A stretch of 63,996 bases of DNA, counting the filler, from a bacterium (GTDB taxonomy: Bacteria > UBA9089 > CG2-30-40-21 > SBAY01), in NCBI GenBank assembly GCA_040757115.1. It is 6 parts of 6 records of this genome, joined end to end, with 100 filler letters (N's around TTAATTAATTAA, not from the genome) between each part and the next. Parts side by side here need not be neighbours in the genome. Positions count along the whole stretch, not along the records: positions 45,662 to 52,713 come from JBFLYA010000193.1; 5 more parts are not named here. One strand, given 5' to 3'. The position numbers and the translations under genes were made by a program. Within the stretch, counting starts at the first letter, position 1; every line of letters starts with the position of its first letter. A model generated the notes under the pieces. That model was not told where the DNA came from. It did not search any database and saw only the letters and a list, made by a program, of their open reading frames with translations. Positions 1 to 63,996 of this stretch are shown in pieces.

Positions 1-114
1 CTCTATATATCGGCATTTTTTCAAAAAATCTTCACTTTTTTATTTTCTTATACTATTCCACAAATTTATGAGTAGTTACCATTTTCTGTCCATACTTGCT
101 CATGCCACTGGCTC

Positions 115-894
115 ATGAGCAAGTACGAAATTATATTACTTATTTTTTTATTCTTAAATTATCTACCAATTTTCTCTCCGTTATTGGCCCCGCCAATTAA
201 AGTTTTTTTTGGTGAAAGTTATCTTCATTATCCCTCTAATCTTGTTATTTTACCAACTATCTTTGATTATGTTGATTTGATTTTGGTGCTTATTTTTGCT
301 CCTTTAATCAGTGGTATGACTGTGCGTATGGTTTATCAATCAGCAGAAGGTCATAAACCTGAAATTTTCAGTAATATTTTCCCGGTATTAAAAAAATACC
401 TTATTCTTCTTGGATTGTGGATAATCGTAACAATTCTGATATTTACCATTTTTCATCTGGGTAAATTTTTAGTTTCAGAATTCTATACTAAAGAAATATC
501 AAAAGCTATCCATATTCCTACCTGGCGAATGACCCGATTAATGGAATACTTCTGTTTTTTCCTGACTTTAGTCATTGAAACCTTTTTTGCCTTCTGCATT
601 CCAATTGTAATAATTGAAAATAAAAAAATATTAGCCTCTATCAAAACATCCTTTAAAATAAGCCTCTCTTTGTTTTTAGTTACCTTTATCTTAATCTGTG
701 TGCCTAACATACTTAATAATATGATAGTCTTAATAAAACAAAAGGTGCTTATTTTGTTGATGGATAATTTTTTCCCTGAAATTGTCTTTGTCATTATGGG
801 AGTAGGATTTTTAGTTTATCTTATTACGCAGGTTCTTCAAATAACATCTTTAACATTAGTTTTCTTAAAGAAGTATTATGAGAAACTTATTTAA
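115..894 (+). CDS. Hypothetical multi-pass membrane protein
   Basis: 259-aa ORF with about 6 hydrophobic segments; overlaps the start of the next gene. True start uncertain. Confidence 0.65.
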   Translation: MSKYEIILLIFLFLNYLPIFSPLLAPPIKVFFGESYLHYPSNLVILPTIFDYVDLILVLIFAPLISGMTVRMVYQSAEGHKPEIFSNIFPVLKKYLILLGLWIIVTILIFTIFHLGKFLVSEFYTKEISKAIHIPTWRMTRLMEYFCFFLTLVIETFFAFCIPIVIIENKKILASIKTSFKISLSLFLVTFILICVPNILNNMIVLIKQKVLILLMDNFFPEIVFVIMGVGFLVYLITQVLQITSLTLVFLKKYYEKLI

Positions 895-1732
895 TATTAT
901 AGGTTTAACACTAATAATTTTATTAACCAGTTGCACGCAGGAATATAAACTGGAGCGAATGTACTATCATGCTTACAAAAAATATATCCAAATTAGTAAA
1001 AATCCATCTTCTGCTACTCCATCCCAAATAGACCAGGTAATTGCTGATTTTAAGAAAATTATTAATCTGAGTTCAAAGAACTTTAAAGGCGGAAATATCC
1101 AATATACCATTGGACATCTTTATTTTCTTAAAAATGATTTTAAAAAGGCAAGACAAGAACTTAATGAATTTATTTCGGATTTTTCCTACCAGAGAGAAAA
1201 CTGCCTTACGGCAAAATTTCTAATTGGACTTTCTTATGAACAGGAAAACAAATGGGATAATGCTCTGGTCATTTTTAAGGAAATTATGAAAGATTATCCC
1301 TTAAGTTTAATAGCGATAGACCTTCCACACCATATTGCCCAATATTACGAAGGAGATAAGAAATATCAAGAGGCAGAAAAAACTCTAAGAGACGCAATTG
1401 TTTATTATGACAAAATTATAAATAGTTATCCATCTAATAAAAAATTAGTTATGATTATGGAGGATAAGATTCTTCAAACTTATGAAAAATTAGATGATTG
1501 GCAGAGAATGATAAATACCTTACGGAATATGATTGATATCTACCCTCATACAGAAAGGGGAGCACAGGCATTATATCAGTTGGCAAAGATTTATGAAGAT
1601 AGGAAAAAGACAAAAGAAGCTATTTTCTGTTATGAACAATTCATACAAGACTACCCGCATCATAATTTAAAAAGTGTTGCCAGAGAAAAAATACACGCTT
1701 TGAAAATAATCTTACCTGTGAAAAGTGAGTAA
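878..1732 (+). CDS. TPR-repeat lipoprotein (BamD/CpoB-like TPR)
   Basis: Signal peptide with lipobox LLTSC; repeated TPR helices with 'DYP/SYP/IYP' turns. Confidence 0.75.
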   Translation: MRNLFNIIGLTLIILLTSCTQEYKLERMYYHAYKKYIQISKNPSSATPSQIDQVIADFKKIINLSSKNFKGGNIQYTIGHLYFLKNDFKKARQELNEFISDFSYQRENCLTAKFLIGLSYEQENKWDNALVIFKEIMKDYPLSLIAIDLPHHIAQYYEGDKKYQEAEKTLRDAIVYYDKIINSYPSNKKLVMIMEDKILQTYEKLDDWQRMINTLRNMIDIYPHTERGAQALYQLAKIYEDRKKTKEAIFCYEQFIQDYPHHNLKSVAREKIHALKIILPVKSE

Positions 1733-1741
1733 AGTGAATTG

Positions 1742-1806
1742 GTAACCGTTCAGGTAGTTCTTTACCGCACAGACGCAGAGAACACACCCCTAACCCCTCT
1801 CAAGAG
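1742..1806. mobile_element. Truncated IS66-type MITE (GTAACCGTTCAGG end plus ACCGCA-GACGCAGAG arm)
   Basis: Same terminus and arm as the copies at 17331, 30265 and 59420; cut at 1807 by another IS remnant. Confidence 0.65.
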
Positions 1807-2385
1807 CTGACATTACCCAACACATCGTAGGGAGGGGAAAAATGAAAAAAAGAATATTTATAAATCTGTAGTGATATTCACCATTATCACATTTCTATTC
1901 AATATTATCTTTTCTCACCAGGATATATATTACTCCATTCCTCAATCTCGAATCTCTCGTCAACTCATCTCATCTTCTAAACTCCCACCTCTTTCCAAAT
2001 GGGAAAATATACTCCTCAATCTCACCAATCCTTCCTCTTTAATCTCTCTTTTGCTTGCATCTTTACTTTACTTCTACCATCCTAATATCTTCTTCTACAT
2101 AATCCAAAATGGAGTCTGGATATATCTTCTATCCAGACTCTTTAACTCCTTTTCTCACGCCATTTCTATCCACTCCCCTATAGAACCTTGTCAAAAATCT
2201 AAAAATAAAGGCTGTTTAAATTGCTCTAAGTGTCAAATTAAAACTAACTTTATAAAAACTATTCATCATGACCCTTTGCTTCAGTATTTTCAACCTATCT
2301 TTAATCTCTTTAACTTCCAAATCCTTCCTCTCAAAAAACAATGTGTTAATTCAGATAAGGTGACATTATCATATTGGGATGACAG
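1807..2385 (+). mobile_element. Internally deleted IS remnant with imperfect terminal inverted repeats
   Basis: Left end CTGACATTACCCAA and right end TTGGGATGACAG (reverse complement CTGTCATCCCAA). Contains a pyrimidine-rich ORF (1871-2389) with Cys motifs; the upstream SD+ATG at 1842 is out of frame. Confidence 0.5.
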
Positions 2386-2395
2386 TTAAAAATCA

Positions 2396-2424
2396 TTGAC
2401 AAAGCAAATATCTTATGATAAAAT
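2396..2424 (+). promoter_or_regulatory. sigma70 promoter for the PorV-like gene
   Basis: TTGACA-17 bp-TAAAAT with an extended TG. Confidence 0.7.
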
Positions 2425-2435
2425 AAGGCTGTCAG

Positions 2436-4598
2436 ATGAAAAAATTACCATTCATCTTATCCAGTATAGTCTGGTTGATATTGACGGGTATATCTTTCGC
2501 CACAGAAGATGGTGGAGTCCAGAGTCCATTTATTTTAGGTGCAGATGCGCGGGCATCAGGAATGGGACGGGCTTATGTCTCACTTGTTAAAGAACCTTCG
2601 GCTATCTTCTGGAATCCTGCGGCTCTAACTCAAGTTGAGCAAAAAGGATTTAATGTTCTGCATTCTAATCTGTTCTGGGATACAAATTATGATTTTATTG
2701 GTTTTTGCTATCCTACCCCACGCGCCGGCGCCTATGGATTTGGATTATTCAAATTGACGGTGGATGATATTGAAGAAAGGGACTACAAAAATAATCTCCT
2801 CAACCCATCTTTAAAAAATGAACAATTAGAATATATCTTCTCTTACAGCAAGCAATTCTCTCCTTCACTTTCCTATGGTCTTAGTTTGAAATTAAATACC
2901 CATAAGATTCAGTCGTATTCTGCGGCAGGTGTAGGTTTGGATGTCGGAGTGCTTTATCATCCTGAAAAATTCCCTGATTTAACCATAGGCGGTAATCTGC
3001 AAAATATATTAGAACCGAGCTTAAAATTAAAAAATGATACAACTAAATATCCAATTAATTTAAAAGCAGGTATTTCATATCATTGGAAATTAATAGATAA
3101 ACTGGATGATGAGTTTATAATTTCTATAGATGTGGATAAATCAAGATTGACTGAGTTAAAATGGCATTCTGGCATTGAATATTCCCTTTATAAAATCTTA
3201 AGTCTGCGACTGGGACTGGATGATAAGGATTTTACTTATGGATTTGGGATAAGATATAAGGGGATTGGCTTTGATTATGCCTGTGCCTGCCAGGAATTAA
3301 AAGATACTCAGAAATTTACCGCTAATTTATACATTGGTCAGACCCTTGAACAGATGCGACAAGCACTCCAGAAAAAGGAAGAAGAGCAGATAAATAAAAG
3401 ATTAGAGGAGGAATTAATTAAAAAGGAACAAATTCAAGTCCAACTTGCAATGAACAAAGCAAAAGAATATCTTGAGGCCAAACAATATAAAGAAGCCATT
3501 ATGTATCTTGAAAGGGTGCTTGTTTGGAATCCTGAAGATGAGGAAGCAAAGCAATATCTACTTGCCGCAAAAAACGAATATCAAAAAGTCCATTTAAAAA
3601 ACCAGATTAAAGAACATTTAGAAAAAGGCAAAAATTACCTTGATACAGAAGAATACCTTGATGCCGCATTAGAATTTAAACAGGTGTTGATTTTAGAGCC
3701 AGGTAACTCTTATGCCTCAGAATTATTAGCCGAGGCAACGGAAGGGATTGAATTTGCCATAAAAAAGGATACCGCGATTAATCAATATTTCCGTAGCGGT
3801 GTCGAGGCATATACTAATGGAAAACTGGTTGAATCTATTGCCGCCTGGAAACAGGTGTTAAACATAAACCCAAATCATTCCGAGACATTGGATTATATGA
3901 AAAAGGCTACAGCTAAGTTAAACGAGCAAATAAACGGCTATATTTTTAGTGGCAAAAAATATCAAAAGAGAAAAATGTGGGATAAGGCTATTTCAGAAGT
4001 TGAAAGGGCTCTATCATTAGACCCGGAAAATAAAGAGGCAAAAGACCTGGTTGAAGAGGTAAAATTACAAATAGCCCATAGCCAAAAAATGGTTAAAATC
4101 AATGAATCCCGGGCATTAACTTATTTAAATGAAGGGATTGAGTTATATGAAGCAGGTGAATATGAACAGGCAAACAAAAACTTTCAGAAGGCACTTACCC
4201 TGGATAAAAAATTGACTGAGGCACAAATTTACCTTAAAAAATCTACTTCAAAATTGACTGAATTAAAAGAAAAAGAACTTTCGTCCCAACAGACAAAACA
4301 ACTGGCTATTGCTTATGATAAAGGACTAAAATATTTCCATCTCCAGAAAATTACCCCGGCGGTAAAAGAATTAGAGTTTGTTTATAAAAATGACCCTGAT
4401 TATCGGGAAGTCAAATTTTATCTGGTCAAAGGCTATTTAATCGTCGGTATGGAACATTATACGACTGGAAGATTACAACAGGCTATTAATATCTGGCAAA
4501 AAATTCTAACGATAGAACCCGAAAATCAAAAGGCAATAAGTTACATTACCCGAACACAATTAGAATTAACCCGAATTGAAGAGATAATGAGAAAGTAA
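2436..4598 (+). CDS. PorV/UPF0164-family beta-barrel fused to TPR repeats
   Basis: Signal peptide, 'GADARASGMGRAYVS...AIFWNPAAL' PorV-type N-terminus, alternating beta-strands to about aa 300, then a coiled coil and many TPRs. Confidence 0.8.
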   Translation: MKKLPFILSSIVWLILTGISFATEDGGVQSPFILGADARASGMGRAYVSLVKEPSAIFWNPAALTQVEQKGFNVLHSNLFWDTNYDFIGFCYPTPRAGAYGFGLFKLTVDDIEERDYKNNLLNPSLKNEQLEYIFSYSKQFSPSLSYGLSLKLNTHKIQSYSAAGVGLDVGVLYHPEKFPDLTIGGNLQNILEPSLKLKNDTTKYPINLKAGISYHWKLIDKLDDEFIISIDVDKSRLTELKWHSGIEYSLYKILSLRLGLDDKDFTYGFGIRYKGIGFDYACACQELKDTQKFTANLYIGQTLEQMRQALQKKEEEQINKRLEEELIKKEQIQVQLAMNKAKEYLEAKQYKEAIMYLERVLVWNPEDEEAKQYLLAAKNEYQKVHLKNQIKEHLEKGKNYLDTEEYLDAALEFKQVLILEPGNSYASELLAEATEGIEFAIKKDTAINQYFRSGVEAYTNGKLVESIAAWKQVLNINPNHSETLDYMKKATAKLNEQINGYIFSGKKYQKRKMWDKAISEVERALSLDPENKEAKDLVEEVKLQIAHSQKMVKINESRALTYLNEGIELYEAGEYEQANKNFQKALTLDKKLTEAQIYLKKSTSKLTELKEKELSSQQTKQLAIAYDKGLKYFHLQKITPAVKELEFVYKNDPDYREVKFYLVKGYLIVGMEHYTTGRLQQAINIWQKILTIEPENQKAISYITRTQLELTRIEEIMRK

Positions 4599-4652
4599 AT
4601 CACAGTTGGAGTAATGGGATTAAATCCAGCACTCCAATATTCCATCACTCTA

Positions 4653-4925
4653 TTATTTAAAGCTATATACCTTCCGAATCTTATCAATCACATGCCAGGT
4701 GCATTTTAGTCCTTTTGGGAAATGGACTAAGTCACCCTTGTTAATCTCAACTATACCTGTCGGGGTATCAATTTTCACCTTGCCTTCTAAGACATAAGCA
4801 CTTTCGTCGCATGAATATTGCCAATCAAATGTCTCTGGTTCACATTCCCATGGACTCCAGCTCTCCACATTTAATGATTTTAGTTGTTCTTGAGTCGGTT
4901 TTTCAATTTTAACCTCAAGATTCAT
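4653..4925 (-). CDS. Cupin (DUF861/EutQ-like)
   Basis: 'W.CEP.TFDW.Y..DE..YVLEG.V.I...G....KGDLV.FPKG..C.W' signature; SD AGGAGG upstream. Confidence 0.85.
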   Translation of the reverse strand: MNLEVKIEKPTQEQLKSLNVESWSPWECEPETFDWQYSCDESAYVLEGKVKIDTPTGIVEINKGDLVHFPKGLKCTWHVIDKIRKVYSFK

Positions 4926-5021
4926 AACTAACCACCTCCTTTTGTGGTAAAGGGATTAGGGTTAAGAGAATAATTTGGTTTAGGGGTTAGGAAGTTAGTG
5001 TTTTCTTCCACTTGAAATTTG

Positions 5022-5090
5022 GTAACTATTCAGCCACAGATGGACACAGATGAAACACTGATTTTATTTTTTTATCCGTGCTAATCCGCC
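5022..5090. mobile_element. Partial IS66-type MITE (GTAACTATTCAGCCACAGATGGACACAGAT type)
   Basis: Near-identical to the complete palindromic copy at 51791-51872; right end missing. Confidence 0.65.
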
Positions 5091-5221
5091 TCAATCAAAT
5101 TACTATTCGCCAACCATAACTCCTGTGTATTTTATTTTAATTGGGTATTCCAATTCTGGTGAATATTTCCAGGCTAATAATTCAATCTATTATGTTTTTT
5201 TAATAAACTCTTTCCCAAAAG

Positions 5222-5281
5222 GCATAACGACAAAGCTCACCTGCCCGTCTTAGGCGGGTCAGGTGCAGCGATTGGTTATGT
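5222..5281 (-). repeat. Integron attC site 1
   Basis: Minus strand ACATAAC-CAATC-GCTGCACCTG...CAGGTGAGC-TTTGTC-GTTATGC; the cassette gene's TAA stop lies in R''. Confidence 0.85.
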
Positions 5282-5758
5282 ATCTTCTTCCAAAATTCTT
5301 TTGAGATTTTGCTGTTCTTCAGCAATATGTTGTTTAACAGACATAAGTTTACTCTCAAATAATATACATAATCTTTGTATAAATTTATCCAGTAATCTTC
5401 CGAATAAAGGGGTATTATGTCCCAAATGTATCTCTGTTGTAAACAGTAAACTGGCATTATATGGTTCTACAACAAAAACAAACCTCGCGCCTGCAATAGA
5501 ATGGGGAAACAACAGTTTATACTCTAATTGGGAATATAGTTTAACATTTATAATCTGAAATCTTGGTTTCTCTAAATATCCACCAATATACTCTTCGCAA
5601 TAAATGATTGAACCTATATCTAACGAATTTCCTTTAAGATAGCGACATTCTTTATGGTCTTTATGCCATATCTGATAATTTTTCTCAATATGAGCAAACC
5701 AGTCAAAAATCTTTTCTTTCGTTGTTTTCATTTCAATTGTATCTCGGATTATTATCAT
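5276..5758 (-). CDS. SRPBCC/START-like protein (gene cassette)
   Basis: Flanked by attC sites; 'EKIFDWF...YQIWH.DH' and a C-terminal 'H..EE..NLK.ILE' helix typical of SRPBCC. Confidence 0.7.
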   Translation of the reverse strand: MIIIRDTIEMKTTKEKIFDWFAHIEKNYQIWHKDHKECRYLKGNSLDIGSIIYCEEYIGGYLEKPRFQIINVKLYSQLEYKLLFPHSIAGARFVFVVEPYNASLLFTTEIHLGHNTPLFGRLLDKFIQRLCILFESKLMSVKQHIAEEQQNLKRILEEDT

Positions 5759-5832
5759 TTTTTACATTTATCTCCGTTTCAATGAGCAGATAACTTATCA
5801 TATCCGAACTGAGCTCAAATATACATCTCTCT

Positions 5833-5960
5833 GCATAACGAGTGAGTTGAGTAGTTGCGGGGCTGCAACGTTCATCCAATATCTCTGATATCACTAATGC
5901 TTGAATTACCACAAATTGTGGAGTGCAGTTCCCGCCATCCACTCCAACGACTGGTTAGCA
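5833..5960 (-). repeat. Integron attC site 2
   Basis: Minus strand TGCTAAC...GTTATGC with inner inverted arms (GTTGGAGTGG..GCGGGAACTGCA / TGCAGCCCGC..CTACTCAAC). Confidence 0.8.
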
Positions 5961-6047
5961 AAAGTTACACTTCCCCCTCTTTTTCTTTTCTTCTGGCTTA
6001 CCGAATTATTGTGCATTCCACATTCACGATCTGACCCCAAAACCCGC

Positions 6048-6395
6048 CTAATTCCTAATTAGCCAATCCGCCAAATGTTTTTTGATCCGTTCCAATCTCT
6101 CTGGAGCTATTTCGCCTATAGTGCCAAGAAAAACCTCGCTTTCTACCACTGCCAAACGCCCAATTCGAATGACACTAAACACTTTCAATCCACTTGTTGC
6201 AAAGTCAGAATCTTCTTCCCTGACAAATTCGTCAAAGTCTGGGATGTAATGCCGTGTCTGCGATGAAATCATGCATATCAACCAATTATCATATTCTCCT
6301 GGGAGCCTACTCAGCAGAAGCGCAGGGCGAAGTTTGCCTCCTACCAAATCCGTTTGTGGAAACCGAAATAAAACAATCTGTCCTCCCTTTTTCAT
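6048..6395 (-). CDS. PemK/MazF-family toxin
   Basis: 'G.IVL.RFPQTD...GKLRPALLL...ICMISS' and 'GLK..SVIRI..L' motifs. Confidence 0.85.
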   Translation of the reverse strand: MKKGGQIVLFRFPQTDLVGGKLRPALLLSRLPGEYDNWLICMISSQTRHYIPDFDEFVREEDSDFATSGLKVFSVIRIGRLAVVESEVFLGTIGEIAPERLERIKKHLADWLIRN

Positions 6396-6616
6396 GAAAA
6401 CACCATCCTCAAGTCCGCAGTAGTATATACTGGCGTATCTTCATCTTCCATACCACGCATCGCAAAGGCAAGAGACGAAGTTGCCCACTTCTTTTCTTCG
6501 TGGCGAAGAGTTTCACGTTCGGCTTTGAGAAGAAGATATTCAATGAAATCCAGTACTTCTGCTTGTAGAGAATTAGGTAATTTCTGTACATCTTCTTGAA
6601 TTCTTTCGGCAATCAT
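6392..6616 (-). CDS. DUF2281-family antitoxin
   Basis: 'LP..LQ.EVLDFIEYL' motif; ATGA overlap with the toxin gene. Confidence 0.8.
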   Translation of the reverse strand: MIAERIQEDVQKLPNSLQAEVLDFIEYLLLKAERETLRHEEKKWATSSLAFAMRGMEDEDTPVYTTADLRMVFS

Positions 6617-6670
6617 TATCTATACTCCTTCCCAGGGATTTTACCCTGATCTTCTAATTTCACTCAGGTG

Positions 6671-6719
6671 GTCTAACGATAAAATAACCTGCTCTGTCAG
6701 GTTCATTGTTTTGTTAGGC
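6671..6719 (-). repeat. Integron attC site 3 (unusually short, 49 bp)
   Basis: Minus strand GCCTAAC-AAAAC-AATGAACCTG-ACAGAG-CAGGTTATT-TTATC-GTTAGAC, with an extrahelical G in L''. Confidence 0.75.
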
Positions 6720-7015
6720 AAAAACTCCAAAATCTTGACTTTTATGCTTTCTAAGTCGTGTGTTTTTAAATCGTGTTTTCTTGAAATTTAGACTTTTTAC
6801 CGCACCATCATATTTAGGCTCAAACCCACATTCAAGGAGATATTCATTAAGAGTGTGCATTTCTTCCATTTCTTCAAATTGTATTTTATTACCTCTAAAA
6901 GATTTTTTTTTGCCTCTTCTTGTGTTCTACCTTGTGAAATAAAATCTAGCTCCGGTGTCTTTGCTAAGTACCAATTCCCTTTCTCCCATATTTCAATGGT
7001 TAATTTTAACTTCAT
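6714..7015 (-). pseudogene. HicB-family antitoxin, frameshifted
   Basis: N-terminus 'YLAKTPELDFISQGRTQEEAKKNLLEVI' is HicB-like. Similarity continues in another frame ('QFEEMEEMHTLNEYLLECGF'), which ends at the TAA in attC3 R''. Confidence 0.7.
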
Positions 7016-7067
7016 AAAAAACTACTTCTTTTTTTAACCTCCTTATTCTTAGGTGGAGCGATAAGAT

Positions 7068-7096
7068 AGTATACTACATCATTTCTCTTTTGTCAA
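7068..7096 (-). promoter_or_regulatory. sigma70 promoter for the HicB-like gene
   Basis: TTGACA-17 bp-TATACT on the minus strand. Confidence 0.65.
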
Positions 7097-7131
7097 ATAA
7101 ATTCTGCTTTCTACATTCACGGTACGACCCC

Positions 7132-7161
7132 GCTCTCACCCCCTGCAACGGTTTGTTAGGA
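7132..7161 (-). repeat. Truncated attC site (R''/L'' half only)
   Basis: Minus strand TCCTAAC-AAACC-GTTGCAGGG..., abutting a GGGGTCGTACC element end. Confidence 0.55.
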
Positions 7162-7233
7162 AAAAATTCCACTTCGCCGTCTTTTTTCTTTTTTTCTCTC
7201 GAGATATGACCACGATTATCTTTTATCCTGCTT

Positions 7234-7506
7234 TCAACGATTTAACTTTTTTGGTGGCTCATGTTTAGTTCGTTTGTATTGATTCCCCAGAAGAATTTGG
7301 GACATCTGCATCACTAATCGTAGTGCATCATTTACAGTCTTTTCATCAGGAAACGCCCGTGATACATCAGGTGCTAATAATACCAAATTTGTGCCCATTC
7401 GGTAGCGTGCATCATATTTACCTCGCACGCCACTCTTCAGCAGTTGGGACAAATCATATTCAGGACGAAGTTCATCATCCATTTCGATATCAGTATTCTT
7501 CTTCAT
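7234..7506 (-). CDS. BrnA-type antitoxin
   Basis: 'DDELRPEYD...GVRGKY...LAPDV..AFPD...VN.ALR' motif; overlaps the BrnT stop codon. Confidence 0.75.
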   Translation of the reverse strand: MKKNTDIEMDDELRPEYDLSQLLKSGVRGKYDARYRMGTNLVLLAPDVSRAFPDEKTVNDALRLVMQMSQILLGNQYKRTKHEPPKKLNR

Positions 7507-7627
7507 AGACCTTCCTTTCTTCTGCACGCCTTAATTCTCGTGCAATGATAATACGAATACGATTACCTCTTTCCGTGTGGGCAACCATTAGTAGTCGAGA
7601 ATGGTTTGACCAGCCAACTGTAAGGGA
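7490..7627 (-). pseudogene. BrnT-family toxin, C-terminal fragment
   Basis: Manual translation SLTVGWSNHSRLLMVAHTERGNRIRIIIARELRRAEERKVYEEEY*; the 5' half is replaced by the element at 7635. Confidence 0.75.
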
Positions 7628-7634
7628 GAACTTA

Positions 7635-7892
7635 GGGTCAAACCTTGAATATAGAATTTACTTTGGACATAACTTATTGATAACAAAACAGATAAGTTCT
7701 TAATTGCTCTTTGAAGACTAAAGGAATACTCATGGTCAAACCTTTAGAACACCTAAATTCTGTTTTCCTGTTTTCAAGGTTTGACCATAATTCTTTCCCT
7801 GCAATTCTCTTTCTTTTTTCTTCCCTTGCCGAACTATTGTAATCCCGACCCTAATTCTATCAATTGTAAATTCCATAATCAAGGTACGACCC
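7635..7892. mobile_element. Non-autonomous element with about 27-bp inverted ends GGGTCA(A)ACCTTGA
   Basis: Left end GGGTCAAACCTTGAATATAGAATTTAC versus right-end reverse complement GGGTCGTACCTTGATTATGGAATTTAC; internal IHF consensus at about 7670. Confidence 0.6.
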
Positions 7893-8690
7893 TAATTTTC
7901 CCCCCGACCCTAATTTTTCCTGTTGAATCTTGGCCCAAATGTCCCCATATCCAAACCCAGGTTCATTTTTAATTTCAGTAAAAAATTTATTAAGAAAATC
8001 GTCTTTTGTTAACCAACGAGCAAATTTCAATGTTAACTTTTCAGCCGGCGTGATATTAAGAAGGATATCACCTAATTGCGATAAGTAATTGACACAATCA
8101 GCAACGCCGCAAGCATTGTTATCGTTGAAATGATATTCAAATGAAATAATTGGTATCGCGTGGGTAAGCCCTTTTAGAACTTCATACTCATACCCTTCGA
8201 CGTCAATTTTGATAAAGACAGGTATCCCATATTTATTGATCATTTCATCTAATGTTACCAAAGGTACATCTATAATTGATTCTTCAACATTTGTTACAAC
8301 ATGCTTTTGCCAATCCTTAATTAGCCCCGATTTATCTCTATGTGTACGGACAAAAAATTTTCCTGTTCCTGATTTTGAAGCCAAAGCAGATTGAACTGTA
8401 ATTAAATTTTTAGAGTTGCCACACCTTGATTTTAATTCAGTCATACAATCAGACTGAGGCTCTATGGAAATGACTTTTGCCCCCAACTTTAAAAAAATTC
8501 TTGTCTTTTCTCCATAATTGGCCCCCACATCAAATACTAAATCTCCTTTTTTTAATATTGTTGAATAAAATGCCAAATCGGACTTCTCTAGTTCCAACTC
8601 TTTTTTATTTAATAAATGCCGATTAAACCATCTTGCCTGGCGATAGAGCCCGAACTGGCGACTAATTTTTTTTATGAGTTCATATGACAT
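7860..8690 (-). CDS. FkbM-family SAM methyltransferase
   Basis: 'VFDVGANYGE', 'IEP' and 'FIKIDVEGYEYEVLKG' motifs; the last ~20 codons derive from the adjacent element and CCCGACCCTAATT repeats. Confidence 0.9.
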   Translation of the reverse strand: MSYELIKKISRQFGLYRQARWFNRHLLNKKELELEKSDLAFYSTILKKGDLVFDVGANYGEKTRIFLKLGAKVISIEPQSDCMTELKSRCGNSKNLITVQSALASKSGTGKFFVRTHRDKSGLIKDWQKHVVTNVEESIIDVPLVTLDEMINKYGIPVFIKIDVEGYEYEVLKGLTHAIPIISFEYHFNDNNACGVADCVNYLSQLGDILLNITPAEKLTLKFARWLTKDDFLNKFFTEIKNEPGFGYGDIWAKIQQEKLGSGGKLGSYLDYGIYN

Positions 8691-8835
8691 AACATCTCCT
8701 AATAGTTGTTTGTTTGAATAATCTTTTAAATCATTTCAATTTTCTGCTATCGTTCTTCCTGGAGTTTGGGGACATCGAGAGTTGTGTTTTCTCTTTTTTT
8801 ACTGATAGGAAATTGCTTTTTTGAGTGTTTTGGGT

Positions 8836-8907
8836 GGTATTATATCCATTTGTGCCCATTGTGAGGATATTTTACCAAAAATTTTACCCTATGTCAACAA
8901 AATTTTC
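8836..8907 (-). promoter_or_regulatory. Duplicated promoter module (copy 1)
   Basis: TTGACA (8897-8892)-17 bp-TAAAAT; highly similar to 63282-63356. Confidence 0.6.
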
Positions 8908-9357
8908 GGTAGTGTCTTAATCTATCATAAAGGTTAAAATAGTGTATAGGGTTCTGCAAAATAGGATTTGAGGGAGACAACAATAAATATCAAATATTAA
9001 ATATCAAAATGCAAAATTACAAATCAAATTTCAAAGAGGAACTAGCAGGGTTTCTCAAAGAGTTGGAGGAATTTGGTAATATCTTTGCTTCAAGTATTTT
9101 AACGCTGAAAGGAAAGAGATAATTTTACTGAACTTTGGCAAAGATAGTTTATAGTTGATAGTTTATAGTTGATAGTTGATAGTTGAAGGACTATAAACTA
9201 TACACTATAAACTATACACTATACACTATAAACTATAAACTATACACTATAAACCCTAAACTATAAACGAGTTTTGCATTTTGCTCTTTGGAGGAAATCC
9301 CTTTTGGACACCAAATCTGCATAGATTTCACTATTAGAGTTATTTTCAGACAGCACC
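8908..9357. mobile_element. GGTGGTGTCT-ended MITE carrying a four-helix-bundle gene relic and heptamer repeats
   Basis: Ends GGTAGTGTCT / AGACAGCACC, flanks AAATTTTC / AAATATTC (near-TSD). Interior has (ATCAAAT)n, 'KEELAGFLKELEEFGNIFASSILTLKGKR*' and (GTTGATA)n/(CTATAAA)n. Confidence 0.75.
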
Positions 9358-9454
9358 AAATATTCCTATTTCACGGGTTGAAATTTGTCCAGGTAACCAA
9401 TTATCACCAACTTCCATACCGGCTCCCTAACCTTAACCTTTTATCCAATCTACA

Positions 9455-11752
9455 TCATCTATGGATGCCCTGTGTTAATCTTCTCCAAAGGTAAATCACG
9501 GTTAAAAATAAAGTAAGGATACTAATTATTGCCCCGATTTTGAAAGAGATAGGGTTATAGATAAATCGGATTTTATGTCTGCCTTCTTTTATTGGAATTG
9601 CCCGCTGGAGATAATTTGCCTGGTAAATCTTAGTTAATTTGTCATCAACAAAGGCTTTCCACCCAGGATAATAGGTATCACCAAGCACTAAAAAACCATC
9701 ATCAGTCAACTTAGCCTCAATAATTACCTCAAGCGGTGAATATTTAGTTATTTTTACCGCGGAATTCGCTGTATCTACACCACTAAAATCTATTTCTTCT
9801 TCAATAATTACTTCCTTCCCTGGGTCAAATCCGGGGTTACTCAATTCCCCTAAAATTTCTCCATCCCCTTTGACTATCTTTGCCTTTGGCACAACATAAA
9901 CTCTGGGTAAAAACATTTTATTTCGATACACCTTTATATCTGGAATTACCTTTTTAAAATCAGTCTTCATTACCACTTCTAAATTAGGGTCATTCATCTC
10001 CCAGAAGGATAAAATATACTTAACATTCATTATCCCTAATATTTTTGAGAAAGCAGGCTCGGGAACAGTAAACGGCAAAGGTTCATTTGGTCTGCCATAA
10101 AGTTTCATTTTCTGATAAAGTAAGAAATAATAAAGGTCTGAGCACCGTTGAAGACCAAAACTTTTAGGCGGATAACCAAAGAAACTCTCAAGGTGATATA
10201 TCATATTGAAATTCTCTTGAAGCACACCCCGATGCTTGATATAAAGGTCAAGGTCATTTCCTTTCCAGCCAGAAGATTTTGAATATACCATTCGCCAGGA
10301 TTCATTATTTCCAAAACTACAGATACGGAAGTAATCCTTATCCTGTGCTAAAAATTTCACTGTCTCTGGTGGAGAAAACCATACCTTTGGGTCAACCGCA
10401 GGATTATGCCCTATCCCAAATACAAACAGATCAATAATTAATATTAGAATCAAACCTTGAAGGCAAAATGAAGGTATTTTTATTCGATTTTTAATGTAAT
10501 CCATCCCAAATCCTGCAAGGACAGATAATGATAAAGCGACAAATAATAAAAATCGATTGGGGAATCTGAAATATTGTGCTCCGGGAATAAATTCCCAGAA
10601 TATCTTGAATATCGGCGTGTATTTTCCCATTGTCAGCGCAATAGATAAAACAAAAAAGAAGGCAAAAAACCTGACATAACCATTAGTTTTTAATAATCCT
10701 GATGACAGTAAGACTAATATCAATGGGATGATACCAACATAACCGCAATTTTCCCAGAATAAGGTGTTTTCCTCATTAAAAGTCCCTTTAGCATAATCAC
10801 CATAAAAATAAGGCAAAATGAAGGTGATAAGATGCTTTGGTTGATAACCCCAACCTACCGCTTCATCAAAACTTAACCCTTGTGACCGCGTGCCTTGTTT
10901 CATAAACTCATAAGTTGGTAATAATTGAATCCCTGCAAGTGCTCCACCAATGACAAATATTAACACTAAACAAGCCAATTTCTTTGTAAAAAAAATAGAA
11001 AAGGTTTTGGAAAGTTGGATTAAAGGTAGTCTGGATTTAGTTTTTTTCTCAAGAGATAGTAAATAGTTTTGGCCAAGTTTAAATAAAAAGTATAAAGATG
11101 TCCCCAGCACTGAGTAATAGGCAATCTGAAAATGACCGGCTAATATCTGAATCCCAAACACCATTCCCGCCAGAAAAATATAAATTATATTCTTTTTTTT
11201 GAAGTAATATTCAATCAAGAAAAATAATAACGGTATCCATATCGCCGTATTTATCATATTAATGTGCCTGATTTGAGTGATAAAAAATCCAGAAAAGGAA
11301 AACGCCACTGCGGATAATAAAGATGCGGATTTGCTGAGATTGATTACTCTGGCATACAAAAATAGAAACAATGTTCCCAGAAAGAAGTTTAGTATAACAG
11401 AGAAATTAAAGGCAACAAAACCTGGTAGCAGAGAAAACAGGATAAGATTTAATGGATAGAAGGCACCCATTTCACCCTGAGCTAAAATAGGATACCCACC
11501 AAAGATATATTGTGTCCAGAGAGGAATCTGCAAGCTTTTTAATGATTCACCTAAAAGATGGCGAAACGGGTAGTATTGTGACATCAAGTCACTCAGCGTC
11601 AGGTCACCGGTAATAAATATACCTTTTGATATTGCCAATTTAAAGAAGTAAATCAAAACCAGAATCAATAACCCAACGATAATAAATAAATCGGTTCTTG
11701 AAAATCTAAACTCCTCAATCTTTATTTCTTTTATCTTTTTCTTTTTACCCAT
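9455..11752 (-). CDS. YfhO-family GT-C membrane glycosyltransferase
   Basis: 'PLWTQYIFGGYP', 'FYPLN', 'LAGHFQ', 'FRFPNRF' and C-terminal 'GFLVLGDTYYPGWKA.VD...G.H.I.F.Y.P' motifs. Confidence 0.85.
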   Translation of the reverse strand: MGKKKKIKEIKIEEFRFSRTDLFIIVGLLILVLIYFFKLAISKGIFITGDLTLSDLMSQYYPFRHLLGESLKSLQIPLWTQYIFGGYPILAQGEMGAFYPLNLILFSLLPGFVAFNFSVILNFFLGTLFLFLYARVINLSKSASLLSAVAFSFSGFFITQIRHINMINTAIWIPLLFFLIEYYFKKKNIIYIFLAGMVFGIQILAGHFQIAYYSVLGTSLYFLFKLGQNYLLSLEKKTKSRLPLIQLSKTFSIFFTKKLACLVLIFVIGGALAGIQLLPTYEFMKQGTRSQGLSFDEAVGWGYQPKHLITFILPYFYGDYAKGTFNEENTLFWENCGYVGIIPLILVLLSSGLLKTNGYVRFFAFFFVLSIALTMGKYTPIFKIFWEFIPGAQYFRFPNRFLLFVALSLSVLAGFGMDYIKNRIKIPSFCLQGLILILIIDLFVFGIGHNPAVDPKVWFSPPETVKFLAQDKDYFRICSFGNNESWRMVYSKSSGWKGNDLDLYIKHRGVLQENFNMIYHLESFFGYPPKSFGLQRCSDLYYFLLYQKMKLYGRPNEPLPFTVPEPAFSKILGIMNVKYILSFWEMNDPNLEVVMKTDFKKVIPDIKVYRNKMFLPRVYVVPKAKIVKGDGEILGELSNPGFDPGKEVIIEEEIDFSGVDTANSAVKITKYSPLEVIIEAKLTDDGFLVLGDTYYPGWKAFVDDKLTKIYQANYLQRAIPIKEGRHKIRFIYNPISFKIGAIISILTLFLTVIYLWRRLTQGIHR

Positions 11753-11825
11753 TTTTTCTGAAAATCGGGACTCGGGACTCGGGGTTCGGGACTCGGGAAT
11801 AAAAGAATCTTCGAACCCAGAAATC

Positions 11826-12026
11826 GGTGGTGTCTTAATCTAGCATAAAGGTTGAAATAGTGTCCGAAAAGGAGATATGGGCATTATGGAGATAAGGAGA
11901 TAAATTCATTCTAAAATTTTGGAAAGGACAATGAATAATCTCCATCTCTCCCTTTATCTCCTTATCCCCTTTTTTTACACCAAATCTGTATAGATTTCAC
12001 TATTAGAGTTATTTTCAGACACCATC
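11826..12026. mobile_element. GGTGGTGTCT-ended MITE with nonamer (GGAGATA-N2) interior
   Basis: Same ends as the 8908 element but a different interior; inserted into a (GGGACTC)n inverted-repeat hairpin spanning 11765-12062. Confidence 0.75.
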
Positions 12027-12094
12027 CGAAATCCGAGTCCCGAACCCCGAGTTCCGAGTCCCTTTATTTTTGTCATCCTTTGTGAATCGCAGAG

Positions 12095-14167
12095 TTATGA
12101 GTGTTTCTCTTCTTTATGTTGTTGGATAATTTTTTCTGCAAGTTGATGCGGGATTTCTTCATAATAGGCGAATTCAGCGTGATAAATTGCCTTACCACGA
12201 GTAATCGAACGCAATGAGGTAGAGTATTTATACATTTCTGATTGAGGGACAAAGGCATTGACTACTTGAATTCTACCCAGCGGCTCTATTCCTTGAATTC
12301 TACCTCGTCGGCTATTCAAATCTCCAATAACATCACCCATATATTCTTCAGGCACCTTTGCTTCAACCTTCATAATTGGTTCAATAAGAACTGGATGTGC
12401 ATCCTGAAATGCCTCTTTAAAGGCAAACGACCCGGCTAAATTAAAGGCAATATCCGACGAATCTACTTCATGAAAACTACCATCATATAAGATAACCTTA
12501 ACCCAGAGAATAGGATAGCCCGCTAATATTCCTTTTACCATTGCCTCTTTTACGCCTTTTTCGATAGATGGAATATATTTAGCCGGGATAGCCCCGCCAA
12601 AGATTTTATCTTCAAATTCAAATGTGGTTTCGGAATTTTGAGGTAATGGTTCAATTTCTATCAATGCATGTCCGTATTGTCCTCGACCACCTGTTTGTCG
12701 TTTGTATTTTCCTTCACCTTTAGATTTGGATTTAATCGTTTCTCGATATGGCACTTTGGGCCTTTCAATATTTACCTCTGCCCCAAACTTTTTTTGTAAT
12801 TTGTGAAGCATTACATCTAAATGCAATTCACTCATTCCCGAAACAATAGTTTGACCTAACTCATGGTCATAGCGAATCTGAAAGGTTGGGTCTTCATCAT
12901 GAAGTCTTGATAAGGCAAGACTCATTTTCTCCTGGTCTTGTTTTGTTTTGGGATTAACCGCAACCTCAGCGGTTGATTCAGGAAAGATAATATTTGGGAA
13001 CTCAATATGGTCATTTGGCGAACATAATGTATTTCCAATAAAAGCACCTTTAAATTTGACCAAAGCCCCGATGTCACCACAACCAATCTCTGGAATATCA
13101 TTCCGATTTTTACCCATAATCTGACAAATTTGTGAAACTTTTTCCTTTTGATTCTTGTTTGGATTATAGATTTCATCACCACTATGGACTATGCCGGAAT
13201 AAACTCTAAAGAAAGTCAATTCACCAATATACGGGTCAGTAATAACCTTAAATACTAAACTACTAAATGGTGCAGTCAGAGAACATATTCTTTTTTTATC
13301 AGGGATAGTTCCAACAATCTCCCCTTGCTCAATTGGCGCAGGGAAAAGGTCTATTATCATATCTAATACCGCAGATACGCCAATATTGTTATAACTTGAA
13401 CCACAAACTACAGGAATAATCTTCCTTGATTTAACACCATTGGTTAAACCAGTTATAATTTCACTTTCATCCAGGGTCATATTTTCTAAGTATTTCTCAG
13501 TCAATTCATCTGATGTTTCGGCTATTGCCTCTAATAATTTTTCTCGAAACTGATTTACCTTATCCAATTCATCCTGGGGAATTTCTCCTTCTTCACTTTT
13601 TCCATCTTTGTAAGTATAAGATTTTAGTTTAATTAAATCAATTACCCCTCTGAAATTTGCTGATTGGCCTAAAGGTAATTGAATAGGAACGATATTAGAT
13701 TTTGAATCGAGGTGTTGTTTTGTTGTCTCTAATATTTTATAAAAATCAACATTTTCTTTATCCATTTTGTTGACAAAAATTATTCGCGGGAGGTTGTATT
13801 CATCTGCATATTTCCAGGCTATTTCAGTACCTACCTCTACACCCGATGTGGCATCTATCAAAACCAGACAGGCATCTGCTACTCTTAATGAGCGAATTAC
13901 CTCTCCAAGGAAATCAGTATAGCCTGGCGTGTCGATAATATTAATTTTATGATTTCTCCAATTCAGATAGGCTAAACTTGCATTGATAGATATTTTTCGT
14001 TCAATTTCGCTTGGGTCATAGTCAAATATAGTATTTCCATCATCTACTCGACCTAATCTATTAGTTACTTTAGTGTTAAAAAGTAAGGCTTCTGCAAAGG
14101 AAGTCTTTCCAGTGCCTCCATGTCCAACAATACCTACATTTCTGATATTTTGTGGTTGAAAACTCAT
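12095..14167 (-). CDS. fusA: Elongation factor G (EF-G2/fusA-like paralog)
   Basis: Full EF-G domain set. G1 is GHGGTGKT and G2 is RKISI (non-canonical), and the gene is not in an str operon. Confidence 0.85.
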   Translation of the reverse strand: MSFQPQNIRNVGIVGHGGTGKTSFAEALLFNTKVTNRLGRVDDGNTIFDYDPSEIERKISINASLAYLNWRNHKINIIDTPGYTDFLGEVIRSLRVADACLVLIDATSGVEVGTEIAWKYADEYNLPRIIFVNKMDKENVDFYKILETTKQHLDSKSNIVPIQLPLGQSANFRGVIDLIKLKSYTYKDGKSEEGEIPQDELDKVNQFREKLLEAIAETSDELTEKYLENMTLDESEIITGLTNGVKSRKIIPVVCGSSYNNIGVSAVLDMIIDLFPAPIEQGEIVGTIPDKKRICSLTAPFSSLVFKVITDPYIGELTFFRVYSGIVHSGDEIYNPNKNQKEKVSQICQIMGKNRNDIPEIGCGDIGALVKFKGAFIGNTLCSPNDHIEFPNIIFPESTAEVAVNPKTKQDQEKMSLALSRLHDEDPTFQIRYDHELGQTIVSGMSELHLDVMLHKLQKKFGAEVNIERPKVPYRETIKSKSKGEGKYKRQTGGRGQYGHALIEIEPLPQNSETTFEFEDKIFGGAIPAKYIPSIEKGVKEAMVKGILAGYPILWVKVILYDGSFHEVDSSDIAFNLAGSFAFKEAFQDAHPVLIEPIMKVEAKVPEEYMGDVIGDLNSRRGRIQGIEPLGRIQVVNAFVPQSEMYKYSTSLRSITRGKAIYHAEFAYYEEIPHQLAEKIIQQHKEEKHS

Positions 14168-14209
14168 ATCTTATTCCTCCTTGATTTGGTAATTGATTAG
14201 TGACTTAAT

Positions 14210-14238
14210 AGAATACAATATATTTAATAATAAGTCAA
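14210..14238 (-). promoter_or_regulatory. sigma70 promoter for the fusA-like gene
   Basis: TTGACT-17 bp-TATTCT on the minus strand. Confidence 0.55.
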
Positions 14239-14253
14239 GAAAAAATTACGACC

Positions 14254-14618
14254 GGGTGTATGTAAAATTTGTGGGTAAAAAATATTGAGGAATATTCATC
14301 TTTTTGCCAATATAAAGAAATAGATGAAATTCAATGCGAAAATTACAAATTCCAAGCACCAAATCTCAAATAAATTCCAAATTCCAATTTCCAAATAAGT
14401 TTCAAATTCCAAAGATTATATGACAACGAGAGGAATTTATTTAGATTTTTCAATAATTGAAGAAAAAATTTTCTTCTTGTATTGTTTGGAATTTTGAATT
14501 TTGGTCATTGAAATTTATTTGTAATTTGGTATTTGTGATTTGGAATTTTGTAATTTTCAATTGATTTAATCGTTACTTCAGACGGCTAAATAGTTACCCA
14601 TAAATTTTACACGCACCC
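14254..14618. mobile_element. MITE with 25-bp TIR and 8-bp TSD
   Basis: TIR GGGTGTATGTAAAATTTGTGGGTAA / TTACCCATAAATTTTACACGCACCC; TSD TTACGACC on both sides; interior (AAATTCC)n / (TTTGGAA)n arms. Confidence 0.85.
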
Positions 14619-14647
14619 TTACGACCTGCACAGGTCGAAATATTCCT

Positions 14648-15952
14648 CTATCCTATTCCCGTAACATTTACCTCATCGATGTAAAAATGTGGGCTTCTAA
14701 CCCCTTCCCAGTCGGATAACTTTGAGCCAATTGCCCGTATTTTATTAAAAATATCAAAGAGATTACAGGCAACCATTGTATCTTTCAATCTGCCAACGAC
14801 CTCTCCATTTTCCACCTTAAATCCCAATTCAACATTAAAGGCAAATTCACCGGCTAAAACATTACTCTGCCCACCACCCAGAACTAAATCTATAATAATT
14901 CCTTCCTTCATATCCTTAATCATCTCGTAGAAGTCCATATTTCCTGGTAAAACTACAATATTACTGCAATGTGGTGCAGGTAAGGAATCAAAATCTCGAT
15001 AGCCATTACCAGTGGAGTTAGTTTTTAAAAAACCGGCGGTTTGTAAATCAAAGATATAATTTTTCAAGACACCTTGTTCAATCAATGGTGTCTTTCGTGT
15101 GGCTATTCCTTCTCCATCTACCGGACAACTACTTATTCCAAAATCCATCGTTGCATCGTCATAAATAGTTATTTTATCATCAAATATCCTTTCGCCAAGT
15201 TTCCCAATCAAAGGCGAGATACCTTTTTGAACTAATTTTCCATTTACACCGAGTTTAATGGTTTCTAAAAGCGTTGGGATTAATTTTGGAGTAAATATTG
15301 CGGGTAATTTTTTGGGTTTAGCTGAAAGCTCATTTTTAGACCAGGCTAACGACTCATTTATCTTGCTCACAATAGAATTAATATCCTTATTCAAATTGCA
15401 TCCACTGACATATTCAGTTAGCCATAAGAGGCTATTATTTCTTACTAAAAGTCCAGTAACACAAAAGGTAAATATGGTTTTTTGATATTCAAAATCAACC
15501 CCTGATGTATTCATAATCTTTGTCTCTAAAATAGTTTTATTAATCTCTAACTCTTTACAAAATAACTCAGGTTCAATGTTTGATAGTCGGTCTATCAGGC
15601 TTTTCCCTAATTCTACGCCTTGTTCAATGCTAAAATTCTCAACCTCTTTATCGAATATTTTTATTTGTGGAGGAATGTGTGGTTTTGTTGGGAATTCAAA
15701 TTTAGCCTCTTGACCAAATTTAGCACTAATAATTGCATTCTCAATTAATTGGGATGGATTAGTCAGATTTGTGGTTGAAGAAAATCCAATCTTACCCTCT
15801 TTTATGACCCTTAATCCCAAACCATTGATTTGTTTGGTATTGATATATTTTAACTTATTATTTTCGAATTTAGTTTGAGTTAAAATAAATTGTTGGTGAA
15901 TGGTTTCTGCATTTGGGGTATATTTTAAAATATTATTAAAAACCTCTTCCAC
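14648..15952 (-). CDS. pmbA: PmbA/TldE family protein
   Basis: 'GLGLRVIKEGKIGFSST', 'DGEG' and 'LGFKVENGE' motifs; translationally coupled to tldD. Confidence 0.85.
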   Translation of the reverse strand: MEEVFNNILKYTPNAETIHQQFILTQTKFENNKLKYINTKQINGLGLRVIKEGKIGFSSTTNLTNPSQLIENAIISAKFGQEAKFEFPTKPHIPPQIKIFDKEVENFSIEQGVELGKSLIDRLSNIEPELFCKELEINKTILETKIMNTSGVDFEYQKTIFTFCVTGLLVRNNSLLWLTEYVSGCNLNKDINSIVSKINESLAWSKNELSAKPKKLPAIFTPKLIPTLLETIKLGVNGKLVQKGISPLIGKLGERIFDDKITIYDDATMDFGISSCPVDGEGIATRKTPLIEQGVLKNYIFDLQTAGFLKTNSTGNGYRDFDSLPAPHCSNIVVLPGNMDFYEMIKDMKEGIIIDLVLGGGQSNVLAGEFAFNVELGFKVENGEVVGRLKDTMVACNLFDIFNKIRAIGSKLSDWEGVRSPHFYIDEVNVTGIG

Positions 15953-17319
15953 TATTTTCCTCCAATTACGATATTTTTAATTCGGATATGTGGTCCGCCG
16001 CAGGAAACAGGTAACGGCGACTGCCCATTTTTACCACAACCACCAAGTCCACCATAAAAGATTAAATCATTACCAATCGCCTCAATATTCATTAATGTTT
16101 CAAATACATTTCCAGTCAGCACAATATCCCGTAACAACTTTTTGACCTGACCATTTTTAATTAAATAAGCCTGTTGTGCCGAGAAGGTAAACATCTCACA
16201 ATCCGTATTTCCACCAATGTATCCTTTGGCATAAATTCCTTCTTTGACATCACTTATCATTTCTTCAAAAGATAGATTTCGAGGTTCAAGATAGGTATTT
16301 GACATCCGGACAATTGGTTCAAAATTATAATTAATCGCCCTGGCATTTGCGGTGGGTTTAGCATCCATTTTAGCCGCGGTCTCACAAGAATGTAGGCGAT
16401 TTAAAAATATCCCATTTTTAATAATCTCGGTTTTGCTCGCAGGAATTCCTTCCTCATCATAGGTATAAGAACCTGCTTGAAGTTGAAGTGTGGCGTCGTC
16501 AATTATTGTTAGTTCATCACCGCCAAACCTTTTACCCAATTTCATCAGTTCTTCCATTTTTTCATTTTCGTAGATATGGTCAGCCTCGGCTAAGTGTCCA
16601 AAAGCCTCGTGAATAAATACACCACATAACTCGGGGTCAAGAACAACGGTATATTTACCTCCCTGGATACTTTTGGCTTTAAGTAAATCTACAGCTAATC
16701 TGGAGACATTTTCTACCTTATCATCCAATCCTTGAACCGTTTCATAGCCACAATAATCACCTGTAGATGTATGCGCCTGTTGAACATTCATGCCATCTTT
16801 TGCCATCGCCACAAAACTAATCCCGCTAAATACCTTTTCCTGAAGTATATCTGTGCCTTGCGAATTGGCAAAATACTGTTTTTTATAATAATCTCGATAA
16901 GTAACCTTTGAGGTTTGAATAAGTGGGGAAAAATTCAGGATAATGGAATTATATTGTTGGCAAAGGTGATATTTTTCTTCTAATGATATTTCTCTTGGGT
17001 CTTTTCCACCAGAGATTATTTTAGAATCTACAACAGGTTGGGCAAAGGCAAACTGAGTTTTACTCTTCCCGGTCAATGTTGCCTCTTGAATGGCTAATTT
17101 GATATGAGTCTCAAGTTGCTCTATATTATTAAATGAAACAAACCCAAAGCCACCATTGACTAACGCTCTAACATTCCCGCCGATTTTAGTAGTTACACCA
17201 ATATTTTCAAGTTCTTTTCCGATAAAATCTACTTTTGTGGTTTGGTTTTCCTCTATCCTGATTTCTAAATAATCTACTTTTGGGGCTTTATTGATAGCAT
17301 TTTTAATGAAATTTCTCAT
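15952..17319 (-). CDS. tldD: TldD metalloprotease
   Basis: HEAFGH motif and C-terminal 'CGKNGQ.PLPVS.GGP'. Start corrected to MRNFIK because the ORF-track extension lies in a MITE. Confidence 0.9.
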   Translation of the reverse strand: MRNFIKNAINKAPKVDYLEIRIEENQTTKVDFIGKELENIGVTTKIGGNVRALVNGGFGFVSFNNIEQLETHIKLAIQEATLTGKSKTQFAFAQPVVDSKIISGGKDPREISLEEKYHLCQQYNSIILNFSPLIQTSKVTYRDYYKKQYFANSQGTDILQEKVFSGISFVAMAKDGMNVQQAHTSTGDYCGYETVQGLDDKVENVSRLAVDLLKAKSIQGGKYTVVLDPELCGVFIHEAFGHLAEADHIYENEKMEELMKLGKRFGGDELTIIDDATLQLQAGSYTYDEEGIPASKTEIIKNGIFLNRLHSCETAAKMDAKPTANARAINYNFEPIVRMSNTYLEPRNLSFEEMISDVKEGIYAKGYIGGNTDCEMFTFSAQQAYLIKNGQVKKLLRDIVLTGNVFETLMNIEAIGNDLIFYGGLGGCGKNGQSPLPVSCGGPHIRIKNIVIGGK

Positions 17320-17330
17320 ATTTATTTTCC

Positions 17331-17602
17331 GTAACCGTTCAGATGATAATTTACCGCAGAGACGCAGAGGAACAGAGAAAATATAGAAATAAATCAGATA
17401 ACATAAAAGATTATTGATGCAGACATGAAAATACATAGGACCTGCTTACCGAATGTTCAGCAGGCAAGCCAGATTTGTTAATCAATTTTAATGTTGTTGT
17501 ACTCAAGATCTTGCCCTGATGAAAATCAGGGATGTTAAGCGTCTCGTAAATAGATTTTAATTTTTTTCTCTGCGTCTCTGTGTCTCTGCGGTGAACGGTT
17601 AC
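17331..17602. mobile_element. IS66-type MITE carrying a GxxExxY gene relic
   Basis: Ends GTAACCGTTCA / TGAACGGTTAC; perfect TSD TATTTTCC; relic 'EINQIT.KII.A..' through 'LINFNV..L...VKRLVNRF'. Confidence 0.85.
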
Positions 17603-17645
17603 TATTTTCCTCTGAAAATGGAAAAATGTAATTCTAACGATTTAT

Positions 17646-17730
17646 ATTATAACCTTTTCTTTGGCTTGCGTCAAGAATTATTTTATCAGGGTGGAATTTT
17701 GTTGACAGGTGATAAATCTTCTGGTAAAAT
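17646..17730. promoter_or_regulatory. Divergent sigma70 promoters for tldD and ribD
   Basis: Minus strand TTGACG-17-TATAAT (17674-17646); plus strand TTGACA-17-TAAAAT (17702-17730). Confidence 0.7.
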
Positions 17731-17778
17731 ATACCCAAGAGAATACAACATCCAAAATACCAAAAAGAGAATATATTT

Positions 17779-18825
17779 ATGGATAAAAAATATATAAAAC
17801 GGACATTTATACTGGCAAAGAAATCGGCTGGTAAAACTAACCCTAATCCTATGGTTGGAGCAATCGTGGTCAAAGACGGTCAGGTTGTTGGAGAAGGCTA
17901 TCATAAGGGACCAGGATTTGCTCATGCAGAAATAAATGCCCTTAACCAGGCTAAAACAAAAGCAAGAGGAGCAACCCTTTATGTGAACTTAGAGCCCTGT
18001 TCTCATCAAGGTCGAACTCCACCCTGTACCAAAAGTATTATTAAAGCAGGAATCAAAAAGGTCGTAGCCAGTATGCTTGACCCAAATTCAATAGTTTCAG
18101 GTAAAGAAGAATTAGAAAAAGCAGGTATCCTGGTAGAAGTAGGAATGTTAGAAGAAGAGGCAAAAAAACTCAACGAGGTCTATATTAAATATATGACGAC
18201 TAAATTGCCTTTTGTCATTCTTAAATCGGCTATTACCTTAGATGGCAAGATAACAACATTAGAGAAAAGTTGGATTACCTCTAATGAAAGCAGAAGATTA
18301 GTTCACAGGTTACGGGCAGAAGTTGATGCGATTTTAGCTGGCAAAAACACCATTTTAATTGATGACCCATTACTTACGGCTAGAATAAAAGGAGCAAAAG
18401 ACCCATTTAAAATAATTGTGGATACAAAATTAGAAACTCCACTTTCGGCAAAGGTATTAAAAAATCCTGAGAAGGTAATCATCGCTACAACTAAACAGGC
18501 ACAGGAACATAAAATTCATAGCCTGAAGAAATTAGGGGCAAAAATCTTAATTCTACCTGAATCTAAAAAAATGGTAGATATTAAAGAATTAATGAAAGAA
18601 TTAGGAGAGATGGAAATAACCAGTATTTTAGTCGAAGGTGGGGCTCAAATGAATGCCTCTTTTTTAGAAAATGGATTGGTCGATAAGGTATTCTTTTTTA
18701 TTGCCCCTAAAATAGCCGGTAATAAACAAGTCAGTGCAGTCGGAGATTTGACCCAAACAATCCGATTAAAAGAACTCACGACGAGAAAAATAGGCAATGA
18801 TATTCTGATATGTGGTTATGTTTGA
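17779..18825 (+). CDS. ribD: Riboflavin biosynthesis deaminase/reductase
   Basis: 'PNPMVGA', 'HAE', 'LEPCSH.GRTPPC' and 'VEGG' motifs. Confidence 0.95.
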   Translation: MDKKYIKRTFILAKKSAGKTNPNPMVGAIVVKDGQVVGEGYHKGPGFAHAEINALNQAKTKARGATLYVNLEPCSHQGRTPPCTKSIIKAGIKKVVASMLDPNSIVSGKEELEKAGILVEVGMLEEEAKKLNEVYIKYMTTKLPFVILKSAITLDGKITTLEKSWITSNESRRLVHRLRAEVDAILAGKNTILIDDPLLTARIKGAKDPFKIIVDTKLETPLSAKVLKNPEKVIIATTKQAQEHKIHSLKKLGAKILILPESKKMVDIKELMKELGEMEITSILVEGGAQMNASFLENGLVDKVFFFIAPKIAGNKQVSAVGDLTQTIRLKELTTRKIGNDILICGYV

Positions 18826-18905
18826 ACCAGGTAGAAACCAATCTCCCTTACTCTTTGAACCTACTGTCTCACTTCACTTCTGGGTAAATAATTACAAAAA
18901 AGATA

Positions 18906-18935
18906 TTGACAAAAAATGGACTTAAATGGTATAGT
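18906..18935 (+). promoter_or_regulatory. sigma70 promoter for proA
   Basis: TTGACA-18 bp-TATAGT with an extended TG. Confidence 0.6.
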
Positions 18936-18954
18936 TATTGGACGGAGGAAAAAA

Positions 18955-20214
18955 ATGGAAATTAAAGATGAAGTAACTAAAATCGCTAATTTATCAAAAC
19001 AGGCATCTTTTAAACTATCTAATTTATCTTCAAAGATTAAAGATACCGCTTTACTGGCAATGGCAAAGGCGATTGAAGAGAGTGCAAATATTATCCTTGA
19101 AGAAAACAAAAAAGACCTCGAGTTTGCTAAAAGTCAGGGTTTATCGTCAGCACTAATTGATAGACTTACACTGAATGAAAAACGAATAAAGGTAATGGCA
19201 GATGGACTACGCGATGTGGCTAATTTACCCGACCCGATAGGTGAAATTATCTCTATGTCAAAAAGACCCAATGGGTTACAAATTGGTCGGGTGAGGATTC
19301 CTTTAGGAGTCGTGGGTATTATTTATGAGGCAAGGCCAAATGTTACCGCCGATGCGGTGGGATTATGCCTTAAATCTGGCAATGCGGTCATTCTTCGCGG
19401 TGGCACAGAGGCAATCAACTCAAATAAAATTATTGTTAGGATACTTGATTCTGCCGCGATTTCAATTGGTATCCCCCAAAATAGCGTGTCTTTGATTGAA
19501 ATTACCGATAGGCAAGCCGTCCGTGAATTAGTTAAATTAAATCATCTGATAGATGTCATCATTCTGCGTGGGGGTAAAGGATTAATCGAGACAATTGGTG
19601 AAGAGACGAAAGTTCCAATCATTGCCCATGGAGAAGGTAATTGCCATGTCTATGTTGATTGTCCAGCAGATCTGGCTATGGCGGCAGAAATTGCTTTTAA
19701 TGCCAAGGTTCAAAGACCTGGCGTTTGCAATGCTATCGAGTCACTTTTAGTTCATCAAGATGTTGCCCGGGAATTTTTACCCACAATAATAAACCGCCTG
19801 AAATCAGCAAAGGTAGAAATAAGGGGTTGTCCCCAAACCCGAGAGATAGTTTCGGAAGGAATAATACAAGCAACTGAAGAAGATTGGTATAAAGAATATT
19901 TAGATTTGATTTTAGCCGTAAAGGTCGTTTCCGGATTAGACGAGGCAATTGAACATATCAATATTTATGGTTCTTCGCACTCAGAGGCGATTGTAACTTC
20001 ATCATATAGAAATGCCCGTCGATTTCTTCAAGAAGTAGATGCGGCGGCAGTTTATGTCAATGCCTCAACGCGATTTACGGATGGTGCTGAATTTGGTTTA
20101 GGGGCAGAGATTGGTATTTCGACCCAAAAATTACATGCCCGCGGTCCAATGGGACTTGTGGAATTAACTACAACTAAATTTATTATATTGGGAGATGGAC
20201 AAATCAGGGAATAA
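18955..20214 (+). CDS. proA: Gamma-glutamyl phosphate reductase
   Basis: 'IIYEARPNVT', 'CNA.ESLLVH' and 'STQKLHARGPMGL' motifs; start set at the ATG after SD GGAGG. Confidence 0.95.
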   Translation: MEIKDEVTKIANLSKQASFKLSNLSSKIKDTALLAMAKAIEESANIILEENKKDLEFAKSQGLSSALIDRLTLNEKRIKVMADGLRDVANLPDPIGEIISMSKRPNGLQIGRVRIPLGVVGIIYEARPNVTADAVGLCLKSGNAVILRGGTEAINSNKIIVRILDSAAISIGIPQNSVSLIEITDRQAVRELVKLNHLIDVIILRGGKGLIETIGEETKVPIIAHGEGNCHVYVDCPADLAMAAEIAFNAKVQRPGVCNAIESLLVHQDVAREFLPTIINRLKSAKVEIRGCPQTREIVSEGIIQATEEDWYKEYLDLILAVKVVSGLDEAIEHINIYGSSHSEAIVTSSYRNARRFLQEVDAAAVYVNASTRFTDGAEFGLGAEIGISTQKLHARGPMGLVELTTTKFIILGDGQIRE

Positions 20215-20388
20215 TTTGTATGAAATATTTGACAAATTTTGATTTTACTTACCATAATGAGGACGAATCCAGATTTTCTAATTATTATTGAAAAACAATC
20301 AATGGCATGCCAAAAAGTAAATGGGGAAATAGAGATAGATTCATAAGTCTATAAGTTATATGAAATGGTAGGTTAAGGGAAGAAGTAC

Positions 20389-21690
20389 ATGGTGGAAACA
20401 GATATAACCAGAAAAGAGATTTTAGGCTTAAATATGCAACCAGAGCCAACTTCAGAGATTAAGTCGATATCGAATTTACCTAAAATAACTTCAGTTATAT
20501 TGACGAAAGAATTTGAATTACTACCTAATACCTCAGAGGTTTTTGAATTAGAATTTGCCTTCTATGAACATAGATTCCTGACTAAAGATGAAATCATTCA
20601 TAGAGGGGCATTTTTCAAAAGTGTTGATGGAATACCTACTTATCATTATATAATTTGTTCAAATAATAGCCCTCTGGTATGGGAAGGAAGATCGGAGATA
20701 ACCAGGTCATACTTCAAAGAGGGTAGCTTTTCTACAGGTTATGCCACACACGGACTTTTTCCATACAGAGGTAAATTCCATCCACAACTTATTAAAGGTA
20801 TACTGAATATTTTAAAGGTTCAACAAGAAGATGTTGTCCTTGACCCTATGTGTGGAAGTGGAACATTAAATGTTGAGGCAAGTATTATTGGGATTGATTC
20901 TATTGGTATTGAGAAAAGTCCATTTTGTGTATTGATGAGTAAAGTAAAGCAGGAAGCATTAAAAATTGAAAATGCCCAATTATCATCAATACTTAGGGAT
21001 ATGCACAAAAATTATAAAATTCTAATAAGTAGTAAGAAATTGCCAGAGGATTTTTCTTATCATAATGGGTTCAACCCAGAAAAGGCAGTAACCCTACTTG
21101 CTTTCTTAGATGCTATGGGATATGCGAGGAGATGCTCAAAAAGTATAGATGTTCTTTTCCCCTCAGTCCTTAAGAGATATGTAGGGCAAATTGGTTCGTT
21201 TGTTCATGCAAGAGATAAACTTAAGCTTAAGATTGGTAAGGCAAGATTTGAACCTGGTGATGCAAAACATCTTCCTTTAGAAGATAATTCAATAGATGGT
21301 ATTATTACCTCTCCTCCTTATTCCTTTGCCATTGACTATGCAGAAAATGACCGACCACAATTAGAGTATTTGGGATATGATGTATCTAAACTTAAGGATG
21401 AGATGATCGGGCTTGTTGGGAAAACCAGAAAAGAAAAACTGGCTAATTACTTTGAGGATATGAATAAGGTTTTGTCCGAGATGTCCCGGATTTTGAAAAT
21501 CGGCAAATATGCGGTAATCATAATAGGCTCAAACGATGTTCAAACAGGCGGAATAAGGTTGGAGACTAAAGTTGAAGAAATGGCATTAAAACATGGATTT
21601 GTCCTTGACCAGAAAATGGTAAAGCCAATTAAAGGAATACAGAATACAATGAGGGATGAGTATATGTTGTTTTTAAGGAGGGTGAAATGA
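20389..21690 (+). CDS. Amino-DNA methyltransferase (SPPY, probable N4-C)
   Basis: 'THGLFPYRGKFHPQL', motif I 'LDPMCGSGT' before motif IV 'TSPPY'. Confidence 0.85.
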   Translation: MVETDITRKEILGLNMQPEPTSEIKSISNLPKITSVILTKEFELLPNTSEVFELEFAFYEHRFLTKDEIIHRGAFFKSVDGIPTYHYIICSNNSPLVWEGRSEITRSYFKEGSFSTGYATHGLFPYRGKFHPQLIKGILNILKVQQEDVVLDPMCGSGTLNVEASIIGIDSIGIEKSPFCVLMSKVKQEALKIENAQLSSILRDMHKNYKILISSKKLPEDFSYHNGFNPEKAVTLLAFLDAMGYARRCSKSIDVLFPSVLKRYVGQIGSFVHARDKLKLKIGKARFEPGDAKHLPLEDNSIDGIITSPPYSFAIDYAENDRPQLEYLGYDVSKLKDEMIGLVGKTRKEKLANYFEDMNKVLSEMSRILKIGKYAVIIIGSNDVQTGGIRLETKVEEMALKHGFVLDQKMVKPIKGIQNTMRDEYMLFLRRVK

Positions 21691-22661
21691 TGATATACTA
21701 TCCACCATTAGATGAGAAGTTCAACACTGTAATCTCAAAGAACACCTTCTATTTTTATAACGAAGGGTTTGAAGAATACTATGAGGGGTATATTTCATCT
21801 ATTGCTCAGAATATTTTTCTGCTTAAGAACAGGATAGAAAGGGAAGGGCTAAAAGAGTCTGTTTTGCTTACACACATTACAGAGGTTGAAGATGGATTAG
21901 ATGCAATTTTAACTGTAACTGGTTTCTCAAAAGAGAGTTTGCAAAGATTAGTCACATTCATAAGAGCTACAAATGACAAAACTTTATCCGACCTCGTCAA
22001 TAAAGATTCTTGGCCAATTGAGGATTTTAAAACTGAATGGGGTCTGGATAAAATAAAAACTATTATTAAAACAAACAAGAAGTTTGCTGAAGGCATTGTA
22101 AATCTGTTCTTTAGAGGGCCTACGGTTCCTGTGATAAAGAATGTTCTCCCACTTTTTGAATTTAAGAAGATTAATATTAATAAATTCAGTTTTTCTATAG
22201 AATCTCTGGTAGATACAATAATACGATACAAGACAAAGGGTTCGTATAAAGCCGCCAGAGAAGGAAATCCTGAGGTTGTAATCGAGCAAATTTTAACCTC
22301 CCATAAACTGACCTTTGAGAAAGGGAAATTCAGAATTCCAGAAGCAGGTAATATTCCAAGAACGATGGACTTCATTATTCCCAACAAGACATCGCCAAAA
22401 ATAATAATTGAGTGTTCGTATTCGGTAACTACTGCCTCAGGAATGGGAGACAAAGCAAAAACAGAAAAGACCGTGGCTGATTATCTGAAAAAAAATTATC
22501 CAGATGTAGTATTCGTTGGTTTTGTAGATGGAATTGGCTGGTATGTGAGAAGGGGTGACTTGAAACGGATGGTTGAGGCGTATGATTTTGTTTTTACATT
22601 TAGCAGGGATGAACTGGAGAGATTTAAAAATTTGTTAGCGGAGTTCTTTTATGGAAGATAA
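21687..22661 (+). CDS. Type II restriction endonuclease (DpnII-like PD-(D/E)xK)
   Basis: Lies between two MTases; 'MDFIIP...IIIECSY...S...DKAK...FVGFVDG.GW' resembles the DpnII family. Confidence 0.7.
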   Translation: MMIYYPPLDEKFNTVISKNTFYFYNEGFEEYYEGYISSIAQNIFLLKNRIEREGLKESVLLTHITEVEDGLDAILTVTGFSKESLQRLVTFIRATNDKTLSDLVNKDSWPIEDFKTEWGLDKIKTIIKTNKKFAEGIVNLFFRGPTVPVIKNVLPLFEFKKININKFSFSIESLVDTIIRYKTKGSYKAAREGNPEVVIEQILTSHKLTFEKGKFRIPEAGNIPRTMDFIIPNKTSPKIIIECSYSVTTASGMGDKAKTEKTVADYLKKNYPDVVFVGFVDGIGWYVRRGDLKRMVEAYDFVFTFSRDELERFKNLLAEFFYGR

Positions 22662-23625
22662 GGAATTTTTTGATAGATTGATAAATAAAGTTGTTCAAGG
22701 TGATTGCTTAGAGGTTATGGGAAGGATTCCTGACAAGAGCGTTGATGTTACTTTTGCCGACCCTCCATTCAATCTAAAAAAGAAATATAACAGTTACTAT
22801 GATAAATATGAGGTTGAAGAATACCTCTCCTGGTGTAAAAAGTGGCTCAACGAAATGGTTCGCATTACCAAACCAACGGGTTCTATTTTTGTTCATAATA
22901 TCCCAAAATGGCTAATCTATTTTGGTTCTTATTTGAATGAAATTGCTATATTTCGCCATTGGATCGCCTGGGATGCGATGGGAGCTCCCCTTGGTAAGAC
23001 GCTTTTGCCCAATCACTATGGGATTTTATACTATGTAAAGTCAGACAAATTTAAGTTTTATGATATTAGAATGCTGCATAAACGCTGTAGGAAATGCTAC
23101 TATATCTTACAAGATTACGGTGGTAAAAAAAGCCAGATGCACCAATTTGGACCTCTTGTTTCTGATGTTTGGACAGATATACACAGAATAAGACACAAGA
23201 AAAGGAGGGACGAACATCCGTGTCAATTACCCGTCCATCTGCTTGAAAGATTATTGCTTTTGAGCAGTGACGAAGGAGATATTATTTTAGATCCGTTTGT
23301 AGGAACTGGAACAACCACAATTGCGGCAAAAAGATTAGGAAGAAAATTTATTGGGATTGATATTGACCCAAAGTATGTTGAAATTACAAATAAAAAATTA
23401 GAAGAAACCGAACCAATAGTAATTAATGGATGTTATGTAAGTAATTTTCTTGGCAATGTAATAACTATCAGGAATAAAGATTGGAATAAGATTAAAGATG
23501 CATTTGTTATCCCAACCAATCCGTTAGAATTAGAAAAAAGGAGAATCTGTTTGTTATACAAGAAAGAAAGAGCCATAAGATATAAGGTAGTTGGAGGAAT
23601 ACAGGACGATTTATTTTCAATATGA
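22651..23625 (+). CDS. Beta-class N4/N6 DNA methyltransferase
   Basis: 'FADPPF' early; 'HPCQLP' and 'ILDPFVGTGTT' late. Confidence 0.9.
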   Translation: MEDKEFFDRLINKVVQGDCLEVMGRIPDKSVDVTFADPPFNLKKKYNSYYDKYEVEEYLSWCKKWLNEMVRITKPTGSIFVHNIPKWLIYFGSYLNEIAIFRHWIAWDAMGAPLGKTLLPNHYGILYYVKSDKFKFYDIRMLHKRCRKCYYILQDYGGKKSQMHQFGPLVSDVWTDIHRIRHKKRRDEHPCQLPVHLLERLLLLSSDEGDIILDPFVGTGTTTIAAKRLGRKFIGIDIDPKYVEITNKKLEETEPIVINGCYVSNFLGNVITIRNKDWNKIKDAFVIPTNPLELEKRRICLLYKKERAIRYKVVGGIQDDLFSI

Positions 23626-23741
23626 AGGAATCCATTAGGTGGAAATTCTGCGAATGTCGAATTGTAAATTAAAAGATTGGAAAGTGTTCAGGTAGTGTAA
23701 GCGAGGAAAAAGGGAAATGGGTAAATGAGGGAGTAATTTGT

Positions 23742-24353
23742 ATGAAAAAATCCACAATCCGTAATCCGCAATCTACAATCCATATTGGAATAATGGGAGG
23801 AACTTTCAACCCGATTCATTATGGCCATTTATTAGCCGCAGAGGAAGCAAGACAAAGATTTAATCTTAAAGAATTTATCTTTGTGCCCTGTGCCAGACCA
23901 CCTCATAAAAATCAAAAGGATATTGCTGGGCCAGAAGATAGATATAAAATGACCTGTCTGGCGATTGAATCGAATAAGTATTTTAAAGCATCTGATATTG
24001 AGCTCAAACGGGGCGGAATATCTTATTCACAGGATACAATCATCGAATTTAAAAAAATCTATGAGCGTGCACAAATCTATTTTGTTACTGGTGCGGATGC
24101 TATTGCAGAAATTGATACCTGGAAAAATGCAAAGGATTTGCCAAAATTATGTCAATTTATCGCTGTTACTCGACCAGGCTATCTTTTTAAAATAAAAGAA
24201 GAATACCTTAAATGGACGCATATTTTGGAAATACCCGGCGTCTCTATTTCTTCGACTGAGATTAGACAAAGAATACACGAGGGAAAATCAATTAAATATT
24301 TAGTCCCGGAAGAGGTAGAAAACTATATCTATGAGCATAAATTATACCAATGA
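23742..24353 (+). CDS. nadD: Nicotinate-nucleotide adenylyltransferase
   Basis: 'GGTFNPIHYGHL', 'GADA' and 'ISSTEIR' motifs. Confidence 0.95.
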   Translation: MKKSTIRNPQSTIHIGIMGGTFNPIHYGHLLAAEEARQRFNLKEFIFVPCARPPHKNQKDIAGPEDRYKMTCLAIESNKYFKASDIELKRGGISYSQDTIIEFKKIYERAQIYFVTGADAIAEIDTWKNAKDLPKLCQFIAVTRPGYLFKIKEEYLKWTHILEIPGVSISSTEIRQRIHEGKSIKYLVPEEVENYIYEHKLYQ

Positions 24354-24401
24354 TTAACACAGATTTAGCACGGATAAAATGGAGGAAAAAGTAAAAAATA
24401 A

Positions 24402-24538
24402 TAGGTGGTAATTTACCGCAGAGACACAGAGGAACTGAGAAGACATAGTAAGCGTCTCGTCCATAGATTTTCCCTTCTTGAGAGGGGTTAGGGGTGTGTT
24501 TTTCTCTGTGTCTCTGTGTCTGTGCGGTGAATAGTTAC
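24402..24538. mobile_element. Degenerate IS66-type MITE (GxxExxY-arm type)
   Basis: ACCGCAGAGACACAGAG arm, CTCTGTGTCTGTGCGG arm and TGAATAGTTAC right end; left end eroded. Confidence 0.65.
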
Positions 24539-24562
24539 CTTTGTTATTGGAGGTGTAAAAGA

Positions 24563-25432
24563 ATGATATTGAAACTTGGGTTGCCAAAGGGTAGTTTGCA
24601 AGAATCAACAATTGAATTATTTCAAAAGGCAGGATATATGATTGCGGTTGATAAACGCTCATATTTCCCCAGAATTGATGATGAAGAGATAGAGGTGATG
24701 TTAGTTCGGGCACAGGAGATGTCGCGGTATGTAGAAGAAGGGGTATTTGATGTTGGTTTGACTGGATTTGATTGGATTAAAGAAAATAAGTCAGATGTCA
24801 TTGAGGTGGCAAGTTTAGAATATGCCAAACAGGGATTTCGATTTGTAAAATGGGTATTAGCCGTGCCAAATGATTCATCCATTAAAAGCATCAATGACTT
24901 GCAAGGCAAACATATTGCCACAGAGTTAGTAAATGTAACAAAAACATATCTTAAGGAAAGAGGTATCCAGACAAATGTTGAATTTTCATGGGGAGCAACT
25001 GAGGTAAAAGCACCCAGACTTGTGGATGCCATTGTCGAATTAACCGAAACCGGTTCCTCTCTTCGAGCAAATAATCTACGCATTGTCGAAACTATACTTG
25101 AGTCCACAACAAGATTAATTGCCAATAAAGACGCCTGGCAGGATGCTCAAAAACGCAAGAAGATAGAAAATATTGCCCTGTTACTTCAGGGGGCACTTGC
25201 CGCCGCACAAAAAGTAGGACTAAAAATGAATGTCTATAAGGAACACTTACCACAGGTGCTTGCTATCCTACCTGCTTTAAAAACACCAACTATCTCAAAA
25301 TTAAGTGATGAAAATTGGTGTGATGTGGATACTATTGTTGATGAAAAAGTTGCCCGAGAAATAATCCCGGAACTTAAAAGAGCAGGTGCACAAGGAATTG
25401 TCGAATACCCATTGAATAAGGTGATTTATTAA
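24563..25432 (+). CDS. hisG: ATP phosphoribosyltransferase (long form)
   Basis: 'LGLPKGSL', 'SWGATE' and '[16 protein letters not shown]' motifs; start corrected to MILKLG after SD GGAGG. Confidence 0.95.
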
Positions 25433-25516
25433 AAAAATTGTTGACTAATTTTTAATTTAATGGTAAAATAATTCGTAATTTAGTTACCATTTACTAAAAT
25501 ATGGCTTCACGAAATT

Positions 25517-26000
25517 GTAACTGTTCACCGCAGAGACACAGAGACGCAGAGAAAAAATTAAAATCTATTCACCAGAGACAGAAATTTCCTTTTTTTTGTG
25601 CATTTTGGGTCTTTCGTTGTTTATTAATCTTTTAATACTTACTTTTGACTAACTGTTTTTAAGCCTTTTTAAACACCGAAAAACACGAAAAAAAGTAACC
25701 GTTCAGGCTATATATCAAAAGTGTAAGAAAGGGGATAAGGAGATAAGAGTGATATGGAGATAAGATAATAGAATATAGATTGAAATTTATAGAAATAGGT
25801 AGAAATTGATTGTGGAAAACAACAAATTTCCATAAATTTCTATTAGTTTCTATTAATTTCAATTTTTTTATAATATCTCCCTATCTCCTTAATCTCCACA
25901 TCTCCTTTTGTTACACCACCTGAACGCTTACGGAAAAAAAGATATTTTCCTCTCTGCGAACTCTTGCGTCTCTGCGGTAAAGGATTACCTGAACGGTTAC
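25517..26000. mobile_element. Nested IS66-type MITEs
   Basis: Outer element GTAACTGTTCACC...TGAACGGTTAC; inner ~237-bp copy at 25695-25931 (GTAACCGTTCAGGC...CCTGAACGCTTAC). Confidence 0.85.
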
Positions 26001-26073
26001 ATAAAGAGATTAACCTCGTAGAGATGTTCTGTTGGTAGAGAGAGGTTTTACGAAATTCAAAATATGATTGTCA

Positions 26074-26196
26074 GGCAAAAACTTCAGAGGGGAAGAAAAA
26101 CCACAAAGGCACAAAGTTTTTACAATACATTGATGATGTTGGAATTAATTTCAATCTTTTTTTCGTGTCTTTGTGGTGAGAATTTGAGTTTTTGCC
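26074..26196. repeat. Small inverted-repeat element
   Basis: GGCAAAAACTTCA / TGAGTTTTTGCC ends with inner CCACAAAGGCACAAA / TTCGTGTCTTTGTGG arms. Confidence 0.5.
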
Positions 26197-26214
26197 ACCT
26201 AAAGGAGTATTTGG

Positions 26215-27153
26215 ATGCGTTTTTTAGATGTTAAAACAGATTATGCCTTCAAAAAGGTTTTTGGCTCTCAAGGGAGTAAGGATATCCTTATTAGCTTTCT
26301 TAACTCGGTGATTGATTTTAAAGAGACTGAAAAAATCGTTGATTTAGTAATCGTTGACCCCTACCAAATACCATTAATCAAGGGGATGAAGGATACCTAT
26401 GTCGATGTTAAAGCCAAACTCTCAAACCAGAAGAATGTCATTATCGAGATGCAGGTTTTGAATGTAGAAGGGTTTGAGAAAAGGATTTTATATAATGCGG
26501 CTAAGACATATTCAGCTCAGCTAAAAGAGACAGAATCATTTACCAGCCTTGAACCTATTATTGCTCTAACCATTACGGACTTTATCATGTTCGAGGATGT
26601 AGATAAGGTTATCACCTATTTCAATCTCATTGAAAAGGAGACTTTAATCAAATACCATGATGAAATCGAACTTGTTTTTATCGAATTGCCCAAATTCAAG
26701 AAGAATGAGGATGAGCTGGATTCAATCAAAGACAAATGGATATATTTTATAAAGAATGCAGGCAGACTTGAATATACTCCAGAGAGCTTAGTTAAAGAGA
26801 TAGAAATAAAGGAGGCATTTGAAATAGCCAATACAGCGGGGATGAGTGAAAAGGAGTTAGAAATTCAATATAAGCGGCACGATTTTATCCGAATGCAAAG
26901 AGGTGCGATAGAGTTTGCCTTAAAACAAGGGTTAAAACAAGGAATAGAAAAAGGAATACAAAAAGGGTTAAAACAAGGAATACAAAAAGGATTAAAACAA
27001 GGAATACAACAAGGCAAAATAGAAGTAGCGAAAACTCTTTTGAAATCAGGCGAGAAAGTTGAAAAAATATCACAGGTAACGGGATTAACAATAGAGGAAA
27101 TTAGTAACTGTTCACCGCAGAGGCGCAGAGGAAGAGAGAAAACATGGAAATAA
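26215..27153 (+). CDS. Rpn-family recombination-promoting nuclease (PD-(D/E)xK_2)
   Basis: 'DYAFKKVFG', 'IIEMQ' and 'ELPKF' motifs; C-terminal G(I/L)xx tetrapeptide repeats; the last residues read into a MITE. Confidence 0.9.
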   Translation: MRFLDVKTDYAFKKVFGSQGSKDILISFLNSVIDFKETEKIVDLVIVDPYQIPLIKGMKDTYVDVKAKLSNQKNVIIEMQVLNVEGFEKRILYNAAKTYSAQLKETESFTSLEPIIALTITDFIMFEDVDKVITYFNLIEKETLIKYHDEIELVFIELPKFKKNEDELDSIKDKWIYFIKNAGRLEYTPESLVKEIEIKEAFEIANTAGMSEKELEIQYKRHDFIRMQRGAIEFALKQGLKQGIEKGIQKGLKQGIQKGLKQGIQQGKIEVAKTLLKSGEKVEKISQVTGLTIEEISNCSPQRRRGREKTWK

Positions 27154-27366
27154 ATCAGATAACAGAAAAAATTATTGGGGCAGCAATTGAAATACATAAG
27201 ACATTAGATTCATGTCTATTAGAATCTGCATAGGAAGAATGAGGAATAAAAGGATAGGTTTATTGATCAATTTTAATGTTTCTGTTCTAAGAGATGGAAT
27301 TAAGCGTATAGCCAATAGATTTTAATTTTTTCTCTGTGTCTCCGCGTCTCTGCGGTGAATAGTTAC
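27104..27366. mobile_element. IS66-type MITE with an internally deleted GxxExxY gene (27144-27325)
   Basis: Ends GTAACTGTTCACC / GGTGAATAGTTAC; 'MEINQITEKIIGAAIEIHKTL..LLESA*EE' joined to 'IGLLINFNVSVLRDGIKRIANRF*'. Confidence 0.85.
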
Positions 27367-27582
27367 GTTTTTTAAAATTAAGGAGTTATGTAACAGGAGG
27401 GCAATAAGAAAAGAAGTGTGTTTGTAAGTTTATTTAAATCAATGAGTTATGAATTTCGTGAAAGGCTATTTACTAAAATAGGGCTTCACGAAATTATAAA
27501 CTAAGTAATCGGTTAAATGGTGATTGGTAACTAATTACCATTCACCAGTTACCAGTTACCAAATTTAAGGAGGTAGAATGAA

Positions 27583-28014
27583 ATGAAGAAAATTTTTTCA
27601 ATTGAGCCAGTGGAAGGTAAAAAAAATACGGTCGAGATAACCTTCTTGAAAGATTTCACGCTAAAAGTGGATAAAAAAGATACCTTATTTGTCAAATTTC
27701 TGATGATGATGCTCCATTATAGCGGTGGGGCAGCATCTTATTTTGCGCCACTGTTAGGTTTTACTGAATCTGCATTTCGAGACATAAAAAAGAAATTTGA
27801 AACAGAGGATGTAAACTCTATCTTCTATCCCGAAATAGAAAAAGGGAAAGTTAAGGAGTTACCTGAACCAGAGATAGGCAAAATTATTGCTTTAATTGTT
27901 CAGAATCCCAGAGATACAAATAAAAAAATAGCAGATAAGTTTAATGCAGTTTCCTCAAAAACTAAGATAAGTTTAAAAGATGTAGAAAAGATTCGGGAAA
28001 AGTTTGAATTATAA
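27583..28014 (+). CDS. Hypothetical protein with HTH-like segments
   Basis: Strong SD AAGGAGG; helical motifs 'LLGFTESAFRDIKKKF' and 'TNKKIADKF'. Confidence 0.6.
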   Translation: MKKIFSIEPVEGKKNTVEITFLKDFTLKVDKKDTLFVKFLMMMLHYSGGAASYFAPLLGFTESAFRDIKKKFETEDVNSIFYPEIEKGKVKELPEPEIGKIIALIVQNPRDTNKKIADKFNAVSSKTKISLKDVEKIREKFEL

Positions 28015-28021
28015 AAACATT

Positions 28022-28405
28022 ATGAAGTCAAAACGACCCAGAATACTTCTTGTTGATGATTCAAAATTTATGAGGATAATCCTCCGTAAGTTATTAACAC
28101 ACGAAGGATATGAAATAGTAGGAGAGGCTTATGATGGAGCATTTGCTATCCAGAAATATCGTGAGTTAAAACCTGATGTGGTATTAATGGATATAATTTT
28201 GCCAGACCCCACAATGAATGGCATTGAAACGATTAAATGGATAATCAAGATTGACCCATCTGCCTTAATAATTATAGTCAGTGCGATGGAGAATCAGATG
28301 TTGATTAACGAGGCATTGGCGGCTGGAGCAAAAAATTTCTGTATTAAACCCTTTGAACATAATAATCTTATAAAAATAATAAGTGATGTCATTAAAGAAA
28401 GATGA
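28022..28405 (+). CDS. CheY-like single-domain response regulator
   Basis: 'ILLVDDS.FMR', 'PDVVLMDI', 'VSA' and 'KPF' motifs all intact. Confidence 0.9.
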   Translation: MKSKRPRILLVDDSKFMRIILRKLLTHEGYEIVGEAYDGAFAIQKYRELKPDVVLMDIILPDPTMNGIETIKWIIKIDPSALIIIVSAMENQMLINEALAAGAKNFCIKPFEHNNLIKIISDVIKER

Positions 28406-28758
28406 TGGAAAAGGTTCTTATTATTGATGATTCAGCATGGCGTCGAGGACAAATCCGTGATTTGTTCCTTAATAATAAATTAGCCGAGTGTTGGGAAAGT
28501 AGAGAAGGAATTGAGGCTGTAGAAAAATATCGGATGCTCAAACCATATTTAGTTATTGTTAGAATTTTGGATATGCTCGGGGTGGAAATAGTAAAAAGGA
28601 TTAGAGCAATAAATCCAGATGCGAGAATTTTAATTTTAAGTGATAGTGGAAATGAATCGTATGTAGGTGAAGCAATGCGAGCCGGCGCTTTAGAATATCT
28701 TATAGAACCTGTTACTCCTGAAAATCTCTTAGCCTCAGCAATCAAAATGATTAAATAA
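28402..28758 (+). CDS. Atypical (pseudo-)receiver domain protein
   Basis: Receiver fold, but the phospho-acceptor Asp region reads LVIVRI and KP is replaced by EP. Confidence 0.75.
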   Translation: MMEKVLIIDDSAWRRGQIRDLFLNNKLAECWESREGIEAVEKYRMLKPYLVIVRILDMLGVEIVKRIRAINPDARILILSDSGNESYVGEAMRAGALEYLIEPVTPENLLASAIKMIK

Positions 28759-28824
28759 AAGGAAACAAGTTACTACCAGTCAACTTATTTCCGGTCAACT
28801 TTCCTAAAAAGGCTAATTAGAACA

Positions 28825-29478
28825 ATGCAATTAACAAATTTTCAATTAGATGCATTACGGGAAATTGGAAATATTGGGAATGGGCATGTCAGCACTTGTT
28901 TATCTCAACTCGCAAATGAGAAAATTATCCCCATTATTCCCGAAATAAAATTAGTTCCAGCAAACAAATTTAATGAATTGATTGAAGATTCAGAAGGTTT
29001 AACTATTGGAATAAGTAGCGGGTTACTCGGAGAGGTAATGGGAAAAGTGGTGATGATTTTCCCTTACGAAAATGGACTTTCTATGTTAAATGAAACGATA
29101 AAAGAGCGAGACCCTTCTCTTACGACTATCTCGGAATCTGATGAATCCTATCTTAAAAAAATCGGTCAACTGATTATTTCTACTTATACCCATGCTTTAT
29201 CTAACTTTTTAGATATTTTACTTGTTTCTTATACCGCAAATATTGTTATTTATAAAGGAGAAGATTTTCTAAACTGGTTAACTCAAGAATTAGAAATTTC
29301 CCTAAAACAACAAACCCCTTTGCCATATTCTGAAATAGATTCTGTTTTGTGTTATCAATCTACCTTTAATAAATCCCCATTTTTAAGATTTTGGGGAAGT
29401 TTTTTCTTACTCTTTGATGGACAGACGATGAAAGTAATCGTGAAGGCAATTGATAAATTAATTTTGAAAATAAAATAG
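28825..29478 (+). CDS. cheC: CheC-family phosphatase
   Basis: 'QLDALREIGNIG.GH...LSQL' N-terminus; the second E-x2-N site is degenerate. Confidence 0.8.
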   Translation: MQLTNFQLDALREIGNIGNGHVSTCLSQLANEKIIPIIPEIKLVPANKFNELIEDSEGLTIGISSGLLGEVMGKVVMIFPYENGLSMLNETIKERDPSLTTISESDESYLKKIGQLIISTYTHALSNFLDILLVSYTANIVIYKGEDFLNWLTQELEISLKQQTPLPYSEIDSVLCYQSTFNKSPFLRFWGSFFLLFDGQTMKVIVKAIDKLILKIK

Positions 29479-29482
29479 TAAA

Positions 29483-30268
29483 ATGCCAATTATTACTTTA
29501 ATCACAGATTTTGGGCTAAAAGATAATTATGTCGGGATAATAAAAGGAGTAATCCATTCAATCAATCCTGAGGTAAAAATAATTGATATTACTCATCTTA
29601 TAAATTCTTATAGTCTGGTGGAAGCAGGCTATATTCTCAAATCTTCTTTCAATTATTTCCCGAAAGGAACAATTCATATTATTATTGTTGACCCTGAGGT
29701 TGGTAGCCAGCGTAAAATTATTTTACTAAAATCAAAAGATTACTATTTTTTGGCTCCAGATAATGGAATTTTAAGTTTTATCTTGGATAGATTTAAAGAG
29801 ATAAAAATTGTTGAACTGACCAATAAAAAGTATTTCCTGCAGGAAGTTAGTCAAACCTTCCATGGAAGAGATATTTTTGCTCCGGTAGCCGCTTATTTAA
29901 GTTTGGGTAAAAACATTGAAGAATTTGGTCCTGAACTAAATAAAATAAAAACACTTGCTCCTGAATTTAAACCTGAATTTAATAAAGATAAAATAGTTGG
30001 TCAGATAATCTATATCGACCATTTTGGAAATCTAATTACGAATATTGTCAAAGAAGAATTTACTTTTGATGATTCTAAAGTGTTAATTGAAATAGCAGGG
30101 CAGGAAATAAAAGGTATTAACAAAACATATAGTCAGTTAAAACCAGGAGAACTCTTAGCCTTATGGGGCAGTAGTAATCACCTGGAGGTCGCCGCAAATC
30201 AAGCTAATGCTCAACAATTACTTAAAATTGAAAAGGGAAAAACAGCAGTCATAATTCGTTATTTGTAA
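29483..30268 (+). CDS. SAM hydroxide adenosyltransferase / chlorinase-fluorinase family (DUF62)
   Basis: 'ITLITDFG..D.YVG', 'APDNG', 'TFHGRDIFAP' and 'IDHFGN' motifs; the stop TAA is supplied by the MITE end. Confidence 0.9.
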   Translation: MPIITLITDFGLKDNYVGIIKGVIHSINPEVKIIDITHLINSYSLVEAGYILKSSFNYFPKGTIHIIIVDPEVGSQRKIILLKSKDYYFLAPDNGILSFILDRFKEIKIVELTNKKYFLQEVSQTFHGRDIFAPVAAYLSLGKNIEEFGPELNKIKTLAPEFKPEFNKDKIVGQIIYIDHFGNLITNIVKEEFTFDDSKVLIEIAGQEIKGINKTYSQLKPGELLALWGSSNHLEVAANQANAQQLLKIEKGKTAVIIRYL

Positions 30269-30339
30269 CCGTTCAGGTAGTCCTTTACCGCAGAGATGCA
30301 GAGGAACAGAGTCTCTGTGTCTGTGCGGTGAACAGTTAC
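30265..30339. mobile_element. Minimal IS66-type MITE (75 bp)
   Basis: GTAACCGTTCAGG...GTGAACAGTTAC, consisting of arms only. Confidence 0.75.
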
Positions 30340-30354
30340 CAAAAATTGATTAGC

Positions 30355-30810
30355 ATGAAATTTATAGCCGATGATATGTTAGGTAAATTAGCCAAATGGC
30401 TACGAATTCTTGGGTATGATACAATATATTATCGCACACAAAACGACTATGATTTAATAGAAATTGCCCAAAATGAAGGTAGAATATTACTTACCCGTGA
30501 TTCACAATTGGCAAGAAACTGGATTGTTCCGACACTTTTAATTAAAGATGAAATAATAGATGAACAACTTAAACAGGTAATCCAGAGGTTTAAGATTGAA
30601 ATAGGATGTGCCCTATTTTCAAGATGTCCAAAATGCAATACCCTATTGATAGAAATTGATAAAGAGGCGATTAAAGATAAATTACCTGAGTTTGTCTATC
30701 AAACTTATAATGAATTCTGGTCCTGTCCTACCTGCAACAGATATTATTGGCAAGGTAGCCATTGGATGAATATTAAGGCAAAAGTAGAAAATCTAAAAGT
30801 CTTACGGTAA
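30355..30810 (+). CDS. Mut7-C RNase domain protein
   Basis: 'F.AD.MLGKLAKWLRILGYD', 'RILLTRD', CxxC...CxxC and 'YW.GSH' motifs. Confidence 0.9.
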   Translation: MKFIADDMLGKLAKWLRILGYDTIYYRTQNDYDLIEIAQNEGRILLTRDSQLARNWIVPTLLIKDEIIDEQLKQVIQRFKIEIGCALFSRCPKCNTLLIEIDKEAIKDKLPEFVYQTYNEFWSCPTCNRYYWQGSHWMNIKAKVENLKVLR

Positions 30811-31022
30811 AATGTCAAGTAAAAAATTAAGTTTTTTTAAAAATATTTTTCCTGACTTATATCCCTAAAAAGGCACAAAAATAGTATGTTCGGATACAAG
30901 TGAATTTTTTAAATATCCAAATNNNNNNNNNNNNNNNNNNNNNNNNNNNNNNNNNNNNNNNNNNNNTTAATTAATTAANNNNNNNNNNNNNNNNNNNNNN
31001 NNNNNNNNNNNNNNNNNNNNNN

Positions 31023-31440
31023 TTTAGATGTATGAAATCTGAGTTAGGATTAAGACCTATTCACCATCAGAAAGAGGAGAGAGTAGATGGGCATCTTTTT
31101 ATTACGGTGATTGCTTATCATATTGGACAGACCATTCGTTTCAAGGGACGACGAAAAGGGATACAAGATAGTTGGTCAAGGATTCGCCAGATATTGTCGA
31201 GGCAAGTCCGGATAACCACAACCCTGAAAAGGAAAGATGGTCAATTGATTCAGATAAGAAAATCCTCAAAGGCTGAATTATCTCATCAAGAGATTTATAA
31301 TGCCCTGGAGTTACCTTATCAACCAGGGAAAACAGTCAAATCATTTTGTGGGGATTCATACTGTAGTGCCAAAACTCAACCTCTCTGCTCTGTAAGTTGT
31401 TGATAATACAAGACTTATTTTTTTAAGCGGCGAAGTTGGG
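31023..31440 (+). mobile_element. IS1634-family transposase 3' end and right terminus
   Basis: 'KSELGLRPIHHQKEERVDGHLFITVIAY'; terminus ...GCGGCGAAGTTGGG; the 5' part is lost in a gap. Confidence 0.85.
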
Positions 31441-31538
31441 CTAACACCTAACACCAATATCTACTATAGGTGATAATTCTTGAAAATAGTGCAGAATTTA
31501 CTCAACACGACACTAGATTAAGACACCACCTAATTTTC

Positions 31539-31709
31539 GGGACGGTTCATTTTATCGTTTTCCCTATGATTTGTTTCAGATATACATTTGTAAACATTCA
31601 CAGAAAGTTGAAATTGGAAATTAGAAATTGGGCTTTTATTTCTCCCTCTAATTTCTAATTTCAACTCCATTTTCTAACCGCAATCTTTCAAACAAAAGTG
31701 AACCGTCCC
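31539..31709. mobile_element. GGGACGGTTCA-ended MITE with 8-bp TSD
   Basis: TIR GGGACGGTTCA(T/C)TTT; perfect TSD TAATTTTC; interior (AATTGGA)n / (TCTAATT)n. Confidence 0.8.
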
Positions 31710-31733
31710 TAATTTTCTCTCTTATCCAAAACT

Positions 31734-31969
31734 GTAAGCGTTCAGGTAGTGTAACAAAAGGAGATGTGGAGATTAAGGAGATAGGGAGATATTATTAAAA
31801 AATTGAAATTAGTAGAAACTAATAGAAATTTATGGAAATTTGTTGTTTCCCACAATCAATTTCTACCTATTTCTATAAATTTCAATCTATTTCTATTATC
31901 TTATCTCCATATCACCCTTATCTCCTTATCCCCTTTCTTACACTTTTGATATATAGCCTGAACGGTTAC
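31734..31969. mobile_element. IS66-type ~236-bp MITE
   Basis: GTAAGCGTTCAGG...CCTGAACGGTTAC; perfect TSD CCAAAACT. Confidence 0.9.
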
Positions 31970-33066
31970 CCAAAACTTAATACTGCACAAATAACCGTTT
32001 CGATTTGTTGCGAGGTTAATTCAGGATAAATAGGAAGTGATAAAACCTCTTTAGCCGCCTGTTCGCTTTCTTTAAAATCTCCCATTTTATGCTCTAAGTA
32101 AGAAAATGCTGGTTGAAGATGTAAGGGTATTGGATAGTGAATAGCAGTATCAACACCTGTCTCTTTTAGATGTTTTATTAACCCATCTCTATTCTTTACC
32201 CTTATGGTGTATTGATTATATACAGGCTCGTTAAATGCTTCAACAAACGGGGTAATGATTTCTTTATTCCTGAATGCCTCATTATAGGTTTTGGCAATCT
32301 CCTGTCGTCTACGAGTCCACTCATTCAGTTTTTTTAATTTTACCCGTAATATGCCTGCCTGTAATTCGTCCAATCGGCTGTTCGTGCCAATAATTTCGTG
32401 GTAGTATTTAACTTGTGAGCCATGAGTGCGTAGCATTTTAAGTTTTTTGGCAATATCTTCATCGTTAGTCGTAATTATTCCTCCATCACCATAGGCACCT
32501 AAGTTTTTAGCCGGGAAAAAGGAAAATCCACCTGTTGTGCCCATTTGACCAACCATTTGACCCTTGTATTTAGCCCCAATTGCCTGGGCGGCATCCTCTA
32601 TCACGGCTAAATTATACTCTCTGGCAACAGGTAATATTTCATCCATATCCGCTGGTTGACCATAAAGATGAACCGGGATAATGGCTTTAGTTTTAGGAGT
32701 AATAGCGGTTTTAATCTTAGATGGGTCAATATTATAAGTTTTGGGGTCAATGTCAACAAATACAGGTTTTGCCCCTAAAAGCACTATCACCTCAGCCGTA
32801 GCAATAAAGGTGAACGGTGAAGTAATCACCTCATCTCCTGCTTTTATCTCACACGCCATAAGACTCAACAGGAGGGCATCAGTGCCAGAGGCGACGCCTA
32901 CGGCATATTTAGTTTGACAAAATGAAGCAATCTCCTCTTCTAACTTCTTGACATTTTCACCTAATATGAAACTACCATTTCTAATAACTTCATTTATTAC
33001 CCCATCAATTTCTCCTGAAATACTTGCATATTGCGCCTTTAAATCTAACAATGAAACTTTATTCAT
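31966..33066 (-). CDS. DegT/DnrJ/EryC1/StrS sugar aminotransferase
   Basis: 'VHLYGQ', 'EDAAQA', 'SFFPAKNLGAYGDGG' and 'NSRLDELQA' motifs. Confidence 0.95.
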   Translation of the reverse strand: MNKVSLLDLKAQYASISGEIDGVINEVIRNGSFILGENVKKLEEEIASFCQTKYAVGVASGTDALLLSLMACEIKAGDEVITSPFTFIATAEVIVLLGAKPVFVDIDPKTYNIDPSKIKTAITPKTKAIIPVHLYGQPADMDEILPVAREYNLAVIEDAAQAIGAKYKGQMVGQMGTTGGFSFFPAKNLGAYGDGGIITTNDEDIAKKLKMLRTHGSQVKYYHEIIGTNSRLDELQAGILRVKLKKLNEWTRRRQEIAKTYNEAFRNKEIITPFVEAFNEPVYNQYTIRVKNRDGLIKHLKETGVDTAIHYPIPLHLQPAFSYLEHKMGDFKESEQAAKEVLSLPIYPELTSQQIETVICAVLSFG

Positions 33067-33101
33067 TTTTTTATTCTCCTTTAAAATGGTATCAGATTTT
33101 C

Positions 33102-33185
33102 GTAATCGTTCACAGCACAGACACAGAGACGCAGAGAAAAAATTAAAATCTATTCACCAAAGACAGAAATTTCCTCTTTTTGTAC
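33102..33185. mobile_element. Partial IS66-type MITE
   Basis: Matches the left part of the outer 25517 element. Confidence 0.6.
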
Positions 33186-33426
33186 CTGTTTAGCGTGGTC
33201 AGAGAGCACAAATGAATAGTACTGACTTAGTGCGAAACCACTTCAAACACAACAAGTTGTGTAATACAAAATCAAAAATTAAATATTATACTCACCAACG
33301 GCACAAATTAAGATTTTTTAATAGGGACTCGATAGTTAGGTGATATAGGGTTTTGAGATATATTACCATAGTGTTAAACAAATGTCAACAATTATTGTTT
33401 TGAAATAGTTCTGAAGAGTAAATTTT

Positions 33427-33627
33427 GCTGGTGTCTGAAAATAACGCTAATAGTGAAATCTATGTAGATTTGGTGTCCAAAAGGGGATAAGAAAATAAAG
33501 GGAGATATGGAGATTATTCATTGTAATTTCCAAAATTTTAGAATGAATTTATCTTCTAATCTCCATAATCCCCATATCTCCTTTTCGGACACTATTTCAA
33601 ACCTTTATGATAGATTAAGACACCACC
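33427..33627. mobile_element. GGTGGTGTCT-ended MITE (opposite orientation to 11826)
   Basis: Reverse-complement match to 11826-12026. Confidence 0.8.
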
Positions 33628-33730
33628 AATTAATTATAAGGTAAGGGAAGAATAATAATCTTAAACCTACCTGCACAGGTCTCATTTTTTTATTAAAGTC
33701 AACTTTTTTTATTTATTTACTAAAAAATAC

Positions 33731-33760
33731 TTGACAAAATATTATCTAATAAGATATACT
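33731..33760 (+). promoter_or_regulatory. sigma70 promoter
   Basis: TTGACA-18 bp-TATACT. Confidence 0.6.
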
Positions 33761-33805
33761 GATATTAAAATTGTATTCAATTATTAAAAATGGGGGGAAA
33801 GAAAA

Positions 33806-35248
33806 ATGAAACAATCAGGATTTTTATTATTAGTGGTTGTTTTTGGGATAAGTAATTTGGGGGTAGTAGCGAGTCAAGAAGTTACCCAAAAACAAAAACC
33901 TACTTCAAAGATAGGACAATTCTCTTTGAGAAATGATGCAGAAAACTTAACTAAACCAATTGGTTCTCCTGTGGCGTTAGAACCAAAGGAAAGGGTAGAA
34001 GAAGTAAAGAAGGTTGAGGAAAAAGCGATTTCTGGAGAGGAATTGCGTCCCAAAATACCTCAGCCAACCGTTAAACCTAAAGAAGTAAAAAGAGAAGAAG
34101 TAGTTAAAGAAGAAGAGCGAATGGGATTAAAATTCGCTGAAGGCAAAGAGGAATTGCCGAAGATTATAGCTAAAACAAAGGTTCCACCGCCACCTCCAAC
34201 AGAACCAACCCTGCCAGAAGAATCTAAATACTTTTTACAATTAACCCCGCAAGAACCTTTACCTAAAGTCAAACCTGAAATCAAAAAGCCCAAAGTTATT
34301 GCTAAACCTCCAGTCGAGGAAGAAAAAGTAGTTGTTGCAAAGACAGAAGAAATAATTCCTCCGGCGCAGATTGAAGAAAAATTACCAGTCCCAAAACCTA
34401 AATTTGCCTTCGAGAGAATAAATCCTGTTATAAAATGGTTAATTGTTCTTTTTGGTCTTCTTACTTTAATTTTATTCTTATGGGTAAGATATTTATGGAG
34501 ACAAAGAGAATTAGTTGCTTTATCAGAAATTGAAGGGATTCCTGCAGAAAAACCGGGTGTCTACAAATCATTAGTTGAGGATGTAAAAGAATTACAAGCA
34601 GGTTACCGTGGACTTGAAAAGATGGTTGAAAATGTAGATAAAAAACTGGGGGTATTAAAAGGTGTGCCGATAGAAGAATTTACCCGCCAGACATCTAAAG
34701 AGACTCTAAAACCAATTGAAACTGGAATAAAAGAATTACAAACTACCTGTCAGGGATTGGAAAAGATGTTTGGAGATTTTGATAAAAGACTTGCTCCGTT
34801 AGATGCGTTAAAAGGATTAAGTATTAAAGAATTAGCTCAACAAACAAGTATGGAGGTTTATAGACCCATAGAAAATGAATTTAAAAAAATGCAAGTCTCT
34901 TATGAACGAATAATGACAGAAGTAGAAGAGAATATAGATAAAAAATTTGATGCCATTAATAAAAAAAGCAAAAATTTAGAAAAAAGCGTTGCGGAAATAG
35001 ATAGTAGGTTAATCACTGTTGATTCAATAGTTTCGTCTTTGCCCAGAACAGAACTCTCGGTGGCTAAACCTATGATAAAAACTGAAGAAGTAAAATCAAC
35101 AACGACTAAAGATAAAAGAACACGGGAAATTCTACATAACCAGATATACAAATTATCTGATGAAGGATTATCAATTGATGAAATAGCTCAACGAACTAAA
35201 TTGGGTAAAGGAGAAGTAAGGTTGATTTTAGGACTGAGGAAGAAGTAA
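33806..35248 (+). CDS. Membrane-anchored protein with Pro/Glu/Lys-rich linker, coiled coil and C-terminal HTH (DUF6115/DUF2802-like)
   Basis: Signal peptide, one TM at about aa 210, C-terminus 'IYKLSDEGLSIDEIAQRTKLGKGEVRLILGL'. Confidence 0.65.
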   Translation: MKQSGFLLLVVVFGISNLGVVASQEVTQKQKPTSKIGQFSLRNDAENLTKPIGSPVALEPKERVEEVKKVEEKAISGEELRPKIPQPTVKPKEVKREEVVKEEERMGLKFAEGKEELPKIIAKTKVPPPPPTEPTLPEESKYFLQLTPQEPLPKVKPEIKKPKVIAKPPVEEEKVVVAKTEEIIPPAQIEEKLPVPKPKFAFERINPVIKWLIVLFGLLTLILFLWVRYLWRQRELVALSEIEGIPAEKPGVYKSLVEDVKELQAGYRGLEKMVENVDKKLGVLKGVPIEEFTRQTSKETLKPIETGIKELQTTCQGLEKMFGDFDKRLAPLDALKGLSIKELAQQTSMEVYRPIENEFKKMQVSYERIMTEVEENIDKKFDAINKKSKNLEKSVAEIDSRLITVDSIVSSLPRTELSVAKPMIKTEEVKSTTTKDKRTREILHNQIYKLSDEGLSIDEIAQRTKLGKGEVRLILGLRKK

Positions 35249-35388
35249 TTGGTAACCGTTACTACTAATGACCAATTAGTTGAATTTCACTTCAGAGGGT
35301 TAAAGAGTATTTAATCTTCTAATTTACAGGGGACAATGACAGGTTGTCTATTGTCTTTTTTTTTAACTGATAAAAAGGAGCTAAAAAA

Positions 35389-36678
35389 GTGAGAAGAAAT
35401 TTAAAATGGAAGGCATTACTTATTATTGGTGTAATGGGTGTGTGTATATTTCTGATGTTACCTCCTCAGCAGAAAATAAAATTAGGTTTAGACCTGCAAG
35501 GAGGAATGCATTTAGTTTTAGAGGTGGATACGGCGAAATTACCTCCTGGTTCTGACCCCTCAGATGCAGTCGACCGAGCATTAGAGATTATCCGAAATCG
35601 AGTAGATAAATTTGGGGTATCAGAGCCGATTATTCAAAAAGAAGGAAAGGATAGAATTGTTGTTCAACTACCTGGTTTAAAAGACCCAAGACGGGCGAAA
35701 AACTTAATTGGTTCAACCGCACTTTTAGAATTTAGATTAGTTGATAACGAACGATTGGATGATGCTGAGGCAGGGAAGATACCAAGAGGTTATGAGATAT
35801 TAGAGGATGACGAGGGGAAGAAATTCCTGGTGAAAAAAGACCCGGAATTAACGGGTGATACTCTAGTCAATGCCTGGGTTGATAGTAATCAGGGTGGAAT
35901 AGTAAGTCAACCAGTTGTTTCACTTGAGTTTAATAAAGTTGGGGCAAGAAAATTTGCCCGGGTAACTGGTGCCCATATTAATGAACAGTTAGCCATTGTT
36001 TTGGATGGGAAAGTCAGGTCTGCTCCAGTAATTAGAAGTAGAATTGACGGAGGAAGAGCTCAAATTGAAGGTAATTTTACATTAGAAGATGCGCGAGACC
36101 TGAAGATTATTCTACGCGCAGGAGCTCTGCCGGCACCGGTTAAAGTGATAGAAGAACGCACTGTTGGTCCCTCACTGGGGCAAGATTCTATCCATAAAGG
36201 AATTATTGCCTCAATGGCTGGATTTATGTTAGTTGTTCTATTTATGGGTATTTACTATAAAGTGTCGGGTGTAATTGCCAATGTTGCTCTGGTTGGCTGT
36301 TTAGTAATGTTGTTAGGTGGATTAGCCGGGTTTAAAGGAACATTAACCTTACCAGGTATCGCGGGTATTATCTTAACTATGGGTATGGCACTTGATTCTA
36401 ATGTCCTTATCTTTGAGCGGATAAGAGAGGAACTCCGTGCTGGCAGACCGGTTAAAACCGCTATCGATTCGGGATATAAAAAGGCATTCTGGACTGTCTT
36501 TGATTCGCATGTAACAACATTAATTACCGCTCTTATCCTTTTTGTCTTTGGCACTGGACCAATCAAAGGCTTTGCCGTGACCTTATCTCTTGGTGTGACC
36601 ATTAGTCTATTTACGGCAATCGTTATCACTCGACTTATTTTTGACTTAAGAAAAGAATATCAGACACTTAGTATTTAA
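35389..36678 (+). CDS. secD: Protein translocase subunit SecD
   Basis: 'LGLDLQGG', 'RVD.FGVSEP', 'GPSLG' and 'TLPGIAGIIL..GM..D.NVLIFERI' motifs. Confidence 0.95.
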   Translation: MRRNLKWKALLIIGVMGVCIFLMLPPQQKIKLGLDLQGGMHLVLEVDTAKLPPGSDPSDAVDRALEIIRNRVDKFGVSEPIIQKEGKDRIVVQLPGLKDPRRAKNLIGSTALLEFRLVDNERLDDAEAGKIPRGYEILEDDEGKKFLVKKDPELTGDTLVNAWVDSNQGGIVSQPVVSLEFNKVGARKFARVTGAHINEQLAIVLDGKVRSAPVIRSRIDGGRAQIEGNFTLEDARDLKIILRAGALPAPVKVIEERTVGPSLGQDSIHKGIIASMAGFMLVVLFMGIYYKVSGVIANVALVGCLVMLLGGLAGFKGTLTLPGIAGIILTMGMALDSNVLIFERIREELRAGRPVKTAIDSGYKKAFWTVFDSHVTTLITALILFVFGTGPIKGFAVTLSLGVTISLFTAIVITRLIFDLRKEYQTLSI

Positions 36679-36739
36679 AAATATAAAATTCCAAAATTCG
36701 GTTACATAAAATTAGTTTTAATTTGAAGAGTGAGAGAAA

Positions 36740-36937
36740 ATGAATCAAGAAAAAGAAAATTTAATAGAAAGTTTATCTAAAATGTTAGGACTTATTGGGG
36801 GAGGATGGATTATCCTTGAACTCATAAAGACTTTCTCAAAAAAAGTCTATAGATGCCCTCGGTGTCATGGGAGAATTGAAGAAAGAGGAATAAGTCAATG
36901 TCCTTCCTGTGGAGTAAAATTGAGATGGAAAATTTAG
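36740..36937 (+). CDS. Small membrane-anchored zinc-ribbon protein
   Basis: Hydrophobic segment followed by CPRC...CPSC. Confidence 0.55.
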   Translation: MNQEKENLIESLSKMLGLIGGGWIILELIKTFSKKVYRCPRCHGRIEERGISQCPSCGVKLRWKI

Positions 36938-37200
36938 ATGACAAAGAGGAAATAGAAATAATTGGAAGAAAAGACGAAGAATATGAAATTCCTAAAGGAA
37001 GATATAGATTATTTGAGTGGAGTGTAAAATTAGTTTGTTTAGGAGTAGGAATTTTTATCACAACTTTATTATATAATAAATGTTTGTTTAATCAAAACTG
37101 TAATATAATAATTAGTGTGTATTTTGCTTTATTGGGATTGACATTTTTTAGCGCCGCAGGACTACCTGTTGATAAAGTAGTCAATATAAAATGGACATAA
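36925..37200 (+). CDS. Small hypothetical membrane protein
   Basis: Two TM segments; overlaps the previous ORF and ends at the secF SD. Confidence 0.5.
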   Translation: MENLDDKEEIEIIGRKDEEYEIPKGRYRLFEWSVKLVCLGVGIFITTLLYNKCLFNQNCNIIISVYFALLGLTFFSAAGLPVDKVVNIKWT

Positions 37201-37210
37201 AGGAGATTCA

Positions 37211-38125
37211 ATGATAGAATTACTTAAGAATCCTAAGATAAATTTTGTAGGGGTTCGATATTATGCTTACATAGGCTCAACTATATTAGTCGTTATAGGC
37301 ATTGTTGCCATTATTTTTACAGGAATAGGGAAAGCGAATTTGGGTGTTGATTTTGCGGGAGGTTCTTTGGTCCAGATAAGTTTTCAAAAACCAGTTACCG
37401 CAGATAGATTACGACAGGCATTAGTTTCAAATAACTTACCTGAAAGTGAAATACAACAAATGGCAGAATCTAATCGGGTATTAATCAGGACGCGAAAGGC
37501 AGAGGTAAAAGGAGAGAAAATAGATGAGCGAATAAGAAAGATATTTAGTCAGGAATTTAAAGGGAATAGATTTGTGATGGAGCGAGTCGAAGAAGTAGGT
37601 CCAAAGATAGGTAAAGACCTTAAAACCAAAGCCTTTTGGGCGATATTCTGGGCAATAATCGCTATAACTTTGTATATAGCGTTTAGATTTGAATTTAGAT
37701 TTGGATTAGCCGCCGCTGTTGCCACCCTACATGATGTTTTAGCGGTGTATGGTTTAGTTTGGATAACAAACCGCGAAATTACCCTTTTAACTATAACTGC
37801 CCTCCTGACCTTAGCCGGATACTCTCTAACTGATACAGTTGTGGTTTTTGACCGTATTCGTGAGAACTTAAAACTACGACGCAAAGAGGCTTATGAGGTA
37901 ATCATTAACTCAAGTATAAACGAAGTTTTAAGTCGCACAATCGTCACAAGTCTAACTGTACTTTTAGTCCTTCTGGCTCTTGTCATTTATGGTAGCCAGG
38001 TAACTTTTGATTTCTGCTTAGCGTTATTATTAGGAGTTGTCATCGGAACATATTCTTCTATTTATGTGGCAAGTCCTATTTTGATTGAATGGCACCATCT
38101 TGCTATGAAAAAAATAAAAGCATAA
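37211..38125 (+). CDS. secF: Protein translocase subunit SecF
   Basis: 'GVDFAGG', 'VGP.IG', 'LHDV' and 'GYS..DTVVVFDRIRE' motifs. Confidence 0.95.
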   Translation: MIELLKNPKINFVGVRYYAYIGSTILVVIGIVAIIFTGIGKANLGVDFAGGSLVQISFQKPVTADRLRQALVSNNLPESEIQQMAESNRVLIRTRKAEVKGEKIDERIRKIFSQEFKGNRFVMERVEEVGPKIGKDLKTKAFWAIFWAIIAITLYIAFRFEFRFGLAAAVATLHDVLAVYGLVWITNREITLLTITALLTLAGYSLTDTVVVFDRIRENLKLRRKEAYEVIINSSINEVLSRTIVTSLTVLLVLLALVIYGSQVTFDFCLALLLGVVIGTYSSIYVASPILIEWHHLAMKKIKA

Positions 38126-38179
38126 GGATAGAACTTAGTGTTATGTTGAAAAATAACACACGAATTTTGCTAATTTTTT

Positions 38180-38551
38180 GTAAGCGTTCAGGTGGTGTAA
38201 CAAAAGGAGATGTGGAGATTAAGGAGATAGGGAGATATTATTAAAAAAATTGAAATTAGTAGAAACTAATAGAAATTTATGGAAATTTGTTGTTTTCCAC
38301 AATCAANNNNNNNNNNNNNNNNNNNNNNNNNNNNNNNNNNNNNNNNNNNNTTAATTAATTAANNNNNNNNNNNNNNNNNNNNNNNNNNNNNNNNNNNNNN
38401 NNNNNNAGCTAATTGCGAAAGTTAACAGTTATATTGGCTATCTACGCAGATGTAAGCAAGGAATGGAGGAAGAACAGTCTGGTGGTCAGACACCAAGACA
38501 CCAGACACCAAGACACCAGACACCTATACCTCAGAGTATCTGAACGCTTAC
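38180..38551. mobile_element. IS66-type MITE parts on either side of an assembly gap
   Basis: Left part GTAAGCGTTCAGGTGG... to the gap; right part (AGACACC)n...TGAACGCTTAC. Confidence 0.65.
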
Positions 38552-38617
38552 TAGCGGTAAAATTAGTAAATGACGTTGTAGGGTTATAAACATTTTAAAT
38601 TAAGGGAGGGAAATAAA

Positions 38618-39259
38618 ATGGTAAAAATTAAGCGCGCAGTAATCTGGATTTTAGTCGCAAGTATGGTCAGTGCCACACCTGGAGTCTCCTACTCCAAAAT
38701 CACACAAAGGTATAAGGATAGCGATTTAATCATTATTAAAAAAGGGGATACGCTCTGGGACTTAGCCGGATATTATTATCGCCAGCCTTACCTCTGGCCA
38801 AAGTTCAAACAATACAACATATTCACTGACCCACATTGGATTTACCCGGGAGAAAAATTAGCCATCGGCAGGGAGAAGGCTTCTCAACTATGTGCTGTGC
38901 TTCAAGCGAAAATAAATGAGATGGAAAAGGAAAAGGAAAAAAATCAACAAAAAATTAGCGAATTAGAACTTGAGATTAAAAGACTAAAAGATGAAGGATT
39001 AGTCGTCCTGCTCCAGCAAAAGGAGAGTGAGTTAGTTAAAATTCAACAGCAAGTTTCATCTAAAGATGAAGAAAATGAGATGCTCAAAAGTGCTATCCTT
39101 GAGCTTCAAATGAAATTGGTTGAGTCTCAGGCAACTATCAATATGCAAGCACAACAAATTGACCATCTAATTAAGGTTAAAAATGTCGCGTTAAACGCTG
39201 GCTATTTCTTAGGATTTGCTGTTATCTCGACTTTATTGGCGGGAGAAGTAGTTAAGTAA
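38618..39259 (+). CDS. LysM-domain coiled-coil protein
   Basis: Signal peptide, 'IKKGDTLWDLA..YY..PYLWP......DPHWIYPG', coiled coil and C-terminal TM. Confidence 0.8.
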   Translation: MVKIKRAVIWILVASMVSATPGVSYSKITQRYKDSDLIIIKKGDTLWDLAGYYYRQPYLWPKFKQYNIFTDPHWIYPGEKLAIGREKASQLCAVLQAKINEMEKEKEKNQQKISELELEIKRLKDEGLVVLLQQKESELVKIQQQVSSKDEENEMLKSAILELQMKLVESQATINMQAQQIDHLIKVKNVALNAGYFLGFAVISTLLAGEVVK

Positions 39260-39409
39260 GAAAGTAATGAATATAAAGGTCAAGGTTGATTTTTGTCCTC
39301 TGATATATTTCTCAGTGCCTCTGTGTCTGAGTGGTGAGGTGAACGGTTACCATCTAACTAACCCTGAACTTTGAACAGGTAACCCTGAATCTTTTTACGA
39401 CGAAGTCGC

Positions 39410-42400
39410 TTATCTTATAACGGCAATCTTACCTGTTTTCTTCTCTTCCTCATTGTCTGTGATAATATAGATATAGACACCGCTTTCGAGAGGATGGCCA
39501 TAGTCATCTCTAACATCCCAGCACCAATATCCCTCAATATGCTCTACAAACCGTCTTAGACTTCCGGCGATGTCATAAATTCTTATCTTACAATCCATTG
39601 GCAATCCTTCAAAGATTATCTCTTTATCCCCGCGTTGTGGTTTAAACGGAACAGGATAAACTATGAAATTGCTTAGATTTGGTTGAACCGCATAACCCAT
39701 TAAAACATAAGTTCCCATCTTATAGATTTGTGCCTTTACCCGATTTCCAATTCGGTCAATTGTTGGTGTCGTATTTACCGGCTTCCACTGATTATTTTCA
39801 AGGATGTGTAGTCTGAGGCTCTTTTCTAAGATATTTGTGCCATCTACTATCTTATCCTGGTCATTATCATCAAAAGGAATAATCAGAAAAGTGGCATTCC
39901 CAAAGTCATAGTCGAGCAATTTTTTATCACCATCAATTATTTTAATCTCGCGGATTGAATTTCTTACACCATCCAATTTCGTATCCTGGTCATCGGCAAG
40001 ATTGGCATTTTTAATCTCCAGATTTTCAGGATTCGCATTAATCATTACATAATAATTCGTTCCATTCAAAGATTTTGGGTTAATAGTCAATATTGTATTC
40101 CCCTCAGCCGTTACCGTTCCGTAGTTATCGTCAATCAATGCGGCAAAGGTATTACTTGTCCCTCTGATGTTAGCAAAATTAGCGATAAGTTGAATATCAA
40201 GAGCCACAGTATTAATCGTTATTGTCCCCTGCCATAGCCCATCTACAAATCTACCATTAGCCGTAAGATTAATATTTTCTGGGACAGGACATAGACTAAT
40301 CTCATTATCAAAATCGACTAAATTATTATAAACATCTCTTGCCGTGATAGTCACAGGAAATGGTTTTCCGCCAACTTGATGTGGGATTACCTCAAAATTG
40401 AAATGGTCTAATTCACTCTCTGATAGAAAGATAGTCGAAGTGCCAATTATTGTTCCATTGGTAGCCTTTATGATTCCAGTTATTGGAGAAAGACCTGCCG
40501 TAAATGTTGTAGATGTTCCGATAACAGGATTTACCTGACCCAGAGATGTTGGGATAACCTCCCAATTACAGATTACATTTAAAATAGGATTATCGTAGTA
40601 GTCATACCCATTGACATAAAATTCGCAACTTGTGGTAATAGAGAGAGTTACAGTAGCAGGAGTAATAATTAAATGATGTAATTGACCTGGGATAATAGTA
40701 ATTGTCGCCATCCCAGTAATAGTCCCGGAGGTTACGGATACTGTTCCGATTAATGCCTTTGTGCCAGCAGTAAAAAGTGTCATCGAGCCTATTTGTGGGG
40801 TTAAACTCCCTATGAATTGTTCCACCTGCCATTTGTAACTCGAAATCTCCGTGAGATAATTATCAAACATATCATATCCTTTAGCCAAAAAGGAACAACT
40901 ATTTAAAATACTTACAGTTTGAGTTTGAGGAAAGATATTAATATGATGTAGTTCACCCGGGGTAATGGTGATAGAGGCAAAGGCACTCTTACCACTGGAT
41001 GTCGCCATTATCATTCCCTCGCAAACAACTATTCCAGCGGTAAATAGGGTTGATGAGCCAATAGCAGGCAAGATACTCCCACCAATAACAGACCAATTAT
41101 AACTTAGTTCTGGAATCAGGTTATGATACTTATCATACCCTTGTGCATAAAACATCAGACTTTCAGTTACTCTTATGGTAGCAAAACCTGGAGTTATCTG
41201 AATATAATCTACCGCACCAGGGATAATAGTAATTGTCGCCATCCCAGTAATAGTCCCGGAGGTTACGGATACTGTTCCGATTAATGCCTTTGTGCCAGCA
41301 GTAAAAAGTGTCCTCGAGCCTATTTGTGGGGTTAAACTCCCTATGAATTGTTCCACCTGCCATTTGTAACTCGAAATCTCCGTGAGATAATTATCAAACA
41401 TATCATATCCTTTAGCCAAAAAGGAACAGCTATTTAAAATNNNNNNNNNNNNNNNNNNNNNNNNNNNNNNNNNNNNNNNNNNNNNNNNNNNNNNNNNNNN
41501 NNNNNNNNNNNNNNNNNNNNNNNNNNNNNNNNNNNNNNNNTCGAGCCTATTTGTGGGGTTAAACTCCCTATGAATTGTTCCACCTGCCATTTGTAACTCG
41601 AAATCTCCGTGAGATAATTATCAAACATATCATATCCTTTAGCCAAAAAGGAACAGCTATTTAAAATACTTACAGTTTGAGTTTGAGGAAAGATATTAAT
41701 ATGATGTAGTTCACCCGGGGTAATGGTAATAGAGGCAAAGGCACTCTTACCACTGGATGTCGCCATTATCATTCCCTCGCAAACAACTATTCCAGCGGTA
41801 AATAGGGTTGATGAGCCAATAGCAGGCAAGATACTCCCCCCAATAACAGACCAATTATAACTTAGTTCTGGAATCAGGTTATGATACTTATCATAGCCTT
41901 GTGCATAAAACATCAGACTTTCAGTTACTCTCAGGGTAGCAAAACCTGGAGTTATCTGAATATAATCTACCGCACCTGGGATAATAGTAATTGTCGCCAT
42001 CCCAGTAATAGTCCCGGAGGTTACGGATACTGTTCCGATTAATGCCTTTGTGCCAGCAGTAAAAAGCGTCATCGAGCCTATTTGTGGGGTTAAACTCCCT
42101 ATGAATTGTTCCACCTGCCATTTGTAACTCGAAATCTCCGTGAGATAATTATTAAACATATCATATCCTTTAGCCAAAAAGGAACAACTATTTAAAATAC
42201 TTACAGTTTGAGTTTGAGGAAAGATATTAATGTGATGTAGTTCACCCGGGGTAATGGTAATAGAGGCAAAGGCACTCTTACCACTGGATGTCGCCATTAT
42301 CATTCCCTCGCAAACAATTATTCCAGCGGTAAATAGGGTTGATGAGCCAATAGCAGGCAAGATACTCCCCCCAATAACAGACCAATTATAAGTTAGTTCT

Positions 42401-44646
42401 GGGATCAGGTTATGATACTTATCATAGCCTTGTGCATAAAACATCAGACTTTCAGTTACTCTTATGGTAGCAAAACCTGGAGTTATCTGAATATAATCTA
42501 CCGGACCAGGAATTACCTTGATTATTGCTGTTGCGGTTAATGTTCCAATCCAGGCAGAGATAGTGCCCATCCCTGGAGTTATTCCTGCCGTAAATAAAGT
42601 TACAGAGCCTATTTGAGAGCTAATATGACCAATATTATCTATCGCCCAATTAAAAGTTAAGCCATGAATGGGGTTATGATGTTGGTCATAACCACAAGCG
42701 GTGAATTCTTTTATTTTAGTAACCTCTAAAGTAACAGTAGCAGGATTAATTTTAATGTAATCTAAGACAGGAGAGATTATAGTTGTTATAGTCGTAGAAC
42801 TACCAACTATATTTGGATTAGTTTGTGATATTGCGGTTAAGGTAAGTGCATCCAGAGTACCTATTTTTGCCGTAGGAGGTATGGTAATCTGCACCTTTAT
42901 GGTCGCAGAAGCACCGGCATTTAGAAATATCGAACTAATGAGGTTATTGGCTATATCAAAAATTTGTGTCGTCCAGGAGTTAGAAGATGAAGCCAAAAGG
43001 TTAAAAGTATCGGCAACGAGTTCATTATTAGATATATTAAAGTCATAACTTAAAGTAGAGTCTGGAATAGTTTCTTTTCCCGCAGGGGCTAAAACAACTA
43101 CGCCACCGGGACTAATTATGCTTAATTGGTCGTTTGAATAAGGGGGAGGTTGCGTATTTACTTGAGTTTGTGTTGCACAAGAATTTGAAGAGCGAACTTC
43201 AAATAAATAAGTTCCATCTACAAGTGCGGCTGGAGTAAAATAGAATCCTTCCTCTGCCTCATCAAAATTTCCATCTGAGGATTGACAATCTATCCAGCTT
43301 CCACCATTTATCCTGTATTGAACATCAGTGATTAGATTTATTGTAATGTCACTTCCAGTCCCATAAGGATTATTATTCGGATAAGGATTGACTTTTACCG
43401 TCCCATTGTAAGTCGGTGTATTATCCGTAGTTGGGTCTGGGACATAAGATTGGAGTTGAGTTATTGGAAAGGTATCGACAATATCCAGAATATCATCATT
43501 ATCCGTATCTCGCCAGCCTATTTGTTGGCGGGTATAGGTACATACTGCCCCAATTGAATATGGAAATATCTGTCCTCGCATGATACAATCGTCATCTATT
43601 ATGCCATTAACTTCAAAGTTACCATTGATTATATTTAGATAGCCACTGTGGTCATCTGCTGAAGACCCGGAGCTACTATATTCATCTAAGGCGTAAAATA
43701 TATGCCCTATCTCATGGGCAGTGACGGCATCCATATTTTCTATTCCATAATTATCATTTTTATAAGTCATTACCACTAAAGGACCTCCAAGATAGGCATA
43801 GGCAAAATACTTTTTATCGGCAAACATACCATCGTCATCATTACTGGAATCAACGACATAGATAGTGAATGCCCAGTTCGTCTGATATATCTCTCTTAGA
43901 TGATTATTATAATCCCTAACCTTCGTTAAATACTTTGTATAAGAATTAGGATGAACGGTATCAATTGTCTGTGTAATCCATAGATCTTCATCTTTTTGAG
44001 TTAAGTTAATAGGTTCGTAGCTCGTAGGGACTTTTTTATGCAGTTCGTAAGTAAAACTCAAGTAGGCATCAGGTTCTTTATTTACCCACCAATCACAGGC
44101 AGACATTATCTCATTCACGACTTTAGTCTCTTCTGATATCTCCCAATTTTCCGTCCCGCCATTACTTTCTGGTAAGATTATGCCAACGGCAATCTTGCCA
44201 ATCATATACGCAGAAGTGTCAGAAAATGAGGCACCATAAGGAGGGGCTTTAGTTATAGGGCTTTCTTCTGGTTCCCAGATAAGGCAATCATCTCTAATTG
44301 GTTCTGGTTCTGGTAGTTTAAGAGGCAAGATTATCGGCGGTGGTTCAAATCTTAAATTCCAGACCTTAACAGCAAAAATAGCGGTTTCCCCTAAATTTTC
44401 TACTGCTGAAAGTGGAATTATTCCATTATAGATATTCACATCTTTTATATTTGTTGGAATATCCCCAATCAAGATATGGGGTGGAAAGATATGAACTATC
44501 CTGCCGCCTTGTGATTCAATGAGTTTGATGACATTTCTCATTGAATTAAGGTCAGTAGATTGAGACACCGCTAAACTATATGTTCCTGCATCTGTTTCAG
44601 ACAGAAATAAAAAGATTGATAAGATAAGAAAAGATAAATATTTCAT
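39410..44646 (-). CDS. Large secreted Zn-metalloprotease with Ig-like repeats and a T9SS/FlgD-like C-terminal domain (split by a gap)
   Basis: Signal peptide from MKYLSF, 'HEIGH...A.DEY' motif, ~88-aa Ig-like repeats, C-terminus 'VYPVPF...IRIYDIAG.L...W...G..L.SGVYIY...GKIAVIR'. Confidence 0.8.
40689..42510. repeat. 531-bp near-identical intragenic tandem repeats
   Basis: Matching offsets 40689/41220 and 41978/42509; a 100-N gap lies inside the array. Confidence 0.9.
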
Positions 44647-44786
44647 AATTCCAGGTAAGGCGGAAAAAGTAACATTTGTCAAAGGAAGAATAACAAAAAA
44701 TTGGATAAAAGTCAAGGGAATTTTTGAGATTTCTCGCAAAGGACGCTAAGAAAAGTCCCCTGGCGACCTTTGCGTCTTGCCGAGAG

Positions 44787-45015
44787 GTAACTATTCACCA
44801 TTCACAATTCACCATTCACAATTTCTTCCCTAAATTTCCTTAATAATGGTGAATGGTGAATTGTCAATTGTGAATTGTGAATTATCACTCTTCACGGTGT
44901 CAAGCAAACCTGGCCCAAGAGTTCGATGCACCGCTATAGCGCATCCAATGACTCTATTCGATAATTCATCAAATTTCACTTCGTGCTCTCCGTACCCTTC
45001 GTGCTGAATAGTTAC
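44787..45015. mobile_element. IS66-type MITE with (TTCACAA)n / (TTGTGAA)n interior
   Basis: Ends GTAACTATTCA / TGAATAGTTAC; perfect TSD GCCGAGAG. Confidence 0.85.
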
Positions 45016-45045
45016 GCCGAGAGAAAATTTCTATTTAGTTTCATA

Positions 45046-45352
45046 GTAACTATTTAGCCACTGATTAACACGGATTAGCAGGGATAAATACAGAGGACAG
45101 AGGACAGAGGGCAGAGGGCAGAGGGCAGAAGGCAGAGGGCAGAGGACAGAGGGCAGAAGGCAGAGGACAGAGGCGGGTTGTCCCCCGCTGGCGGGGGTTA
45201 GGGGGTGGAAATTTCCTCCACTGGCAGAGAATCAAGAAGGATAGAAGATAAAAGTCAGAAGGCGAAAAACCCTTCAGCCTTCAGCCTAATTACCGACACG
45301 GATTACGAATTTTCAGTGTTTCATCTGTGTCCCTCTGTGGCTGAATAGTTAC
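45046..45352. mobile_element. IS66-type MITE with a (GCAGAGG)n heptamer run
   Basis: Ends GTAACTATTTAGCCAC / GTGGCTGAATAGTTAC. Confidence 0.75.
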
Positions 45353-45361
45353 CATTTTTTT

Positions 45362-45795
45362 GTAAGCGTTCAGGTGGTGTAACAAAAGGAGATGTGGAGA
45401 TTAAGGAGATAGGGAGATATTATTAAAAAATTGGAATTAGTAGAAACTAATAGGAAATTTATGGAAATTTGTTGTTTTCCACAATCAATTTCTACCTATT
45501 TCTATAAATTTCAATCTATTTCTATTATCTTATCTCCATATCACTCTTATCTCCTTATCCCNNNNNNNNNNNNNNNNNNNNNNNNNNNNNNNNNNNNNNN
45601 NNNNNTTAATTAATTAANNNNNNNNNNNNNNNNNNNNNNNNNNNNNNNNNNNNNNNNNNNNAGAAATTGATTGTGGGAAACAACAAATTTCCATAAATTT
45701 CTATTAGTTTCTACTAATTTCAATTTTTTTATAATAATATCTCCCTATCTCCTTAATCTCCACATCTCCTTTTGTTACACCACCTGAACGCTTAC
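45362..45795. mobile_element. Two opposite partial copies of the ~236-bp IS66-type MITE joined by a gap
   Basis: The same GTAAGCGTTCAGGTGG end occurs at both extremities. Confidence 0.75.
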
Positions 45796-46103
45796 CATTT
45801 GGGAAACCATCCTCAAAACTTCACTCCCTGAATTTTTCCTAACCCTTACTACAGAAGTATAGGCAGGTCTCTCAAGCCTTCATTCTTCTGCAATTTCTGC
45901 CCACTTTAGTCTGAGGTCTGATGTCTATAGTCTACTGTCTGAATCACAGAGATACATTGCAAATGACGATTTTGGACACTCTTATCCTCTGGAAGGCACA
46001 GGCTTCCAGCCTGTGTGATACAGGTAAGATGCCTGTGCCAGCATAACTCAGGCAATATCAACAAGTTCGGGAGTATTTTCAGATGAAAGACTTTAAATGA
46101 TAT

Positions 46104-46991
46104 TTATTCAGTTTTATCACTATCCTTGTTTAGAATAGATGGTGGTCTGTAGAGATTAAGAAGGGTATTGAGGAAAGAGGTAATCCTCTCAATAGCATCG
46201 TCTATCTGATGGATGGTTTCTTGAACCACTTCATTCTCCTTAGGAAAGGTCATCTTGAGGTAGTAAATCCCTGCCTTTACTACAGTCAAGGGGTTTTTTA
46301 TCTCATGGGCTGATTCAGAGGCAAGATGGGCGGCAAGAGCCATCTTCTCCTTTTCCATAAGCTCTTTCTCTTTCCTCATTATCTCCTTTTCCTGGTCTTT
46401 TATTTTATCTATAAAATATCCACTTATTACAGCTATCCCCAAAAAGAAGATACATCTACCAATTATAATCGAAAGAACATAGCCTCCATCCTTATAGAGA
46501 GTAATCCCTATTTTCCCTACCGGGATTGGAGGTAAAATCATAAAGTATTCAAGGGATATCAAAAGTGAGAAAAGAAGGCTGGATAAAGCAGCAATAATGA
46601 TAGCCCCTCTTTGCGAGAGAAGAAAAGAGGCACCAATGATAACAATAGTGTAATTGAGTGGGCAAATAGCCGCGGCTAAGCCACCCTGAAGATGCACCGA
46701 ATAGGTTATTGCCATAAGGTCTGCAGTTAGTGAGGAAAAGGAAAGAAGAAAAAGGCATCTTTTACTCTCTTTGCAGACTTGCTTGCTTAAAAAGAAAAGA
46801 AAGACAAGATTTAGCAATAAGATAATTGTGGTTATATAAAGGATGGGGTAATTTAAGGGGATGGTTTGGGTAGATGCCCTTAACAAAGCAAGAGCAAGAG
46901 CAAGACTATATAGAATAACCCGGATATAGATTCCATATCTGTTCCAACCAATTAATCTTTCCCTTTGTATCTCTTCAATATCTATACTCAT
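46104..46991 (-). CDS. Membrane sensor with HisKA domain but no HATPase domain
   Basis: About 6 TMs and the H-box 'AHEIKNPL'; the protein stops about 55 aa later. Start corrected to MSIDIEE. Confidence 0.7.
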   Translation of the reverse strand: MSIDIEEIQRERLIGWNRYGIYIRVILYSLALALALLRASTQTIPLNYPILYITTIILLLNLVFLFFLSKQVCKESKRCLFLLSFSSLTADLMAITYSVHLQGGLAAAICPLNYTIVIIGASFLLSQRGAIIIAALSSLLFSLLISLEYFMILPPIPVGKIGITLYKDGGYVLSIIIGRCIFFLGIAVISGYFIDKIKDQEKEIMRKEKELMEKEKMALAAHLASESAHEIKNPLTVVKAGIYYLKMTFPKENEVVQETIHQIDDAIERITSFLNTLLNLYRPPSILNKDSDKTE

Positions 46992-46996
46992 ATCTT

Positions 46997-47488
46997 TCCC
47001 CTGAAAATAGGAAGTAGAGAGTAGAAAGTAGAAAGTAAAGAAAACATCACTCCTCACGCCTATCTCCTTACCTCCCACCTTCTATCTCCTACCTACTATT
47101 TTCATCCTCATTTGTGAACCCACGGTTCATGAGCGTTTCCCCTGAAAATAAGAAAGTAGAAAGTAGAGAGTAGAAAGTAAAGAAAACATCACTCCTCACG
47201 CCTATCTCCTTACCTCCCACCTTCTATCTCCTACCACTATTTTCATCCTCATTTGTGAACCAAAGGTTCATGAGAGCCTCTCCTGAAAATGTTCGTAAGT
47301 CATTGATTTGCAAGAATTTATGAATTTTCGACTAAAAACTTTTTTTCACCACGAAGACACGAAGAATTAAACAACAAATCTTTTAATTTCCTTTAATTCT
47401 TTCTTCGTGAACTTCGTGGTCCCTTCGTGCTCTTCGTGGTTTATTTTCATCTCCCTTTGTGAGCCGCAGGTTCATGAGCGTTTCTCCT
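46997..47488 (-). repeat. ATTTTCA...TGAAAAT hairpin cassette array, locus 1
   Basis: Junction hairpins at 47098-47149, 47239-47290 and 47443-47488, half-site at 46997-47008; modules A, A, B in plus-strand order. Confidence 0.85.
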
Positions 47489-47778
47489 TTCGATATCTGA
47501 CTTTTAACCATATAGGTCTCAGTGTAAAGTTAGATTTTATAGTAAGTATTAACCAAAAGTTCACATTAGTATTGTTGATAGTTGATGGTTGATAGTCTAT
47601 GAAACTATTAACTATAAACTATCAACCATCAACCCTGTTGCTATATCTGTTCTATGAGGAATTTTCGTTAATAACTATTATATACCCATAATTTCAAGCG
47701 TGACAAAGCACTGGTCTACTTCCTCGCTTTCTCACCTGCTCACTTTCTCATTTGCATAATCTCCTACACACTAAAAAG

Positions 47779-49059
47779 TTACTTACCTTTATTACACAGA
47801 CCCACAGCCAATTTGTTTGCATTGTTTATAACCAGGATTTTAGCCGCTGGGTCTTTTTCTAACCAGTTGTCTATAATTCTCTGTGGGTCATCAATGGGGA
47901 GTGTCCCAATTTCTTGCAGGTCTTGATGGTTATACTCAGAATAAACAAAGACTTTACTCACCCTTTGAAGGTAGTTCTTGAATCTAAATGCCTTGTAAAG
48001 ACCAAAGTCGGCATCTTTTTCTTTAATCTTACTGGCAATGTTCTCATAGTTTTGTTTTAAAATAGGTAAAAGTTTTGGGTCATCATGTATTCCACCTTGA
48101 ATGTTTGCGAGCCAGAGAACCTCTGTTTCCCTGTTCACAACCTGTTTGGTCAACTCTAATGACCTTTGAGCAACATAAAATGTTTTATCTTCATCCTTGC
48201 CCGGACTTACGATAAGATATTTGGTTGGATTTGTTGTAAAACTCATAGATTTATCAATAATTTTAATTCCTTCACAAGTAACTTCCTTTACTTCTCCTGC
48301 CTTTGCCCAGATTATCTCTTCATTTCCGACAAAGGCTAAGGCAAATACATATCTGTTCTTGATGATTAATTCCATTCCTTCTAACATATCTTCGGCGATA
48401 GGATTTTGTCTTTTTTGAGGCAATGGGTGCCAGGGATGTCTTCCATAGATAGAATCCTCTTCGACAATCAAGGCACAATGATTTTGACGGATAGTTTCAA
48501 AAGAGCAGATACCGGGTAAAAAGTTTTTAACTGGATTGCTATATCCTCCAAAATAATGGGGTTTCATACCAGAGACGACAATAAACATATCGCAGGACAT
48601 CGCTTTTTTATTTACAAATACCTCTGTTTTTCGCCAGGTAGTGCCAATATATTCAAATTCATCATTATTTGTGGATTCATTTATGGCTATATCGAAATTT
48701 AAGGAATATGAATTAACGATACCTCTAATAAATTCACAAAGTTCAAGGTTATGTAAAGGTTTATGGGTGCCAGTGGCAATGAGAACCTGAATAAAATGGG
48801 CTTTTTTTAATCTTTCACATAAAGGTTTGAGAATCTGTTCTCTGGGTTGTTTTCGGGTGCTATCGTCCAGGATGATACAAACTCTTTTCTCAGATACAAT
48901 ATCTTCCAATTTTGGTGTTGCGGCTTTTAATGCCCGTTCAAAAGTTTCAAAAGAGGCTTTTTCGCCGCTTATTTTCAGGCTAAAAAAATTAGCTAAATTT
49001 GTATCCGAAATAAATAATCCCATTTCTTTTTCGCCATAATCTAAATTAACTTTCATCAT
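47779..49059 (-). CDS. LarA (lactate racemase)-superfamily protein
   Basis: 'IILDDSTR', 'IATGTH' and 'PHYFGGYS..VK.FLPG' motifs. Confidence 0.8.
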   Translation of the reverse strand: MMKVNLDYGEKEMGLFISDTNLANFFSLKISGEKASFETFERALKAATPKLEDIVSEKRVCIILDDSTRKQPREQILKPLCERLKKAHFIQVLIATGTHKPLHNLELCEFIRGIVNSYSLNFDIAINESTNNDEFEYIGTTWRKTEVFVNKKAMSCDMFIVVSGMKPHYFGGYSNPVKNFLPGICSFETIRQNHCALIVEEDSIYGRHPWHPLPQKRQNPIAEDMLEGMELIIKNRYVFALAFVGNEEIIWAKAGEVKEVTCEGIKIIDKSMSFTTNPTKYLIVSPGKDEDKTFYVAQRSLELTKQVVNRETEVLWLANIQGGIHDDPKLLPILKQNYENIASKIKEKDADFGLYKAFRFKNYLQRVSKVFVYSEYNHQDLQEIGTLPIDDPQRIIDNWLEKDPAAKILVINNANKLAVGLCNKGK

Positions 49060-49064
49060 TAAAA

Positions 49065-49160
49065 ATTATAGCATATAAAATGGATATTTAGCAAGAATTT
49101 TTTGACCCATTACACCCGTGGACTTTTTCCACTTGACAAATTCTAATTTTTTGATATAAT
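49065..49160. promoter_or_regulatory. Divergent sigma70 promoters (larA-like gene / dxr)
   Basis: Minus strand TTGCTA-18-TATAAT (49094-49065); plus strand TTGACA-16-TATAAT (49133-49160). Confidence 0.65.
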
Positions 49161-49169
49161 AGTGGTGGT

Positions 49170-50306
49170 GTGAAAAAAATTGCTATTTTAGGTTCGACGG
49201 GTTCTATTGGGATAAGTGCTTTATGGGTAATAGATAAATTCAAGCAATATTTTGAAGTCGTGGGGTTAGCCGCTAATAAAAATGTTGATTTATTAGAAAA
49301 GGAAGTCCGAGAATTTAATCCTAAAATAGTATGCCTATCAGATGAAGATGGGGCAAATAAGTTAGTTCAAAGATTAAAAAACCATCCCTGTAAAATAGTT
49401 AGTGGACAAATGGGATTGATTGAAATTGCTTGTCTAAAAGAGGCAGATTTGGTCATCTGTGCGATTGTAGGTTCAGCAGGTTTAATCCCTTTAATAGAGG
49501 CCATTAAAGCCAAAAAGCAAATTTGCCTGGCAAACAAAGAAAGCCTGGTTATGGCGGGTAAGATAGTAATGGAGATTGCTCATAAAAATGGAGTTAAAAT
49601 CTTACCAGTGGATAGTGAACATAACGCTATATTTCAATGTTTAGAGGGGAAACTGACTAATACGATTAAAAGACTAATTTTGACAGGTTCTGGTGGTCCT
49701 TTTAGAGAAAGAGCGCATCTGGAAAATATTACTCCAGAGGAAACTCTTAAACATCCTACCTGGCAAATGGGGAAAAAAATCACTGTAGATTCGGCTACCC
49801 TGATGAATAAGGGACTTGAAGTTATAGAGGCACATTACTTATTTGGTGTTCCTATGTTGAATATCAAGGTAGTTATTCATCCGCAATCTATAATTCATTC
49901 TCTGGTAGAGTTTGTAGATGGTTCGATTTTAGGGCAAATGTCAATTACAGATATGAAAATTCCAATTGCTTATGCCCTTTCATATCCAGAAAGACTAAAA
50001 GAGGTATTACCTTCTTTAAATTTAACTCAAATTAAATCACTTACTTTTGAAGAGCCTGATTTTGATAGATTCCCTTGTTTATCTTATGGCTATGAGGCTG
50101 GGGAAAGAGGTGGAACTCTACCTGCAGTGCTTAATGGGGCAAATGAGGTTGCGGTCCATAGATTTTTAAATAAAGAAATAATGTTTATGGACATTCCTGA
50201 TATTATCAAAAAGGTGATGACTAAACATCAAGTTATTGAGAATCCCACCATAGATGAAATTTTATCCGCAGATGCGTGGGCAAGAAAAGAAGCAAGTAGC
50301 GTGTAA
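49170..50306 (+). CDS. dxr: 1-deoxy-D-xylulose-5-phosphate reductoisomerase
   Basis: 'LGSTGSIG', 'LANKESLV', 'PVDSEH' and 'HPTW.MG.KIT.DSATLMNKGLE' motifs. Confidence 0.95.
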   Translation: MKKIAILGSTGSIGISALWVIDKFKQYFEVVGLAANKNVDLLEKEVREFNPKIVCLSDEDGANKLVQRLKNHPCKIVSGQMGLIEIACLKEADLVICAIVGSAGLIPLIEAIKAKKQICLANKESLVMAGKIVMEIAHKNGVKILPVDSEHNAIFQCLEGKLTNTIKRLILTGSGGPFRERAHLENITPEETLKHPTWQMGKKITVDSATLMNKGLEVIEAHYLFGVPMLNIKVVIHPQSIIHSLVEFVDGSILGQMSITDMKIPIAYALSYPERLKEVLPSLNLTQIKSLTFEEPDFDRFPCLSYGYEAGERGGTLPAVLNGANEVAVHRFLNKEIMFMDIPDIIKKVMTKHQVIENPTIDEILSADAWARKEASSV

Positions 50307-50414
50307 AAAGAGAAGAGTTACAAATCACCAATGGAATTAAAAGCAAGTAATTGGTCAGTGGTAACGAATTACCATTCACCAGTTACCATTTACCAACGAA
50401 AGGAGAGATAAATA

Positions 50415-51716
50415 ATGAGTATAATAATTATTACAGCAGTTGCCGCTCTATTCGTATTCGGGATGGCAATTTTCTTTCATGAATTAGGTCATTTTCTAGC
50501 CGCAAAAAGAGAAGGAATAAAAGTAGAACGTTTCTCTATTGGATTTCCACCAAAATTATTTGCATTTAAACGAGGAGAGACAGAATATCGTATCGGAGCT
50601 ATTCCTGGAGGGGGGTATATTAAGATGGCGGGTGAAAATCCTGAAGAGGAATTAAAAGGCGAACCCTGGGAATTTCGCTCAGCGTCAATTAAAACACGAA
50701 TGAAGATTGTCCTTGCCGGTCCTTTATTGAATTTTGTGCTCGGATTCGTGCTCTTTTCCCTCATTGCCATACTGGGCATCCCAACCTATTCAAATATTGT
50801 CGGTAAAGTAGTAAAGGACTCACCAGCACAGAAAGCCGGAATATTAGAAGGAGATAAAATCATCAAAGTAAATAATACTTTAACTAATAACTGGCATGAA
50901 CTATCAAAAGTCATCCTTGAGTCGTCAGGTATGATAGAATTAACTATCTCCCGAAATGACAAAATAATAAAGGAAAAGGTAAAAATAACTAAAGATATAG
51001 AGCTGGGTATTTCTCCTTATGTTTCAACTCAAATCAAAAATGTGATTATAGGGTCGCCGGCATATAAATCTGGATTAAAGGAAGGGGATATCATTACATC
51101 TATTAATAACCAAAAGGTTTCACAATGGGAGGAAATGACACAGATTATTCGGAAAAGTCCTGGTAAAAAGTTAGCACTTAGTGTTCAGAGAGGGGAAAAA
51201 CAAATGGAGATTAAAATAATCCCAGCCGCTAAACCAGATTATGACCCGGAGAAGAAAAAGGAAATAAAAGTTGGTTCAATTGGTATCACCTCCTGCCACC
51301 AGCAATATCGGGTTAATCCTTTAGTCGCTTTATGGCAAGGATTACTTCAAACATTAGCGACTATCCAGCTTATTTTTGTTATCATGGGGCAACTCATAAT
51401 CGGTGGTCTTTCTCCTAAATTACTTGCTGGACCTATCGGTATTGTTCAAATGAGTGGTGAACAGGCACAATTAGGATTTACTGCCTTATTGAGTTTCCTT
51501 GGAATGTTAAGTGTTAATCTGGGTGTAATTAACCTTCTGCCTTTGCCAGTCTTAGACGGGGGGCATGTCATATTTTTAACCATAGAAAAGATACGCGGGA
51601 AAGCAATGTCAACTAAAACCCAGGAAGTGATTCAAACGATTGGGATTACGATTATTATCGCTTTAATAATATTTGTCAGTCAAAATGATATCAGAAGATG
51701 GATAGGATTACAATGA
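50415..51716 (+). CDS. rseP: RIP metalloprotease RseP
   Basis: HELGH motif, two PDZ domains, 'NLLP.PVLDGG'. Confidence 0.95.
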   Translation: MSIIIITAVAALFVFGMAIFFHELGHFLAAKREGIKVERFSIGFPPKLFAFKRGETEYRIGAIPGGGYIKMAGENPEEELKGEPWEFRSASIKTRMKIVLAGPLLNFVLGFVLFSLIAILGIPTYSNIVGKVVKDSPAQKAGILEGDKIIKVNNTLTNNWHELSKVILESSGMIELTISRNDKIIKEKVKITKDIELGISPYVSTQIKNVIIGSPAYKSGLKEGDIITSINNQKVSQWEEMTQIIRKSPGKKLALSVQRGEKQMEIKIIPAAKPDYDPEKKKEIKVGSIGITSCHQQYRVNPLVALWQGLLQTLATIQLIFVIMGQLIIGGLSPKLLAGPIGIVQMSGEQAQLGFTALLSFLGMLSVNLGVINLLPLPVLDGGHVIFLTIEKIRGKAMSTKTQEVIQTIGITIIIALIIFVSQNDIRRWIGLQ

Positions 51717-51744
51717 GACCAATAAAATCAGCACTAAAATTTAT

Positions 51745-51937
51745 CTAACCGTTCACCGCAGAGACGCAGAGAAAAAATTAAAATCTATTGGTAACTATTC
51801 AGCCACAGATGGACACAGATAAAACACTGATTTTATTTTTTTATCCGTGTTAATCAGTGGCTGAATAGTTACTTTATTTCTATGTCTTCTCTGCGAACTC
51901 TTGCGTCTCTGCGGTAAAGGACTACCTGAACGGTTAC
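51745..51937. mobile_element. Nested IS66-type MITEs
   Basis: Outer GxxExxY-arm element; inner perfect-ended palindrome at 51791-51872. Confidence 0.8.
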
Positions 51938-51961
51938 GGGCAATAAAGGAGGGGCGAGATT

Positions 51962-52162
51962 GTGACCAAAGGAATACACCGCAGACAAAAACCTATCTGG
52001 AAAAGTGTTCGTAAACCAATAGCACCACCAACTAAACCTCATAGCACGAAAAAAGGCAAAAAAGGCTATGATAGAAAGAAATGGAAATATGAGGATACAT
52101 CCGATATTTCTGAGGATATCCCCCCTCTTTTAGCCACGAAGATACTAAGACACAAAGTATAA
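51962..52162 (+). CDS. Small basic hypothetical protein
   Basis: SD AAGGAGG; 'RKPIAPPTKPHSTKKGKKGYDRKK' motif. Confidence 0.5.
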   Translation: MTKGIHRRQKPIWKSVRKPIAPPTKPHSTKKGKKGYDRKKWKYEDTSDISEDIPPLLATKILRHKV

Positions 52163-52168
52163 GTTTTA

Positions 52169-52326
52169 GTAAGCGTTCAGCCATCAGGTATCAGCAATCA
52201 GTTAACATCCAGGAAATCAGGATAGTAACAAATCCTACAATTTTGCGTAAAGGGTGTCTATGTGTCTGGTAGTCTATGTAACCCAGACACTTAGACACTC
52301 AGATACCAGACTACCTGAACGGTTAC
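52169..52326. mobile_element. IS66-type MITE with a distinct interior
   Basis: Ends GTAAGCGTTCAG / CTGAACGGTTAC; perfect TSD AAGTTTTA. Confidence 0.85.
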
Positions 52327-52589
52327 AAGTTTTAAACCCTACTCATTCCTCGCTACTGTTATACGGGTTAAAGATGGTATTAAGAATAAACCTTCTAAAA
52401 AATCGGGGTTCGAGGTTCGGATTTAGGGATTAGGGGATTCTTTTATTCCCGAACCCCCAATCCCGAATCCCTTTTTTCGTATCTTAGTAACCTGATGGTT
52501 AAATATAGCACTTATTATTCAAATATGTCCTTTGGCTTGCCTTCCCCATTTTTTATGATAAAATGGGAAAAAATAGAATATGAAAATTC

Positions 52590-52713
52590 GTAACCGTTCA
52601 GGCTATATATCAAAAGTGTAAGAAAGGGGATAAGGAGATAAGAGTGATATGGAGATAAGATAATAGAAATAGATTGAAATTTATAGAAATAGGTAGAAAT
52701 TGATTGTGGAAAA
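52590..52713. mobile_element. Partial ~236-bp IS66-type MITE ending at a gap
   Basis: Near-identical to the left part of 25695. Confidence 0.75.
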
Positions 52714-52813
52714 NNNNNNNNNNNNNNNNNNNNNNNNNNNNNNNNNNNNNNNNNNNNTTAATTAATTAANNNNNNNNNNNNNNNNNNNNNNNNNNNNNNN
52801 NNNNNNNNNNNNN

Positions 52814-53192
52814 CTTTGTAATCTTTGTCTTGCATATCCAGGTAAAAAAGGTCTTCTCCTCACCTTTCTTTCCTGAGGTTGTCTCTTGACATTCGAGGAT
52901 ATGAAGTTTATGCCCTTCGTATTCAATATCATTAACCCAGCGAAAGTCCTGGCTGGTATTAGCATTGACTTGATGTGTCCCTTTATTTTCCGGACTAATC
53001 AAGAGCAAATTCTGAAATTCCTTATAAACACTGGGGATACTACCTTCCTTAAATCGAATGATGTAAATCCAGCCATTTTTCTCTACTAAATCAAATACGG
53101 GTTTCCCTGCATATAAGCTGTCAAATAACAAACAAAATTTGGTGCGTGGGAAATATCCTTTCAGCCTTTTAGCTAAACGATAAAAAGCCTTT
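52814..53192 (-). pseudogene. DDE transposase fragment (ISAs1/ISNCY-like)
   Basis: 'AFYRLAKRLK.YFP...CLLFDSLYA..PVF......W.YIIRFKEGSIP'; cut by a MITE and by a gap. Confidence 0.7.
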
Positions 53193-53364
53193 GTAACCGT
53201 TCAGGCTATATATCAAAAGTGTAAGAAAGGGGATAAGGAGATAAGAGTGATATGGAGATAAGATAATAGAAATAGATTGAAATTTATAGAAATAGGTAGA
53301 AATTGATTGTGGAAAACAACAAATTTCCATAAATTTCTATTAGTTACACCACCTGAACGCTTAC
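53193..53364. mobile_element. Internally deleted ~236-bp IS66-type MITE
   Basis: Both ends intact; about 65 bp missing relative to 25695. Confidence 0.85.
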
Positions 53365-53692
53365 AAAAAATTGGATTATTTCAAGGAGTTTTTGTGCGAA
53401 GATTTTTTACTCTTCAGGACTGGCGAAAGCTTGCTTAAAGCTTTGTCTTCTTTCGGTAGATAATGCGTGCTTTTTACTTACTCCCAAAGCGGCTGGCTTG
53501 TCCACCGCACTCCATAACAATTCACCGAGAATTGCTGGACTTTAATTTTTTCTCTTTACAAAATTTAAGATATGTGATATACTTACTTCCCAGTAAAAAA
53601 ATGAGAAAAATGGGTAGTGGAATAAAAAAAGGAGAGACACGGTTTCTTTATCTTTTCTTATCATACACTTACGATAAAGGAGCAAATGGATT

Positions 53693-56668
53693 ATGTTTAG
53701 TTTATTTTTATTAACAGGATTAACTATCTTTCTAAGCTGGTTAATAATTTATTATGCGGCATGTAAATTGACGATTAAAGTTTGCGATGAGATAATTGTG
53801 TGGGGGCTACCAATTATCGCTTTTATTATCCCCCTATATTTTGATATTCATTTGTATAGTACCTTTGACTTGAGTAAAGTCGGGGTGATGTATGTTATGA
53901 CATTAATTATGTTAGTTGCCTGGTTAATAAAGATGATACTAACTGGCAATTACAAATCTGTTTCTACACCGATTAATTTAGCCGTTCTGGGTTTTTGGGC
54001 AAGCACAATTATCTCAACTGTATTTTCTATTGACCCAATGATGAGTTTGATTGGAACTTATAAGCGTTACGAGGGACTTTTAGCTATAACTTGTTATATT
54101 GTGCAATTTTTCTTGATTATCAATTTTCTCGATAATCAATCAAAACTTTATCGACTTATAAAGGCAATAGGTTATACGGGATTGATATCATCGTGTTACG
54201 GTATGATTCAACATTTTGGTAAGGACCCATTGAGTTGGGAATCGTGGAATCCCTGGCGAATTATCTCATGTTTTGGTAATCCTGTTTTTTATTCTGCTTA
54301 TGCTGAGATGGCATTTTTAGCGGGATTAGGGATGTATTTTTATGTCCAGGGTGAAAAAGATAAGAAAGGAATTATTCTTCCCTCCAAACCAATAAGTAAA
54401 ACCCAAAAAAAAAAGAAGAAAAAACTTGATGTAAAACCTGATGCTAATCTGACATCTTCTAACCAATTATCCCTCATCTGGCGATGGATATATGCGATTA
54501 AAACAGGTATCCTCGTTATTTATTTTGTAATTAACTTCAATTCTCTCTGTGCTCCAGTGACATTAGACGCTTCTACAAAACCCTCTTTTTGGGTGTCTTA
54601 TTCACCTATAATGATATGGTTAATTTATTTAAGTATTAGTCTTATATTTACGATTATTTCTTTTTCCAAACAAACAAATCCTCTCTGGCTTTTAGTTTAT
54701 GAAATATGCGTAGTTATTGGTTTCCTTTCATTTGGTTCATTCAAGTTTGCTATTTACCACTGGTGGGCGGCAATAGTTGTTTATTTAAGTATTTGTCTGG
54801 GATTTGTAGTTTTTAATACCTTACCTATTTCTGCCTTTGGAATGGTATTTATTTATGCAAGTATTTTATGTTTAACCTATTATGGTTTTTCTCATTGTAA
54901 CACTCGAGGTTCATATATTGGGCTATTTTTAGGCTTATTTTTATTCGTAATAACGATGTTGTTTCATAAAGAGATTGTTAAGCACAAAAAAAGAGTAATG
55001 GCATTAGGAGGAGCAATTTTATTAATATTTATCAAATTTAATTTCTTAATCCCTGAAACTTCTGTTATTGAACGATTTACTTCATTATTTTCTATGAGCA
55101 AACCAAAGGCGACGATTGAAGAAAAAGTGGATGAGGTGGTGGAAGAAGAATCTATTCCAGAAAAAACTTTCTACCCCCAATCTAAGCCAAGAGAAGTTAT
55201 GCTACCAATACCCGGTCTCACGGCTACTTTTTTAAACCATGCTCATCTAGAAATAAAGCCATTTATTGGTCCTAAACTAACAATTTCCTTACCCTGGCGG
55301 GCTTATATCTGGGGAAGTGTCATTGCCACGATGAAAGATAATATGAGATATTTCTTAATTGGGACAGGGCCGGATACAATGGGATTTACCTTCCCTAAAT
55401 ATGTGTATTCTATTTTATCACCAGAGATGAAAGGCCCTGTAGAGTTTGAAGATAGGGCTCATAATGATATTTGTGATACACTTGCGGCACGAGGAATAAT
55501 AGGATTAGGAATATATGGATGGTTAATATTAGTTTTCTTTTTTACTGGTTTTAAATATTACCAGAGGATAGAAGGGAATGAAAAATTTATCGTTTTAGGA
55601 CTTATGTGTTCGGTTTTAGGATTTCTTGGTCAGAATTTAGTCAGTTTTGGTGTAACACCATTATCCTCGTGTTTCTGGATATTATTAGGAACGACTATGG
55701 CTTATGGGAAAGTAGTAACTCAACCAACACAATCTAATAAAGATACCGGGTTAAAGGTTTCTAACCAGATAAAGAATCAATCAAGCAAGATAATTTTTTG
55801 TGGGGTAATTATAGGCGGGGCTATTCTTCTGACCTATTTTACCTGTCGGATTTACAAAGCGGATAATCTTTATAAAAATGGAACTGTTTGGCTACATCAG
55901 GGAAATATGGATACCGCTATAGCTCAATATGAGCAGGCAATTAAATTACATCCTTATGAAGTCAGGTACCGGGATGAGTGTAATCGACTTTATATAGACA
56001 AGGCAAGAAACACCAACGAACCTAAATGGACTCAATTGGCATTCAAAGGAGCTTCTGAACTCCTTGAACTTACTAACTATAGGCATAGTAATGCTTACTT
56101 TACATTAGCCATCGCTTATTATATACAGGGAAGTAGAATGGGAGATAATGCCCGGGTAGATAAAGCCCTTGTGTTTTATAAAAAGGCGGCTGAAATAAAT
56201 CCATTTTTGGCGGATGCATATAATAATATGGGAGTTATATATACTCAGAGAAATATGCTTGATGATGCAATTAATGTTTTTAAAGAGGCATATCGTATGA
56301 ATACTCAGCATGTGGCGGCATTAGAGAATCTGGTAAGGATATTTTATAATAGAAATGACCTTGAAAATGCCGCCTTAGTCCTCGAAGAGATATTACAAAC
56401 ACATCCTCAATATAAAACTCAGGAGATACTCACTTTCTTAGGAAGGATTTATTTTGACCAGGGAAGACTTGATAAAGTGATTAGTCAATGTAAAAAGATT
56501 ATAAAATTAGACCCATCAAATGTTGCCGCTTATGATAATTTAGGCTCAATGTATTATCGTCAGGGTAAGTTGAAAGAAGCTAAAGAATCATTTGAAAAAA
56601 TACGCCAACTTCAACCAGATAATCCTAAAGCTATGCAAATGCTGAAAGCTATTTCTGTTCAATTATAA
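53693..56668 (+). CDS. O-antigen ligase/Wzy_C-domain protein with C-terminal TPRs
   Basis: 'R.EGL', 'FGNPVF', 'TRG', 'GTGPD' and 'DRAHND' motifs, followed by a TPR array. Confidence 0.85.
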   Translation: MFSLFLLTGLTIFLSWLIIYYAACKLTIKVCDEIIVWGLPIIAFIIPLYFDIHLYSTFDLSKVGVMYVMTLIMLVAWLIKMILTGNYKSVSTPINLAVLGFWASTIISTVFSIDPMMSLIGTYKRYEGLLAITCYIVQFFLIINFLDNQSKLYRLIKAIGYTGLISSCYGMIQHFGKDPLSWESWNPWRIISCFGNPVFYSAYAEMAFLAGLGMYFYVQGEKDKKGIILPSKPISKTQKKKKKKLDVKPDANLTSSNQLSLIWRWIYAIKTGILVIYFVINFNSLCAPVTLDASTKPSFWVSYSPIMIWLIYLSISLIFTIISFSKQTNPLWLLVYEICVVIGFLSFGSFKFAIYHWWAAIVVYLSICLGFVVFNTLPISAFGMVFIYASILCLTYYGFSHCNTRGSYIGLFLGLFLFVITMLFHKEIVKHKKRVMALGGAILLIFIKFNFLIPETSVIERFTSLFSMSKPKATIEEKVDEVVEEESIPEKTFYPQSKPREVMLPIPGLTATFLNHAHLEIKPFIGPKLTISLPWRAYIWGSVIATMKDNMRYFLIGTGPDTMGFTFPKYVYSILSPEMKGPVEFEDRAHNDICDTLAARGIIGLGIYGWLILVFFFTGFKYYQRIEGNEKFIVLGLMCSVLGFLGQNLVSFGVTPLSSCFWILLGTTMAYGKVVTQPTQSNKDTGLKVSNQIKNQSSKIIFCGVIIGGAILLTYFTCRIYKADNLYKNGTVWLHQGNMDTAIAQYEQAIKLHPYEVRYRDECNRLYIDKARNTNEPKWTQLAFKGASELLELTNYRHSNAYFTLAIAYYIQGSRMGDNARVDKALVFYKKAAEINPFLADAYNNMGVIYTQRNMLDDAINVFKEAYRMNTQHVAALENLVRIFYNRNDLENAALVLEEILQTHPQYKTQEILTFLGRIYFDQGRLDKVISQCKKIIKLDPSNVAAYDNLGSMYYRQGKLKEAKESFEKIRQLQPDNPKAMQMLKAISVQL

Positions 56669-56678
56669 AGAGGTAGTA

Positions 56679-59423
56679 ATGCCATTTTCTAATATTCTCC
56701 AGATAATAATTAAAGTCAGTCTCCTGATATTAATCTTATCTACCCCTTCGGTAGCGTGGCATTTTATTACCAAAACTCCTATCCATCTTATCCATTTTTT
56801 AGCCTACATTTTTAACCTGTTCATTTTATTACTCAGTTTAATAATAAAAGATATTCTAATAAATGGTCTGCCAGGATTTTGTGATAAAGTAATCCGAGCC
56901 ATGGTCATCATCTTAGTCATTATTATTCCTACTTTCTTTTGGCTTCCTCTATATGATACCTTCGATTTAGCCAAATTAACCTTGATGTATAGTTTGAATT
57001 TAGTTATTTTAGCGATGTGGTTGATAAAGGCTATTGCCTCTAAAGAAACAAAACTTATGAGGACACCACTTGATATTCCTATTTTAGCTTACTTAGCTAT
57101 CAATATTTTGGTTACTCTTACCTCAGTTAGTCCAACTATCAGTTTATTTGGTTTTTATAAACGCTATGAAGGGCTTTTTCCCATCACCAGTTATATCTTT
57201 TTATATTATGTCGTGGTTAATTTTATGAATACACCTAAATTAGTCAATAGATTAATCAAGGCAATGATTTTGACTTCGACAATAATTGCCATTTATGGTA
57301 TATTCCAACATTTCGACCATGACCCTTTTAAATGGAGTTTTTCGGCTAAAGAAAGAGTTTTTGGCACATTTGGCAACCCGGTATTTTTCTCTGCTTATCT
57401 GATTATGATTATTCCAATGGGATTAGCAATGTTACTTTTAAGAGAAAAACAACCTTATCAGTTATATCCTTTAGATATGAAAAAGGAAAAGGTAAAAAAA
57501 CTCACCTCTAAATCTAAGAAGGTAAAGAAAAAAGGACATGAAAATTCTGCTTACCAGGAGTTAATTTTAAGCTGGCAGAGGATATTTAATACCTGCAAAA
57601 ACATCTATATCGTTTTATTCCATTTCATAAGTCCGTGGTGGTATAGAATTAGTTTGATTTTACTTTTTCTCTGCTTTGTCTATACCAAAACTCGAGCCAC
57701 GATGATAGGTTTTGAAGGGGGGATATTTATATTTTCTCTGCTTATCTGTGGGGTAATTTTTTCCCTTACTTTTTACGGCACAATTCTCTTTTGTGGTATC
57801 TGTGGATTTATCATTTTCCTTAAATTTCTACCTCCTACTCATACAATTATTTTACTCTGGGGGGCAATTTCACTCGGGTTATTTTCCTTTGGTCCTTTAA
57901 TTGTTAGAACATTATTTGGTTCAAAAATGATAATTAAAAATACCAAAGATATTATTTCTATTGGTTTAGTATTAATGAGTGTTCTTCTATATTATAATCT
58001 ACACCCTGAAACTGCTGTTGTTAATCGACTCATTGGGACAATAATAAAATCAGAAACAGTACAACCTCAAGTTGTGCCTGAAAAGAAGGAATTAACGGTT
58101 GAAGATAGAATTCAACAAGCATTACCTACTCCAGAAATTAAATTTACTGGAGGAGCACAAGAAGAAAGGGCAAGCCTCTGGAAAAGGACTATAGAAATAA
58201 TCTTTAAAAATACTAAAAATTCCCTATTGGGGATAGGATTAGATACCTTACAATTAATGAATATCGGGACAGATAAAGCTCATAACGATGTTCTGGATGT
58301 AACCGTGACTCGCGGAATAATTGGTCTATTGATATATTTCTGGATATTGATAACTTATATCTGGATAAGTTTTAAAACAGCTTTTTACACCCAGGAGATA
58401 AGTAAGAAGGTATTAATTGCTTCCTTTCTTGCCTGTGAAATTGGGTATTTAATCCAAAATCAATTTAGTTTTGGGCTGGTAACTATCCTTTTATATTTCT
58501 GGATGGTGATGGGGATGACAATGGTTATTGTTAAACCTCAAACACTATCCGGGAGACAAACTATTGTTACCCCCAGAATTAAAAACCTATCTTTTCGCTG
58601 GATTCTTTGCCTGCTAATCATTGGTATCACCGTGATATTAATCTATCTTGCCTTTCGACCTTTCTTTGCTGATGCTCATTATCGAAAGGGATTTGATTTT
58701 GTAGAAAAGCATGAGTATGAAAAAGGCATCCCTGGATTAGAAAAGGCAGTTAAGACTTTTCCTTATGAAAATTGTTACTGGAAGGTATTAAATAGTATTT
58801 ATGTTGAGCGAGCAAATAATGACCCTGTGAAAAGAAAGATATGGGTGAAAAAGGCGATTGAAGGTTCAAAGTTTTTACTTACACTCATCCCTGAAGATAT
58901 GGGTTCTTATTTTAATATGGGTATGGCGTATTATTTAGATGGAGATACAACGAAGTCAATTGCTTCTTATAAAAAGGTTTTAGAAAGTGAACCAGAGGCG
59001 ATAGATACCCTTAATAACTTAGCCACTATTTATGCTAATCAAGGAGATTACAAGAAAGCCGAAGAGATGTTTAAAAAGGTATATAAGATAAGTCCTGGAC
59101 ATGCATCGGCTAAAAATAATCTTATACAACTTTATAAAATACAGGGAAGATATAAGGAGACGATGGAGTTAGATGCAGAATATGCCAAACAAATGCATAT
59201 TCAATTAACCAAAAATTATTACGAAAAAGGTGATATAGACCATGCGATTGAAGAGATTAAAAAGGTTCTTGAAATAGACCCCTCGGATATCCAATCCCGT
59301 CGCAATCTTGGCTCTTTTTACCTCTTGAAGAAAAGGTATCAAGAGGCAAAGATTGAATTTAATAATGTCCTTAAACTTGACCCAAATGATAATTATGCTA
59401 AACAAATGCTTAAAGGGCTGTAA
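56679..59423 (+). CDS. O-antigen ligase/Wzy_C-domain protein with C-terminal TPRs (paralog)
   Basis: 'KRYEGL', 'GTFGNPVF' and 'DKAHND' motifs plus TPRs; the stop TAA is supplied by the MITE end. Confidence 0.85.
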   Translation: MPFSNILQIIIKVSLLILILSTPSVAWHFITKTPIHLIHFLAYIFNLFILLLSLIIKDILINGLPGFCDKVIRAMVIILVIIIPTFFWLPLYDTFDLAKLTLMYSLNLVILAMWLIKAIASKETKLMRTPLDIPILAYLAINILVTLTSVSPTISLFGFYKRYEGLFPITSYIFLYYVVVNFMNTPKLVNRLIKAMILTSTIIAIYGIFQHFDHDPFKWSFSAKERVFGTFGNPVFFSAYLIMIIPMGLAMLLLREKQPYQLYPLDMKKEKVKKLTSKSKKVKKKGHENSAYQELILSWQRIFNTCKNIYIVLFHFISPWWYRISLILLFLCFVYTKTRATMIGFEGGIFIFSLLICGVIFSLTFYGTILFCGICGFIIFLKFLPPTHTIILLWGAISLGLFSFGPLIVRTLFGSKMIIKNTKDIISIGLVLMSVLLYYNLHPETAVVNRLIGTIIKSETVQPQVVPEKKELTVEDRIQQALPTPEIKFTGGAQEERASLWKRTIEIIFKNTKNSLLGIGLDTLQLMNIGTDKAHNDVLDVTVTRGIIGLLIYFWILITYIWISFKTAFYTQEISKKVLIASFLACEIGYLIQNQFSFGLVTILLYFWMVMGMTMVIVKPQTLSGRQTIVTPRIKNLSFRWILCLLIIGITVILIYLAFRPFFADAHYRKGFDFVEKHEYEKGIPGLEKAVKTFPYENCYWKVLNSIYVERANNDPVKRKIWVKKAIEGSKFLLTLIPEDMGSYFNMGMAYYLDGDTTKSIASYKKVLESEPEAIDTLNNLATIYANQGDYKKAEEMFKKVYKISPGHASAKNNLIQLYKIQGRYKETMELDAEYAKQMHIQLTKNYYEKGDIDHAIEEIKKVLEIDPSDIQSRRNLGSFYLLKKRYQEAKIEFNNVLKLDPNDNYAKQMLKGL

Positions 59424-59781
59424 CCGTTCAGGGGGGTAATTTACCGCAGAGACGCAGAGGAACAGAGAAGATATGGAAATAAATCAGATAACAGAAAAGA
59501 TTATTGGTGCAGCCATTGAAATACTTATGACCTGCTTGCCGAATGTTCAGCCGGCAAGCCAGATTTGTTGGTGGTGTCTTAATCTAGCATAAAGGTTAAA
59601 ATAGTGTATAGGGTTCTGCAAAATAGGATTTGAGGGAGACAACAAATAAATATCAAATATCAAATATTAAATATCAAATATAAATATCAAAATGCAAAAT
59701 TACAAATCAAATTTCAAAAAGGAAATAGCAGGGTTTCTCAAAGAGTTGGAGGAATTTGGTAATATCTTTGCTTCAAGTATT
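59420..59781. mobile_element. IS66-type GxxExxY MITE interrupted at 59570 by a GGTGGTGTCT-ended MITE
   Basis: 'MEINQITEKIIGAAIEI' relic, then sequence matching 8908-9100 up to the gap. Confidence 0.8.
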
Positions 59782-60054
59782 NNNNNNNNNNNNNNNNNNN
59801 NNNNNNNNNNNNNNNNNNNNNNNNNTTAATTAATTAANNNNNNNNNNNNNNNNNNNNNNNNNNNNNNNNNNNNNNNNNNNNAAGCATTTTTTAAAAAAAA
59901 TAATAAAATTTTTTAATAATACTCGTATGCACACTTTTAAGGTCTAAAATTTGCCTATCCCCTTGATTATTAAAAGGTTATCCCTTCTTTATAGGCTCTT
60001 TTTGAGGGGAAGTTCCGTTAGAAGTAGCATAAAATTTACGAAAGTCCAGATTCA

Positions 60055-60984
60055 CTAACTCGCTAATTTAATTTCCTGCCAGGAATATAAAATTCCATCC
60101 ATTAATGAAACTTTAGGTTGCCAACATAGTTCTTGTTTAGCTCGTTTAATATCAAGAACATTAATTGGGACATCATAAGGACGACCCTGTTTATACTGAA
60201 TCTCAAATTCTTTTCCGGTAACCTTTCTTATTATGTTTAACAATTCATTAAGTGAAGTTCCTTTACCATCGCCAATATTAAAAATTTTATTTTTGGTTTG
60301 CATCTCACAAGAAAGTATAAATGCCTCCACTACATCATCAATATAGATATAATCGCGAACTACCGTTCCATCACCCCAGATGATAATAGGTTCTTTGTTC
60401 TTTACTTTATTAAGGAAAACATCTATTGCTCCTTGTTGCCGAAATGTGTTAAGTCTGCCACCATAAAAATTGGAAGTGCGTAAAATAACATAATCTAACT
60501 TATAGAGATGATGATACATATAAAGATATTTTTCTATTGTAAGTTTAGTAATACCATAGGAACATAAAGGATATGTCGGATGTAACTCTGGAATTGGTAA
60601 AGTTTGGGGAATACCATAGACAGTACCTCCTGAGGAAGAGAATATAATTTTTTTAATCTTTTGTTTTCTACAGACTTCAAACAATTGGATTGAGCCTATA
60701 ACATTACTTTTAAGGTCATAGGCAATGTCTTCCATCGAATCCTGAGGGACTACTGTACAGGCTAAATGGAATACAAAGTCCACATCGATAACCGCAGATT
60801 GGATGACAGAAGGCTTAGTAAAATCGCCTTTTATTAACTTAATCTTATCCAGGAATGGAGTTAAATCAGGATATTCTTTATGAGGTAGCTCTAATATTCT
60901 CACTTTATAGTTTTTTTCTAAAAGCCTTTTGGTTAAGTGTGATCCTAAGAAACCGCCTCCTCCAATAATTAAACATTCATTCAT
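60055..60984 (-). CDS. NAD-dependent epimerase/dehydratase
   Basis: 'GGGGFLG', 'SSGGTVYG' and YxxxK (YGITK) motifs; start corrected to MNECLI. Confidence 0.9.
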   Translation of the reverse strand: MNECLIIGGGGFLGSHLTKRLLEKNYKVRILELPHKEYPDLTPFLDKIKLIKGDFTKPSVIQSAVIDVDFVFHLACTVVPQDSMEDIAYDLKSNVIGSIQLFEVCRKQKIKKIIFSSSGGTVYGIPQTLPIPELHPTYPLCSYGITKLTIEKYLYMYHHLYKLDYVILRTSNFYGGRLNTFRQQGAIDVFLNKVKNKEPIIIWGDGTVVRDYIYIDDVVEAFILSCEMQTKNKIFNIGDGKGTSLNELLNIIRKVTGKEFEIQYKQGRPYDVPINVLDIKRAKQELCWQPKVSLMDGILYSWQEIKLAS

Positions 60985-60992
60985 CAGATAAT

Positions 60993-61607
60993 TCTCCTGA
61001 AAATGTCTATAAGTCATTGATTTGCAAGAACGTACAAATTTCGACTAAAAAGCTTTTTCCCCACCACGAAGACACGAAGAATTAAACAACAAATCTCTTA
61101 ATTTCCTTTAATTCTTTCTTCGTGAACTTCGTGGTTCCTTCGTGCTCTTCGTGGTTTATTTTCATCTCCCTTTGTGAGCCGCAGGTTCATGAGTGTTCTT
61201 CTGAAAATAGGAAGTAGAAAGTAGAGAGTAGAAAGTAGAAAGTAAAGAAAACATCACTCCTCACGCCTATCTCCTTACCTCCCACCTTCTATCTCCTACC
61301 CCTATTTTCATCCTCCTTTGTGTCCACCCTGTGGACATGTCCGTTTCTCCTGAAAATAGTTTTTAGCCACAGATAAACGCAGAAGGACACAGATTGATTT
61401 AGCCACTGAATACACGAAAACTCACTGATAAATTATTATAGAAGTTAAGAGGCTAAGAAGATAAGAAGTTAAGATTCTTAAAAGCAAATTAACCTCTCAT
61501 CTTCTCATCTTCTCAACTTCTTATCCTCTTATCCTTCAGTGTTTTCAGTGACTTCAGTGGCTATTTTCATTTCTCCTCTGCGAGTTGCTGAGTTATGACT
61601 GCTTCTG
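60993..61607 (-). repeat. ATTTTCA...TGAAAAT hairpin cassette array, locus 2
   Basis: Half-site at 60993-61004; junctions at 61158-61208, 61304-61357 and 61563-61607 (degenerate); modules B, A, C in plus-strand order. Confidence 0.85.
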
Positions 61608-61608
61608 C

Positions 61609-62796
61609 TCATACAGATTCAGATTTTAAAAGATGGATTTTCTTATAAATTTCTTCAGTTTGACGAGCTACCTTTTCCCATGAATATCCTTCAGCCGTCC
61701 GACGGGCATTTTCTCCCATTTGTTTTATACAGTGTTCATTTTCGAGGAAGAAACTTATTTTTTGAGCAATATCAAGTGCATCTCTCTGAATAAAAAATCC
61801 ATTGTAACCATCCTCAATTAATTCTTCAGTTCCACTAACTTTTGTAGCTACTATAGGCAATCCAGATGCTATAGCTTCCAATGTAGCTAATGAAAATGCT
61901 TCGTAGAGCGTTGGAAATACAAAAATATCAGATGCGGCGTAATATCTTTTAAGGGGAGTTGGTTGAAGAAATATTATCTGATGAGCAACCTTTAACTTTT
62001 CTGATAGAAATACATAAGGTTTTATTTTATCTCTACCAATGACAATAAGTTTTACCCGCTCACTTTTAATCAAAGGAAGTGCTTCAATAATATATTTTAA
62101 TCCTTTCCTTTTAAACTCATAGGCTATAAATATGAGAACCAAATCGTCTTTTTTAATATTAAGTTCTTTCCTGACTTCATCTCTAAATTCTTCCCTATTT
62201 TTAGGATTAAATTCATTAATATCAACTCCATTAGGAATAACTATTATATTTTCTTCTGGAGTTTTATAATCGGCTATAATTTCTCTCTTTATCCATTCAG
62301 TAGGTGAAATTATTATTACATTTTTCTTACTCCCTCGTCGTTGATATGAAAATTTCTCTATTAAAAAGACGATTAAGTTTAGCGGATTTAAGATAGTATT
62401 TTTTAAATAATTATAAGTTCCCCACCCACTATTTCTGGCAACTCTGACAGCAGTTTTATGACTACTTTGTGAAGTATATACATCAAAAGGTATGAAGCAA
62501 TCACCATAGGAATGAACAATATCAAAGTTTGATGGTCTAATTTTCAATTTACTCATTAAGACAAAACTATATACCTGTAATATGGTGGCTAAACCTGCTT
62601 TCTTTCGTTGCAAAAAGAAGTTACCTTTCAACATTGGCACTTTATGGAAGATAATTTTATCACTCGAGATATCTTGCCATGAGTTAGCGAATATATGGAC
62701 CTCATGTGTATGGCTGAATATCTCGGCTAATTCTGCTACACATCGTGAAATTCCCCCTTTCTTATTGCATGTTCTTGTAATAAAAGCAATTTTCAT
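61609..62796 (-). CDS. Glycosyltransferase family 4
   Basis: 'IPNGVD', 'KGL' and 'DIFVFPT.YEAF....LEA.ASGLP' motifs. Confidence 0.9.
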   Translation of the reverse strand: MKIAFITRTCNKKGGISRCVAELAEIFSHTHEVHIFANSWQDISSDKIIFHKVPMLKGNFFLQRKKAGLATILQVYSFVLMSKLKIRPSNFDIVHSYGDCFIPFDVYTSQSSHKTAVRVARNSGWGTYNYLKNTILNPLNLIVFLIEKFSYQRRGSKKNVIIISPTEWIKREIIADYKTPEENIIVIPNGVDINEFNPKNREEFRDEVRKELNIKKDDLVLIFIAYEFKRKGLKYIIEALPLIKSERVKLIVIGRDKIKPYVFLSEKLKVAHQIIFLQPTPLKRYYAASDIFVFPTLYEAFSLATLEAIASGLPIVATKVSGTEELIEDGYNGFFIQRDALDIAQKISFFLENEHCIKQMGENARRTAEGYSWEKVARQTEEIYKKIHLLKSESV

Positions 62797-63029
62797 AATG
62801 TCTCCTTTGTTTTATACTCAACAACGGCATAAATTAAGATTTTGTAAGTGAACAGTGTGTAATAAAGGGAAAGTGGAAAACTGGGGAAAAGGGTAAAAGT
62901 GATTCCATTTTTTCTTTTCCCATTTTTCCCTGTTTTTTCCCCTTTTCCCTTATAAATCAGTAATGTCAAAAACTAACCATAGAGAACACAGAGAAAATTA
63001 TTGTTTGGAATACGAAAGTTAACAGCAAA

Positions 63030-63235
63030 GGGTGTCAAAAAAAACGCACATCTTCTAATCTCTTTGGTAAAACAATACCTTGCTCTTTGCTCACGTCTAT
63101 CAAGTCAGCCAATCGATGAGTAAATGGAAATTTAATCCCTTGATAGGCCAAGACCGCTTTTAGCATCTTCTCATCCGATTGTTGAGCATGAAAACCGAAA
63201 ATCTCATCAGGAATCTCCGGGTCTTGACTGATAGG
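63030..63235 (-). pseudogene. HEPN-domain protein fragment
   Basis: Manual translation 'DPEIPDEIFGFHAQQSDEKMLKAVLAYQGIKFPFTHRLADLID', matching the HEPN 'FHAQQ..EK.LKA...H.L' pattern. Confidence 0.65.
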
Positions 63236-63281
63236 AATTTGCTTTTTTGAATGTTCCTGAGCCTGTCAGGAACAGGCTTTG

Positions 63282-63356
63282 GGTATTATATCCATTTGTG
63301 CCCATTGTGAGAATATTCTACCAGAAATTTTATCCTTTGTCAACAAAAAATTCGGT
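63282..63356 (-). promoter_or_regulatory. Duplicated promoter module (copy 2)
   Basis: TTGACA-17-TAGAAT; similar to 8836-8910. Confidence 0.6.
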
Positions 63357-63435
63357 TCTTTTGAAAATGGACATTGCCAATAGTGATTTTGGACACACTT
63401 ATCCTACGGAAGGTAATTGGAAGGTCATAAAAGAA

Positions 63436-63686
63436 TAGGGTTCTGCAAAATAGGATTTGGGGGAGATAACTGAGAGTTAGACCTGAAATTAAATCAAAAA
63501 TCAAATATCAAAATGCAAAATTACAAATCAAATTTCAAGTTGATAGTTGATAGTTTATAGTTGATAGTTGAAGGACTATAGACTATAAACTATAAACGAG
63601 TTTTGCATTTTGCTCTTTGGAGGAAATCCCTTTTGGACACCAAATCTGCATAGATTTCACTATTAGAGTTATTTTCAGACACCACC
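63436..63686. mobile_element. Partial GGTGGTGTCT-family MITE (heptamer interior, four-helix relic deleted)
   Basis: Matches 8946-9357 with internal deletions; right end AGACACCACC. Confidence 0.7.
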
Positions 63687-63735
63687 AAATTTTCTTAGGC
63701 TTATTTTTTTACCAAAAGTTCTTCTATTTCTTTAA

Positions 63736-63872
63736 CCCAAGTTCGCCGCTTAAAAAAATAAGTCTTGTATTATCAACAACTTACAGAGCAGAGAGGTTGA
63801 GTTTTGGCACTACAGTATGAATCCCCACAAAATGATTTGACTGTTTTCCCTGGTTGATAAGGTAACTCCAGG
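63736..63872 (-). mobile_element. IS1634 right-end fragment
   Basis: Reverse complement of about 31305-31440. Confidence 0.85.
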
Positions 63873-63873
63873 A

Positions 63874-63996
63874 GTAAGCGTTCAGGTGGTGTAACAAAAG
63901 GAGATGTGGAGATTAAGGAGATAGGGAGATATTATTAAAAAAATTGAAATTAATAGAAACTAATAGAAATTTATGGAAATTTGTTGTTTTCCACAA
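63874..63996. mobile_element. ~236-bp IS66-type MITE (runs off the window)
   Basis: GTAAGCGTTCAGGTGGTGTAAC... end. Confidence 0.8.

What the first reader, a model, noticed from the sequence alone, without database searches (positions are those of the whole stretch)
46997..47488. Candidate new cassette system: non-coding modules arrayed between covarying ATTTTCA...TGAAAAT hairpins (locus 1)
Seen: 51-54 bp junctions of the form ATTTTCA-N9-GTG(stem)-3 nt loop-(stem)CAT-N11-12-TGAAAAT recur here and at 61.0-61.6 kb. The inner stem changes sequence while keeping its pairing (GTGAACC/GGTTCAT, GTGAGCC/GGTTCAT, GTGTCCAC/GTGGACAT). G.T pairs make the hairpin fold better on the + strand, which is antisense to the flanking genes. 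The junctions separate discrete modules: A (AGTAGAA heptamer arms), B (CCACGAAG arms plus an IHF site) and C. Order is A-A-B here and B-A-C at locus 2. Established: integron attC sites use an outer box, an asymmetric spacer, an inner box and strand-specific folding, but with RYYYAAC/GTTRRRY ends. Inference: these are attC-analogous single-strand recombination sites of a different recombinase that stacks and shuffles mini-cassettes. No recombinase is present in the window.
Basis: partly seen in the sequence, partly recalled or inferred. Interest (0 to 1): 0.88.

Follow-up and report, generated by a model that had tools for sequence, protein, structure and literature searches.

The report
Stacked mini-copies of an RNA-guided transposon
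The repeated hairpin "junctions" are the joined ends of tiny, gene-less copies of an IS110-family RNA-guided jumping gene that pile up head to tail just in front of genes, so this is a new variant of a known kind of mobile DNA and not a new cassette system.

Summary
The 51-54-nt junctions, the compensatory changes in their hairpin and the shuffled module order (A-A-B, B-A-C) are all confirmed.

Each junction is the right end of one small element abutting the left end (TGAAAAT) of the next. Units run from TGAAAAT through a variable hairpin to ATTTTCA, N6, TTTGTG-hairpin-CATG and GTTTCYCC. They sit 3' of a TTTCYCC target, with no duplication.

Thirteen 1.5-kb full-length copies in metagenome contigs share these ends. 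Each copy with its coding part on the contig (12 of 13) carries an IS110-family RNA-guided transposase gene. Each of the 13 has a 230-nt non-coding region with 9-nt patches that co-vary with the flank.

The nearest genome, G001, has such an end next to an array, and its patches read TTTCTCC-TG, the window lineage's target.

The window's units are therefore non-autonomous derivatives (MITEs). Insertion regenerates the target, which explains the stacking.

The target is the complement of a ribosome-binding site (GGRGAAA), or of start codon plus AAA in other phyla. This explains why the arrays sit at gene starts.

The attC/single-strand reading is not supported. The closest precedent is ISPpu9/MITEPpu9. 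Earlier scan notes reported comparable hairpin-repeat arrays on other DNA, but none matched this sequence.

The parts
46995..47001 (+). Target at the left edge of array 1. It reads TTTCCCC, the complement of the GGGGAAA ribosome-binding site of the minus-strand kinase-like gene, whose ATG is at 46991-46989.
   Evidence: Left flanks of arrays in the G001/window lineage read TTCYCC almost without exception.
47002..47142 (+). Unit 1: left end TGAAAAT, module A hairpin (AGTAGAA heptamer arms), ATTTTCA, hairpin GTGAACC/GGTTCAT, tail ending TTTCCCC.
   Evidence: junction 47098-47149, 71 bits.
47143..47283 (+). Unit 2: a second module A with its own right-end hairpin (loop AAA) and a tail ending CTCTCC.
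   Evidence: 47239-47290, 66.5 bits. The orthologous G001 locus keeps this unit.
47284..47487 (+). Unit 3: module B (CCACGAAG arms), right-end hairpin GTGAGCC/GGTTCAT, tail GTTTCTCC. No TGAAAAT follows, so this is the end of the array.
   Evidence: 47449-47488, model positions 7-46. It is shared with G001 at 95% identity together with the right flank.
60998..61201 (+). Locus 2, unit 1 (module B). It lies directly after AATTCTCC, the complement of the GGAGAATT ribosome-binding site of the minus-strand epimerase-like gene.
   Evidence: 61158-61208.
61202..61350 (+). Locus 2, unit 2 (module A) with the 8-bp hairpin GTGTCCAC/GTGGACAT.
   Evidence: 61304-61357.
61351..61608 (+). Locus 2, unit 3 (module C) with a decayed right end. 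The end abuts the stop codon (61609-61611) of the upstream minus-strand glycosyltransferase-like gene.
   Evidence: This right end was read by eye; the model did not score it at E <= 1.
11759..12109 (+). Third, decayed single unit. The module has TCGGGAC heptamer arms, interrupted by another small repeat (about 11847-11973). The left end lies 6 nt from the ATG of the gene ending at 11752. The right end supplies the stop codon of the gene 12095..14167.
   Evidence: I6, D12; 12077-12109, E 0.087.

Best explanation
The arrays are head-to-tail stacks of miniature, gene-less derivatives (MITEs) of an insertion sequence of the IS110 family. In this family the long non-coding region lies downstream of the transposase gene, as in the IS1111 group.

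Shown:
- A unit keeps only the element's ends. These are 7-8 nt at one end (TGAAAAT) and about 52 nt at the other (ATTTTCA, N6, TTTGTG-hairpin-CATG, N3, GTTTCYCC). A variable hairpin 'module' stands where the transposase gene and guide-RNA region would be.
- Full-length elements with the same ends encode an IS110-family RNA-guided DEDD transposase.
- Those elements also carry a conserved non-coding region with two variable patches. One patch equals the 7 nt left of the element plus its first 2-3 nt. The other equals the element's last 9-10 nt.
- Units lie 3' of TTTCYCC (window lineage) or TTTCAYN (other phyla), with no target duplication.

Inferred:
- The transposase and its RNA, supplied in trans, excise units as circles in which the two ends abut (the 'junction') and insert them at sites that pair with the guide.
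- Each unit ends in the target sequence and starts with TG. Every insertion therefore recreates the 9-nt target at its left junction and at every internal junction. New units keep landing there and arrays grow, mostly at the gene-proximal side.
- Recombination between junctions can remove or reorder units.
- The target is the complement of GGRGAAA (a ribosome-binding site) or of RTGAAA (start codon plus AAA). This places arrays just upstream of start codons in one fixed orientation.
- The covarying hairpin is a cis element of the transposase-proximal end. Its role is unknown.
For: **Ends**
- Of the 65 left ends listed, nearly all read TTCYCC| or TTCAYN| directly before TGAAAAT. The 49 right ends listed stop at GTTTCA(Y)/GTTTCYCC with no TGAAAAT after them. 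There is no duplication.
- An empty site exists. mnmG in L092 is uninterrupted where L040 carries two units, after a TTTCGC/CTCATC-type site.

**Full-length copies**
- 13 copies on 10 contigs are 1.55-1.57 kb long and have the same left and right ends. They include tandem pairs joined by a normal junction (L180).
- The ORF of 405-422 aa matches PF01548 (108 bits) plus PF02371 (82 bits). It matches NF033542, 'IS110 family RNA-guided transposase', at 295 and 254 bits against a cut-off of 140. It matches IS621 transposase in PDB at E 3e-16.

**Guide and flank co-variation**
- Patch a equals the left flank plus the first nt of the left end at 9 of 9 positions in 12 of 13 copies, and at 8 of 9 in the other. 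Six variants occur: CACT, CACC, CATC, CAC+TCG, CCCC, CTCC.
- Patch b equals the last 9-10 nt in 7 of the 10 copies whose right end is on the contig. It matches 7 nt in 2 and 5 nt in 1.
- The non-coding region has a conserved fold: 41 pairs, 8 of them with compensatory changes in 9 sequences. The patches lie in variable stretches.

**The window lineage**
- G001 contig C572 carries an array (F-A-G) followed by TGAAAAT, this non-coding region (81% identical to L163's) and the last 13 codons of the transposase. Its patches read TTTCTCC-TG and GTTTCTCCTT.
- G003 and G004, which are rich in units, hold fragments 98-100% identical to the L180 transposase at contig ends, next to a right end.

**Modularity**
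- At least 14 module families occur in many orders, and module A is found with 7 hairpin variants.
- Units range down to an 'empty' one (a 2-nt module, L083) and one with an 11-nt module (L097).
- One unit keeps only the guide region (L083).

**Turnover**
- At the orthologous locus G001 shares A-B and the right flank, but has a different gene-proximal unit.

**Precedent**
- For ISPpu9, circles containing tnp, tnp+ssr9 or ssr9 alone were detected, and ssr9 was registered as MITEPpu9. Tandem ssr9 copies occur in other strains (PMC12288879, passages).
- A cargo flanked by IS ends can be moved by transposase plus seekRNA, without target duplication (PMC11187229, passages).
Against: - No full-length element lies in the window, and the window's own genome is not held.
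- In G001 only the end of the element is in the bin. No transposase closer than 31% identity was found there, nor in G007, G008, G009 or G005. The guide region was not found in G007, G008, G009, G006 or G012, although G007 and G008 carry 20 and 8 junctions. MAG bins often lose repeats, so this is weak evidence either way.
- No circle, RNA or transposition was observed. No RNA run was listed, and the run contigs break inside the repeats.
- The classical IS1111 subterminal repeats (11-13 bp, with 7-bp and 3-bp extensions) are not present. Here a 7-8-bp repeat is terminal at one end and 45 nt inside at the other.
- The role of the covarying hairpin is unexplained. Many stem variants coexist in one genome.
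- Patch b does not match the right end in L163.
- No sigma-70-like promoter was predicted at the junctions.
Confidence: 0.85

Rival explanations
1. The junction folds as one single-stranded, attC-like site (outer boxes ATTTTCA/TGAAAAT, inner hairpin) and is recombined by an integron-type tyrosine recombinase that captures and shuffles mini-cassettes.
For: The junction can fold as an outer 7-bp stem plus an inner hairpin. The unit boundary lies at the inner edge of the 3' outer arm, as in attC. The inner stem covaries. The small hairpin is somewhat more stable on one strand in 121 of 132 copies.
Against: Arrays begin with a bare TGAAAAT and end without it, so the 'site' is two separate ends. 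The outer boxes equally close the module hairpin. There are hundreds of dispersed sites and no platform. Full-length elements with these ends carry a DEDD transposase and guide patches, not an integrase. The R-box consensus of attC is absent from the junction consensus.
Confidence: 0.03
2. Single-strand 'peel and paste' by an HUH enzyme (IS200/IS605 TnpA or a REP-associated RAYT). Insertion occurs 3' of a short target, guided by a subterminal hairpin.
For: There is no target duplication. Insertion is 3' of a fixed short sequence that the right end repeats. A hairpin lies 11-12 nt from the right end. Y1 transposase genes are present in 5 of 5 unit-rich genomes.
Against: No unit end lies within 1.5 kb of any of 12 Y1 loci. 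Y1 genes are equally common in relatives without the element (20 of 28 genomes; 6 of 6 in family f2, which has 0-1 junctions). They are only fragmentary in G007, which has 20 junctions. They are found in 6 of 14 control genomes. There is no conserved left-end hairpin. IS91-type Y2 was found in only 3 of 5 genomes.
Confidence: 0.04
3. The arrays arose mainly by local tandem duplication and unequal recombination between junctions, not by serial insertion. The transposase only seeded single copies.
For: A-A in locus 1 could be a duplication (82-96% identity between A copies, D10). Junctions are long enough for homologous exchange. Module A is linked to 7 hairpin variants, which suggests exchange.
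Against: Most arrays join unrelated modules (E-A-K, F-A-G, L-M and others). Full-length elements also sit in tandem with units and with each other. Every junction is a 9 of 9 match to the guide, so insertion there is expected.
Confidence: 0.12
4. The units are mainly host regulatory RNA structures of 5' leaders (stability or translation control), conserved for that function rather than as selfish DNA.
For: 82% lie in the sense orientation of neighbouring genes (64 vs 14 on the left, 67 vs 15 on the right). They sit next to ribosome-binding sites. Modules keep G-U-rich hairpins on the mRNA-sense strand (57 vs 7 differ by more than 3 kcal/mol).
Against: The same ends occur in many phyla with unrelated modules. 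Units sit inside coding regions of priA and mnmG. Distribution among relatives is patchy (5 of 60). Unit content at an orthologous locus varies. Orientation follows from the asymmetric target. A secondary effect on expression is not excluded.
Confidence: 0.05

Closest known systems
ISPpu9 and MITEPpu9 of Pseudomonas putida KT2440 (IS110 family; PMC12288879, abstract and discussion passages read)
   Same: A small non-coding element flanked by copies of the IS end boxes sits directly beside the IS or alone. Circles holding the transposase gene, the small module or both were detected ('modular transposition'). Tandem copies of the small module occur in other strains. Insertion is site-specific.
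   Different: ISPpu9 lacks end repeats and targets REP sequences. It has one module type (an sRNA gene) in 8 copies. Here there are at least 14 hairpin module types in one sampled genome, 79-163 right ends in four of the five genomes counted (19 in the fifth), arrays of up to 4 units, targets at translation starts, and spread over several phyla. The paper's Supplementary Fig. S1 (tandem ssr9) could not be seen.
IS1111-group elements with seekRNA (ISEc11, ISPa11, ISKpn4, ISPst6; PMC11187229, passages read)
   Same: A DEDD transposase. A long non-coding region downstream of the gene carrying short matches to the target. No target duplication. A cargo flanked by IS ends can be moved with transposase and RNA in trans. 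Circle with abutted ends. ISEc11's short linear target, GTGAAAATACTG as given in the paper, resembles the motifs here.
   Different: The defining 11-13-bp subterminal repeats with 7-bp and 3-bp extensions are not seen. Here a 7-8-bp repeat is terminal on one side and 45 nt internal on the other, and a covarying hairpin lies between it and the end. No RNA or circle was observed here.
IS621 / bridge RNA recombinases (IS110 group; PDB 8wt6; Durrant et al. 2024 seen only in the reference list of PMC12288879)
   Same: The transposase is homologous (E 3e-16 over the C-terminal domain; NF033542). Target and donor are recognised by RNA.
   Different: In the IS110 group the non-coding region is upstream of the gene and there are no end repeats. 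Identity is low.
Integron attC sites and gene cassettes
   Same: Direct arrays of units separated by structured sites. The unit boundary is at one edge of the site. Stem pairing is conserved with variable sequence.
   Different: There is no integrase, attI, promoter platform or ORF cargo. The R-box consensus is absent. The sites are two abutted ends. There are hundreds of loci.
REP/BIME mosaics and in-frame palindromic elements (Rickettsia RPEs); the names are recalled, and the REP survey PMC3733652 was seen in a listing only
   Same: Small hairpin repeats that fill intergenic gaps. Some are tolerated in frame inside genes (priA, mnmG here).
   Different: There are no GTAG or CGTC tags. Orientation is direct, not alternating. 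An identified IS110-type parent exists.

Membership tests
IS110 family (RNA-guided DEDD transposase elements), autonomous form | A transposase with the DEDD_Tnp_IS110 and Transposase_20 domains. | tested here: met
   L180 ORFs match PF01548 at 108 and 104 bits, and PF02371 at 82 and 81 bits. NF033542 scores 295 and 254 bits against a cut-off of 140. No such gene with these ends lies in the window itself.
IS110 family (RNA-guided DEDD transposase elements), autonomous form | A long non-coding region holding short matches to the target and to the element ends (seekRNA / bridge RNA). | tested here: met
   A 230-nt region is conserved in 13 copies. Patch a equals flank plus left end at 9 of 9 positions in 12 of 13 copies. 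Patch b equals the right end (9-10 nt) in 7 of 10 copies. The fold is conserved. That an RNA is made was not testable.
IS110 family (RNA-guided DEDD transposase elements), autonomous form | Site-specific insertion without target duplication. | tested here: met
   See, and the empty site in L092 against the filled site in L040.
IS110 family (RNA-guided DEDD transposase elements), autonomous form | A circular intermediate with abutted ends. | not testable with these tools
   Only run contigs were available, and none spans an array. Tandem junctions have the sequence such a circle would have.
IS1111 group within that family | Subterminal inverted repeats of 11-13 bp with 7-bp (left) and 3-bp (right) extensions, as defined in PMC11187229. 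| tested here: not met
   Only a 7-8-bp repeat (TGAAAATG) is present. It is terminal at one end and 45 nt from the other. The non-coding region downstream of the gene does fit the group.
MITE (non-autonomous derivative) of that IS: the window's units | Short and non-coding, sharing both ends and the insertion site with an autonomous element, and present in many copies. | tested here: met
   Units are 60-270 nt. Their ends are identical in motif to those of the full-length copies. There are 163 right ends in G001.
   The junction consensus has no such boxes. The sites are dispersed. The modules are non-coding. The IntegronFinder attC model is not available here, so scoring with it was not possible.
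IS200/IS605 or REP-RAYT | A Y1 HUH gene flanked by, or co-occurring with, the repeats. | tested here: not met
   No end lies within 1.5 kb of 12 Y1 loci. Y1 presence does not track the element among 28 relatives.
Any Rfam family | A match at or near the gathering score. | tested here: not met
   In window 44000-63996 there were only 10 weak hits to eukaryotic miRNA/snoRNA models, 21-35 bits against cut-offs of 64-100. In L180 there was one weak gyrA hit.

The most novel reading that the evidence does not exclude
A clade of IS110-family RNA-guided elements has set its guide RNA to the universal signals of translation initiation: the ribosome-binding site GGRGAAA in this lineage, and RTGAAA in others. 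It ends in a copy of its own target, so every insertion regenerates the site. The result would be a self-extending 'stacker'. It builds arrays of arbitrary hairpin cargo in the leaders of hundreds of genes, and in frame inside some. It would have crossed at least seven labelled phyla of anoxic groundwater and sediment bacteria, and may reshape leader structure and expression genome-wide. The covarying hairpin would be a cis signal of this clade that has not been described.
Probability: 0.5. Interest if true: 0.6.

Novelty: new variant of a known kind. Interest (0 to 1): 0.5.

Why it matters
- It turns an apparently new 'cassette system' into a concrete, testable case of RNA-guided transposition in nature.
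- It shows what a bridge/seekRNA element does when its target is a short, ubiquitous motif that the element itself recreates. It forms arrays, spawns many miniature derivatives, and colonises translation-start regions across phyla.
- It suggests a small cis requirement (about 8 nt plus about 52 nt) and a conserved hairpin of unknown role. Both could be of interest to groups that engineer these recombinases.
- For genome annotation, it explains why assemblies of these uncultivated bacteria break at such sites. It also explains why some housekeeping genes carry odd in-frame inserts.

Tried and rejected
- **Own genome.** The whole genome of the window is not held. I worked with G001 and with loci from public collections.
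- **Rfam.** Nothing real was found.
- **HUH Y1 transposases.** They are present but not linked to the element.
- **PDDEXK_2 (Rpn/YhgA-like) transposase.** There is one in the window and 17 matches in G001, but none in G002-G005.
- **IS91-type Y2.** Found in 3 of 5 genomes.
- **Recurrent neighbouring ORFs.** Clustering over the first 100 loci gave only housekeeping genes or spurious frames through repeats.
- **L061.** An apparent 1.9-kb 'module' is just two arrays flanking a transketolase operon.
- **Other IS110-family genes of G001, G007 and G008** (C586, C212, C12, C271). None has a unit end nearby.
- **Viral contigs.** The two-unit pattern gave 0 matches. The right-end pattern gave 3 contigs, which I did not study.
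- **Sequencing runs.** No RNA holder was listed. The three DNA runs of one study are kept as contigs that break in the repeats, so neither array order nor circles could be checked.
- **Promoter scan of the array.** 0 sites.
- **Guide region in other genomes.** Not found in G007, G008, G009, G006 or G012.
- **Literature.** Six answered searches found no description of this motif or of arrays of IS110-family MITEs other than MITEPpu9. ISfinder could not be consulted, and supplements are closed.
- **Beggiatoaceae leads.** TAACTGA repeats (PMC4679880, listing only) and Thiomargarita MITEs (PMC4853749, passages) concern other repeats.

Full report
**1. What is there**

The window holds two arrays, both written here on the plus strand.
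- Locus 1 (47002-47487) has three units in the order A-A-B.
- Locus 2 (60998-61608) has three units in the order B-A-C.

A third, decayed single unit lies at 11759-12109.

All three sites lie directly upstream of the start codon of a minus-strand gene. At locus 1 and locus 2 they lie downstream of another minus-strand gene.

Rfam finds nothing real.

**2. More than chance, and a real hairpin**

The nearest held genome, G001 (4.7 Mb, 770 contigs), gave 56 matches to locus 1.

An exact two-unit pattern scanned over one genome per species found 64 stretches in 18 assemblies. Their labels are Nitrospirae, Syntrophales/Smithella, Deltaproteobacteria, Anaerolineae, Atribacterota, Sumerlaeota, Brocadiaceae and unclassified bacteria. 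A further 48 metagenome contigs matched.

The right-end motif occurs 163, 115, 79, 19 and 87 times in five genomes, and 0 times for the reversed control.

In an alignment of 58 distinct junctions:
- the inner helix is 95.6% paired;
- its four free pairs changed on both sides in 13, 30, 22 and 12 sequences;
- 0 of 500 shuffles reach the observed score;
- slid controls fall to 36-50% paired.

A proposed outward extension of the stem is weaker (78.6% paired, mostly G-U).

**3. The unit is not the junction**

Arrays begin with TGAAAAT directly after TTCYCC (G001/window lineage) or TTCAYN (other phyla). They end with ATTTTCA, N6, TTTGTG-hairpin-CATG, N3, GTTTCYCC or GTTTCA(Y), with no TGAAAAT after it. 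This rests on the 65 left ends and 49 right ends listed.

The left flank and the element's last bases are alike but not copies of each other, so there is no target duplication.

An empty site is visible. The mnmG gene of L092 is continuous where its orthologue in L040 carries two units after a TTTCGC/CTCATC-type site.

The junction is therefore the right end of one unit touching the left end of the next.

**4. Orientation and strand**

Of 103 arrays, the neighbouring long ORF lies on the opposite strand in 64 against 14 on the left, and in 67 against 15 on the right. The remainder had no clear ORF.

- The small hairpin is more stable on the plus strand in 121 of 132 distinct copies (mean -10.4 vs -7.7 kcal/mol).
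- The modules fold better on the gene-sense strand in 81 of 102. The difference exceeds 3 kcal/mol in 57, against 7 the other way.
- In the window, module A gives -49.6 against -21.4 kcal/mol.

**5. Modules are free cargo**

In a sample of 55 units from G001 and the window there are at least 14 module families. The sample is biased towards A, because the loci were found with A and B.

Array compositions include A-A-B, A-B-A, E-A-K, F-A-G, F-A-H and L-M. Module A occurs with seven different hairpin variants.

Modules range from 2 nt (L083) and 11 nt (L097) to more than 250 nt.

Units also sit inside genes, in frame and without stops: two in priA (L097) and two in mnmG (L040, about 75 codons).

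**6. The parent element**

In the metagenome loci a spacing of about 1.52 kb between a left end and the next right end recurs.

These intervals hold an ORF of 405-422 aa, on the strand opposite to the junction's written orientation.
- It carries the DEDD_Tnp_IS110 and Transposase_20 domains.
- NCBIfam calls it an 'IS110 family RNA-guided transposase' (295 and 254 bits, cut-off 140).
- Its C-terminal domain matches IS621 transposase in PDB (E 3e-16).

The element's ends are those of the units. TGAAAAT lies at the far side of a 230-nt non-coding region downstream of the gene. ATTTTCA, the hairpin and GTTTCACC lie just upstream of the gene.

Two full copies in L180 are joined by a normal junction.

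G003 and G004, which are rich in units, hold fragments 98-100% identical to this transposase at contig ends, beside a right end.

**7. Guide patches**

The non-coding region is conserved. It has 41 predicted pairs, 8 of them with compensatory changes in 9 sequences. Two short stretches vary.

Patch a, read on the junction's strand, is TTTC-NNN-TG.
- In 12 of 13 full-length copies it is identical at 9 of 9 positions to the 7 nt left of the element plus its first two or three bases.
- In the remaining copy it matches 8 of 9.
- Six variants occur: CACT, CACC, CATC, CAC with a TCG left end, CCCC and CTCC.
- The twelfth (L163) was read.

Patch b equals the last 9-10 nt of the element in 7 of the 10 copies whose right end is on the contig. 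It matches 7 nt in two and only 5 nt in L163.

This is the signature reported for seekRNA of IS1111/IS110 elements: short matches to the target in a non-coding region that is needed for circle formation and insertion (PMC11187229, passages).

**8. Link to the window's lineage**

G001 contig C572 carries an array F-A-G. It is followed by TGAAAAT, a region 81% identical to the L163 non-coding region, and the last 13 codons of the transposase. The contig then ends.

Its patches read TTTCTCC-TG and GTTTCTCCTT. That is the TTTCYCC target and right-end tail seen in the window's arrays.

L163, a full copy from a metagenome, has patch a reading TTTCCCC-TG and sits after TTTCCCC.

**9. Mechanism**

Shown: shared ends, transposase family, guide-flank identity, no duplication, variable order.

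Inferred: transposase and RNA act in trans on units, as shown experimentally for cargo flanked by IS ends (PMC11187229) and for the MITE-like ssr9 module of ISPpu9 (PMC12288879).

A unit ends in the target and begins with TG. The left junction and every internal junction are therefore again perfect targets, so arrays extend.

At the locus shared with G001, units A-B and the right flank are common (95% identity). The gene-proximal unit differs. This fits insertion at the left junction.

The target is the complement of GGRGAAA, or of RTGAAA. This explains both the position at translation starts and the fixed orientation.

**10. What remains open**

- No full element, RNA or circle was seen for the window's own organism.
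- No close transposase was found in the G001, G007, G008, G009 or G005 bins.
- Run contigs break in the repeats.
- The hairpin's role is unknown.
- The IS1111-type subterminal repeats are not met.
- The distribution is patchy: 4 of 5 genomes of the family, 1 of 6 in the sister family, and 0 of 49 others sampled. Together with occurrence in distant phyla, this points to horizontal spread, but the route is not known.

**11. Comparison and verdict**

The element works like, and its parent is a member of, the IS110 family. The units are MITEs of it. The closest described case is ISPpu9/MITEPpu9.

The features I found in none of the papers searched are the self-regenerating target at translation signals, the large radiation of hairpin cargo, and the arrays.

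The attC reading is rejected.

Noticed in passing
window 47538-47680: A different hairpin element made of GTTGATA-type heptamer repeats, just right of array 1. It is absent from one contig of run X2, which joins 47537 to 47681 (143 nt skipped, ends TA..TA, 130 nt on the shorter side). This looks like a presence/absence polymorphism of another small mobile repeat.
   Followed up: partly
window 26215-27153: A gene for a PD-(D/E)XK 'transposase' (PDDEXK_2, Rpn/YhgA-like; 168 bits) with a 12-nt tandem repeat at its 3' end (26909-27037). There are 17 matches in G001 and none in four other unit-rich genomes.
   Followed up: partly
window 30923-31022, 38307-38406, 41441-41540, 45562-45661, 52714-52813, 59782-59881: Runs of N (mostly 44 + 12 letters + 44), each embedded in the same families of dispersed repeats (repeat finder D1, D4, D5, D7). 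The intergenic space of this window is largely a mosaic of small repeats.
   Followed up: no
L097 about 3390-3590 (priA) and L040 6968-7191 (mnmG): Two-unit arrays lie inside housekeeping genes. They are read through in frame without stops and always use the same frame of the right end (peptides of the type GET.M....T..DEN).
   Followed up: partly
L083 3089-3394: One unit has a 252-nt module that is the guide-RNA region without the transposase gene. It is followed by an 'empty' unit (TGAAAAT-AG-ATTTTCA). This may be a guide-only helper element.
   Followed up: no
window 12095-12109 and 61606-61611: The right end of a unit supplies (12095) or abuts (61609) the stop codon of the upstream gene, so insertions have remodelled the 3' ends of genes.
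   Followed up: no
window 45080-45177, 9139-9240, 63524-63597: Other heptamer tandem repeats and heptamer-armed hairpins without the TGAAAAT/ATTTTCA frame. The cargo modules may derive from such independent repeats.
   Followed up: no
L138, L139, L140 (viral contigs): Three contigs classed as viral carry a single right-end motif. I did not examine whether they are true phage or carry a full element.
   Followed up: no

What the first reader, a model, noticed from the sequence alone, without database searches (positions are those of the whole stretch)
60984..61611. The hairpin arrays appear to integrate at Shine-Dalgarno sequences (AGGAGA core)
Seen on the minus strand: each intact junction reads ATTTTC|AG(G/A)(A/G)GA|..., and both arrays end in ATTTTC|AGGAGA-ATTATCTG-ATG (epimerase) or ATTTTC|AGGGGA-AAGAT-ATG (sensor gene). 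They begin with host DNA joined straight to the core: GATATCGAA|AGGAGA|AACGCTCATG at 47488 and stop-TGA-GC|AGAAG.. at 61607. Removing the array at the core restores a plain SD+ATG at locus 1 and a tight GT4-stop/SD/epimerase-start operon junction at locus 2. Inference: crossover occurs within an SD-like core, so integration regenerates the ribosome-binding site and is nearly neutral while placing hairpins in the mRNA leader. This could be a safe-harbour targeting strategy and could tune surface-glycan gene expression.
Basis: partly seen in the sequence, partly recalled or inferred. Interest (0 to 1): 0.85.

Follow-up and report, generated by a model that had tools for sequence, protein, structure and literature searches.

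The report
Mobile hairpin arrays targeting ribosome-binding sites
Two stretches of repeated hairpin DNA in this groundwater bacterium belong to a family of hundreds of small mobile elements that land on the ribosome-binding site in front of genes and bring a replacement site with them, so the gene can probably still be translated.

Summary
Both window arrays (46997-47488 and 60993-61606, minus strand) are built from one unit. Each unit is an AGGRGA core, a ~45-nt module with a small covarying hairpin (S), and a long variable hairpin (L) ending in ATTTTC. The junction ATTTTC|AGRRGA occurs 247 times in the nearest genome against 3 for a control. It occurs 48 times in a second genus and 0-19 times in 38 other relatives.

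By automated count, 28 of 65 element arrays end 2-21 nt before a co-oriented start codon; I read 31. Random non-coding positions do so 4.5% of the time.

I compared 13 loci with relatives. The arrays sit where relatives have a plain Shine-Dalgarno (SD) sequence plus ATG. At pyrD the host's own SD variant stays on the left, the element's core sits on the right, and the break lies within a shared GGAGAAA. At atpF-atpH an unusual 10-nt spacing is preserved.

The right-hand core travels with the element, so this is not a target duplication. At 3 loci the native SD survives just downstream.

No enzyme was identified and no RNA data exist. MIRUs, Neisseria REP2 and TAACTGA repeats are conceptual precedents. 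I class this as a new variant of a known kind.

The parts
61609..62796 (-). Glycosyltransferase (group 1 / GT4) gene, upstream neighbour of array 2; stop TGA at 61611-61609
   Evidence: PF00534, PF13439
61561..61606 (-). Degenerate first core (AGAAGC) plus decayed S-like module ending in GAAATGAAAATAG; left boundary of array 2, 2 nt after the GT4 stop
   Evidence: compared by eye with the S consensus of alignment A1
61352..61569 (-). Long hairpin L, type C, running from TGAAAATAG to CTATTTTC. Folds at -75.7 kcal/mol on the sense strand and -59.6 on the antisense strand
61303..61351 (-). Core AGGAGA plus S module with hairpin GTCCAC/GTGGAC, ending in GGAGGATGAAAATA
61203..61311 (-). Long hairpin L, type A (purine-rich 5' arm, CTACTNT heptamers in the 3' arm). 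Sense -48.6, antisense -20.8 kcal/mol. The most abundant type in G001 (26 of 72 distinct hairpins sampled)
61157..61202 (-). Core AGAAGA plus S module with hairpin TGAACC/GGCTCA
60999..61165 (-). Long hairpin L, type B (CACGAAG heptamers), ending in ACATTTTC; the same type opens array 1
60982..60998 (-). Terminal core AGGAGA (60998-60993), 8-nt spacer ATTATCTG, and the epimerase ATG (60984-60982). This is the working ribosome-binding site of the epimerase
   Evidence: start codon confirmed by alignment with the G005/G002 orthologues
60055..60984 (-). NAD-dependent epimerase/dehydratase gene (309 aa)
   Evidence: PF01370
46997..47488 (-). Array 1. Host DNA joins core AGGAGA at 47488. Then S+L(B), S+L(A), S+L(A), with junctions at 47290-47279, 47149-47138 and 47008-46997. 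The terminal core is AGGGGA
   Evidence: The G001 orthologue shares the first two units and differs from the third on
46104..46996 (-). Spacer AAGAT plus sensor gene (HisKA, PilS-like membrane domain), ATG at 46991-46989

Best explanation
The arrays are stacks of small non-autonomous mobile units.

The unit. Each unit has three parts. First comes a purine core (AGGAGA-like). Next is a ~45-nt S module that looks like a decoy translation start: SD, 7 nt, ATG, then a small hairpin whose stem covaries. Last is a long hairpin L, variable and built from heptamers, closed by TGAAAAT...ATTTTCA.

How units enter. Units go into the genome in one orientation, the sense of the downstream gene, at that gene's Shine-Dalgarno sequence. 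The joint lies inside or at the 3' edge of the GGAG(A) shared by host and element. The host's SD is left at the upstream end, where it becomes the core of the first S module. The element's own terminal ATTTTC-AGGRGA comes to lie at about the native distance from the start codon and serves as the new ribosome-binding site.

How arrays grow. Each insertion recreates the target, so further units can enter. Unequal recombination could also add units. Either route gives head-to-tail arrays.

What the hairpins do. They are transcribed as part of the mRNA leader or the intercistronic spacer. At least the commonest type is shaped to fold as RNA on the sense strand.

Shown: the unit anatomy, copy numbers, orientation, adjacency to start codons, empty sites, the element-borne right core, and covariation in S.

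Inferred: mobility by a core-specific recombination or insertion step, with the enzyme unknown; use of the terminal core as SD; any effect on mRNA stability, processing or translation.
For: Abundance and distribution.
- ATTTTCAGRRGA occurs 247 times in G001 against 3 for the reversed control.
- It occurs 48 times against 2 in G003, a different genus. In 38 other relatives it occurs 0-19 times.

Placement next to starts.
- Of 118 junctions examined (7 in the window, plus 111 of G001's 247), 55 run into an S module and 34 into a start codon with an ORF of 60 aa or more. Of those 34, 25 have a 3-8 nt spacing.
- Per array, 28 of 65 end at a gene start by the automated count. I read 31 from the printed rows.
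- The null from 162,564 random non-coding positions and strands is 4.5%.
- In G003, 12 of 48 junctions precede a gene start and 15 precede S modules.
- A look that did not preselect the core: 16 of 16 copies of CTACTTCCTTATTTTC are followed by a purine hexamer, and 9 of those by an ATG in reach.

Empty sites.
- pyrD: relatives read AATTGGAGAAAAGA-ATG. G001 reads AATTGGAGA|AACGCTC...S...L...ATTTTC|AGGAGA|AAGA-ATG.
- atpF-atpH: relatives read GATAAGGAGA-cattacatta-ATG. G001 reads GACCAGCAGA|ACGCTC...array...ATTTTC|AGGAGA-agataccaca-ATG.
- proC: the spacing is 4 nt in both forms.
- leuA: a lone L hairpin lies between AGGAGGA and AGGAGA.
- The pmbA-like gene is filled in G003 only.
- Window locus 2 is empty in G005 and G002.
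- Eight of nine loci filled in G001 lack the junction in G003. This argues for separate activity in the two lineages.

Structure.
- The S hairpin is 93.6% paired. Three pairs show compensatory changes, in 27, 30 and 11 sequences.
- Type A hairpins have 8.3 G-U pairs on the sense strand and 1.8 on the antisense, at -38 against -22 kcal/mol.
- The whole locus-2 array folds at -214.9 on the sense strand and -172.4 on the antisense.
Against: - At 3 of 13 loci (rpmI, plsY, gltD-like) a native SD conserved in relatives still lies 2-4 nt downstream of the terminal core. There the core is an extra, and the joint is beside the SD, not in it.
- At the mcsB-like locus the core sits 4 nt nearer the ATG than the native SD. 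gltX and argH are ambiguous.
- By my reading, about 11 of about 42 resolved array ends are not next to a start codon.
- No recombinase or transposase could be tied to the elements.
- The strand asymmetry of folding is strong for type A but weak overall. Only 15 of 22 hairpin clusters are more stable on the sense strand.
- All comparison genomes are fragmented metagenome bins that break at repeats. G001 has 770 contigs and 5% contamination. Only 111 of its 247 junctions were read.
- Relatives are 64-90% identical in protein, so most breakpoints are known only to within a few nt.
- No expression data exist.
Confidence: 0.75

Rival explanations
1. Untargeted insertion plus selection. The units insert anywhere in intergenic DNA and carry an outward-facing ribosome-binding site, like Neisseria REP2. 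Only copies that happen to land in front of a start codon persist or are noticed.
For: The right-hand core is element-borne: AGAGGA in 5 of 5 copies of one L type. Some array ends keep the core with no start codon nearby; by my reading this is about 11 of about 42. At three loci the native SD survives downstream.
Against: An insertion farther upstream in a leader should be no more harmful than one at the SD. Yet 28-31 of 65 arrays end 2-21 nt from a start, against a 4.5% null. Left breakpoints also coincide with the host SD at pyrD, atpH and the pmbA-like gene. Insertion even overwrote the last codons of atpF, which selection alone would not favour.
Confidence: 0.1
2. Single-strand (IS200/IS605 or REP/RAYT-type) transposition. 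A Y1 transposase inserts the unit 3' of a short target motif (GGAGA), guided by the subterminal S hairpin. The element's own right end mimics the target, which would explain the arrays.
For: The geometry fits: the host motif is kept on the left, the element's own motif is on the right, there is no target duplication, the orientation is strict, a hairpin lies about 10 nt from the left end, and tandem stacking occurs. Y1_Tnp genes exist in G001, with 9 matches.
Against: - The 2 G001 Y1 loci inspected, of 9, carry neither junctions nor S modules.
- Y1 counts do not track element counts. G004 has 9 Y1 matches but 5 junctions. G003 has 2 fragmentary matches but 48 junctions.
- S stems differ widely within one genome, unlike the fixed hairpins one transposase would read.
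- No S-like hairpin lies near the right end.
Confidence: 0.08
3. Integron-like, structure-specific recombination. The L hairpins act like attC sites, with variable sequence and length and conserved inverted ends. A tyrosine recombinase crosses them with SD-like secondary sites. Units would then be tiny cassettes.
For: L hairpins run from 69 to 260 nt with unrelated interiors but constant TGAAAAT...ATTTTCA ends. The arrays are head to tail with a constant crossover core. The joint lies inside a short shared core.
Against: The core is not GTTRRRY. No integrase, attI or cassette ORFs were sought or seen. The arrays lie at hundreds of scattered loci, not at one platform. This resemblance rests on my recall of integron biology, not on a test run here.
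Confidence: 0.05
4. Not mobile. The arrays are locally evolved leader or attenuator structures that grew in place by slippage of heptamer repeats. Their shared motifs would reflect convergent selection for a good ribosome-binding context.
For: Relatives without the junction also carry heptamer-built hairpins between the same genes, for example infC-rpmI. L arms are made of tandem heptamers.
Against: The same S and L types recur at 80-100% identity in front of unrelated genes. Unit content differs between the window and G001 at the orthologous locus 1. Most loci are empty in sister genera.
Confidence: 0.02

Closest known systems
Mycobacterial interspersed repetitive units (MIRUs)
   Same: Both are short mobile intergenic repeats, often tandem and often inside operons. 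Both insert at the translation start signals of genes in the sense orientation, in a way thought to spare expression of the gene. For MIRUs I read one passage of the review PMC12548453.
   Different: According to that passage, MIRUs dock at start codons and couple an internal ORF to the gene with a -4 nt overlap. Here the dock is the Shine-Dalgarno core. The S mini-ORF has no conserved frame and ends inside the next hairpin. The units also carry long hairpins.
Neisseria REP2 and Borrelia IR-A/IR-B repeats
   Same: Both are repeats without terminal inverted repeats, with internal stem-loops, lying immediately upstream of genes and supplying a ribosome-binding site. For REP2 and IR-A/IR-B I read passages of the review PMC3184786.
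   Different: REP2 is a single 120-150 bp unit present in about 25 copies. It also brings a promoter and the ATG. Here the units stack into arrays, number in the hundreds, use the host's ATG, and show nucleotide-level docking on the pre-existing SD. A promoter was not tested.
TAACTGA heptamer repeats of marine Beggiatoaceae
   Same: Both are heptamer-based intergenic repeats in forward orientation that pile up within a few nt of start codons over the expected ribosome-binding site. For TAACTGA repeats I read the abstract and passages of PMC4679880.
   Different: [quoted passage not shown] Here the heptamers form the arms of hairpins, and each unit ends in a canonical SD.
REP/BIME mosaic elements with RAYT transposases
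   Same: Both are abundant extragenic palindromes that assemble into mosaic clusters and are transcribed with neighbouring genes. This comparison is recalled knowledge; the review PMC3184786 was read only in passages.
   Different: By recall, BIME units alternate in orientation. Here all units point the same way. No link to a Y1/RAYT gene was found. Docking at the SD is not a REP property.
Integron attC cassette arrays
   Same: Both are head-to-tail arrays of hairpin sites of variable sequence and length with conserved inverted ends, joined at a short core. This comparison is recalled.
   Different: The core sequence is different. There is no integrase/attI platform, no cassette genes, and the arrays are dispersed over hundreds of gene starts.

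Membership tests
MITE (miniature inverted-repeat transposable element) | Terminal inverted repeats | tested here: inconclusive
   L hairpins are bounded by the 7-9 nt inverted TGAAAAT(AG)...(CT)ATTTTCA. The whole unit (core+S+L) has no inverted ends. Arrays start with core+S and have no ATTTTC on the left.
MITE (miniature inverted-repeat transposable element) | Target-site duplication flanking each copy | tested here: not met
   Left and right cores differ where a duplication would make them equal. They are TTGGAGA and CAGGAGA at pyrD, and AGGAGA and AGAGGA at the pmbA-like locus. The right core follows the L type: AGAGGA in 5 of 5 copies.
MITE (miniature inverted-repeat transposable element) | A parent insertion sequence with the same ends | not tested
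   No whole genome was available for the window. Only Y1 transposases were searched.
REP/BIME with RAYT | RAYT (Y1) gene flanked by the repeats | tested here: not met
   The 2 G001 Y1 loci fetched (L151, L155), out of 9 G001 matches, carry no junction or S module. Seven G001 loci were not inspected.
REP/BIME with RAYT | Units in alternating orientation within clusters | tested here: not met
   All junctions within an array lie on one strand.
IS200/IS605-derived palindrome-associated elements | Insertion 3' of a fixed short target, without duplication | tested here: met
   The host GGAGA is kept on the left and the element's own core lies on the right, at pyrD, atpH and the pmbA-like locus.
IS200/IS605-derived palindrome-associated elements | Similar subterminal hairpins at both ends, recognised by one transposase | tested here: not met
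   The S hairpin lies only near the left end, and its stem differs among copies in one genome. Right ends carry unrelated L hairpins.
MIRU | Internal ORF in frame and overlapping the stop/start codons of flanking genes | tested here: not met
   S carries ATG in 68 of 76 copies, but the frame after the hairpin shifts among copies. The ORFs (3-76 codons) stop inside L and do not overlap the gene's start.
Integron attC array | Integrase gene with attI platform and the GTTRRRY core | not tested
   The core here is AGGRGA by direct reading. No integrase search was run.
Known RNA families (Rfam 15) | Match at a family's gathering score | tested here: not met
   There were 0 matches in the whole window. 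With the lax threshold on 60900-61700, only sub-threshold matches appeared, mostly to microRNA precursors plus a few small RNAs, which I take to reflect long hairpins and nothing more specific.

The most novel reading that the evidence does not exclude
The ribosome-binding site itself serves as the attachment site for a previously undescribed class of mobile RNA-hairpin cassettes. A core-specific insertion machinery would recognise GGAG in front of genes. It might be a structure-reading recombinase or an RNA-guided enzyme with an anti-SD-like guide; neither was identified here. It would swap in a unit that ends in a fresh SD. Hundreds of genes, including essential operons, would then acquire modular leader hairpins that the cell uses, or tolerates, for mRNA stability, processing or translational control.
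Probability: 0.3. Interest if true: 0.85.

Novelty: new variant of a known kind. Interest (0 to 1): 0.62.

Why it matters
Small bacterial repeats are usually described as landing 'in intergenic regions'. Here the landing point can be read to within a few nucleotides, and it is the Shine-Dalgarno sequence. The element supplies a substitute.

That would explain how hundreds of copies can sit in front of essential genes (gltX, atpH, rpmI, pyrD, leuA) and inside tight operons without killing the host.

It gives a natural set of several dozen gene starts in each of two genomes where the same hairpin modules have been placed before different genes. That set could be used to study leader structure and translation.

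It also points to an unidentified insertion mechanism with a 5-7 nt target shared by most genes. The hairpins that fold only as RNA (G-U pairs) suggest how long palindromes can be carried without DNA instability.

In practice these arrays break metagenome assemblies and mislead start-codon calling. Both window genes were listed mechanically with false upstream starts inside the array.

Tried and rejected
- Rfam gave nothing at gathering scores. At the lax threshold it gave only sub-threshold matches, mostly to microRNA precursors plus a few small RNAs.
- Whole-genome tabulation in the window's own genome was impossible because no assembly is held. G001 and G003 were used instead.
- A 12-mer approach to delimit arrays was far too noisy in this AT-rich DNA and was dropped.
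- Two control designs for 'hexamer followed by a start' were poor and are not used as evidence. In one search, in-gene starts inflated the control. In one search, an upstream-stop rule wrongly removed true cases. One search replaced them.
- My first unbiased 3'-flank pattern carried an extra base by mistake. It therefore sampled only the 16 CTACTTCCTTATTTTC copies, not the commoner CTACTTCCTATTTTC.
- A metagenome scan with the epimerase found only distant relatives, at 37% identity or less, and no empty-site strains.
- G001 has no orthologue of the GT4/epimerase pair, so locus 2 could not be compared with it.
- Sequencing runs: no RNA holder was listed. Laying three DNA runs kept as contigs gave no bridging contig and no array-free variant of locus 2.
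- Y1 transposases were not linked to the elements.
- A conserved peptide in the S mini-ORF was rejected because the frame shifts among copies.
- A multi-copy sequence that follows one S type in G001 was followed. Its second part turned out to be the left end of an unrelated high-copy element inserted at many AT-rich sites. Its interior is not assembled.
- Earlier notes of this scan held nothing on these arrays.
- Supplementary tables of the cited papers were not opened.
- The searches behind the statement that I found no description of SD-docking hairpin arrays are. These are full-text searches of open-access papers only, so a description elsewhere is possible.
Full report
**What is in the window.**

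Array 2 starts 2 nt after the TGA of a group-1/GT4 glycosyltransferase (61611-61609). It ends 8 nt before the ATG of an NAD-dependent epimerase (60984). Array 1 starts at 47488 in otherwise unique intergenic DNA. It ends 5 nt before the ATG (46991) of a HisKA sensor gene. Gene identities come from Pfam.

Each array holds three units. A unit has three parts:
- a purine core (AGGAGA, AGGGGA or AGAAGA);
- a ~45-nt module I call S, of the form AAC-N3-CATG, a short stem-loop, CACAAAGGAGGATGAAAAT;
- a long hairpin I call L, which begins in TGAAAATAG and ends in CTATTTTC.

Three L types occur in the window. Type A has a purine-rich 5' arm and CTACTNT heptamers in its 3' arm. Type B has CACGAAG heptamers. 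Type C is 219 nt long.

The junction pattern ATTTTCAGRRGA occurs 7 times in the window against 0.19 expected, and no shuffle out of 100 reached 7. No Rfam family matches.

**A large, lineage-restricted family.** No assembly of the window's own genome is held. The nearest genome, G001, shares 31% of sampled 31-mers.

| Genome(s) | Junction matches | Reversed control |
|---|---|---|
| G001 | 247 | 3 |
| G003, another genus of the same family | 48 | 2 |
| G002, G004, G005, same family | 5-8 | - |
| All 38 other relatives searched | 0-19 | - |

I fetched 58 G001 regions. They cover the first 100 listed matches and a few contigs. That gave 111 of the 247 G001 junctions, plus the 7 in the window.

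Locus 1 has an orthologue in G001 with the same host joint and the same first two units, but a different third unit. The arrays therefore change between close relatives.

**Where the arrays end.** Of the 118 junctions:
- 55 continue into an S module;
- 34 are followed within 3-19 nt by a start codon opening an ORF of 60 aa or more, and 25 of these have a 3-8 nt spacing;
- 29 are followed by something else.

Grouped into arrays, there are 73 clusters:
- 8 are chance-like singletons with no repeated arm;
- 28 end at a start codon with an ORF of 80 aa or more;
- 6 run off a contig end;
- 31 were scored 'other' or 'S module'.

Reading the printed rows, three of those 31 are gene starts that the script missed: birA-like at 15 nt, L051 at 5 nt, and the 66-aa rpmI. 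About 17 simply continue into further repeat units whose junction departs from the strict pattern. About 11 are true ends with no start codon nearby.

The same criterion applied to all 162,564 non-coding positions and strands of the same loci is met 4.5% of the time.

A look that does not preselect the core used the 16 copies of CTACTTCCTTATTTTC in G001. All 16 are followed by a purine hexamer. Nine of these have an ATG in reach and five run into S modules.

G003 repeats the picture. Of its 48 junctions, 12 precede a gene start (11 at 2-7 nt) and 15 precede S modules.

**Empty sites.** I compared thirteen loci with family members that lack the array. Gene names were confirmed by Pfam.

*Window locus 2.* G005 and G002 have GT4 and the epimerase adjacent. 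The SD lies in the last GT4 codons. The stop is 7 nt before the ATG in G005 and overlaps it in G002.

*pyrD* gives near-nucleotide resolution.
- G002: ...ACAATTGGAGAAAAGA-ATG
- G005: ...AATTGGAGAAAAAG-ATG
- G001: ...AATTGGAGA|AACGCTCATG...S...L(A)...ATTTTC|AGGAGA|AAGA-ATG

The host's own SD variant (TTGGAGA) is kept on the left. An element-type core (CAGGAGA) lies on the right. The joint lies somewhere inside a shared GGAGAAA. G003 carries a different L type at the same SD.

*atpF-atpH*. Three relatives read GATAAGGAGA-cattacatta-ATG, with the atpF stop overlapping the ATG. G001 reads GACCAGCAGA|ACGCTCATG...array...ATTTTC|AGGAGA-agataccaca-ATG. The left break is exactly after the ancestral SD, and the unusual 10-nt spacing is kept. 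The last five atpF codons are replaced by fourteen that read into the S module.

*Other loci.*
- proC: the core occupies the SD position with the same 4-nt spacing.
- leuA: a lone type-A hairpin lies between AGGAGGA and AGGAGA.
- pmbA-like gene, filled in G003: AATTGC-AGGAGA|unit|AGAGGA-ATA-ATG, against AATTGGAGG(T)AAATA-ATG in four relatives.
- rpmI, plsY and a gltD-like gene: the SD conserved in relatives (for example AAAGGAGGATTAnTA-ATG) is still there. The terminal core lies 2-4 nt upstream of it.
- mcsB-like gene: the core lies 4 nt nearer the ATG than the native SD.
- gltX and argH are ambiguous.
- HIT: only G003 has an orthologue, and it carries a junction-like sequence itself.

Eight of the nine loci first found filled in G001 are junction-free in G003, although G003 has 48 junctions elsewhere. 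The two lineages have evidently been colonised separately.

**Which side owns the core.** A target-site duplication predicts equal left and right cores. They are unequal at pyrD and at the pmbA-like locus. In G003 one L type (...GTGTAGGTATTTTC) is followed by AGAGGA in 5 of 5 copies before five different sequences, while other L types carry AGGAGA.

At left boundaries the core is often imperfect (TTTGAGA, CAGAGA, TGGAAA, TGGAGA, AGGCGA), as varied host SDs would be.

The simplest reading is that the unit enters at the 3' edge of, or within, the host's GGAG(A). The host SD remains on the left and the unit's own terminal core lies on the right.

**The modules.** In an alignment of 66 distinct S modules the stem is 93.6% paired. 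Three positions show compensatory changes in 27, 30 and 11 sequences, with stems such as TGAACC, TGCCCC, TGAGTC and TGTCCAC. The copies are related, so this shows a maintained hairpin and not independent events.

S looks like a translation start: core, 7 nt, then ATG in 68 of 76 copies. The frame downstream of the hairpin shifts among copies, and the ORFs (3-76 codons) stop inside L. No peptide is conserved.

Of 75 distinct L hairpins, 59 fold better on the sense strand. By cluster this falls to 15 of 22. The effect is carried mainly by type A: 26 copies, 8.3 against 1.8 G-U pairs, and -38 against -22 kcal/mol. The whole locus-2 array folds at -214.9 on the sense strand and -172.4 on the antisense.

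I infer that at least type A is kept as an RNA structure in the leader, while remaining a poor DNA palindrome.

**Mechanism.** The enzyme is unknown.
- Y1 transposase genes exist in the family, but their numbers do not follow the element counts. The two G001 loci inspected are not flanked by units.
- The geometry resembles IS200/IS605 insertion: host motif on the left, own motif on the right, no duplication, one orientation. The variable S stems and the lack of a matching right-end hairpin argue against membership.
- The resemblance to integron attC sites is recalled and was not tested.
- No RNA run holds the region. The DNA runs, kept as contigs, gave no array-free variant.

**Comparison with what is known.** Three published cases share the idea.
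- MIRUs are said to insert at start codons so that an internal ORF couples to the gene with little effect on expression (PMC12548453, one passage).
- TAACTGA heptamer repeats of Beggiatoaceae pile up just before start codons over the expected ribosome-binding site (PMC4679880, abstract and passages).

None of these passages describes stacked S+L hairpin units that dock on the Shine-Dalgarno core and replace it. My full-text searches found no such description. They cover open-access papers only, and supplements were not opened.

The suggested link to surface-glycan regulation is not supported as anything specific, since the targets are genes of all kinds. Neutrality and function remain untested.

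I class it as a new variant of a known kind: repeats that home to translation start signals.

Noticed in passing
window 59419-59569 (and 59560-59790): A different repeat of about 150 nt just downstream of the epimerase. It has at least 35 copies at 86-98% identity scattered over G001 contigs. This is a second abundant small-repeat family in this organism.
   Followed up: no
window 63278-63597: The intergenic DNA upstream of the GT4 gene is made of several short repeat pieces. Each matches dozens of G001 contigs at 80-98% identity.
   Followed up: no
window 17608-17619 (minus): A seventh ATTTTC|AGAGGA junction lies after a promoter-like TTGACG-N17-TATAAT. It leads directly (AAATAG) into another repeat, GTAACCGTTCACCGCAGAGACACAGAGACGCAGAG, with no S module. 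The same repeat follows junctions in G001 (L048, L026, L032).
   Followed up: partly
L079 4523-4644 (G001:C255) and 12 other G001 contig ends: The left end of a high-copy element (GAGGGTTGGACCTATTAAC...) is present at 13 or more contig ends, each after a different AT-rich flank. Its interior is not assembled. One diverged copy (88%) lies inside G001:C95 upstream of a repeat-rich secreted-protein-like gene. It is unrelated to the S/L units.
   Followed up: partly
L200 (G002 pyrD) and L195 (G004 pmbA-like), just upstream of the ATG: In the element-poor relatives another repeat ends in AAAACGGTTACAATTGGAG(A/G), right at the SD of two different genes. GAACCGT-type repeats also abut the SD of proC and gltX. 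Other repeat families in this bacterial family may also dock at ribosome-binding sites.
   Followed up: no
L033 (G001 atpF-atpH): The array insertion rewrote the C-terminus of ATP synthase subunit b. The last five residues (KETLH in relatives) are replaced by QQNAHAHRKWHKGG, read from the S module.
   Followed up: partly
window 61213-61313: In the run that holds the window, the summed word depth of contigs laid on the type-A hairpin is 97,384, against 280 on the flanking genes. The tool warns that this is no copy number, but it shows how common this hairpin is in that sample.
   Followed up: no
window 30923-31022, 38307-38406, 41441-41540, 45562-45661, 52714-52813, 59782-59881: The window holds eleven runs of N, mostly pairs of 44 separated by 12 bases. 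Several lie in intergenic repeat regions near the arrays.
   Followed up: no
window 46104-46991: The sensor ORF has a PilS-like membrane domain and HisKA but ends at residue 295 with no ATPase domain. It may be split or truncated.
   Followed up: no
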